Shown here one piece after another: positions 1 through 41,788 of a stretch of 41,788 nucleotides of DNA. Numbering within the stretch: the stretch's first letter is position 1; each line of letters starts with the position of its first letter. Position numbers and translations under genes: made by a program. Source of the stretch: Cyanophora paradoxa CCMP329. Taxonomy: Eukaryota; Plantae; Glaucophyta. The stretch is from positions 1 to 41,788 of the forward strand of contig QPMI01000363.1 of assembly GCA_004431415.1 (NCBI GenBank), written 5' to 3'. The notes beneath the pieces are model-generated. The model was not told where the DNA came from. It saw only the letters and a list, made by a program, of their open reading frames with translations, and made no database searches.

Positions 1-3000
1 CCAACCTCGAAACTAGAAAACTAACACCCCTCCCTATCAGGCAAACCTGCCAGAGTGCTCTGGCGAATCCAGCGCTCCCTGCCTGCTGTTTGGTGTGGGT
101 GGGGACCCCTGTGAGAATTCGGGGGGCAATCGGGGCAGCCCCTACCCAACCTCGAAACAAGAAAACTAACACCCCTCCCTATCACGCAAACCTGCCAGAG
201 TGCTCTGGCGAATCCCAGCGCTCCCTGCCTGCTGTTTGGTGTGGGTGGGAACCCCTGTGAGAATTCGGGGGGCCATCGGGGCAGCCCCGAACCCAACCTC
301 GAAACTAGAAAACTAACACCCCTGCCTATCAGGCAAACCTGCCAGAGTGCTCTGGCGAATCCAAGCGCTCCCTGCCTGCTGTTTGGTGTGGGTGGGGACC
401 CCTGTGAGATTTCGGGGGGCGATCGGGGCCACCCTGAACCCAACCTCGAAACTAGAAAACTAACACTCCTCCCTATCAGGCAAACCTGCCAGAGTGCTCT
501 GGCGAATCCAAGCGCTCCCTGCCTGCTGTTCCGTGTGGGTGGGGACCCCTGTCAGATTTGGGGGGGCAATCGGGGCAGCCCCGACCCAACCTCGAAACTA
601 GAAAACTAACACCCCTCCCTATCATGCAAACCTGCCAGAGTGCTCTGGCAAATCCCAGCGCTCCATGCCTGCTGTTTGGTGTGGGTGGGGACCCCTGTGA
701 GATTTCGGGGGGCGACGGGGCAGCCCCGAACCCAACCTCGAAACTAGAAAACTAACACCCCTCCCTATCAGGCAAACCTGCCAGAGTGCTCTGGCGAATC
801 CAAGCGCTCCCTGCCTGCTGTTCCGTGTGGGTGGGGACCCCTGTGAGATTTCGGGGGGCGATGGGGGCAGCCCCAAACCCAACCTCGAAACCAGGAATCT
901 TACGCCCCTCCCTATCATGCAAACCTGCCAGAGTGCTCTGGCGAATCTCAGTGCTCCCTTCCTGCTGTTTGGTGTGGGTGGGGACCCCTGTGAGAATTCG
1001 GGGGGCAATCGGGGCAGCCCCTACCCAACCTCGAAACAAGAAAATTAACACCCCTCCCTATCACGCAAACCTGCCAGAGTGCTCTGGCGAATCTCAGTGC
1101 TCCCTTCCTGCTGTTTGGTGTGGGTGGGGACCCCTGTGAGAATTCGGGGGGCAATCGGGGCAGCCCCTACCCAACCTCGAAACAAGAAAACTAACACCCC
1201 TCCCTATCACGCAAACCTGCCAGAGTGCTCTGGCGAATCTCAGTGCTCCCTTCCTGCTGTTTGGTGTGGGTGGGGACCCCTGTGAGAATTCGGGGGGCAA
1301 TCGGGGCAGCCCCTACCCAACCTCGAAACAAGAAAATTAACACCCCTCCCTATCACGCAAACCTGCCAGAGTGCTCTGGCGAATCCCAGCGCTCCCTGCC
1401 TGCTGTTTGGTGTGGGTGGGGACCCCTGTGAGATTTCGGGGGGCGATGGGGGCAGCCCCGAACCCAACCTCGAAACTAGAAAACTAACACCCCTGCCTAT
1501 CAGGCAAACCTGCCAGAGTGCTCTGGCGAATCCAAGCGCTCCCTGCCTGCTGTTCCGTGTGGGTGGGGACCCCTGTCAGATTTGGGGGGGCAATCGGGGC
1601 AGCCCCGACCCAACCTCGAAACTAGAAAACTAACACCCCTCCCTATCATGCAAACCTGCCAGAGTGCTCTGGCAAATCCCAGCGCTCCATGCCTGCTGTT
1701 TGGTGTGGGTGGGGACCCCTGTGAGATTTCGGGGGGCGACGGGGGCAGCCCCGAACCCAACCTCGAAACTAGAAAACTAACACCCCTCCCTATCAGGCAA
1801 ACCTGCCAGAGTGCTCTGGCGAATCCAAGCGCTCCCTGCCTGCTGTTCCGTGTGGGTGGGGACCCCTGTGAGATTTCGGGGGGCGATGGGGGCAGCCCCA
1901 AACCCAACCTCGAAACCAGGAATCTTACGCCCCTCCCTATCATGCAAACCTGCCAGAGTGCTCTGGCGAATCTCAGTGCTCCCTTCCTGCTGTTTGGTGT
2001 GGGTGGGGACCCCTGTGAGAATTCGGGGGCAATCGGGGCAGCCCCTACCAACCTCGAAACAAGAAAATTAACACCCCTCCCTATCACGCAAACCTGCCAG
2101 AGTGCTCTGGCGAATCTCAGGCTCCCTCCTGCTGTTTGGTGTGGGTGGGGACCCCTGTGAGATTTCGGGGGCAATCGGGGCAGCCCTACCCAACCTCGAA
2201 ACAAGAAAATTAACACCCCTCCCTATCACGCAAACCTGCCAGAGTGCTCTGGCGAATCCCAGCGCTCCCTGCCTGCTGTTTGGTGTGGGTGGGGACCCCT
2301 GTGAGATTTCGGGGGGCGATGGGGGCAGCCCCGAACCCAACCTCGAAACTAGAAAACTAACACCCCTGCCTATCAGGCAAACCTGCCAGAGTGCTCTGGC
2401 GAATCCAAGCGCTCCCTGCCTGCTGTTCCGTGTGGGTGGGGACCCCTGTCAGATTTGGGGGGGCAATCGGGGCAGCCCCGACCCAACCTCGAAACTAGAA
2501 AACTAACACCCCTCCCTATCATGCAAACCTGCCAGAGTGCTCTGGCAAATCCCAGCGCTCCCTGCCTGCTGTTTGGTGTGGGTGGGGACCCCTGTGAGAT
2601 TTCGGGGGGCGACCGGGGCAGCCCCGAACCCAACCTCGAAACTAGAAAACTAACACCCCTCCCTATCAGGCAAACCTGCCAGAGTGCTCTGGCGAATCCA
2701 AGCGCTCCCTGCCTGCTGTTCCGTGTGGGTGGGGACCCCTGTGAGATTTCGGGGGGCGATCGGGGCAGCCCCAAACCCAACCTCGAAACCAGGAATCTTA
2801 CGCCCCTCCCTATCATGCAAACCTGCCAGAGTGCTCTGGCGAATCTCAGTGCTCCCTTCCTGCTGTTTGGTGTGGGTGGGGACCCCTGTGAGAATTCGGG
2901 GGGCAATCGGGCAGCCCCTACCCAACCTCGAAACAAGAAATTAACACCCCTCCCTATCACGCAAACCTGCCAGAGTGCTCTGGCGAATCTCAGTGCTCCC

Positions 3001-6000
3001 TTCCTGCTGTTTGGTGTGGGGGGACCCCTGTGAGAATTCGGGGGGCAATTGGGGCAGCCCCTACCCAACCTCGAAACAAGAAAATTAACACCCCTCCCTA
3101 TCACGCAAACCTGCCAGAGTGCTCTGGCGAATCCCAGCGCTCCCTTCCTGCTGTTTGGTGTGGGTGGGGACCCCTGTGAGATTTCGGGGGGCGATGGGGG
3201 CAGCCCCGAACCCAACCTCGAAACTAGAAAACTAACACCCCTCCCTATCAGGCAAACCTGCCAGAGTGCTCTGGCGAATCCAAGCGCTCCCTGCCTGCTG
3301 TTTGGTGTGGGTGGGGACCCCTGTCAGATTTGGGGGGGCAATCGGGGCAGCCCCGACCCAACCTCGAAACTAGAAAACTAACACCCCTCCCTATCACGCA
3401 AACCTGCCAGAGTGCTCTGGCAAATCCCAGCGCTCCCTGCCTGCTGTTTGGTGTGGGTGGGGACCCCTGTGAGATTTCGGGGGGCGATGGGGGCAGCCCC
3501 GAACCCAACCTTGAAACTTGAAAACTAACACCCCTCCCTATCCTGCAAATTTGCCAGAGTGCTCTGGCGAATCCCAGGGCTCCCTGCCTGCTGTTTGGTG
3601 TGGGTGGGGACCCCTGTGAGATTTCGGGGGGCGATTGGGGCAGCCCCAAACCCAACCTTGAAACTAGAAAACTAACACCCCTCCCTATCCTGCAAACCTG
3701 CCAGAGTGCTCTGGTGAATCCCAGCGCTCCCTGCCTGCTGTGTGGTGTGGGTGGGGACCCCTTTGAGATTTCGGGGGGCAATCGGGGCAGCCCCGACCCA
3801 ACCTCGAAACAAGAAAACTAACACCCCTCCCTATCACGCAAACCTGCCAGAGTGCTCTGGCGAATCCCAGCGCTCCCTGCCTGCTGTTTGGTGTGGGTGG
3901 GGACCCCTGTGAGATTTCGGGGGGCGATGGGGGCAGCCCCGAACCCAACCTCGAAACTAGAAAACTAACACCCCTCCCTATCAGGCAAACCTGCCAGAGT
4001 GCTCTGGCGAATCCAAGCGCTCCCTGCCTGCTGTTTGGTGTGGGTGGGGACCCCTGTCAGATTTGGGGGGGCAATCGGGGCAGCCCCGACCCAACCTCGA
4101 AACTAGAAAACTAACACCCCTCCCTATCACGCAAACCTGCCAGAGTGCTCTGGCGAATCTCAGTGCTCCCTACCTGCTGTTCCGTGTGGGTGGGGACCCC
4201 TGTGAGATTTCGGGGGGCGATGGGGGCAGCCCCGAACCCAACCTTGAAACTTGAAAACTAACACCCCTCCCTATCCTGCAAATTTGCCAGAGTGCTCTGG
4301 CGAATCCCAGGGCTCCCTGCCTGCTGTTTGGTGTGGGTGGGGACCCCTGTGAGATTTCGGGGGGCGATTGGGGCAGCCCCAAACCCAACCTTGAAACTAG
4401 AAAACTAACACCCCTCCCTATCCTGCAAACCTGCCAGAGTGCTCTGGTGAATCCCAGCGCTCCCTGCCTGCTGTGTGGTGTGGGTGGGGACCCCTTTGAG
4501 ATTTCGGGGGGCAATCGGGGCAGCCCCTACCCAACCTGGAAACAAGAAAACTAACACCCCTCCCTATCACGCAAACCTGCCAGAGTGCTCTGGCGAATCT
4601 CCGTGCTCCCTTCCTGCTGTTTGGTGTGGGTGGGGACCCCTGTGAGATTTCGGGGGGCGATGGGGGCAGCCCCGAACCCAACCTCGAAACTAGAAAACTA
4701 ACACCCCTCCCTATCAGGCAAACCTGCCAGAGTGCTCTGGCGAATCCAAGCGCTCCTTGCCTGCTGTTCCGTGTGGGTGGGGACCCCTGTGAGATTTCGG
4801 GGGGCGATGGGGGCAGCCCCAAACCCAACCTCGAAACTAGAAAACGAACACCCCTCCCTATCATGCAAATTTGCCAGAGTGCTCTGGCGAATCCCAGGGC
4901 TCCCTGCCTGCTGTTTGGTGTGGGTGGGGACCCCTGTGAGATTTTGGGGGCGATGGGGGCAGCCCCAAACCCAACCTCGAAACCAGGAATCTTACGCCCC
5001 TCCCTGTCATGCAAACCTGCCAGAGTGCTCTGGCGAATCCCAGCGCTCCCTTCCTGCTGTTTGGTGTGGGTGGGGACCCCTGTGAGATTTCGGGGGGCAA
5101 TGGGGGCAGCCCCGAACCCAACCTTGAAACTAGAAAACTAACACCCCTCCCTATCCTGCAAACCTGCCAGAGTGCTCTGGTGAATCCCAGCGCTCCCTGC
5201 CTGCTGTTTGGTGTGGGTGGGGACCCCTTTGAGATTTCGGGGGGCAATCGGGGCAGCCCCGACCCAACCTCGAAACTAGAAAACTAACACCCCTCCCTAT
5301 CATGCAAACCTGCCAGAGTGCTCTGGCAAATCCAAGCGCTCCCTTCCTGCTGTTTGGTGTGGGTGGGGACCCCTGTGAGATTTCGGGGGGCAATGGGGGC
5401 AGCCCCGAACCCAACCTTGAAACTAGAAAACTAACACCCCTCCCTATCCTGCAAACCTGCCAGAGTGCTCTGGTGAATCTCAGTGCTCCCTGCCTGCTGT
5501 TTGGTGTGGGTGGGGACCCCTTTGAGATTTCGGGGGGCAATCGGGGCAGCCCCTACCCAACCTGGAAACAAGAAAACTAACACCCCTCCCTATCACGCAA
5601 ACCTGCCAGAGTGCTCTGGCGAATCTCAGTGCTCCCTTCCTGCTGTTTGGTGTGGGTGGGGACCCCTGTAAGATTTCGGGGGGGAATCGGGGCAGCCCCT
5701 ACCCAACCTCGAAACAAGAAAATTAACACCCCTCCCTATCACGCAAACCTGCCAGAGTGCTCTGGTGAATCCCAGCGCTCCCTGCCTGCTGTTTGGTGTG
5801 GGTGGGGACCCCTTTGAGATTTCGGGGGGCAATCGGGGCAGCCCCGACCCAACCTCGAAACTAGAAAACTAACACCCCTCCCTATCATGCAAACCTGCCA
5901 GAGTGCTCTGGCAAATCCCAGCGCTCCCTGCCTGCTGTTTGGTGTGGGTGGGGACCCCTGTGAGATTTCGGGGGGCAATGGGGGCAGCCCCGAACCCAAC

Positions 6001-7270
6001 CTTGAAACTAGAAAACTAACACCCCTCCCTATCCTGCAAACCTGCCAGAGTGCTCTGGTGAATCTCAGCGCTCCCTGCCTGCTGTGTGGTGTGGGTGGGG
6101 ACCCCTGTGAGATTTCGGGGGGCAATCGGGGCAGCCCCTACCCAACCTGGAAACTAGGAAACTAACACCCCTCCCTATCATGCAAACCTGCCAGAGTGCT
6201 CTGGCAAATCTGAGCGCTCCCTTCCTGCTGTTTGGTGTGGGTGGGGACCCCTGTGAGATTTCGGGGGGGAATCGGGGCAGCCCCGAACCCAACCTTGAAA
6301 CTAGAAAACTAACACCCCTCCCTATCACGCAAACCTGCCAGAGTGCTCTGGCGAATCTCAGCGCTCCCTGCCTGCTGTGTGGTGTGGGTGGGGACCCCTT
6401 TGAGATTTCGGGGGGCAATCGGGGCAGCCCCTACCCAACCTGGAAACAAGAAAACTAACACCCCTCCCTATCACGCAAACCTGCCAGAGTGCTCTGGCGA
6501 ATCTCAGTGCTCCCTTCCTGCTGTTTGGTGTGGGTGGGGACCCCTGTAAGATTTCGGGGGGAATCGGGGCAGCCCCTACCCAACCTCGAAACAAGAAAAT
6601 TAACACCCCTCCCTATCACGCAAACCTGCCAGAGTGCTCTGGTGAATCCCAGCGCTCCCTTCGTGCTGTTTGGTGTGGGTGGGGACCCCTTTGAGATTTC
6701 GGGGGGCAATCGGGGCAGCCCCGACCCAACCTCGAAACTAGAAAACTAACACCCCTCCCTATCATGCAAACCTGCCAGAGTGCTCTGGCAAATCCCAGCG
6801 CTCCCTGCCTGCTGTTTGGTGTGGGTGGGGACCCCTTTGAGATTTCGGGGGGCAATCGGGGCAGCCCCGACCCAACCTCGAAACTAGAAAACTAACACCC
6901 CTCCCTATCATGCAAACCTGCCAGAGTGCTCTGGCAAATCCCAGCGCTCCCTGCCTGCTGTTTGGTGTGGGTGGGGACCCCTGTGAGATTTCGGGGGGCA
7001 ATGGGGGCAGCCCCGAACCCAACCTTGAAACTAGAAAACTAACACCCCTCCCTATCCTGCAAACCTGCCAGAGTGCTCTGGTGAATCTCAGCGCTCCCTG
7101 CCTGCTGTGTGGTGTGGGTGGGGAAACCTCGAAACTAGAAAACTCACACCCCTCCCCATCATGCAAACCTGCCAGAGTGCTCTGGCAAATCCCAGCGCTT
7201 CCTTCCTGCTGTCTCCTGTAAATGGGGACCCCAGTGAGGTTTTGGGGGGCAATGGGGGCAGCCCCAAACC
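1..7270 (+). repeat. Satellite A tandem array, 146-147 bp monomer (~50 copies), with higher-order repeats
   Basis: The unit CCAACCTCGAAACTAGAAAACTAACACCCCTCCCTATC...GCCAGAGTGCTCTGGC...GTGGGTGGGGACCCCTGTGAGATTTCGGGGGG recurs at 1, 146, 293, 440, 586 and onward. Variant patterns recur at offsets of ~1025 (7-mer), 733 (5-mer), 878 (6-mer) and 293 (dimer). The last monomers (7124-7270) are truncated or diverged. Confidence 0.98.
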
Positions 7271-7610
7271 TCCGAATTTTATAACAGCATCCCTATGGTG
7301 AGTGGTGAAACCAAAGCAGGAGATATAACAGTTGACAACACTTTTAGTATTTATTATTCTGAAGAGCTTGCGGGAGCTGGAATTACAGGAATTCCAACAA
7401 CTCGCCCAGCTGCTGATTTCGAACAATGGAAACAATTCATTGTAAATCGCGAAACCCCCATTCAAAACCACCAACAGCTGGTGAATGTTATAAATGAAAA
7501 GTTTAATGACAGAAATCCTAAACCATCTGTTCGCTGCAAATGGGATGAGTCACTGAAACGAATTATATTCCATTCCGAAAAAAAGTTTTACCTGGCTTTC
7601 TCACTTGCTG
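7271..7610 (+). pseudogene. Coding fragment resembling a Polinton/PLV/virophage minor capsid (penton) protein
   Basis: The open frame reads SEFYNSIPMV...DNTFSIYY...QLVNVINEKF...KWDESLKRIIF...FYLAFSLA. This resembles the YNSIPN..NN.F and 'IN..L...[YW][DN]...K[RK]I.I' pattern I recall for Polinton pentons. Judged by eye only, and truncated at both ends. Confidence 0.4.
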
Positions 7611-7624
7611 TAGACCCAAGCCCG

Positions 7625-7783
7625 CACATAAACACAACCACCGGAACATCGCCGTTCTTTTTGACGTACGGTCGTGACCCGGTGATGCCATACGACACCT
7701 ATGTTCCAACTGCGGAATTGCGACCTCCCGATTATGTGACACAACTGATTTCCGATTTGAACGCTGCTGGAAATCAACAATAA
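7625..7783 (+). pseudogene. Ty3/Gypsy integrase, post-catalytic-core fragment
   Basis: TTTGTSPFFLTYGRDPVMPYD matches the typical 'H.TTG.SPF.L.YGR.P..P.D' motif of Gypsy integrases. Confidence 0.8.
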
Positions 7784-7869
7784 ACAAAAATTATATTTCA
7801 GACTCAAACAGTTGTGGGAGAAGAAATTGCAGGATTCTGCAGCGGGCTCTCATCCCAAGGGAGACCTGG

Positions 7870-8296
7870 GTTTCATGTTTCTTACTACAGAGCGTGGCTC
7901 TGGTTCTTCCTCTTCTCTCATGACCAAGTCTGAAGTAGAATATTTAATGGATGAAAAATTGAAGAGTTTTGGATTGAAAGTAGATGAGAAGATTGATGAT
8001 TTGCGCTCTGAAATTAAGCGCACAAATAATGCAGTTCTTGATAAGTTGGATCAGATTGGGCGCCAAGTCAGTTCTCGCCCCCAGGGTGACTCTTGGCGTG
8101 GCAATTATAATTTTGAGAGCATGCAAGAAGATGTCAAATTGATGATTTGCGCTCTGAGATTAAGCGCACGAATAATGCAGTTCTTGACGAATTGGATCAG
8201 ATTGGACGCCAAATGAGTTCTCGCCCTCAGGGTGACTCTTGGCGTGGCAGTTATAATTTTGGACGTGGAGGAAATGGAGGTCGCGGTCGTGGGCAC
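7870..8296 (+). pseudogene. Gag-like fragment (coiled coil then RGG-rich segment), disrupted by an internal duplication
   Basis: The heptad-like VDEKIDDLRSEIKRTNNAVLDKLDQI is followed by RGSYNFGRGGNGGRGRGH, and it lies among Gypsy pol fragments. No diagnostic zinc knuckle is present. Confidence 0.35.
7992..8261 (+). repeat. Direct duplication: 124 bp x2 with 22-bp spacer (period 146 bp)
   Basis: ATTGATGATTTGCGCTCTGA...TATAATTTTG occurs at 7992-8115 and 8138-8261 with few substitutions. Confidence 0.95.
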
Positions 8297-8307
8297 TATA
8301 CAAGAAT

Positions 8308-8883
8308 TTTGAGCGCAATATGCCAGCCTCAGAGGCTGAGTGTGCTGCTGTGGTGGATTGCTTGAGTAAATGGGATATCTATCTCAAGGGAGCTCCTAGA
8401 TCTATTTTGTACACTGATTGCAAAGCTCTTGAATGGCTCTTAACGTTGAAACCGGAGAAGGGCAAGTTGGCTCGCTGGGCCGCCCTCATCCAGCAGTATA
8501 ATTTGGAGATTAAGTATCGAAAGGGAATCTTGAATCGCGCAGATGGACCTTCCAGGTACCCTGTGGACTCTACACTGAAAATGGAGGAGGAGAATGCAAT
8601 TAAGATTCTGAACTTGGAAGTTATGTCAAATGAGGACACGTTTTCACTTTTATTTGAGTCACAACGCTCAGATAAGCACTTACGAAGCATAATTAACATA
8701 TTAGAAGGACATCCAAGCAGCAATGAAGCAATCAACCGGAAGGCAAAACTTTTCCGGCTGAACAAGGATGGTATCCTGGTTTTTGCGGCATCCAACCTGA
8801 ACCCACGAGTAGTTATTCCCTCTTCCATGTCATTGGATCTCATTCGAGACGCTCATGATAATCCCTTGTCTGGTCACTTCGGT
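8308..8883 (+). pseudogene. Ty3/Gypsy pol fragment: RNase H C-terminal part plus start of the integrase zinc-binding (HHCC) domain
   Basis: SEAECAAVV...W..YL.G...ILYTDCKALEWL...KLARWAALIQQYNLEIKYRKG.LN.AD..SR is Gypsy RNase H. It is followed by VVIP...LIRDAHDNPLSGHFG, cut off by SatA exactly at GHFG. Confidence 0.92.
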
Positions 8884-10158
8884 GGGGACCCCTGTGAGAT
8901 TTTGGGGGGCGATGGGGGCAGCCCCGAACCCAACCTCGAAACTAGAAAACTAACCCCCCTCCCTATCATGCAAACCTACCAGAGTGCTCTGGCGAATCCC
9001 AGTGCTCCCCTCCTGCTGTTTCGTGTGGTTGGGGACGGGGGGCAATGGGGGCAGCCCCGCACCCAACCTCGAAACTAGAAAACTAACACCCCTCCCTATC
9101 ATGCAAACCTGCCAGAGTGCTCTGGCGAATCCCAGCGCTCCCTGCCTGCTGTTTTGTGTGGGTGAGGACCCAACCTCGAAACTAGAAAACTAACACCCCT
9201 CCCTATCATGCAAACCTGCCAGAGTGCTCTGGCGAATCCCAGCGCTCCCTTCCTGCTGTTTGGTGTGGGTGGGGACCCCTGTGAGATTTCGTCGGGCAAT
9301 GGGGGCAGCCCAGAACCCAACCTCGAAACTAGAAAACTGTCCCCACCCACACGAAACAGCAGGCAGGGAGTGCTGGGATCCGCCAGAGCACTCTGGCAGG
9401 TTTGCATGATAGGGAGGGGTGTTAGTTTTCTAGTTTCAAGGTTGGGTTCAGGGCTGCCCTGATTGCCCCCCGAAATTTCACAGGGGTCCCCACCCACACG
9501 AAACAGAAGGAAGGGAGCGCTGGGATCCGCCACAGCACTCTGGCAGGTTTGCATGATAGGGAGGGGTGTTTGTTTTCTAGGTTCGAGGTTGGGTTCGGGG
9601 CTGCCCCCATCGCCCCCCGAAATTTCACAGGGGTCCCCACCCACACGAAACAGCAGGCAGGGGGCGCTGGGATCCGCCAGAGCACTCTGGCAGTTTTGCA
9701 TGATAGGGAGGGGTGTTAGTTTTCTAGTTTCGAGGTTGGGTTCGGGGCTGCCCCCATCTCCCCCCGAAATCTCACAGGGGGGGGCAATCGGGGCAGCCCT
9801 GAACCCAACCTCGAAACTAGAAAACTAACACCCCTCCCTATCATGCAAAACTGCCAGAGTGCTCTGGCGAATCCCAGCGCTCCCTGCCTGCTGTTTGGTG
9901 TGGGTGGGGACCCCTGTGAGATTTTGGGGGGCGATCGGGGCAGCCCCGAACCCAACCTCGAAACTAGGAAACTAACAACCCTCCCTATCATGCAAACCTG
10001 CCAGAGTGCTCTGGCGAATCCCAGCGCTCCCTGCCTGCTGTTTTGTGTGGATGGGGACCCCTGTGAGATTTCCGGGGGCAATCGGGGCAGCCCCAAACCC
10101 AACCTCGAAACTAGAAAACTAACACCCCTCCCTATCATGCAAAACTGCCAGAGTGCTC
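8881..10158 (+). repeat. Satellite A, second block (~9 monomers, some truncated), containing an inverted trimer
   Basis: Same monomer as 1-7270. It is forward at 8881-9338 and 9781-10158. Confidence 0.96.
9339..9780 (-). repeat. Inverted Satellite A trimer (442 bp)
   Basis: Reverse-complement monomers run from GTCCCCACCCACACGAAAC to CTCACAGGGG, about three units in register. Confidence 0.95.
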
Positions 10159-10161
10159 AGA

Positions 10162-10582
10162 AAGGAAATCGATTTTCTGCAGTTTAGCAGCCGTTTTGAT
10201 GCGCCACATGTGATTTTGCGGAAAGGCATGAAAGTAGCCCAATTTGTACCCGCCTGTCTATTCTACAAATGACCCGTTTAAATATGAGCCTACAAAGTAT
10301 AGTCACCTATCTGGAGTCCCTGTTTCCGATGCTACTGAGATCATCTATCGAGAGATAGAAGAAAGGTATGGAAAAGAAGTGGCAGAACTTTTGAAAGACA
10401 TTAAGAAGATTGGATCTGACAAGGAAACCCCTGAAAATGTTGGGGCTATGTTCGATTTTATGCTTGGAAATCTGTCAGCTGCAAAACCAAGCATTCCAAC
10501 ATATGATCCCAGCGAGCCCCATCCTCCAGTCAAACACAAAATCAATACTGGAGATGCTCGGCCCATTGCAGAGCCACCTCGC
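10162..10582 (+). pseudogene. Ty3/Gypsy pol fragment: dUTPase-like remnant, spacer and pre-RT segment (frameshifted near 10250)
   Basis: VILRKGMKVAQF resembles the dUTPase 'KG.RIAQ' motif. In another frame, ...YDPSEPHPPVKHKINTGDARPIAEPPR matches the H.I.TG...PI...PRR motif that precedes Gypsy RT. Confidence 0.75.
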
Positions 10583-10632
10583 TGCCCCCATCGCCCCCCA
10601 AAATCTCACAGGGGTCCCCACCCACACGAAAC
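10581..10632 (-). repeat. Short inverted Satellite A fragment
   Basis: GCTGCCCCCATCGCCCCCCAAAATCTCACAGGGGTCCCCACCCACACGAAAC is the reverse complement of part of the SatA monomer. Confidence 0.93.
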
Positions 10633-10703
10633 CTTCCTAGAACGCCGACGTTTATCCCCTCCCCCGCGACCCAAGGCTGCACTGCCCCCCGGGGGCCGGA
10701 AAA

Positions 10704-10797
10704 TTTCTTTTGCCCCTGTTTTCCTTCGCCCCTTCTCTCCCCCCCGTCGAATGACGGGGGGGAGAGAAGGGGCGAAGGAAAACAGGGGCAAAAGAAA
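10704..10797. repeat. Perfect inverted repeat, 45-bp arms with 4-nt loop (GAAT)
   Basis: 10704-10748 is the exact reverse complement of 10753-10797, checked base by base. Confidence 0.98.
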
Positions 10798-10866
10798 AGA
10801 CAGATGGGGCTTCGCTCCCCTCTACGTTCCCGCTTTCTAACTGGGCTTCGGGCGACCGAGAGTGAA

Positions 10867-12147
10867 ATGAAGAACCGGGGAGGAACGGCGCGGAAGACTT
10901 TTTCGATTTCTTTGTTGCTTTCAGCATGCCTTTGTTTCTGCTGGCAAACAGGATATATGACACAGTTTGCCGACACACGCATTTCGCACGAAGCGTCTGC
11001 TTTGGTTGCTGCCAAGAAGGCTTTGGATTTCTGGTATAAAAACGGGGGCATCTCATTCGACGATGTGTATGCAGACATCGAATCCGGCCATGGACTCGCT
11101 TGTTTTTTCGTGCATGTTGTGAATAAAACTGTTTATTCATCAGGAAAACCGCATCTACCCCACGCCTACCTTCGCGAAAGGATGCTTCTTTTTCTTGATT
11201 ATGTGGATTTTGTTGTGAAGTCGACAGCTCACTTTCCGAATCTTGAGTTTCGCGCTTGCCTCCACGACTGTGTTGTTTCAGAGTTGAAGGATTCTTCGTG
11301 TAACCTCATTCGTGGAAGCCCGTACAGGTCTTTACGGGAGAAGCTAGCGATTTTTGTTCCAGTCAAGTGTTCTGGATCATCCAATATTCCGTTTCCAATG
11401 TGGGAACCATCTGATGGCTCCATACGGTGCTGGGACTCGATTGTCTCACGCACTAAGTCTAACCGAAAGCCATGGACTTCAAAGAAATCGAAAGCAGTGT
11501 TTCGAGGTGCGGAAAGAACATGTTGGCTGAACGCTTCAGATGATGGAACTGGGGGACTTCCATATCAACAATCAACAAATACGACATGGAAACTGTGTGG
11601 AAGAACTAGGCTTTTTTACGTTGCGCATACAGAGCAACCAGAGCTTTATGATGTCGCGACGACCGCAGGGATGGGTTTTGAATACAAAGAATTTAAATTT
11701 CCAGATAGAATTCGTATCACTCTGGAAGAACAAGAAGAGTTCAAGATTATAATATATGCAGGGGGGCACTGTGGGTGGGCTAACCGTTTAAAATATTTGC
11801 TGCTCATGGGGTCAGCAGTAGCACTGCAGAGATCTCCGTGTATTGAGCCATACGGACTTCTTCTCAAAGACTGGGAGCATATCATTCCTGTGGATTTGAA
11901 TTTCAACAACATGACGAAAAATATCTTACAATTTCTTCAATCTCCTAATCAATTGCAGTTAGTCTCGAATATGCACAGCTATGCTGAGGAGGTTCTTACC
12001 TCATCATGGCTCAGAGATTATGGATCTTACCTTTTTTTGAATTATCATTCTCTTCTTCGTTTTGAGCAGACAGTTGATATAAGAGATGCAGTTCAGCATG
12101 TGCCTTTCCAATGTCTCTTAACAGAACCCAATTCAACTCATTTTTGA
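10867..12147 (+). CDS. CAP10-domain / glycosyltransferase family 90 protein (POGLUT/KDELC/CXT1-like), ~426 aa, with N-terminal signal/anchor
   Basis: Uninterrupted ORF, open from 10804, with the likelier ATG at 10867. The N-terminus is hydrophobic (TFSISLLLSACLCFCW). GT90 motifs: PWTSKKSKAVFRGA, RTRL, ITLEEQEEFKIIIYAGGHCGWANRLKYLLLMGSAV, LLKDWEHIIPV, AEEVLT...DY...L..Y. Confidence 0.9.
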   Translation: MKNRGGTARKTFSISLLLSACLCFCWQTGYMTQFADTRISHEASALVAAKKALDFWYKNGGISFDDVYADIESGHGLACFFVHVVNKTVYSSGKPHLPHAYLRERMLLFLDYVDFVVKSTAHFPNLEFRACLHDCVVSELKDSSCNLIRGSPYRSLREKLAIFVPVKCSGSSNIPFPMWEPSDGSIRCWDSIVSRTKSNRKPWTSKKSKAVFRGAERTCWLNASDDGTGGLPYQQSTNTTWKLCGRTRLFYVAHTEQPELYDVATTAGMGFEYKEFKFPDRIRITLEEQEEFKIIIYAGGHCGWANRLKYLLLMGSAVALQRSPCIEPYGLLLKDWEHIIPVDLNFNNMTKNILQFLQSPNQLQLVSNMHSYAEEVLTSSWLRDYGSYLFLNYHSLLRFEQTVDIRDAVQHVPFQCLLTEPNSTHF

Positions 12148-12545
12148 GAGCCCAATATAGACATTTTTGGTTCTTCCGCTTGGGGCTGGGATATCCACCC
12201 ATCAGGTGCCTTCTCTTCTTCTCTCACCACCAAAGACTGCAGCTGCATAACGTGTGGGCACAAGAATTCCAAGGAGTACCAGAGCCTCTTGACCATCCTC
12301 CAGTTTCTCAAGGACAGAGAGCAGTAACTTGTCCTTCTTATCGTGCCAACGAGATTTGCTTTGTTTTTCTTCTCATGCCGACGAGATTCCGGAGCTTCTG
12401 GGGGGGGGGTACCCAACCCCAAACCCACCCACCCTGGGGTGGGTGTTGCGCTTCTATTTCCCGGTTTGGCTCCACATTCCCCCTTGGCCCCAGAGAGCTC
12501 AAAGGGGTTCGCCGGGTTGCTAGGGGGCGCCACCTCGCACAGATA

Positions 12546-12725
12546 TGGGACTTGGCAAAGGCTGCGCTACCTCCGTACGACCCGGGTGCGCCTCATCCCG
12601 CCCGCCCAATCGCGGAGTCCCCTCGGAGGCACTTGCAGACTGAACGAGAATTAATTATCGATGAAATCAAAAAGTTGCTTTCTCGCAATCTTATTCGTCC
12701 TATTTTGTACACTGATTGCAGAGCT
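12546..12725 (+). pseudogene. Second Ty3/Gypsy pol fragment: pre-RT segment fused in frame to the RNase H 'ILYTDC' motif (RT deleted)
   Basis: AKAALPPYDPGAPHP-ARPIAESPRRHLQTERELIIDEIKKLLSRNLIRP|ILYTDC is homologous to 10480-10582. Bases 12700-12720 are identical to 8402-8422. Confidence 0.85.
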
Positions 12726-15700
12726 TGCTGGTGGGAGGGTCATCTGCCTAAGGCTAGCGCCTTGTGCATATTCCCCCAGAGAGATTTGGAGTGCATCTGT
12801 CTTCTATTTTCTGGCAGATTGGAAACCTGGGGCCTTGGACTGAGTAATTTGCTGGTGGGTGGGTCATCTGCGTAATGCTAGCCCCTTTTGCATATTCCTC
12901 CATAGATATTTGGAGTGCATCTGTCTTCTATTTTCTGGCAGATTGGAAACCTAGGGCCTTCGAATGAGTGACTTGCTGGTGGGTGGGTGATCTGCGTAAG
13001 GCTAGCGCCTTGTGTATATTCCCCCAGAGAGATTTGGAGTGCATCTGTCTTCTATTTTCTGGCAGATTGGAAACCTGGGGCCTTGGACTGTGTGACTTGC
13101 TGGTGGGTGGGTCATCTGCGTAAGGCTAGCGCCTTGTGCATATTCCCCCAGAGAGATTTGGAGTGCATCTGTCTTCTATTTTCTGGCAGATTGGAAACCT
13201 GGGGCCTTGGACTGTGTGACTTGCTGGTGGGTGGGTCATCTGCGTAAGGCTAGCGCCTTGTGCATATTCCCCTAAAGAGATTTGAGATGCATCTGTCTTT
13301 TTTGTGGCAGATCCCAAACCTCCAGCCTGTAATTGAGTGACTTGCTGGTGGGTGGGGCATCTGTATTTTCTGGCGACTTGCTAGCGCCTTGTGCATATTC
13401 CCCCAGAGAGATTTGGGGTGCATCTTTCTTCTTTTTTGTCACAGATCCGAAACCTGCTGCCTTCGACTGATTGACTTGCTGGTGGGTGGGTTCATCTTCC
13501 TTAGGCTAGCGCCTTGTGCATTTTCCCCCGGAGAGATTTGGGAAGCATCCATCTTCTATTTCTTGACAGATCAGAAACCTGGGGCCTCCAACTGAGTGAT
13601 TTGCCGGTGGGTAGGCCATCTGCCTAAGGCTAGCGCCTTGTGCATATTCCCCCAGAGAGATTTGGGGTGCATCCTTCTTCTATTGTGTGGCAGATCAGAA
13701 ACCTGGGGCCTTTGTCTGAGTGGCTTGCTGGTGGGTGGGTTCATCTTCCTCAGGCTAGCGCCTTGTGCATATTCCCCCAGAGAGATTTGGGGTGCATCTT
13801 TCTTCTTTCTTGTCACAGATTAGAAACCTGCTGCCTTCAACTGATTGACTTGCTGGTGGGTGGGTTCATCTTTCTAAGGCTAGCGCCTTGTGCATATTCC
13901 CCCAGAGAGATTTGGGAAGCATCCATCTTCTATTTCTTGACAGATCGAAACCTGGGGCCTCCAATTGAGTGGCTTGCTGGTGGGTGGGTTCATCTTTCTA
14001 AGGCCAGCGCCTTGTGCATATTCCCCCAGAGAGATTTGGGGTGCATCCTTCTTCTATTGTGTGGCAGATCAGAAACCTGGGGCCTTTGTCTGAGTGGCTT
14101 GCTGGTGGGTGGGTTCATCTTCCTCAGGCTAGCGCCTTGTGCATATTCCCCCAGAGAGATTTGGGGTGCATCTTTCTTCTTTCTTGTCACAGATTAGAAA
14201 CCTGCTGCCTTCAACTGATTGACTTGCTGGTGGGTGGGTTCATCTTTCTAAGGCTAGCGCCTTTTGCATATTCCCCCAGAGAGATTTGGGGTGCATCTTT
14301 CTTGTATTTTCTGGCGACTTGCTAGCGCCTTGTGCATATTCCCCCAGAGAGATTTGGGGTGCATCTGTCTTTTTTGTGGCAGATCCCAAACCTCCAGCCT
14401 GTAATTGAGTGACTTGCTGGTGGGTGGGGCATCTGCCGAAGGCTAGCGCCTTGTGCATATTCCCCTAAAGAGATTTCGGATGCATCTGTCTTTTTTGTGG
14501 CAGATCCCAAACCTCCAGCCTGTAACTGAGTGACTTGCTGGTGGGTGGGGCATCTGCCTAAGGCCAGCGCCATGTGCATATTTCCCCAGAGAGTTTTTGG
14601 GTGCATCTTGCTTCTATTTTCTGGCAGATTGGAAACCTGGGGCCTTCGACTTAGTGACTTGCTGGTGGGTGGGTCATCTGCCTACGGCTAGCTCCTTGTG
14701 CATATTCCCCCAGAGAGATTTGGGGTGCATCTGTCTTCTATTTTGTGGCAGATTGGAAACCTGGGGCCTTGGACTGAGTGACTTGCTGGTGGGTGGGTCA
14801 TCTGCCTAAGACTAGCCCCTTTTGCATATTCCTCCAGAGATATTTGGAGTGCATCTGTCTTCTATTTTCTGGCAGATTGGAAACCTAGGGGCTTTGAATG
14901 AGTGACTTGCTGGTGGGTGGGTCATCTGCGTAAGGCTAGCGCCTTGTGCATATTCCCCCAGAGAGATTTGGAGTGCATCTGTCTTCTATTTTCTGGCAGA
15001 TTGCAAACCTAGGGCCTTGGACTGAGTGACTTGCTGGTGGGTGGGTCATCTGCCTAAGGCTAGGTCCTTGTGCAGATTCCCCCAGAGAGATTTGGGGTGC
15101 ATCTGTCTTCTATTTTGTGGCAGATCAGAAACCTGGGGCCTTTGACTGAGTGGTTTGCTGGTGGGTGGGTCCTCTGCCTACGGCTAGCGCCTTGTGCATA
15201 TTCCCCCAGAGAGATTTGGAGTGCATCTGTCTTCTATTTTCTGGCAGATTGGAAACCTGGGGCCTTGGACTGAGTGACTTGCTGGTGGGAGGGTCATCTG
15301 CCTAAGGCTAGCGCCTTGTGCATATTCCCCCAGAGAGATTTGGAGTGCATCTGTCTTCTATTTTCTGGCAGATTGGAAACCTGGGGCCTTGGACTGAGTA
15401 ATTTGCTGGTGGGTGGGTCATCTGCGTAATGCTAGCCCCTTTTGCATATTCCTCCATAGATATTTGGAGTGCATCTGTCTTCTATTTTCTGGCAGATTGG
15501 AAACCTAGGGCCTTCGAATGAGTGACTTGCTGGTGGGTGGGTGATCTGCGTAAGGCTAGCGCCTTGTGTATATTCCCCCAGAGAGATTTGGAGTGCATCT
15601 GTCTTCTATTTTCTGGCAGATTGGAAACCTGGGGCCTTGGACTGTGTGACTTGCTGGTGGGTGGGTCATCTGCGTAAGGCTAGCGCCTTGTGCATATTCC

Positions 15701-18700
15701 CCTAGAGAGATTTGAGATGCATCTGTCTTTTTTGTGGCAGATCCCAAACCTCCAGCCTGTAATTGAGTGACTTGCTGGTGGGTGGGGCATCTGCCGAAGG
15801 CTAGCGCCTTGTGCATATTCCCCTAAAGAGATTTCGGATGCATCTGTCTTTTTTGTGGCAGATCCCAAACCTCCAGCCTGTAACTGAGTGACTTGCTGGT
15901 GGGTGGGGCATCTGCCTAAGGCCAGCGCCATGTGCATATTTCCCCAGAGAGTTTTTGGGTGCATCTTGCTTCTATTTTCTGGCAGATTGGAAACCTGGGG
16001 CCTTCGACTTAGTGACTTGCTGGTGGGTGGGTCATCTGCCTACGGCTAGCTCCTTGTGCATATTCCCCCAGAGAGATATGGGGTGCATCTGTCTTCTATT
16101 TTGTGGCAGATTGGAAACCTGGGGCCTTGGACTGAGTGACTTGCTGGTGGGTGGGTCATCTGCCTAAGACTAGCCCCTTTTGCATATTCCTCCAGAGATA
16201 TTTGGAGTGCATCTGTCTTCTATTTTCTGGCAGATTGGAAACCTAGGGGCTTTGAATGAGTGACTTGCTGGTGGGTGGGTCATCTGTGTAAGACTAGCGC
16301 CTTGTGCATATTCCCCCAGAGAGATTTGGAGTGCATCTGTCTTCTATTTTCTGGCAGATTGCAAACCTAGGGCCTTGGACTGAGTGACTTGCTGATGGGT
16401 GGGTCATCTGCCTAAGGCTAGGTCCTTGTGCAGATTCCCCCAGAGAGATTTGGGGTGCATCTGTCTTCTATTTTGTGGCGGATCAGAAACCTGGGGCCTT
16501 TGACTGAGTGGTTTGCTGGTGGGTGGGTCCTCTGCCTACGGCTAGCGCCTTGTGCATATTCCCCCAGAGAGATTTGGAGTGCATCTGTCTTCTATTTTCT
16601 GGCAGATTGGAAACCTGGGGCCTTGGACTGAGTGACTTGCTGGTGGGAGGGTCATCTGCCTAAGGCTAGCGCCTTGTGCATATTCCCCCAGAGAGATTTG
16701 GAGTGCATCTGTCTTCTATTTTCTGGCAGATTGGAAACCTGGGGCCTTGGACTGAGTAACTTGCTGGTGGGTGGGTCATCTGCTTAAGACTAGCCCCTTT
16801 TGCATATTCCTCCATAGATATTTGGAGTGCATCTGTCTTCTATTTTCTGGCAGATTGGAAACCTAGGGCCTTCGAATGAGTGACTTGCTGGTGGGTGGGT
16901 GATCTGCGTAAGGCTAGCGCCTTGTGCATATTCCCCCAGAGAGATTTGGAGTGCATCTGTCTTCTATTTTCTGGCAGATTGGAAACCTGGGGCCTTGGAC
17001 TGTGTGACTTGCTGGTGGGTGGGTCATCTGCGTAAGGCTAGCGCCTTGTGCATATTCCCCCAGAGAGATTTGGAGTGCATCTGTCTTCTATTTTCTGGCA
17101 GATTGGAAACCTGGGGCCTTGGACTGAGTGACTTGCTGGTGGGTGGGTCATCTGCCTAAGACTAGCCCCTTTTGCATATTCCTCCAGAGATATTTGGAGT
17201 GCATCTGTCTTCTATTTTCTGGCAGATTGGAAACCTAGGGCCTTCGAATGAGTGACTTGCTGGTGGGTGGGTCATCTGCGTAAGGCTAGCGCCTTGTGCA
17301 TATTCCCCCAGAGAGATTTGGAGTGCATCTGTCTTCTATTTTCTGGCAGATTGGAAACCTGGGGCCTTGGACTGTGTGACTTGCTGGTGGGTGGGTCATC
17401 TGCGTAAGGCTAGCGCCTTGTGCATATTCCCCCAGAGAGATTCGGAGTGCATCTGTCTTCTATTTTCTGGCAGATTGGAAACCTGGGGCCTTGGACTGAG
17501 TAACTTGCTGGTGGGTGGGTCATCTGCCTAAGGCTAGGTCCTTGTGCAGATTCCCCCAGAGAGATTTGGAGTGCATCTGTCTTCTATTTTCTGGCAGATT
17601 GGAAACCTAGGGCCTTCGAATGAGTGACTTGCTGGTGGGTGGGTGATCTGCGTAAGGCTAGCGCCTTGTGCATATTCCCCCAGAGAGATTTGGAGTGCAT
17701 CTGTCTTCTATTTTCTGGCAGATTGGAAACCTGGGGCCTTGGACTGTGTGACTTGCTGGTGGGTGGGTCATCTGCGTAAGGCTAGCGCCTTGTGCATATT
17801 CCCCTAGAGAGATTTGAGATGCATCTGTCTTTTTTGTGGCAGATCCCAAACCTCCAGCCTGTAATTGAGTGACTTGCTGGTGGGTGGGGCATCTGTATTT
17901 TCTGGCGACTTGCTAGCGCCTTGTGCATATTCCCCCAGAGAGATTTGGGGTGCATCTTTCTTCTTTTTTGTCACAGATCCGAAACCTGCTGCCTTCGACT
18001 GATTGACTTGCTGGTGGGTGGGTTCATCTTCCTTAGGCTAGCGCCTTGTGCATTTTCCCCCGGAGAGATTTAAGAAGCATCCATCTTCTATTTCTTGACA
18101 GATCAGAAACCTGGGGCCTCCAACTGAGTGATTTGCCGGTGGGTAGGCCATCTGCCTAAGGCTAGCGCCTTGTGCATATTCCCCCAGAGAGATTTGGGGT
18201 GCACCCTTCTTCTATTGTGTGGCAGATCAGAAACCTGGGGCCTTTGTCTGAGTGGCTTGCTGGTGGGTGGGTTCATCTTCCTCAGGCTAGCGCCTTGTGC
18301 ATATTCCCCCAGAGACATTTGGGGTGCATCTTTCTTCTTTCTTGTCACAGATTAGAAACCTGCTGCCTTCAACTGATTGACTTGCTGGTGGGTGGGTTCA
18401 TCTTCCTAAGGCTAGCGCCTTGTGCATATTCCCCCAGAGAGATTTGGGAAGCATCCATCTTCTATTTCTTGACAGATTGAAACCTGGGGCCTCCAATTGA
18501 GTGGCTTGCTGGTGGGTGGGTTCATCTTCCTAAGGCCAGCGCCTTGTGCATATTCCCCCAGAGAGATTTGGGGTGCATCTTTCTTCTATTTTATCACAGA
18601 TCAGAAACCTGCGGCCTTCGACTGAGTGATTTGCCAGTGGGTAGACCATCTGCCTAAGGCTAGCGCCTTGTGCATATTCCCCCAGAGAGATTTGGGGTGC

Positions 18701-21304
18701 ATCTTTCTTGTATTTTCTGGCGACTTGCTAGCGCCTTGTGCATATTCCCCCAGAGAGATTTGGGGTGCATCTTTCTTCTTTTTTGTCACAGATCAGAAAC
18801 CTGCTGCCTTCGACTGATTGACTTGCTGGTGGTTGAGTTCATCTTCCTAAGGCTAGTGCCTTGTGCATATTCCCCTGGAGAGATTTGGGAAGCATCCATC
18901 ATCTATTTCTTGACAGATCAGAAACCTGGGGCCTCCAACTGAGTGATTTGCCGGTGGATAGGCCATCTGCCTAAGGCTAGCGCCTTGTGCATTTTCCCCC
19001 GGAGAGATTTGGGAAGCATCCATCTTCTATTTCTTGACAGATCAGAAACCTGGGGCCTCCAACTGAGTGGCTTGCTGGTGGGTGGGTTCATCTTCCTAAG
19101 GCCAGCGCCTTGTGCATATTCCCCCAGAGAGATTTGGGGTGCATCTTTCTTCTATTTTATCACAGATCAGAAACCTGCGGCCTTCGACTGAGTGATTTGC
19201 CAGTGGGTAGTCCATCTGCCGAAGGCTAGCGCCTCTGTGCATATTCCTCCAGAGAGATTTGGGGTGCATCCTTCTATTTTGTGGCAGATCAGAAACCTCG
19301 GGCCTTCGACTGAGTGACTTGCTGGTGGGTGGGTTCATCTTCCTAAGGCCAGCGCCTTGTGCATATTGCGCCAGAGAGGTTTGGGGTGCATCTTTCTTCT
19401 TTTTGTCACAGATCAGAAACCTGCGGTCTTCGACTGAGTGATTTGCCAGTGGGTAGGCCATCTGCCTAAGGCTAGCGCCTTGTGCATTTTCCCCCAGAGA
19501 GATTTGGGGTGCATCTTTCTTGTATTTTCTGGCGACTTGCTCGCTCCTTGTGCATATTCCCCCAGAGAGATTTGGTGTGCATCTTTCTTCTGTTTTGTCA
19601 CAGATCAGAAAGCTGCGGCCTTCGACTGATTGACTTGCTGGTGGTTGGGTTCATCTTCCTAAGGCTAGCGCCTTGTGCATATTCCCCCGGAGAGATTTGG
19701 GAAGCATCCATCTTCTTTTTTTTGACAGATCAGAAACCTGGGGCCTCCAACTGAGTGATTTGCCCGCGGATAGGCAATCTGCCTAAGGCTAGCGCCTTGT
19801 GCATTTTCCCCTAGAGAGATTTTGGGTGCATCCTTCTTCTATTTTGTGGCAGATCAGAAACCTCGGGCCTTTGACTGAGTGGCTTGCTGGTGGGTGGGTT
19901 CATCTTCCTAAGGCCAGCGCCTTGTGTATATTCCCCGAGAGAGATTTGGGGTGCATCTTTCTTCTATTGTATCACAGATCAGAAAACTGGGGCCTTCGAC
20001 TGAGTGATTTGCCAGTGGGTAGGCCATCTGCCTAAGGCAAGCGCCTTGTGCATATTCCCCCAGAGAGATTTGGGGTGCATCTTTCTTGTATTTTCTGGCG
20101 ACTTGCTAGCGCCTTGTGCATATTCCCCCAGAGAGATGAGGGGTGCTTCTTTCTTCTATCTTGTCACAGATCAGACACCTGCCGCCTTCGACTTAGTGAT
20201 TTGCCGGTAGTAAGGCCAGCTGCCTAAGTCTAGCGCCTTGTGCATATTCCCCCAGAGAGATTTGGGATGCATCCATCTTCTATTTAGTGGCAGATCGGAA
20301 ACATGGGGCCTTTGACTGAGTGATTTGCTGGTATACTCTTCTTCTTTTTGCTGGTGGCTGTGTTCATCTTCCTAAGGCTAGTGCCTTGTGCATATTCCCC
20401 CAGACAGATTTGGGGTGCATCTTTCTTGTATTTTCTGGCGACTTGCTAGAGCCTTGTTCATATTCCCCCAGAGAAATTTGGGGTGCATTTGTCTTCAATT
20501 TTGTGGTGGATCGGAAACCTGCAGCCTTCCACTATTGCCTTGCTGGTGGGTGGGTTCAACTTCCTAAGGCTAGCGCCTTGTGCATATTCCCCCAGAGAGA
20601 TTTGGGAAGCATCCATCTTCTTTTTTTTGACAGATCAGAAACCTGGGACCTCCGACTGAGTGACTTGCTGTTGGGTGGGTTCATCTGCCTAAGGCTAGCG
20701 CCCTGTGCATATTCCCCCAGAGAGATTTGGGGTGCATCCTTCTTCTATTTTGTGGCAGATCAGAAACCTGGAGCCTTTGACTGAGTGACTTGCTGGTGGG
20801 TGGGTCATCTGCCTAAGGCTAGTGCCTTGTGTGCATATTTCCCCAGAGAGTGTTTGGGTGCATCTTTTTTCTATTTTCTGGCAGATTGGAAACCTGGGGC
20901 CTTCGACTTAGTGACTTGCTGGTGGGTGGGTCATCTGCGTAAGGCTAACGCCTTGTGCATATTCCCCCAGAGAGATTTGGGAAGCATCCATCTTCTTTTT
21001 TTTGACAGATCAGAAACCTGGGACCTCCGACTGAGTGACTTGCCGGTGGGTAGGCCATCTGCCTAAGCCTAGCGCCTTGTGCACATTCCCCCAGAGAGAT
21101 TTGGGGTGCATCTTTCTTCTTTTTTGTGGCAGATCAGAAACCTTGGGCCTTTGACTGAGTAGCTTGCTGGTGGGTGGGTTCATCTTCCTAAGGCCAGCGC
21201 CTTGTGCATATTCCCCCAGAGAGATTTAGGGTGCATCTTTCTTCTATTTTGTGGCAGATCGGAAACCCCTTAACTGAGTGACTTGCTGGTGGGTGGGTCA
21301 TCTG
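12724..21304 (+). repeat. Satellite B array, left domain (124-bp, 121-bp and ~76-bp deletion monomers; HORs)
   Basis: Unit GACTTGCTGGTGGGTGGGTCATCTGCCTAAGGCTAGCGCCTTGTGCATATTCCCCCAGAGAGATTTGG... with period 124 (13081 to 13205). Block duplications occur at offsets 374, 1358 and 4532. Divergence rises toward 18500-21300. Confidence 0.98.
20324..20355 (+). mobile_element. Extremely 5'-truncated (14 nt) copy of the LINE 3' end with 9-bp TSD
   Basis: TTTGCTGGT-[ATACTCTTCTTCTT]-TTTGCTGGT. The insert at 20333-20346 is identical to LINE 31424-31437. Confidence 0.8.
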
Positions 21305-22535
21305 TGGGGATATGCACAAGGCGCTAGCCTTTGGAAGATGAACCCACCCACCAGCAAACCACTCAGTCAAAGGCCCCAGGTTTCTGATCCGCAACAAAAT
21401 AGAAGAAGGATGCACCCCTCATCTCTCTGGGGGAAGATGCAAAAGGTGTTAGCGTTAGGCAGATGGCCTACCCATCAGCAAGTCACTCAGTTACAGGCTG
21501 GACGTTTGGGATCTGCCAAAAAGACAGATGCATCCCAAATCTCTCTAGGGGAATATGCACAAGGCGCTAGCCTTAGGCAGATGACCCTCCCAAAAGCAAG
21601 TCACTCAATTACAGGCTGGAGGTTTGGGATCTGCCACAAAAAAGACAGATGCATCCCAAATCTCTCTGGGGGAATATGCACAAGGCGCTAGCATTAGGCA
21701 GATGACCCACCCACCAGCAAGTCACTCAGTCCAAGGCCCCAGGTTTCCAATCTGCCAGAAAATAGAAGAAAGATGCACTTCAAATCTCTCTAGGGGAATA
21801 TGCAGAAGGCGCTAGCCTTAGGCAGATGACCCACCCACCAGCAAGTCACTCATTCGAAGGCCCTAGGTTTCCAATCTGCCAGAAAATAGAAGAAAGATGC
21901 GCCCCAAATATCTCTCGAGGAATATGCAAAAGGGGCTAGCCTTAGGCAGATGACCCACCCACCAGCAAGTCACTCAGTCCAAGGCCCCAGGTTTCCAATC
22001 TGCCAGAAAATAGAAGACAGATGCACTCCAAATCTCTCTGGGGGAATATGCACAAGGCGCTAGCCTTAGGCAGATGACCCACCCACCAGCAAGTCACTCA
22101 GTTACAGGCTGGAGGTTTGGGATCTGCCACAAAAAAGACAGATGCATCCCAAATCTCTCTAGGGGAATATGCACAAGGCGCTAGCCTTAGGCAGATGCCC
22201 CACCCACCAGCAAGTCACTCATTTGAAGGCCCTAGGTTTCCAATCTGCCAGAAAATAGAAGAAAGATGGGCCCCAAATATCTCTGGAGGAATATGCAAAA
22301 GGGGCTAGCCTTAGGCAGATGACCCACCCACCAGCAAGTCACTCAGTCGAAGGCCCCAGGTTTCCAATCTGCCAGAAAATAGAAGACAGATGAACTCCAA
22401 ATCTCTCTGGGCGAATATGCAAAAGGGGCTAGCCTTAGGCAGATGACCCACCCACCAGCAAGTCACTCAGTTACAGGCTGGAGGTTTGGGATCTGCCACA
22501 AAAAAGACAGATGCATCCCAAATCTCTCTGGGGAA
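21305..22535 (-). repeat. Satellite B, inverted block, left of LINE
   Basis: Orientation flips at ...GTCATCTG|TGGGGATATGCACAAGG. Reverse-complement 121/124 monomers follow. Confidence 0.97.
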
Positions 22536-22632
22536 CCCCCCCGGATCTGGCGAGGCACGCAGCAGCACAGCAGCAGCAGCGCGGAGCGTGGTGCGCACTT
22601 ATTCTTATCTTATGCGTCGTTCTGAGACTCTC

Positions 22633-22691
22633 CTGCCCTTGGGCACCTACAATCTGCCGCAAGGCACCTATTCCTGCCCTTCGGGCACCTA
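22633..22691 (+). promoter_or_regulatory. Three tandem mini-hairpins CTGCC-loop-GGCACCTA in the LINE 5'UTR
   Basis: TGCC-CTTG-GGCA, TGCC-GCAA-GGCA and TGCC-CTTCG-GGCA, each followed by CCTA, at a 20-21 nt period. Confidence 0.6.
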
Positions 22692-22732
22692 TCCGTACAG
22701 CCTCGCTTGATCTACGAGCCACTGCGCATCGC

Positions 22733-25303
22733 ATGACGCGTTTTCCGCTTGCGTCACCGCGCGCTCCTGACCGCTACTCTGCGCTGGCAGTTCTGACCGT
22801 TATGGCCGACGAAGACTGGTCTTCCTTGCAGCAAGGCGCATCGTCTGGCGGACGCAATAAGACTGAGCGAACTCATTTTATGTCGTTCTGGCACAAGCCC
22901 GATCGTTCTGCGAGGCGTCATTCTGTGTTTGCTGCTCCGGCCGCGGAGAGGCACCTTCTTGGTCAGGAGCTCAATCATGCCTCGGGAGTGCCGACTCAGC
23001 TTCGCTTCCGCTTCCCATTGGATCCTGCCAGGGCGCGAATCACTGAACCTGATGATGTGCGCAAGGTCCAAGGTTCCTATCGTTCAAAGGAGATGATTTC
23101 TCGTGCTCGGGAACTCTCACGGCACATTCAGCGCCCCGGCACTCCTGGCATCTCGCTTGACCCCAAACTGAACCCTGACAAGAACACTCTGGACGTCACT
23201 GTCGATTTTCACTCCCCAGACCATGGCGTCCTTCAATCCTACTCGGCTTTTTATGGCACCTTCGACAAACTTACAGAACTTTTCCCTACCATAGTCTCAG
23301 ACCTCTATCCCCGTGGACACCGCTATAAGCTGTTCCTCCACCATCAGACTGTGACTGATTTTGTTCGGGCCAATTCTGTTGCTGGTGTCCCTTCCTCGGT
23401 CCCAGCCCTTGCTTCTAGCTGGTCATCAAAGCCAGGAGAGCCTGAGCCCCACGTCCTTCTTGATCTGTCCATCAACCTTCCTCCCTTGGCGAAGCCCGAC
23501 CACCCATTCTTCTCAGCAGCCTCGATGGAATCTGATGAGTTCATCCGAACTGTCCTTGTCTCTATTCAGGATGCCTTGTCCCAGCCGAATGGTGTACTGG
23601 TCTCCAGTGACTCTCCCACAAACTTGCATCTTGACACCCTCCTTGACCGTATTCGGCTTCGTGAGACCAATCCTGACACTAGCCTTGGCGACCATGTTGT
23701 GATCCTTCCTTTCTCTGACCCGGCCCCAACTATTCTCTGTGCTGTGGCTGCTCACAAACTTGAGGGCTTCCGTCTTAAACACAAGGGTGTCGCGTATGAC
23801 CGACGTCTGCATCCGAACAATGACTACAACTTTACTGTGAAATGTGAGCCTGAGGTGGCGCCTTTCCCGGAAATTGTGCATGGTGGAGACTATCGCGTGG
23901 CAAACCGAGCTATCTGCCCGATCATGCTAATTGTGTCTGTCCCACGGTCGAACTTTTTAGTCCGCCATGTCCTCTCTCGTGACAAGGACTACCCTTTTGG
24001 CAATAATGGCATCAAATCTGTCATCTTTCCTGTTGAGGATTCCCTGCTGGCCTTCAATCTCAACTTCTTGGATGCTGACTACCCCTCTGTTTTGTACAAC
24101 ATCTCTCAAGCTCGGACTGGTGCCTCTGTGCCTGAGGCTGTTGCGGAGCCGTGCAATTACACTCCTTTCTACTCGTGCCGACCTGAATGTGAATTCCATG
24201 ATAAGTCGTTCTGTCTTATCCCGGCCAAGGATGATCAGTCTTTCTTTTATCATGTCAACCGTGATCCCGTCATCTATCACCTGCCAATGAGCCTGCGGAA
24301 TGAGATTCTTGCCTTCCACGGTGATGAATCTGCTCTTGCCTCGGCTCTCCCTCCGGTGCTCATACTCATGCTCTCTCTATTTCGGCCTCTCTCTTTCGTA
24401 ACCTCTTTTCCTTATGTTGTACTCTTGCAGAATGACCCTCGTGATCGTATGCCAGCTGCCCGACCTGCAGCAGCTCCTGCTTCATCAGCCTTACCGCGGC
24501 CTGCCCTGTCTGCTTCTGCTGCCCAGACCAAAGGAGCCCCTCCTCGCCCTCCTGCTCCTGTGCCGTCCGTGTCTGCTGTGCAGCCAGCTCCAGCTCCGGC
24601 TCCTGCCCCATCTGCTGGCTCGCCTCCGGATCCCATGCTGCTTGCAGTTGTTAAAGCCTTTGACCCCGCTCAACTTGCTGTTCTGGCTGCCACCAACCCT
24701 CCTATTGCACACTTCTTGATGACCTACGGTCACCTGGTTTCCGCGTACTCTTCTTCTTCTTCCGCTGCCCCGGTGTCATCTGGTCCTGCTGCCCCCTTGT
24801 CTGCCGCTTCGCCTGCTGGCTCGCGTGACGTCCCCAAGCGCACTCGTGACTCCGACCTCGAGCCCACTGCCTCTGAGTTGCCTGATGCTCCTCCCTCTCT
24901 GGCACCCCCGCAAAAGACGCAAGTGACAGCTGCAAACTCCATGCTTCCGCGCCCTTTGCAAGTCCCTGCAACCTCTCCTGCTCGGTCTGTCCTCTCTTGT
25001 GCTTTTGCTCTCCCCCCCCTGACTTTACCTACTGCTCTCTCAGTAAAAGTGGTCAGATTAAACCTGCGAAGCCCTCTGGTTCGGCAGCTGAGACCCAAAG
25101 TGATTCCATTGAAATTCGCAGCTACTATGCAGCCCTTGTCAACCAGCCACAGAAGTAGCCTTTTAACTGCACATGATCTTATTTTGAATTTTCCCCTGGC
25201 TTCCAATTGCAATGTACCTCCCTTGCCTCGTTGCCCACTGCTTGCTGAGCCGAGCCCCACAGACCAGATCCGTCCCTTGCGTGCACCCCCGTGGCCTGAT
25301 TAA
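22733..25303 (+). CDS. LINE ORF1 protein (~830-860 aa), no recognisable canonical domain, Pro/Ala/Ser-rich C-terminal third
   Basis: Long intact ORF ending 2 nt before the ORF2 ATG. The first element-internal ATGs are at 22733 and 22802. The track's 22511 ATG lies in the flanking satellite. Confidence 0.85.
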   Translation: MTRFPLASPRAPDRYSALAVLTVMADEDWSSLQQGASSGGRNKTERTHFMSFWHKPDRSARRHSVFAAPAAERHLLGQELNHASGVPTQLRFRFPLDPARARITEPDDVRKVQGSYRSKEMISRARELSRHIQRPGTPGISLDPKLNPDKNTLDVTVDFHSPDHGVLQSYSAFYGTFDKLTELFPTIVSDLYPRGHRYKLFLHHQTVTDFVRANSVAGVPSSVPALASSWSSKPGEPEPHVLLDLSINLPPLAKPDHPFFSAASMESDEFIRTVLVSIQDALSQPNGVLVSSDSPTNLHLDTLLDRIRLRETNPDTSLGDHVVILPFSDPAPTILCAVAAHKLEGFRLKHKGVAYDRRLHPNNDYNFTVKCEPEVAPFPEIVHGGDYRVANRAICPIMLIVSVPRSNFLVRHVLSRDKDYPFGNNGIKSVIFPVEDSLLAFNLNFLDADYPSVLYNISQARTGASVPEAVAEPCNYTPFYSCRPECEFHDKSFCLIPAKDDQSFFYHVNRDPVIYHLPMSLRNEILAFHGDESALASALPPVLILMLSLFRPLSFVTSFPYVVLLQNDPRDRMPAARPAAAPASSALPRPALSASAAQTKGAPPRPPAPVPSVSAVQPAPAPAPAPSAGSPPDPMLLAVVKAFDPAQLAVLAATNPPIAHFLMTYGHLVSAYSSSSSAAPVSSGPAAPLSAASPAGSRDVPKRTRDSDLEPTASELPDAPPSLAPPQKTQVTAANSMLPRPLQVPATSPARSVLSCAFALPPLTLPTALSVKVVRLNLRSPLVRQLRPKVIPLKFAATMQPLSTSHRSSLLTAHDLILNFPLASNCNVPPLPRCPLLAEPSPTDQIRPLRAPPWPD

Positions 25304-25305
25304 AT

Positions 25306-28300
25306 ATGGTTAACATTGCATCAACAAATGTGGGCGGGCTCAATAGTCCCAGCAAGCTGCAGAACTTTGTGGAACGTTGCAGGAAGTTTGCCGTTGCTCA
25401 CAAGATAGACATTCTCTGCTTACAGGAAACTAAGTTACGGGAATTTGATGACGCTGGTCACCCTTTGGGAAAACTTGCAAAGATTGCCGCTGCCTGGCGA
25501 GGCCTGTTCTTCCACTCTGCTCCTACTCAATCCCGCTCCACTGGTGTTGCCATAATGGTCACGCCCTTCTTTGCTGCACAGCACGAGGTTACACTTGCTC
25601 GTCAGGACTCTGATGGACATTTTATTTCGGTCTCTGTTGCGTACAAGGCGTCGGGTTCCTTCCCTGCTACGACTGTACTCTTGGCTTGCGTCTATGCTCC
25701 TGCTAGTGATAACCGGGACCGCCGTGAATGGTGGCAATCTTGTGTGCAGGCTGGGTATCTCTCCACCACTTTGCCTATGCTTCTTATCGGAGACTGGAAT
25801 CACCGCACCCCAAAATCTAATTCCCTGCAGCGCTCGTACCTTCACACAACGATGACTTCCCACCAGCTTGATGATCTTGCGAACCATGCTCCGCCGCCTC
25901 CTGCCGGCGGGACTGCTTCAGCTTTTGCCCCAACTTATTCGCGTATTGTTAGCCTTAAAGCTGTAAACTCGCGCCTCGACTTTGCTCTTGCAACCCAGTG
26001 GTTCCAGCGTCGCCTTGCCACGTACTCGCTCCTAGCGCCATCTGATCCACTCCACCTCCAGCTCGATCATCGTATTCTTGTTCTCTCTTTTTCGGGCCCT
26101 CGTGTGCACCGTCACTTGCCCCGGTCCCGCGTGCAAGTGTTCCCGTACGATTTCGTCAGCAATCTGCCGGGACAGTATTCTCAGCGCGGCAATCCAGTCT
26201 GCCTCGACCCTGCTCTGCGCAAACGCACGGAAACGCACTTGACCCAATTCCTGAGCACTATCCTTCAAGCGCGCGATGAAGGCGAGGTAGTTACGGATGC
26301 TGCTGCCTTTGATGACACATGGTGCTCGTTCTCCAAGCGGCTCTGCAAGATGGCGCGTAAGCACAGAGCACATGTGATTAGCAAGCTTTACATGCATGAG
26401 CGCGGGGCGTTCAAAGCGCTGGGCGACGTCGAGATGAAGATCTACCGCCTGCCGCACGGATGAGCACTATCATTCAAGCACGTGGTGAAGGCGAGGTAGT
26501 TACGGATGCTGCTGTCTTCGACGATACTTGGCGCGTATTCTGTTAGCGGCTCTGCAAGATGGCACGTAAGCACAGAGCGCACGTGATTAGCAAGCTTTAC
26601 ACGAATGAGAGCGCGGCGTACAAAGCGCTGGGCGACGTTGAAATGAAGATCTACCGCTTGCCACCCGGCTCCGATGCTGTCGCGCTGTACCGCGAGCGCA
26701 CCCAGCGGCTTGAATCCCTGCGCGAACTTCAGAAGAAGGTCTCTCTCAGCAATCGCCAGCTTGCCAGGCTTCAGCACCGGCTTACATTCGAAAGCGGCTC
26801 TAAGCGTGACTGGGCGCGGCTCGCCAAGCCCTCCTCCATTGTCCCCCCGCCGCTGCACTTCACCTCGGATGGTCCCACTGTTATCACTGTTGAGCCTGGC
26901 GCGGTTGCAAACTATTTGGCTAGAAAGCTTGTAGAACTGGGCGCTCCTACCCCTGCTTTCCTGTTGACTCGGACCTCTATCCTCGACGCTCTCTGCCCCC
27001 CTCCTGAACCCCCCGAGGACCCTACTCGGGGGGATAATCCCCCTTCCCGAGGACCCTATCCCCCTTCCGGCGTCTCCGGATAATCCCTCCGCTGCTGCTT
27101 TCATTCAACAATTTGTGGACGATATCTTGCCCCATGTTCAGGGGACTGTCCCGCCTGTTTGGCACACTCAGACTAATATCTCTCCTGACGACGTAGCGTT
27201 CTCTATCAGTAAAGCGTATGCCCATGGGGCACCAGGTCCTGATGGAATTCCTGTTGGCATTTTTAAGATGCACACAAAGCCCTGGTCTGTTTTCCTGGCT
27301 GCCTACTTTCAAAAGATCGCCGTTCAAGGCTTCCTTCCTGACTTTATGCGCGACTTGACCTACACTTTCATCTGGAAGCGGTCAGGCTTGCCCACTGATG
27401 CTTCGAAATACCGACCTATTGGAGTTTCTAACACACTCTTGCGCTTGTTCGAACGGACTATGGTCACAGTAGCCAATCCGATCTTACAACTCATCATTCC
27501 TGAAGATCAGTTCGGTTTCGTGCAAGGTCGGGACGTTCATAAAAATATCTTTGCAGTGCTGGCAACGTATACACGCATCCGCTACGCCAATTATGACTGT
27601 GTTATCAGGTTTGACTCTGATCTGAAGTCTGCGTACGATCTCTTGCTTTGGGTTATTATGGCGCTTGTTCTCCATGTTCAACAGTGGCCCTGGCTTATCC
27701 GGCGAATGCACCACTGCCTGTACAACTCCAGAGCCCCCCTCCGTGCACGTGTATTTGCGAATGGGCTATTCTCTTCTGTGTTCTCACGTCTTGTGGGCAC
27801 CATTCAAGGTGGTCCCTGGAGCCCGGTTTCCTTCATTCTCTCGATCAGCCCTCTACGTTCTCTCTTGCTCTCACTCACTGATATACCCCGCCCTGTTGGC
27901 ACCCCCCTTGTCCAGTTTGCTGATGATATTTATCAGCTATTCCTGCTCCGCGCCCAGGGGCTATCTCTGCATGACTCCCTCTTAGCAATCCATGCACATT
28001 TCGGCTCTTTTAAACCTTTCTCTGGTCAGCATCTCTCTATGGAGAAATCTCTTGCTATTGTTCTGAGGGAACCTGCTGCCTCTCCATTGGATCTCGATCC
28101 GGCCGATCCCTTGCCATTCCCTGTTCTCCGCGTCGCTGAGCTTGATCCTGCTTGTCATAAGCAGCTCGGTTTCCCTCATCAGCTCCTTCTGGATCGCGAG
28201 CACCATCCGTCTTGGAACATGATTCGACATAAAGCAACCTTCTTTATGGAGACAGCTGTCGATTTCCAGTCGTCCCTTCTTGGACGTGGTCGCATCGCCT

Positions 28301-31170
28301 ATGCTTTTTGTCAGGGGGTCTTAAGCTTTTACATCCGTGCGGTTCCAGCACCTCCTAAGATCCTCCGGGCTATTTCAAAGAATTTACAGACCTTTGTCTG
28401 GAAACGTTCTTCAAATTCCGATGCGTTCATCTTACCCCATCAGGGCATGACCACTGCTTTGTGTCGACCTGTATCTCTCGGCGGTCTCGGAGCGCCCTCC
28501 CCCGAACACTTCCAGCTCGCCTTTGCCGCAAACTCTTTGGAATCGTGGCTTGCTTCCCCGGCATCTTTTCCTGGTCGAGAAATTATTGAGGCGTTCACGG
28601 AAAACGGTGGCTTTGGGCTCTGGCTTCCTTTTCTCAACAGGACTGATTGCTTGGTTAAGCCTTTGTGGCCTCCACCTGCTGACCCATTCTTTGCCATCTT
28701 CGACGCTTGGCGGACTATTTTCGATGTCAAGAAACCACGCTGCGCTTGGGATTTCCTGCGTATGCCGATCATGCACCCTTGGTATAAGAAAGACACATAC
28801 TATGAGCGTGATTTCACTTTCACGTTGCTCTTCCGTCTCGGCTTCCGTTTCAACTATCAAATCTGGGACTTCTCTGGGGAACATACTCTCTATGTCGAGC
28901 CCTCCTATCCCGAGCAACTGCGCGACCAGCTGCATGCGCTCAATAATCGACTTGCACAAGAGGTCTGGCGCTGTGGTTGCACTGCAGACTGGAAACACGA
29001 ACCTGGAGGTCTCGCTATTGGCCCTTTTTCGAAACTTGCTGCTGAACGCGTCTCACTTCAGGGCGTAGCTCTCTGTCGCGTTCGCCTTCTTCCTGACACA
29101 CAGCTCGCTTTCCATGAGATTGATGTGCCCTGCAGTACTTTGCTTGACAGTCCCGTTGCCCTCCCCGATGTACTTGCAATCCGGCCCGCGGCCCGTGCGA
29201 TCGACTTCATTCCCGTGCCTGCACATGCGCTTAGCCTTGTTAAGAATGCTTGCAAGTTGTCCCCCATGCCTGCACTCGTCCGGTTCCTCATGAACTCGTT
29301 ACAGCTTTCCGACCTTGCACTCCGTCCGCTGCCTCCGTCGTCTTCCCGTACGTTTGCGTTCCACTCTGACCGTGAGAACATCAATGATCGCTCAAAGGAA
29401 GAGCTGCGCCTCTCTAAGTCGGTTGCGTACAAGCTGCCTGCTGCCCCGTCGCGTTTCACGGTTCACAACATGTACAAGTACCTTTCCTCCCACGCTTTCA
29501 TGGCGCCGACGACCGCTGAGACTAAGTGGCGTGCTGATCTCTCCCCAAAGTTCCTCTGGCCGCCGGGCTACGATGCGCGCACTGATCGCTTTCCCTGGTT
29601 CAACACGGTGATTCCCGACCTCCGCTATGCTCTCACGCAGCGCGTCCTTGACGGCTACTTTGCACTGCGCTACAACGCTCTTCGCACATCGTCCCGCATC
29701 GCTGATATGGCTGCGCGCTCTGATCTTCAGCGTCCTGCTTCGGCAAATTTGCTTGACAGTGAGCTCCTCTCCTCGCTATGTCCGGTCTGCCACCGGCGCT
29801 GCAATGCGCTGCACGTTTTCGTTCTCTGCCCTGTTGTGCAGCAATTTTGGTCGCTCATCTTCCATGCCCTGCAGCTCCAACCGATGCCCATTCCTTCCGC
29901 TCGCTTTGTTGCCTGGTTGCTTACTGGCTCGGTCCGTTTTGCTGACAGCTGGATGTTCTTGCAGAACTGGGAGTGGCAGGTTGTTCGGATTCTTGGATTG
30001 CACGTCATTTTCCGCTCGTATTGTCTGGCCTATCGAGCAGGTCGCACTGAAGCTGCGGCCACGTTTGCAATGGACCCTAACACACAGCTGCCCCTTACAC
30101 CTTCCTCCAAGACGGGCTTGAAGGCCGCTACTCTGATGACTGCCTTGTTCCGCGAACTGGACGATTTCATGGACATGCTTCCTCGCCGTTTACCTCGATT
30201 TAAAGTCACCTATGTCCGTGGGTATATCCGTTTCATCTCTACTGCTGACCCCTCTCATTCTTCATTCTACGCTAATCTTTTAGACGCTGCTCGTACTTAT
30301 GACCATTCCCTAGCCTCTTATGAGCACTGTGAACATATTGCTCAGCCTGCCCCTAGCCCCGATCTAGCCCCTAGCCCCCTTGTGGCTCAGTTTCCTTATG
30401 CCAGTGCGCGGCCTGTCCTGCTGCAGCGTCTTGAAAAGGAGGATCTTGAAGGCTATATGTACCCTCCTGACAACGGCTCAGACTCCTCTGACCTTTCCGA
30501 CCTTGGCCCTGATGATCCTGATAATTCCTCCAGTAGTACCTCACCGGATGATGACGACCCCCCTGGTGGACCCGACCCTGCCCCTGACCCTGGTCCTGTG
30601 GCTCACTCACCCCCTCACCCGCTGCCACCTCACCCGCCGCCCGATATTGACTCGGAGGATGAGCCGCCTCTTCAACGCCGTCTTGTTGGTGCTTCAGCGT
30701 TTGGTCTTGATGCTGCTATAGATGATACAGGTTCACCTCCGCCCTCTCCTCAAGTTATCATCTATGTGGATGACACTGAGCTTGCCCCTGATCTGCTGCC
30801 GATCTCTCCTATCCGAATCGACGCTGTTGCTGTTGAGCCCGACTTCACGAGTCATGCTGCCATTGCTTCCCCAGCTCCTCCCTCTTCTGCCCCTCTGCCG
30901 TCTTCTGCGCCTATGACGCCCATGGATACTGATCCTCTTTCTCCTTTTATTGTCCCGCCTAAGCGTCGTCGAGTGTCTTCTCCAGACCCTGGTGCTCTGG
31001 ATCATGGTGATTACATTCCTGGTGTCCCACCTCAGGTTTCTTTCAAACGCTTGCGGCCTTCACCTCCCCCAACTCTCCCATCCGCTGCCCCTATGGATCT
31101 CGCTGATGACCCAGGTTCCCCAATGGTGCTTATCTCTGACGAAGAGGCTGATGACATGACTGATGGCTGA
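25306..31170 (+). pseudogene. LINE ORF2 (APE endonuclease - reverse transcriptase - CCHC - acidic/Pro-rich tail), interrupted by two lesions; reconstructs to ~1873 aa
   Basis: APE motifs: STNVGGL, LQETK, GVAI, VYAP, IGDWN, SRLD, LDH. RT motifs: APGPDG, YRPI, QFGFVQGR, DLKSAYD, GTIQGGPWSP, FADD, GGLG. Zinc finger CPVC-x7-H-x4-C at ~29779-29829. Removing a 209-bp duplication and a 34-bp insertion joins 25306-26463, 26559-27083 and 27115-31170 into one frame. Confidence 0.95.
26252..26669 (+). repeat. 209-bp diverged tandem duplication within ORF2
   Basis: Copies start with TGAGCACTATC at 26252 and 26461. There are about 30 differences by manual count (~86% identity). The duplication creates TGA at 26461 and a frameshift. 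Confidence 0.95.
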
Positions 31171-31439
31171 AGGTTTCACACGTGAGGTCGTGACCAGGAC
31201 TCCCCCAGGCCAGCATTAGGAAGAGGCCCGCATTGGGATGTCTGTGGTTGTTTTCCGTGTCTGCGTGTATGAGCGCCGGACCGCCAGGGCATACATGGCA
31301 GACCGTAAGGCGTTTGCGCCGCCACTACCCTTGTCTGGTTGGTTCACTGTCGATTGTGCTTCGGGCCTTCGGGTCCTTCGCCTTTCGTCAAAACCGCACA
31401 ACCGGCTTGGGCATGTCTTATACATACTCTTCTTCTTCT
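31171..31439 (+). other. LINE 3'UTR with stem-loops and (TTC)n tail
   Basis: Stem GTCTGCGTGTATG (31259-31271) pairs with CATACATGGCAGAC (31290-31303). A GGGCC-TTCG-GGTCC hairpin sits inside a TTGTGC/GCACAA stem. The tail is CTCTTCTTCTTCTT with no poly(A). Confidence 0.75.
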
Positions 31440-32595
31440 TCTGGGGAAATATGCACAAGGCGCTAGCCTTAGGCAGATGACCCACCCACCAGCAAGTCAC
31501 TCATTCAAAGGCCCTAGGTTTCCAATCTGCCAGAAAATAGAAGAAAGATGCACCCCGAATCTCCCTGGGGGAATATGCACAAGGCGCTAGCCTTAGGCAG
31601 ATGAAACCACCCACCAGCAAGTCACTCCGTCGAAGGCCCCAGGTTTCCAATCTGCCAGAAAATAGAAAACAGATGCACTCCAAATCTCTCTGGGGGAATA
31701 TGCACAAGGCGCTAGCCTTAGGCAGATGACCCACCCACCAGCAAGTCACTCAGTCGAAGGCCACAGGTTTCCGATCCGCCAGAAAATAAAAGAAAGATGC
31801 ACCCCAAATCTCTATGGGGAAATATGCACAAGGCGCTAGCCTTAGGCAGATGACCCACCCACCACCAAGTCACTCAGTCGAAGGCCCCAGGTTTCCGATC
31901 TGCCACAAAAAAGAAGAAGGATGCACCCCAAATCTCTCTGGGGGAATATGCACAAGGAGCTAGCCGTAGGCAGATGACCCACCCACCAGTAAGTCACTGA
32001 GTCAAAGGCCCCAGGTTTCCAATCTGCCAGAAAATAGAAGAAAGATGCACCCAAAAACTCTCTGGGGAAATATGCACAAGGCGCTAGCCTTAGGCAGATG
32101 ACCCACCCACCAGCAAGTCACTCAGTCGAAGGCCACAGGTTTCCGATCCGCCAGAAAATAAAAGAAAGATGCACCCCAAATCTCTATGGGGAAATATGCA
32201 CAAGGCGCTAGCCTTAGGCAGATGACCCACCCACCACCAAGTCACTCAGTCGAAGGCCCCAGGTTTCCGATCTGCCACAAAAAAGAAGAAGGATGCACCC
32301 CAAATCTCTCTGGGGAAATATGCACAAGGAGCTAGCCGTAGGCAGATGACCCACCCACCAGTAAGTCACTGAGTCAAAGGCCCCAGGTTTCCAATCTGCC
32401 AGAAAATAGAAGAAAGATGCACCCAAAAACTCTCTGGGGAAATATGCACAAGGCGCTAGCCTTAGGCAGATGACCCACCCACCAGCAAGTCACTCAGTCA
32501 AAGGCCCCAGGTTTCCAATCTGCCAGAAATAGAAAAAGGATGCACTTCAAATCTCTCTGGGGGAATATGCACAAGGCGCTAGCCTTAGGCAGATG
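31440..32595 (-). repeat. Satellite B, inverted block, right of LINE (124-type only; 372-bp trimer duplication)
   Basis: Reverse-complement monomers. Identical ORF-track peptides occur at 31842 and 32214 (offset 372). Confidence 0.97.
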
Positions 32596-32631
32596 GGTGG
32601 GTGCAGATAGCCTAAGGGAATATGCACAAGG

Positions 32632-35600
32632 GACTTGCTGGTGGGTGGGTCATCTGCCTAAGGCTAGCGCCTTGTGCATATTCCCCTAGAGAGATTTGGG
32701 ATGCATCTGTGTTCTATTTTCTGGCAGATTGGAACCCTGGGGCCTTCGAACGAGTGACTTGCTGGTGGGTGGATCATCTGCCTAAGGCTAGCGCCTTGTG
32801 CATATTCCCCTAGAGAGATTTGGGATGCATCTGTCTTTTTTGTGGCAGATCCCAAACCTCCAGCCTGTAACTGAGTGACTTGCTGGTGGGTGGGTCATCT
32901 GCCTAAGGCTAGCCCCTTTTGCATATTCCTCCAGAGATATTTGGGGCCCATCTTTCTTCTATTTTCTGGCAGATTGGAAACCTAGGGCCTTCAAATGAGT
33001 GACTTGCTGGTGGGTGGGGCATCTGCCTAAGGCTAGCGCCTTGTGCATATTCCCCTAGAGAGATTTGGGATGCATCTGTCTTTTTTGTGGCAGATCCCAA
33101 ACCTCCAGCCTGTAACTGAGTGACTTGCTGGTGGGTGGGTCATCTGCCTAAGGCTAGCGCCTTGTGCATATTCCCCCAGAGAGATTTGGAGTGCATCTGT
33201 CTTCTATTTTCTGGCAGATTGGAAACCTGGGGCCTTGGACTGAGTGACTTGCTGGTGGGTGGGTCATCTCCCTAAGGCTAGCGCCTTGTGCATATTCCTC
33301 CAGAGAGATTTGGGATGCATCTGTCTTTTTTGTGGCAGATCCCAAACCTCCAGCCTGTAACGGAGTGACTTGCTCGTGGGTGGGTCATCTGCCTAAGGCT
33401 AGCGCCTTGTGCATATTTTCCTAGAGAGATTTGGAATGCATCTGTGTTCTATTTTCTGGCAGATTGGCCTTCGAACGAGTGACTTGCTGGTGGGTGGATC
33501 ATCTCCCTAAGGCTAGCGCCTTGTGCATATTCCCCTAGAGAGATTTGGGATGCATCTGTCTTTTTTGTGGCAGATCCCAAACCTCCAGCCTGAACTGAGT
33601 GACTTGCTGGTGGGTGGGTCATCTGCCTAAGGCTAGCGCCTTGTGCATATTCCCCCAGAGAGATTTGGAGTGCATCTGTCTTCTATTTTCTGGCAGATTG
33701 GAAACCTGGGGCCTTGGACTGAGTGACTTGCTGGTGGGTGGGTCATCTGCCTAAGGCTAGCGCCTTGTGCATATTCCCCTAGAGAGATTTGGGATGCATC
33801 TGTCTTTTTTGTGGCAGATCCCAAACCTCCAGCCTGTAATTGAGTGACTTGCTGGTGGGTGGGTCATCTGCCTAAGGCTAGCGCCTTGTGCATATTCCCC
33901 TAGAGAGATTTTGGATGCATCTGTCTTTTTGTGGCAGATCCCAAACCTCCAGCCTGTAACTGAGTGACTTGCTGGTGGGTGGGTCATCTGCCTAAGGCTA
34001 GCGCCTTGTGCATATTCCCCAGAGATATTTGGGTCGCATCTTCTTCTATTTTCTGGCAGATTGGAAACCTAGGGCCTTCGAATGAGTGACTTGCTGGTGG
34101 GTGGGTCATCTGCCTAAGGCTAGCGCCTTGTGCATATTCCCCTAGAGAGATTTGGGATGCATCTGTCTTTTTTGTGGCAGATCCCAAACCTCCAGCCTGT
34201 ATCGGAGTGACTTGCTGGTGGGTGGGTCATCTCCCTAAGGCTAGCGCCTTGTGCATATTCCCCTAGAGAGATTTGGGATGCATCTGTGTTCTATTTTCTG
34301 GCAGATTGGAACACTGGGGCCTTCGAACGAGTGACTTGCTGGTGGGTGGATCATCTCCCTAAGGCTAGCGCCTTGTGCATATTCCCCTAGAGAGATTTGG
34401 GATGCATCTGTCTTTTTTGTGGCAGATCCCAAACCTCCAGCCTGTAACTGAGTGACTTGCTGGTGGGTGGGTCATCTGCCTAAGGCTAGCCCCTTTTGCA
34501 TATTCCCCTAGAGAGATTTGGAGTGCATCTGTGTTCTATTTTCTGGCAGATTGGAAACCTAGGGCCTTCAAATGAGTGACTTGCTGGTGGGTGGGTCATC
34601 TCCCTAAGGCTAGCGCCTTGTGCATATTCCCCTAGAGAGATTTGGGATGCATCTGTCTTTTTTGTGGCAGATCCCAAACCTCCAGCCTGGAACTGAGTGA
34701 CTTGCTGGTGGGTGGGTCATCTGCCTAAGGCTAGCCCCTTTTGCATATTCCTCCAGAGAGATTTGGAGTGCATCTGTCTTCTATTTTCTGGCAGATTGGA
34801 AACCTAGGGCCTTCAAATGAGTGACTTGCTGGTGGGTGGGCATCTGCCTAAGGCTAGCGCCTTGTGCATATTCCCCTAGAGAGATTTGGGATGCATCTGT
34901 CTTTTTGTGGCAGATCCCAAACCTCCAGCCTGTAACTGAGTGACTTGCTGGTGGGTGGGTCATCTGCCTAAGGCTAGCGCCTTGTGCATATTCCCCAGAG
35001 AGATTTGGAGTGCATCTGTCTTCTATTTTCTGGCAGATTGGAAACCTGGGGCCTTGGACTGAGTGACTTGCTGGTGGGTGGGTCATCTGCCTAAGGCTAG
35101 CGCCTTGTGCATATTCCCCTAGAGAGATTTGGGATGCATCTGTCTTTTTTGTGGCAGATCCCAAACCTCCAGCCTGTAACTGAGTGACTTGCTGGTGGGT
35201 GGGTCATCTGCCTAAGGCTAGCGCCTTGTGCATATTCCTCCAGAGATATTTGGGGCGCATCTTGCTTCTATTTTCTGGCAGATTGGAAACCTAGGGCCTT
35301 CGAATGAGTGACTTGCTGGTGGGTGGGTCATCTGCCTAAGGCTAGCGCCTTGTGCATATTCCCCTAGAGAGATTTGGGATGCATCTGTCTTTTTTGTGGC
35401 AGATCCCAAACCTCCAGCCTGTATGAGTGACTTGCTGGTGGGTGGGTCATCTCCCTAAGGCTAGCGCCTTGTGCATATTCCCCTAGAGAGATTTGGGATG
35501 CATCTGTCTTTTTTGTGGCAGATCCCAAACCTCCAGCCTGTATCGGAGTGACTTGCTGGTGGGTGGGTCATCTGCCTAAGGCTAGCGCCTTGTGCATATT

Positions 35601-38600
35601 CCCCTAGTGAGATTTGGATGCATCTGTCTTTTTTGTGGCAGATCCCAAACCTCCAGCCTGTAACGGAGTGACTTGCTGGTGGGTGGGTCATCTGCCTAAG
35701 GCTAGCGCCTTGTGCATATTCCCCCAGAGAGATTTGGAGTGCATCTGTCTTCTATTTTCTGGCAGATTGGAAACCTGGGCCTTCAATGAGTGACTTGCTG
35801 GTGGGTGGGTCATCTCCTAAGGCTAGCGCCTTGTGCATATTCCCCTAGAGAGATTTGGATGCATCTGTCTTTTTTGTGGCAGATCCCAAACCTCAGCCTG
35901 TAACTGAGTGACTTGCTGGTGGGTGGGTCATCTGCCTAAGGCTAGCGCCTTGTGCATATTCCCCAGAGAGATTTGGATGCATCTGTCTTCTATTTTCTGG
36001 CAGATTGGAAACCTGGGCCTTGACTGAGTGACTTGCTGGTGGGTGGGTCATCTCCTAAGGCTAGCGCCTTGTGCATATTCCCCAGAGAGATTTGGGATGC
36101 ATCTGTCTTTTTTGTGGCAGATCCAAACCTCCAGCCTGTAACTGAGTGACTTGCTGGTGGGTGGGTCATCTGCCTAAGGCTAGCGCCTTGTGCATATTCC
36201 CCTAGAGAGATTTGGGATGCATCTGTGTTCTATTTTCTGGCAGATTGGAACCCTGGGGCCTTCGAACGAGTGACTTGCTGGTGGGTGGATCATCTGCCTA
36301 AGGCTAGCGCCTTGTGCATTCCCTAGAGAGATTTGGATGCATCTGTCTTTTTTGTGGCAGATCCAAACCTCCAGCCTGTAACTGAGTGACTTGCTGGTGG
36401 GTGGGTCATCTGCCTAAGGCTAGCCCTTTGCATATTCCTCCAGAGATATTTGGGGCGCATCTTCTTCTATTTTCTGGCAGATTGGAAACCTAGGGCCTTC
36501 AATGAGTGACTTGCTGGTGGGTGGGTCATCTGCCTAAGGCTAGCGCCTTGTGCATATTCCCCTAGAGAGATTTGGGATGCATCTGTCCTTTTTGTGGCAG
36601 ATCCCAAACCTCCAGCCTGTAACTGAGTGACTTGCTGGTGGGTGGGTCATCTGCCTAAGGCTAGCGCCTTGTGCATATTCCCCAGAGAGTTTTGGGTGCA
36701 TCTGTCTTCTATTTTCTGGCAGATTGGAAACCTGGGGCCTTCGACTTAGTGACTTGCTGGTGGGTGGGTCATCTGCCTAAGGCTAGCGCCTTGTGCATAT
36801 TCCCCTAGAGAGATTTGGATGCATCTGTCTTTTTGTGGCAGATCCCAAACCTCCAGCCTGTAATGAGTGACTTGCTGGTGGGTGGGTCATCTGCCTAAGG
36901 CTAGCGCCTTGTGCATATTCCCCTAGAGAGATTTGGGATGCATCTGTCTTTTTTGTGGCAGATCCCAAACCTCCAGCCTGTAACTGAGTGACTTGCTGGT
37001 GGGTGGGTCATCTGCCTAAGGCTAGCCCCTTTTGCATATTCCTCCAGAGATATTTGGGGCCCATCTTTCTTCTATTTTCTGGCAGATTGGAAACCTAGGG
37101 CCTTCAAATGAGTGACTTGCTGGTGGGTGGGTCATCTGCCTAAGGCTAGCGCCTTGTGCATATTCCCCTAGAGAGATTTGGGATGCATCTGTCTTTTTTG
37201 TGGCAGATCCCAAACCTCCAGCCTGTAACTGAGTGACTTGCTGGTGGGTGGGTCATCTGCCTAAGGCTAGCGCCTTGTGCATATTCCCCAGAGAGATTTG
37301 GGTGCATCTGTCTTCTATTTTCTGGCAGATTGGAAACCTGGGCCTTGACTGAGTGACTTGCTGGTGGGTGGGTCATCTCCTAAGGCTAGCGCCTTGTGCA
37401 TATTCCCCTAGAGAGATTTGGGATGCATCTGTCTTTTTGTGGCAGATCCCAAACCTCCAGCCTGTAACTGAGTGACTTGCTGGTGGGTGGGTCATCTGCC
37501 TAAGGCTAGCGCCTTGTGCATATTCCCCAGAGAGATTTGGGTGCATCTGTTCTATTTTCTGGCAGATTGAACCTGGGCCTTGACGAGTGACTTGCTGGTG
37601 GGTGGTCATCTGCCTAAGGCTAGCGCCTTGTGCATATCCCCTAGAGAGATTTGGATGCATCTGTCTTTTTGTGGCAGATCCAAACCTCCAGCCTGTAACT
37701 GAGTGACTTGCTGGTGGGTGGGTCATCTGCCTAAGGCTAGCCCCTTTTGCATATTCCTCCAGAGATATTTGGGGCCCATCGTTCTTCTATTTTCTGGCAG
37801 ATTTGAAACCTAGGGCCTTCAAATGAGTGACTTGCTGGTGGGTGGGTCATCTGCCTAAGGCTAGCGCCTTGTGCATATTCCCCTAGAGAGATTTGGGATG
37901 CATCTGTCTTTTTTGTGGCAGATCCCAAACCTCCAGCCTGTAACTGAGTGACTTGCTGGTGGGTGGGTCATCTGCCTAAGGCTAGCGCCTTGTGCATATT
38001 CCCCTAGAGAGATTTGGGATGCATCTGTCTTCTATTTTCTGGCAGATTGGAAACCTGGGGCCTTGACTGAGTGACTTGCTGGTGGGTGGGTCATCTGCCT
38101 AAGGCTAGCGCCTTGTGCATATTCCCCTAGAGAGATTTGGGATGCATCTGTCTTTTTGTGGCAGATCCCAAACCTCCAGCCTGTAACTGAGTGACTTGCT
38201 GGTGGGTGGGTCATCTGCCTAAGGCTAGCGCCTTGTGCATATTTCCCAGAGATTTGGGGCATCTTCTTCTATTTTCTGGCAGATGGAACCTGGCCTTATG
38301 AGTGACTTGCTGGTGGGTGGGTCATCTGCCTAAGGCTAGCGCCTTGTGCATATTCCCCTAGAGAGATTTGGGATGCATCTGTCTTTTTTGTGGCAGATCC
38401 CAAACCTCCAGCCTGTAACTGAGTGACTTGCTGGTGGGTGGGTCATCTGCCTAAGGCTAGCGCCTTGTGCATATTCCCCAGAGAGATTTGGGGTGCATCT
38501 GTCTTCTATTTTCTGGCAGATTGGAAACCTGGGGCCTTCGACTGAGTGACTTGCTGGTGGGTGGGTCATCTGCCTAAGGCTAGCGCCTTGTGCATATTCC

Positions 38601-41600
38601 CCTAGAGAGATTTGGGATGCATCTGTCTTTTTTGTGGCAGATCCCAAACCTCCAGCCTGTAATTGAGTGACTTGCTGGTGGGTGGGTCATCTGCCTAAGG
38701 CTAGCGCCTTGTGCATATTCCCCTAGAGAGATTTTGGATGCATCTGTCCTTTTTGTGGCAGATCCCAAACCTCCAGCCTGTAACTGAGTGACTTGCTGGT
38801 GGGTGGGTCATCTGCCTAAGGCTAGCGCCTTGTGCATTTTTCCTCAGAGAGTTTTTGGGTGCATTCTTCTTCTATTTTCTGGCAGATTGGAAACCTGGGG
38901 CCTTCAAATGAGTGACTTGCTGGTGGGTGGGTCATCTGCCTAAGGCTAGCGCCTTGTGCATATTCCCCTAGAGAGATTTGGGATGCATCTGTCTTTTTTG
39001 TGGCAGATCCAAACCTCCAGCCTGTAACTGAGTGACTTGCTGGTGGGTGGGTCATCTGCCTAAGGCTAGCGCCTTGTGCATATTCCCCCAGAGAGATTTG
39101 GGGTGCATCTGTCTTCTATTTTCTGGCAGATTGGAAACCTGGGGCCTTGGACTGAGTGACTTGCTGGTGGGTGGGTCATCTGCCTAAGGCTAGCGCCTTG
39201 TGCATATTCCCCTAGAGAGATTTGGATGCATCTGTCTTTTTTGTGGCAGATCCCAAACCTCCAGCCTGTAACTGAGTGACTTGCTGGTGGGTGGGTCATC
39301 TGCCTAAGGCTAGCGCCTTGTGCATATTCCCCTAGAGAGATTTTGGATGCATCTGTCTTTTTTGTGGCAGATCCCAAACCTCCAGCCTGTAACTGAGTGA
39401 CTTGCTGGTGGGTGGGTCATCTGCCTAAGGCTAGCGCCTTGTGCATTTTCCTCAGAGAGTTTTTGGGTGCATTCTTCTTCTATTTTCTGGCAGATTGGAA
39501 ACCTGGGGCCTTCGAATTAGTGACTTGCTGGTGGGTGGGTCATCTTCCTAAGGCTAGCGCCTTGTGCATATTCCCCTAGAGAGATTTGGATGCATCTGTC
39601 TTTTTTGTGGCAGATCCCAAACCTCCAGCCTGTAACTGAGTGACTTGCTGGTGGGTGGGTCATCTGCCTAAGGCTAGCGCCTTGTGCATATTCCCCTAGA
39701 GAGATTTGGGATGCATCTGTCTTTTTTGTGGCAGATCCCAAACCTCCAGCCTGTAACTGAGTGACTTGCTGGTGGGTGGGTCATCTGCCTAAGGCTAGCG
39801 CCTTGTGCATATTCCCCTAGAGAGATTTGGGATGCATCTGTCTTTTTTGTGGCAGATCCCAAACCTCCAGCCTGTAACTGAGTGACTTGCTGGTGGGTGG
39901 GTCATCTGCCTAAGGCTAGCGCCTTGTGCATATTCCCCTAGAGAGATTTTGGATGCATCTGTCTTTTTTGTGGCAGATCCCAAACCTCCAGCCTGTAACT
40001 GAGTGACTTGCTGGTGGGTGGGTCATCTGCCTAAGGCTAGCGCCTTGTGCATATTCCCCAGAGAGATTTGGGGTGCATCTTCTTCTATTTTCTGGCAGAT
40101 TGGAAACCTGGGGCCTTCGACTTAGTGACTTGCTGGTGGGTGGGTCATCTTCCTAAGGCTAGCGCCTTGTGCATATTCCCCTAGAGAGATTTGGGATGCA
40201 TCTGTCTTTTTTGTGGCAGATCCCAAACCTCCAGCCTGTAACTGAGTGACTTGCTGGTGGGTGGGTCATCTGCCTAAGGCTAGCGCCTTGTGCATATTCC
40301 CCTAGAGAGATTTGGGATGCATCTGTCTTTTTTGTGGCAGATCCCAAACCTCCAGCCTGTAACTGAGTGACTTGCTGGTGGGTGGGTCATCTGCCTAAGG
40401 CTAGCGCCTTGTGCATATTCCCCAGAGAGATTTGGGGTGCATCTGTCTTCTATTTTCTGGCAGATTGGAAACCTGGGGCCTTCGACTGAGTGACTTGCTG
40501 GTGGGTGGGTCATCTGCCTAAGGCTAGCGCCTTGTGCATATTCCCCTAGAGAGATTTTGGATGCATCTGTCTTTTTTGTGGCAGATCCCAAACCTCCAGC
40601 CTGTAACTGAGTGACTTGCTGGTGGGTGGGTCATCTGCCTAAGGCTAGCGCCTTGTGCATATTCCCCTAGAGAGATTTGGAGTGCATCTGTCTTTTTTGT
40701 GGCAGATCCCAAACCTCCAGCCTGTAACTGAGTGACTTGCTGGTGGGTGGGTCATCTGCCTAAGGCTAGCGCCTTGTGCATATTTCCCCAGAGAGTTTTT
40801 GGGTGCATTCTTCTTCTATTTTCTGGCAGATTGGAAACCTGGGGCCTTCGACTGAGTGACTTGCTGGTGGGTGGGTCATCTGCCTAAGGCTAGCGCCTTG
40901 TGCATATTCCCCTAGAGAGATTTGGGATGCATCTGTCTTTTTTGTGGCAGATCCCAAACCTCCAGCCTGTAACTGAGTGACTTGCTGGTGGGTGGGTCAT
41001 CTGCCTAAGGCTAGCGCCTTGTGCATATTCCCCTAGAGAGATTTGGGATGCATCTGTCTTTTTTGTGGCAGATCCCAAACCTCCAGCCTGTAACTGAGTG
41101 ACTTGCTGGTGGGTGGGTCATCTGCCTAAGGCTAGCGCCTTGTGCATATTCCCCAGAGAGATTTGGAGTGCATCTGTCTTCTATTTTCTGGCAGATCGGA
41201 AACCTGGGGCCTTCAACTGAGTGACTTGCTGGTGGGTGGGTCATCTGCCTAAGGCTAGCACCTTGTGCATATTCCCGTAGAGAGATTTTGGATGCATCTG
41301 TCCTTTTTGTGGCAGATCCCAAACCTCCAGCCTGTAACTGAGTGACTTGCTGGTGGGTGGGTCATCTGCCTAAGGCTAGCGCCTTGTGCATATTCCCCTA
41401 GAGAGATTTGGAGTGCATCTGTCTTTTTTGTGGCAGATCCCAAACCTCCAGCCTGTAACTGAGTGACTTGCTGGTGGGTGGGTCATCTGCCTAAGGCTAG
41501 CGCCTTGTGCATATTTCCCCAGAGAGTTTTTGGGTGCATCTGTCTTCTATTTTCTGGCAGATTGGAAACCTGGGGCCTTGGACTGAGTGACTTGCTGGTG

Positions 41601-41788
41601 GGTGGGTCATCTCCCTAAGGCTAGCGCCTTGTGCATATTCCTCCAGAGAGATTTGGGATGCATCTGTCTTTTTGTGGCAGATCCCAAACCTCCAGCCTGT
41701 AACGGAGTGACTTGCTGGTGGGTGGGTCATCTGCCTAAGGCTAGCGCCTTGTGCATATTCCCCTAGAGAGATTTGGATGCATCTGTCT
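32632..41788 (+). repeat. Satellite B array, right homogeneous domain (121- and 124-bp monomers, 245-bp dimers and 366-bp trimers)
   Basis: Periods are 245 (32664/32909/33154) and 121 (39674/39795). The array runs off the window end. Confidence 0.98.

Follow-up and report, generated by a model that had tools for sequence, protein, structure and literature searches.

A disabled copy of a very divergent LINE and a 14-nt insertion with the same 3′ terminus in a satellite of Cyanophora paradoxa

Introduction

LINE transcripts may end in short repeats instead of poly(A), as in the I factor, with its (TAA)n tail, and in CR1-type elements, with their octamer repeats. In repeat-tailed LINEs the tail primes on the nicked target through a microhomology of a few nucleotides, and extreme 5′ truncation leaves little beyond the tail; likewise, L1 insertions that consist of poly(A) only and are flanked by duplications occur. 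Several LINEs are associated with repetitive DNA. Koshi, a target-specific L1 of the Tx1 group, inserts into (TTC)n microsatellites (PMC3812793). For G2/Jockey-3 of Drosophila genome-wide enrichment has been shown, together with CENP-A data (PMC6516634), and enrichment has also been shown genome-wide for Zepp/ZeppL of green algae, where ZeppL clusters its own copies (PMC9940879). A literature search on Cyanophora satellites or LINEs returned nothing. Here we describe a LINE and a minute insertion carrying its 3′ terminus in contig QPMI01000363.1 of the glaucophyte Cyanophora paradoxa CCMP329, the whole 41,788-nt stretch being referred to below as the window.

Results

A LINE inserted in a block of inverted satellite

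The insertions lie in SatB, a satellite with a 124-bp monomer that is arranged in the window as follows:

12724-21300, plus strand (forward polarity): SatB array of 124-bp monomers, host of the mini-insertion
21301-32595, minus strand (reversed polarity): SatB block that flanks the LINE with 1,235 bp on its left side and 1,156 bp on its right
32632-41788, plus strand (forward polarity): SatB array of 121/124-bp variants

Satellites account for 87% of the window outside the LINE, and SatB alone for 61%. A Ty3/gypsy pol fragment was also found inside a neighbouring 147-bp satellite of the same window. The reversed block is interrupted by an insert with the following parts:

22527-22535, plus strand: left copy of the 9-bp target-site duplication, TCTGGGGAA, identical to 31440-31448
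22536-31439, plus strand: LINE of 8,904 bp (5′ UTR, ORF1, broken ORF2, 3′ UTR and (TCT)n tail)
31440-31448, plus strand: right copy of the target-site duplication, TCTGGGGAA, identical to 22527-22535
31171-31427, plus strand: 3′ UTR, ending in ATAC
31428-31439, plus strand: tail (TCT)4, for which (TTC)n is an equal reading

Terminal repeats are absent, and a 3′ tail, a target-site duplication and a 5′-truncated copy (see below) are present, as in non-LTR elements. Deletion of the insert together with one duplication copy restored an empty site whose junction aligned without gaps to the monomer consensus. Because TC(T) is common to the tail and the duplication, the true duplication measures 7-9 bp. 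The two insertions of the window fall at positions ~89-97 and ~12-21 of the consensus monomer, and the LINE is antisense to the forward monomer, since its host block is reversed satellite. Its sense strand is pyrimidine-rich and its 3′ terminus reads ATAC(TCT)4. The 3′ UTR folded no better than shuffled sequences (z = 0.58), which leaves a recognition hairpin without support.

A 14-nt insert matches the 3′ terminus of the LINE

Upstream of the LINE, at a distance of 2,190 bp, a monomer of the forward array carries a much smaller insert:

20324-20332, plus strand: left copy of the 9-bp duplication, TTTGCTGGT, identical to 20347-20355
20333-20346, plus strand: mini-insertion ATACTCTTCTTCTT, 14 nt, ATAC(TCT)3T, an exact match to the LINE 3′ terminus at 31424-31437
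20347-20355, plus strand: right copy of the duplication, TTTGCTGGT; the empty site rebuilds the monomer

Here too the empty site aligned to the monomer consensus with no gap at the junction. The mini-insertion is sense to the forward monomer, opposite to the LINE, and lies at a different monomer position; neither insertion has (TTC)n on its 5′ side. Among ~165 SatB and ~58 SatA monomers it was the sole foreign micro-insertion. The window contains precisely two occurrences of the 12-mer ATACTCTTCTTC, where chance would give 0.11 matches with one mismatch allowed. Only five letters of the insert are non-repeat, and a 13-mer look-alike, TACTCTTCTTCTT, is also found within the LINE at ~24746, so that the mini-insertion cannot be attributed to this exact family. 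A sequence-only reading of the same DNA had proposed an APE-RT LINE of about 8.9 kb in SatB with a 9-bp duplication and a (TTC)n tail, plus another insertion of its 3′ terminus ~2.2 kb upstream. Borders, perfect duplications and Pfam domains all agree with the former, and the latter is borne out by its own perfect 9-bp duplication, its other monomer position and its opposite polarity.

ORF1 is an orphan protein

The longest stop-free frame of the element spans 1,400 codons, compared with at most 308 in 200 shuffles. The upstream one of its two genes is

22733-25303, plus strand: ORF1, an orphan protein with a C-terminal stretch of 290 residues enriched in Pro, Ala and Ser

This frame extends back into the satellite, being open from position 22511; within the element, ATG codons first appear at 22733 and 22802. 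As the ATG at 22511 belongs to the satellite, ORF1 probably starts at 22733 or 22802. No Pfam domain was detected in ORF1, a word-based protein homology search returned no homologue, and an Atlas feature search gave no usable match. The single-sequence AlphaFold2 model of its core reached a mean pLDDT of 34. ORF1 is unrelated to the ORF1 of the locus encoding P0019, the strongest RT-core match. An L1-type ORF1 has a coiled coil with RRM and CTD, or zinc knuckles; the Pfam and homologue searches recovered none of these here.

Two tandem duplications and a stop codon break ORF2

ORF2 is read in pieces, as listed here:

25306-26463, plus strand: ORF2 part 1, APE endonuclease and start of the linker, its ATG lying 2 nt past the ORF1 stop
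26252-26669, plus strand: 209-nt tandem duplication (copies 26252-26460 and 26461-26669, 86% identical), which shifts the ORF2 frame
26547-27083, plus strand: linker segment, open only in frame 3 relative to APE
27012-27079, plus strand: 34-nt tandem duplication, with units starting CCCGAGGACCCTA at 27012 and 27046, which restores the APE frame
26968-31170, plus strand: ORF2 part 2, RT, long middle region, Cys-His motif and tail

The endonuclease was recognized by Pfam as Exo_endo_phos (1.5e-12, in 25306-26460), and the APE motifs QET, GDWN, RLD and LDH were all found. The RT gave a Pfam RVT_1 match (1.7e-11, in 27115-31167) with a FADD motif; of the 31 columns conserved to 85% or more across 60 reference RTs it retains 24, ADD included. 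Further downstream are a Cys-His motif, C-x2-C-x7-H-x4-C, at residue 889 (numbered from 27115) and an acidic, Pro-rich C-terminal tail of 250 residues with an NLS-like PPKRRRV. Within this 1,351-residue ORF the PxVxI motifs PQVII and PMVLI occur in the tail only; the count of PxVxI and SIM motifs in the tail was not significant against shuffles (P = 0.076). Unbroken, ORF2 would span ~1,900 residues.

A TAG at 26544 lies within the second copy of the 209-nt duplication. The first 34-nt unit encodes the peptide PEDP in frame 3 and the second encodes it in frame 1, and the two duplications add up to 243 nt (209 + 34), that is, 81 codons. An intron bridging APE and RT was considered and is unneeded, both frame changes being explained by the tandem duplications. 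Since these duplications and the stop codon separate APE from RT, the resident copy is unable to make ORF2 protein. The LINE is disabled, and was probably inserted recently: of the earlier description as a full-length copy, the 8,904-bp insert stands and intactness does not, because ORF2 is broken, and the 5′ end is known from this single copy. The differences between the 209-nt copies lean to third codon positions (7/8/15 at positions 1/2/3) and are synonymous in 14 of the 28 changed codons. Given this bias and the otherwise open ORF1, APE and RT, the 209-nt duplication would more readily trace to template switching, or to recombination, between two diverged elements under selection than to decay of the resident copy. 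With a single copy seen, the lesions could be features of the family rather than faults of this copy.

The RT is distant from every protein searched

Placement of the endonuclease upstream of an RT with LINE-type motifs is that of APE-type non-LTR elements. Among 1.84 billion representative proteins, the RT was at most ~30-34% identical to anything, and none matched it below E 1e-30; the word-based homology search recovered matches at 23-28% identity only. Exact look-up of four LINE ORFs gave no record, and the protein collections searched contained no copy of the family. A GT90-like ORF gave no record in the exact look-up either. In a tree built without curated clade references such as Repbase, the terminal branch of the RT measured 3.8 changes per site, 5 times the median length, with no supported placement. 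Against L1-like profiles the RT scored 96-132 bits for seven of the eight and 48 bits for the remaining, two-member one, lower than a non-L1 group did with 92-162 bits; nesting in any L1-like group was not seen. The best solved structure match of the RT was human L1 ORF2p (45 bits, versus 27 for R2). The APE scored 38-56 bits against most (four) of the L1-like group profiles and 7 bits against a PF14529-type (Jockey/CR1-type) group, and no L1-EN structure in the PDB matched it at E below 1. Together, the APE and the PDB ranking, and these only, lean towards an L1 affinity.

The element ends in (TCT)4, not in the poly(A) tail of L1. Tx1 elements share one defined target sequence; the two events seen here, and there are only two, used two monomer positions, with opposite polarity and different duplications. 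Membership of the Tx1 group of L1 lacks support, given these differing targets, the lack of a 5′ (TTC)n and an RT that showed no nesting in any L1-like group, and no phylogenetic link to Tx1 was recovered. The suggestion of an undescribed lineage gained strength from an ORF1 with no detectable relative and an RT on a long, unplaced branch. The element represents a new and very divergent LINE family, marked by its orphan ORF1 and its (TCT)n tail.

Discussion

The two inserts share the anatomy of target-primed reverse transcription, namely a 9-bp duplication, a (TCT)n 3′ tail, no terminal repeats and an empty site that is a normal monomer. Under such a mechanism, the endonuclease would first nick the bottom strand where the duplication-to-be has its left edge. 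The 3′ end released in this way (...AGA at one site and ...AAA at the other) would anneal to 2-3 nt of the (UCU)n tail of the RNA and serve as the primer. A cut in the top strand would follow, 9 nt further along. At 20333, either copying itself or the part of the cDNA that was kept would have ended 5 nt into the 3′ UTR, leaving 14 nt. The targets share no motif beyond a T-rich start, which argues that the nick is not specific to the monomer sequence.

We consider it probable that the window holds a disabled copy of a very divergent APE LINE plus an independent insertion, derived from an RNA that shares the 3′ end of the LINE, and that the two occur together through the dominance of satellite, its tolerance of insertions and the visibility of scars in it. 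A region that is satellite-dominated and insertion-tolerant, and in which tiny scars are visible, would be the simplest account of the shared location: from the SatB share of the window, two random insertions would both fall in SatB with a probability of ~0.38, and a 14-nt scar can be recognized only inside a repeat. A true insertion preference for satellite is possible from this one window. In one form of that idea, as the sequence-only reading proposed, the family would prefer satellite or heterochromatin through chromatin rather than sequence. The recognition might then run by way of the acidic, Pro-rich ORF2 tail with its two PxVxI motifs and NLS. In favour of this view, one array holds two independent events, separated by 2.2 kb, which differ in monomer position and polarity and have duplications of equal length; PQVII and PMVLI are confined to the tail, and centromere-enriched LINEs exist elsewhere, G2/Jockey-3 (PMC6516634) and ZeppL (PMC9940879). 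However, the window is largely satellite to begin with, detection of tiny scars is biased, none of the ~58 SatA monomers carries such a scar, the tail motifs are no more frequent than in shuffles at significance, and an element of another class, the Ty3/gypsy fragment, also sits in satellite; chromatin guidance is tentative and, on balance, unlikely. The fuller proposition of a deep-branching glaucophyte LINE that prefers satellite heterochromatin via PxVxI or SUMO-interaction-like motifs of the ORF2 tail, and seeds both full copies and 14-nt scars, appears improbable. That two insertions of a rare-looking family would fall within 2.2 kb under uniform genome-wide scatter is nevertheless unlikely, unless thousands of scars exist, and this closeness leaves room for a real regional preference.

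The short distance and the identical terminus would also suit a direct link between the events, in which the RNA or ribonucleoprotein of a nearby source copy, or a single endonuclease burst, struck the neighbourhood twice and the scar is an aborted attempt. The resident copy, however, cannot provide ORF2 protein, and no marker gives the relative dates of the two events, and we regard such a link as highly unlikely. Even harder to credit is that the 14-nt insert arose while a staggered break was being repaired, whether as filler DNA copied from the LINE end close by or as a TTC-rich insertion due to chance. The few matching non-repeat letters and the internal 13-nt look-alike would allow it, but the match is exactly terminal, tail included, its 12-mer is rare by chance, and the site shows a duplication of 9 bp, as for the LINE, and the same tail microhomology.

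If satellite homing without a sequence motif were true, the family would be an example of a LINE guided by chromatin, in a lineage whose mobile elements have hardly been studied, and a system useful for asking how centromere-associated retroelements arise. The solid results are more modest, namely the new LINE family and a clear demonstration that reverse transcription primed on a nicked target may leave as little as 14 nt behind; the caution is that scars of this size go unnoticed outside repeats.

Compared with the L1 superfamily (human L1 ORF2p and L1-like elements of fish, frog and plants), the element has the same order of ORF1, APE, RT and C-terminal Cys-His motif and likewise leaves duplications and 5′-truncated copies. 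In contrast, it ends in (TCT)n instead of poly(A), its ORF1 lacks an L1-type domain, its RT scores lower on L1-like profiles than a non-L1 group does, its sense strand is pyrimidine-rich and its ORF2 would reach ~1,900 residues. With Koshi and the Tx1 group it shares the association of an L1-like APE element with tandem repeats and a TTC motif; however, Koshi resides inside (TTC)n, whereas in the present case TTC comes solely from the 3′ tail of the element, the targets being two different positions of a 124-bp monomer. Its tail differs from those of the I factor, CR1-type elements and poly(A)-only L1 insertions in its TCT/TTC unit, and no more than 5 nt of the 3′ UTR are left in the scar. Like G2/Jockey-3 and Zepp/ZeppL, it is a non-LTR element in repeat-dense, putatively centromeric DNA, although it is known here from one window and from sequence alone, and the clusters of its own copies that ZeppL forms contrast with the scattered satellite insertions seen here.

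Two insertions of one terminus in a satellite array

The window holds two satellites, SatA and SatB, and SatB houses both a LINE and, upstream of it, a separate 14-nt insert (the mini-insertion):

1-7124, pieces up to 10158: SatA, 147-bp monomer
12724-41788: SatB, 124-bp monomer, forward throughout except for a reversed block at 21301-32595
20333-20346: mini-insertion ATACTCTTCTTCTT, in a forward SatB monomer, flanked by two copies of TTTGCTGGT
22527-22535 and 31440-31448: target-site duplication of the LINE, TCTGGGGAA
22536-31439, + strand: LINE, 8,904 bp, within the reversed SatB block

When the insert and one duplication copy were taken out, the empty site of the LINE aligned to the SatB consensus, gap-free across the junction, and the empty site of the mini-insertion likewise restored a SatB monomer. 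At its 3′ end the LINE has ATAC and then (TCT)4, and because this tail and the duplication have TC(T) in common, the length of the duplication is 7-9 bp. The sequence-only reading, which had placed in SatB a LINE with a duplication and a (TTC)n tail, is confirmed. It had also correctly described a second insertion of the same 3′ terminus, with its own duplication, at a different monomer position and in the opposite orientation: the insertion points fall at consensus monomer positions ~89-97 (LINE) and ~12-21 (mini-insertion), with opposite polarity relative to the monomer. A scan of ~165 SatB and ~58 SatA monomers, each cut against its own consensus, showed that the mini-insertion was the sole foreign insert of at least 5-6 nt. 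Its 14 letters are identical to the LINE terminus, part of the tail included; only 5 of them are non-repeat letters, and a 13-nt look-alike lies inside the LINE near 24746. The mini-insertion shows that an RNA with this terminus was inserted here and does not by itself prove an origin from the LINE's own family.

The anatomy of both insertions fits target-primed reverse transcription. The bottom strand would be nicked at the left boundary of each duplication, giving primers that end in ...AGA (LINE) and ...AAA (mini-insertion), each able to base-pair with 2-3 nt of the (UCU)n tail. Cleavage of the top strand would follow, at a distance of 9 nt in both cases. Because the two targets have no common motif except a T-rich start, cleavage probably did not depend on a particular sequence within the monomer. 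The mini-insertion may be an extreme 5′ truncation, in which copying or retention stopped 5 nt into the 3′ UTR.

In SatB itself, truncated monomers of 68 bp and a 13-nt variant insert, TATTTTCTGGCGA, each recur (positions 14260, 18666, 19478, 20044, 20384; 13364 and 17896), which indicates a higher-order repeat structure. Its polarity flips twice, at 21296-21345 and 32590-32640, and the LINE sits near the centre of the resulting reversed block of 11.3 kb. At the left junction the two polarities meet head-to-head around a single-copy loop of ~32 nt; the right junction is patched together from 5-14-nt pieces whose polarity alternates, the pattern expected from serial template switching. The stretch between both satellites holds a 447-residue ORF (10804-12147) in which a glycosyltransferase family 90 domain was recognised (1.1e-13), possibly a host gene, or else a pseudogene, isolated among repeats.

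Coding capacity of the LINE and lesions in ORF2

The coding features and lesions of the LINE are as follows:

22733 and 22802: first in-element ATGs of ORF1, in a frame already open from the satellite
25301-25303: stop of ORF1
26252-26460 and 26461-26669: 209-nt tandem duplication, copies 86% identical, shifting the ORF2 frame
26544: TAG stop, in the second 209-nt copy
27012 and 27046: starts of the units of a 34-nt duplication, moving the ORF2 frame back

For ORF1, we found no Pfam domain, no homologue and no Atlas look-alike; a single-sequence structure model was unusable (pLDDT 34), and ORF1 was unrelated to that of the locus encoding P0019, the protein with the strongest match to the RT core of the LINE. 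Its C-terminal 290 residues are enriched in Pro, Ala and Ser. ORF2 starts 2 nt past the ORF1 stop and opens with an APE endonuclease (Exo_endo_phos, 1.5e-12) carrying the usual catalytic motifs. The RT (RVT_1, 1.7e-11) has a FADD motif and, of the 31 columns conserved at ≥85% in 60 reference RTs, retains 24. It is followed by a C-x2-C-x7-H-x4-C motif (residue 889 of the RT ORF) and by a 250-residue acidic, Pro-rich C-terminal tail with PPKRRRV. The longest stop-free frame of the LINE spans 1,400 codons, compared to at most 308 in shuffles. A folding check of the 3′ UTR revealed no special fold.

The copy is disabled, with stops in all three frames between APE and RT. Since the two duplications sum to 243 nt, exactly 81 codons, APE and RT lie in a common frame and the intervening stretch is out of frame; the peptide PEDP occurs in both 34-nt units, each time in a different frame. 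The 81-codon sum may be coincidence or failed compensation. Differences between the 209-nt copies number 7, 8 and 15 at codon positions 1, 2 and 3, and of the 28 codons that changed, 14 encode the same residue. Because of this third-position bias, and because the remainder of the LINE is open over ~8 kb, the 14% divergence is unlikely to reflect decay in place. The pattern suggests that the duplication came from two diverged elements under selection, joined by template switching or recombination, in which case the copy would have been dead on arrival.

Satellite targeting

The window offers no statistical support for satellite targeting. That the LINE family targets satellite, as previously proposed, appears less likely than not to us. 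In its favour, the LINE and the mini-insertion lie 2,190 bp apart, which would be improbable under uniform scatter unless scars numbered in the thousands, but satellite makes up 87% and SatB 61% of the non-LINE DNA, and the chance that two random insertions both land in SatB is ~0.38. Detection is moreover biased, a 14-nt scar with its duplication being recognisable only where a consensus exists, and a Ty3/gypsy pol fragment likewise lies in satellite. The number of PxVxI motifs in the ORF2 tail, two, does not reach significance (P = 0.076). The Ty3/gypsy fragment (1.8 kb, 7125-8975), embedded in the 147-bp satellite, comprises RT_RNaseH (3.7e-13) and the start of an integrase zinc domain, and carries an internal 146-bp duplication (7992-8261).

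Relationship to known LINE families

When 1.84 billion representative proteins were searched exhaustively with the RT by HMMER, 5,975 matches were returned, none below E 1e-30 and with RT-core identity of at most ~30-34%, and no copy of the family was found in the protein collections searched. Together with an ORF1 lacking a homologue, these results bear out the claim of an undescribed lineage, which is new and very divergent. Frogs and a charophyte alga are the sources of the named top matches. Among the relatives of one such match, P0026, are a fish protein with the annotation LINE-1 reverse transcriptase and plant proteins that either bear a LINE-1 annotation or have zf-RVT and RNase H domains, a combination typical of plant L1. 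Against solved structures, the RT scored 45 bits with human L1 ORF2p and 27 bits with R2. It reached 96-132 bits against seven of eight L1-like group profiles and 48 against the remaining, two-member profile; the non-L1 (PF14529-type) group itself reaches 92-162 bits on L1-like profiles, above the LINE RT. The APE leans towards L1 by sequence score: four L1-like groups gave 38-56 bits and the non-L1 group 7. A tree of 61 RT cores placed the LINE without support, on a terminal branch 3.8 changes per site long, 5 times the median. The element is thus an APE-type LINE that probably represents an L1-like lineage, either deep or fast-evolving; that it belongs to the L1 clade is unproven.

Among the papers that could be searched, none described a LINE or satellite of Cyanophora paradoxa. 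The sense strand of the LINE is pyrimidine-rich (C 0.31, T 0.29, A 0.19 and G 0.22 in ORF1, and similar throughout the element), the opposite of mammalian L1, whose sense strand is A-rich. Membership of the Tx1 group is unsupported. Koshi, a TTC-linked Tx1-group element, sits inside (TTC)n microsatellites (PMC3812793), whereas in the LINE described here TTC is only the element's own 3′ tail.

Follow-up and report, generated by a model that had tools for sequence, protein, structure and literature searches.

An acidic, proline-rich coding extension of ORF2 with candidate nuclear import and SUMO-docking motifs in an L1-like retrotransposon of Cyanophora paradoxa

Regional targeting of LTR elements is explained by short motifs at the end of the integrase or by chromodomains. 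The targeting domain of the Ty5 integrase is a short motif which binds Sir4, and both the binding and the resulting targeting have been shown by experiment. To our knowledge, the mechanism of region-level targeting of non-LTR retrotransposons, such as the centromeric L1s of algae, is not known. Among host nuclear proteins, Daxx and PIAS contain validated, phospho-regulated SUMO-interacting motifs (SIMs), in which a hydrophobic core is joined to a Ser/acidic flank. The algal L1-type LINEs Zepp and ZeppL cluster in the centromeric repeats of green algae by a mechanism that is not described (PMC8226300). They belong to a different algal lineage, and homology between them and the element analysed here was seen in the reverse transcriptase (RT) only.

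The present study deals with one L1-like non-LTR retrotransposon copy of Cyanophora paradoxa CCMP329, located in a window of 41,788 nucleotides (the whole stretch of DNA analysed; contig QPMI01000363.1, forward strand, assembly GCA_004431415.1). The copy lies at 22536–31441 on the plus strand, as delimited by Pfam and junction reading, and consists of ORF1, an apurinic-type endonuclease (APE), RT, a CCHC finger, a tail and a 3′ UTR. A 124-bp satellite flanks it on both sides. Direct reading of the junctions revealed a target-site duplication, TGGGGAA (7 bp), with its left copy at 22527–22535 and its right copy at 31440–31448; the left copy reaches at most 9 bp (TCTGGGGAA) if the TC in common with the TTC tail is included. 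A blastn comparison of the rest of the window with the element gave no further fragment of it. ORF1 is listed with 930 codons (22511–25303, plus strand); the listed ATG falls in the satellite, and the first ATG within the element is at 22733. No Pfam family was recognised in ORF1, which has a Pro/Ala-rich stretch near its C-terminus. ORF2 begins 2 nt past the ORF1 stop. Its first part (25306–26463, plus strand) encodes the endonuclease (PF03372, E 1.5e-12). Its second part (27115–31170, plus strand; ORF list and Pfam) is 1351 codons long with the stop codon at 31168–31170, and encodes RT (PF00078, E 1.7e-11, residues 96–311 of this part, FADD box at 268–271), then a long middle region and the CCHC finger, and finally a segment predicted to be helical and the tail.

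The element has in common with the L1/Tx1 LINEs the order of APE, RT and a CX2CX7HX4C finger, the two-ORF layout with ORF2 starting 2 nt past the ORF1 stop, and the target-site duplication. It differs from them in the absence of a recognisable domain in ORF1 and in its 3′ end, which is CTC(TTC)4, a (TTC)n end instead of poly(A). Simple-repeat 3′ tails occur in other LINE clades, so the missing poly(A) is not decisive for the class. The best matches of the ORF were environmental APE-RT proteins and plant L1-like proteins, with RTE- and CR1-like proteins at similar scores. A protein word search with the whole ORF returned distant matches to LINEs in the databases, restricted to RT, at 22–29% identity, and exact-protein look-ups found neither the RT ORF nor the APE ORF on record.

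The zinc finger, of the L1/Tx1 type, was located by motif reading at residues 889–905 (29779–29832, plus strand). The nearest detectable relatives are 25–29% identical, and three of them (P0001, P0002 and P0005) align with a finger of equal pattern at an equal position. These three proteins end 145–183 aa past the finger, whereas the Cyanophora ORF2 runs on for 462 aa. The first ~170 of these residues (906–1073; 29833–30333, plus strand) are predicted by AF2 to be helical; they are not of low complexity and align with the last 145–183 residues of the relatives, so that a helical post-finger segment is common to both. About 280 further disordered residues lie beyond the point where an L1/Tx1 ORF2 usually ends, and the nearest relatives have no such tail. 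The preliminary description placed the low-complexity tail straight after the finger; the tail is real, but the predicted helical segment intervenes.

The disordered Pro/Asp/Ser-rich extension spans 30334–31167 on the plus strand, as delimited by AF2, composition, codon usage and alignment. AF2 gave helices, at low confidence, until residue 1073 and neither helix nor strand beyond it. It should be noted here that the model was run without an alignment, had a mean pLDDT of 41 and was used for one point alone, the lack of predicted secondary structure in the tail; because of this low value, the term disordered rests partly on composition. The tail had been described as starting at 30440 with about 240 residues. 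A tail is present there, but the disorder begins earlier, at about nt 30334. Counted from 30440, its 243 residues contain 22% Pro, 15% Asp and 12% Ser (49% together) with neither Trp nor Cys, and have a net charge of −35, in contrast to the net-basic core of ORF2. None of these 243 codons of the reading frame is a stop, whereas the other two plus-strand frames contain 3 and 28. The three codon positions are strongly unequal (T 0.49 and A 0.10 at position 3), the choice of synonymous codons for each amino acid shows no difference from core ORF2 or ORF1, and the base composition switches abruptly at the stop codon. This analysis shows that the extension is truly coding and evolved together with the rest of the element, and the acidic, Pro-rich character first ascribed to it is borne out by composition and charge. 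When the last 506 residues of ORF2 were compared by phmmer with 1.84 billion representative proteins, there were no matches. A metagenome scan with six peptide patterns returned 25 pattern matches and no relative, and a feature search of the ESM Atlas with the tail gave no usable match. The sequence of the one, damaged, copy seen thus suggests a lineage-specific, intrinsically disordered extension.

Two short blocks in the tail drew attention, and both were found at the positions first given for them (about 30721–30780 and 31105–31156). Block 1 (30721–30780, plus strand, motif reading; DDTGSPPPSPQVIIYVDDTE) reads DDTGSP...PQVIIYV followed by DDTE. Its core, IIYV, is SIM-like in the loose h-h-x-h form, and PxVxI is matched as well; the Tyr in the core keeps the block out of the strict SIM pattern. 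Block 2 (31105–31155, plus strand, motif reading; DDPGSPMVLISDEEADD) reads DDPGSPMVLI followed by SDEEADD; it lies 125 residues downstream of block 1 and ends four residues before the C-terminus. Its SPMVLISDEE stretch, in which Ser and acidic residues form the flank, conforms to the strict parallel form of the SIM pattern; PxVxI is present there too. On the strict pattern, the earlier reading of twin SIM-like motifs therefore holds for block 2 and fails for block 1. Block 2 resembles the phospho-regulated SIMs of Daxx, PIAS and PML in that Ser and several consecutive Asp/Glu come directly after a V/I/L core, and the Daxx C-terminal motif also in its position at the extreme C-terminus. For those host nuclear proteins SUMO binding has been measured, whereas the resemblance of block 2 is one of pattern, and the Tyr in the core of block 1 sets that block apart from them. 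In the whole ORF, blocks 1 and 2 are the only SIM-like cores with at least three acidic flank residues, and they are also the only matches to PxVx[LIVM]. A SIM-like core, an acidic flank and PxVxI came together twice in only 0.02% of shuffles, a post-hoc P of about 2e-4, as the motif tests were defined after the motifs had been seen.

The PxVxI reading had been taken as a ligand of the HP1 chromoshadow domain. Both blocks share P-x-V-x-I with the PxVxL ligands of HP1 and match the relaxed form PxVx[LIVM], but PQVII and PMVLI both depart from the strict pattern P-[hydrophobic]-V-x-[L/M]: the last position is Ile and not Leu or Met, and position 2 of block 1 is Gln. Identity as an HP1 chromoshadow ligand was rejected on this ground. 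The two blocks had also been regarded as related, a view without statistical support, as the self-alignment of the tail scored below the shuffle mean (Smith-Waterman 110 vs 116 ± 16). An internal tail repeat was accordingly rejected, and TRF detected tiny DNA repeats only. Four of the seven identical residues common to the two blocks are encoded by different codons, so their likeness does not reflect a recent DNA duplication. The best self-alignment, itself not significant, pairs the region of block 2 with a weaker third block, DTDPLSPFIV (30925–30954, plus strand), directly upstream of a basic cluster.

This cluster, PPKRRRV (30955–30975, plus strand; pattern search and shuffles), is the sole run of at least three K/R in the 1351-residue ORF and fits the K-[K/R]-x-[K/R] form of a monopartite nuclear localisation signal (NLS). 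A run of four K/R occurred in 0.036% of tail shuffles (P about 4e-4). A second basic cluster, FKRLRP, was found by motif reading at 31042–31059 on the plus strand, and nine of the ten K/R residues of the tail fall within three clusters. Both motifs had been recognised earlier; the coordinates proved exact, and the shuffles support PKRRRV as a non-random basic cluster, the only one in ORF2 of a classical NLS-like type.

Taking these features together, we tentatively favour, without holding it probable, the reading that the tail is a lineage-specific disordered extension of ORF2 acting as an appendage for nuclear import and SUMO docking. The KRRR cluster would bring ORF2p or its ribonucleoprotein (RNP) into the nucleus. 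There the C-terminal motif could allow weak docking on nuclear or chromatin proteins that carry SUMO, and phosphorylation of the neighbouring Ser would probably strengthen this docking. The long acidic Pro/Ser stretch may serve as a flexible spacer, perhaps also as a charge patch directed at nucleic acid or histones. That such docking would bias integration to satellite chromatin is conjecture and lies outside what this explanation holds likely.

It is also quite possible, if somewhat doubtful, that the tail is a disordered appendage of a generic kind, in which the NLS may work and the SIM- and PxVxI-like blocks are chance islands with neither a SUMO nor an HP1 partner. If such an appendage has a role, it could keep the protein soluble, offset the charge of the basic RT core, or cause autoinhibition by mimicking nucleic acid. 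The contrast in charge between tail and core agrees with this, as do the self-alignment, which does not rise above shuffles, and the lack of a tail-bearing relative among the representative proteins. Taken singly, the motifs are also not rare, as 3.9% of shuffles contain at least two loose SIM-like matches and 6.9% at least two PxVx[LIVM] matches. The strict SIM pattern itself has four further matches in the folded portion of the ORF and is therefore not specific. Chance islands would however have to account for the double coincidence of core, acidic flank and PxVxI, and for block 2 at the C-terminal extreme with Ser-Asp-Glu-Glu, which is the layout of a validated phospho-SIM. These two points speak against chance islands.

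A further step was taken in the preliminary description, by analogy with the Ty5 targeting domain: the tail may tether the RNP to satellite chromatin rich in SUMO or HP1. In the full form of this reading, integration would be directed to such heterochromatin, functionally much as with the Ty5 domain or the chromodomains of chromoviruses. Both blocks and the basic motifs which this would use are present in the tail. In Ty5, as proposed here, the enzyme that carries out integration has a short linear motif in its disordered C-terminal region, with a partner in heterochromatin, and the possible control of the Ty5 motif by phosphorylation is likewise proposed for the Cyanophora tail. Ty5 is however an LTR element with an integrase and a yeast-specific partner, Sir4. 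Apart from the full-length copy with its intact target-site duplication, an exact-match search located an independent insertion that comprises nothing but the final 14 nt of the 3′ end (20333–20346, plus strand), flanked by a TTGCTGG duplication. This 14-nt sequence has two exact matches and one with a single mismatch, three in total against 0.03 expected. The 14-nt insertion and the full copy are both in the 124-bp satellite but differ in monomer position and in relative orientation, as would fit a regional and not a sequence-specific choice. Algal L1s clustered at centromeres are a precedent in distribution, with the mechanism not described (PMC8226300). But satellites fill about three quarters of the window, so these two insertions say nothing on preference and their location carries no weight; with or without targeting, insertions also last longer in gene-poor satellite. 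The strict HP1 ligand pattern, moreover, is fitted by neither block, and our literature search found nothing on HP1 in Cyanophora and no report of a SIM in any LINE ORF2 tail. We therefore regard it as unlikely that SIMs in the ORF2 tail choose the integration site by docking on SUMO-rich satellite or heterochromatin, or that the tail tethers the RNP there in the wider sense. If it were true, a non-LTR element would have a mechanism of chromatin targeting based on motifs, and a SUMO-binding, NLS-bearing LINE tail would be a testable candidate for regional LINE targeting. In its present form the idea on tail function is a well-defined hypothesis from one damaged copy.

Rather unlikely, too, is a copy-specific artefact, in which a stop loss or a frameshift led to read-through into a former 3′ UTR or foreign sequence. 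The tail was seen in one copy only, this copy has demonstrable damage upstream, and the relatives end about 300 residues sooner. Against this, 243 stop-free codons have a chance of ~0.1% by our own estimate from the local base composition, and the tail has a strong codon-position bias with synonymous usage equal to that of ORF1 and core ORF2. The true 3′ UTR (31171–31441, plus strand; sequence reading and composition) differs from the tail in that codon periodicity is absent after 31170 and the sequence is not C-rich. Read-through into the 3′ UTR was held unlikely on codon usage.

It is very improbable that the SIMs serve counter-defence, with ORF2p docked on silencing factors that carry SUMO so as to escape SUMO-dependent repression or make use of it: block 2 fits the SIM pattern and the repressive 5mC on young transposable elements in Cyanophora indicates active silencing (PMC12344493), but this evidence is wholly indirect.

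The damage to the copy lies upstream of the tail. Two head-to-tail copies of one 209-bp ORF2 segment occupy 26252–26669 on the plus strand (TRF and blastn), and their junction truncates the first part of ORF2. The copies are 86% identical and shift the frame, and copy 2 contains an in-frame TAG. Reading of the frames revealed an additional frameshift between about 26940 and 27083. Because of the junction duplication, the in-frame stop and this frameshift, a full ORF2p cannot come from the present copy. The duplicate looks like the junction of two diverged lineages of the family. The differences between the two 209-bp copies are distributed as 7/8/15 over the three codon positions, with dN 0.087 and dS 0.48. 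Judged from the resulting dN/dS ratio of 0.18 at this dS, the LINE family is, or was, under selection.

The non-LTR retrotransposon (LINE) is present as a single copy on the + strand at 22536-31441 and is bounded by a target-site duplication of 7-9 bp, TGGGGAA, read directly at both ends (22527-22535 and 31440-31448). ORF1 (22511-25303, + strand) has no Pfam family. It is followed by an endonuclease ORF (25306-26463, + strand, PF03372) and an RT ORF of 1351 codons (27115-31170, + strand, PF00078), in which FADD occupies residues 268-271 and a CX2CX7HX4C finger spans residues 889-905. Just 2 nt separate the ORF1 stop from the ORF2 ATG (25301-25308), a spacing with which termination-reinitiation would be compatible. 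The 3′ UTR ends in CTC(TTC)4 in place of poly(A) (terminus 31427-31441). The preliminary description had placed an acidic, Pro-rich tail of about 240 residues straight after the finger. The composition is borne out: of the 243 residues from 30440, 22% are Pro, 15% are Asp and 12% are Ser, Trp and Cys are absent, and the net charge is -35; the motif coordinates were all exact. The placement needs correction, since a stretch of ~170 ordinary residues, predicted to be helical, comes first and aligns with the C-terminal segment of relatives. The tail is long as claimed but its size was set too low: it is predicted to be unstructured from about residue 1074 (nt 30334), which brings it nearer to 280 residues. 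The closest homologues of the 1351-codon ORF show 22-29% identity, confined to the RT. Database relatives that have the finger in common (P0001, P0002, P0005, P0008 and P0009) end 93-183 residues past it without an acidic tail; in this ORF 462 residues lie between finger and C-terminus. The last 506 residues found no match among 1.84 billion representative proteins. Thus, as far as public data go, the tail appears to be a lineage-specific addition. No other copy emerged from look-ups of the exact proteins, from scanning metagenomes or from the ESM Atlas.

We tentatively favour the view that the tail is a real, disordered, lineage-specific extension which would supply ORF2p with nuclear import and probably also offer a weak SUMO-docking site. 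Nine of its ten Lys/Arg residues sit in QRR, KRRR and KRLR. Four such residues in a row occur in 0.036% of composition-preserving tail shuffles, and KRRR (within PPKRRRV, 30955-30975) is the sole run of at least three across all 1351 residues. The proposed NLS-like cluster is therefore non-random and unique in the ORF, and import is predicted from it. In the whole ORF, hydrophobic cores like those of SUMO-interacting motifs (SIMs) with at least three acidic flanking residues are found only in block 1 (30721-30780, core IIYV, PQVII) and block 2 (31105-31155, SPMVLISDEE, PMVLI), and so are matches to PxVx[LIVM], the relaxed form of the HP1 chromoshadow ligand. The two features coincide twice in just 0.02% of shuffles, in a test framed after the motifs had been seen, and this speaks against a generic tail without working motifs. 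Such a generic tail is nearly as likely as import with SUMO docking: either feature alone is present twice in 4-7% of shuffles, and the top self-alignment of the tail scores 110, under the shuffle mean of 116 +/- 16. The twin relation claimed for the blocks is thus statistically unsupported. Seven residues are identical between them, four of the seven by different codons, so the likeness is not the residue of a recent DNA duplication. By the strict ELM patterns, one of the supposed twin SIMs fits (block 2) and block 1 fails owing to its Tyr; the HP1 ligand pattern is matched by neither. The strict SIM pattern has four further matches, all within folded regions of the ORF. Block 2 has a V-L-I core, then Ser-Asp-Glu-Glu, and lies four residues from the C-terminus; at the level of pattern, this layout is shared with validated SIMs under phospho-regulation, among them the C-terminal SIM of Daxx. 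No report of a SIM in any LINE ORF2 tail, or of HP1 in Cyanophora, was found in the papers searched. ORF1 contains a PxVxL/SIM-like stretch, EPEPHVLLDLS (residues ~310-320, 23440-23480), whose acidic flank is weaker than those of blocks 1 and 2.

It had been proposed that the tail might direct integration into satellite DNA. A second insertion, at 20333-20346, consists of only the last 14 nt of the LINE, with its own 7-bp duplication, in the same 124-bp satellite; the CTC(TTC)4-type terminus is common to both. It differs from the full LINE in monomer position and has the opposite relative orientation, so at least two integration events occurred in the array with no sequence-specific site. Satellites make up about three quarters of the window and insertions survive better there; hence the two insertions carry no weight as evidence of preference. 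Targeting by the tail is an unlikely reading. ZeppL L1 elements of green algae cluster at centromeres by a mechanism that is not known (PMC8226300).

Slightly less probable still is a copy-specific read-through after loss of a stop codon. The tail is coding sequence: it has no internal stop in its own frame against 3 and 28 in the other + frames, its codon positions are strongly unlike (T 0.49 and A 0.10 at position 3), and its synonymous choice per amino acid is no different from that of core ORF2 or ORF1, NNT being favoured and NNA avoided. Beyond the stop, codon periodicity and C-richness are both gone in the 3′ UTR. These coding signals and the change in composition argue against recent read-through into the UTR. 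Repressive 5mC is placed on young TEs in Cyanophora (PMC12344493); a SUMO-linked counter-defence by the tail is highly improbable.

Between endonuclease and RT, two 209-bp head-to-tail copies of one coding segment (26252-26669, 86% identical) cause a frame shift, and copy 2 has an in-frame TAG. An additional frameshift lies somewhere within ~26940-27083. The differences between the copies fall 7/8/15 by codon position, the third foremost, with dN 0.087 and dS 0.48 (ratio 0.18), so the pair is not a fresh duplication. The segment looks like a join of two long-diverged family lineages, with divergence under purifying selection, and not like a simple tandem duplication, which would make the LINE chimeric; the join could have arisen by template switch or by recombination, or else in assembly. 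Such a junction would imply that further, diverged family members exist or existed. With this junction and the frame damage, the tail belongs to a copy unable to make full ORF2p.

The 124-bp satellite lies on both sides of the LINE (12724-22535 and 31440-41788). Immediately beside it (21301-22535 and 31440-32595) the orientation is opposite to that of the large arrays (12724-21304 and 32632-41788), which places the LINE inside an inverted satellite block of ~2.4 kb. The 147-bp satellite forms a tandem array at 1-7124 and, taken with 9339-10158, is GC-rich (60%) with a higher-order period of 293 bp; short blocks of it appear again at ~8900-10160 in both orientations. Between the two satellites (7200-12700), fragments resembling an LTR-retrotransposon pol remnant (ORF 8320-9078) alternate with satellite pieces of both orientations, and an intact ORF of 447 codons, of unknown kind, is present at 10804-12147.
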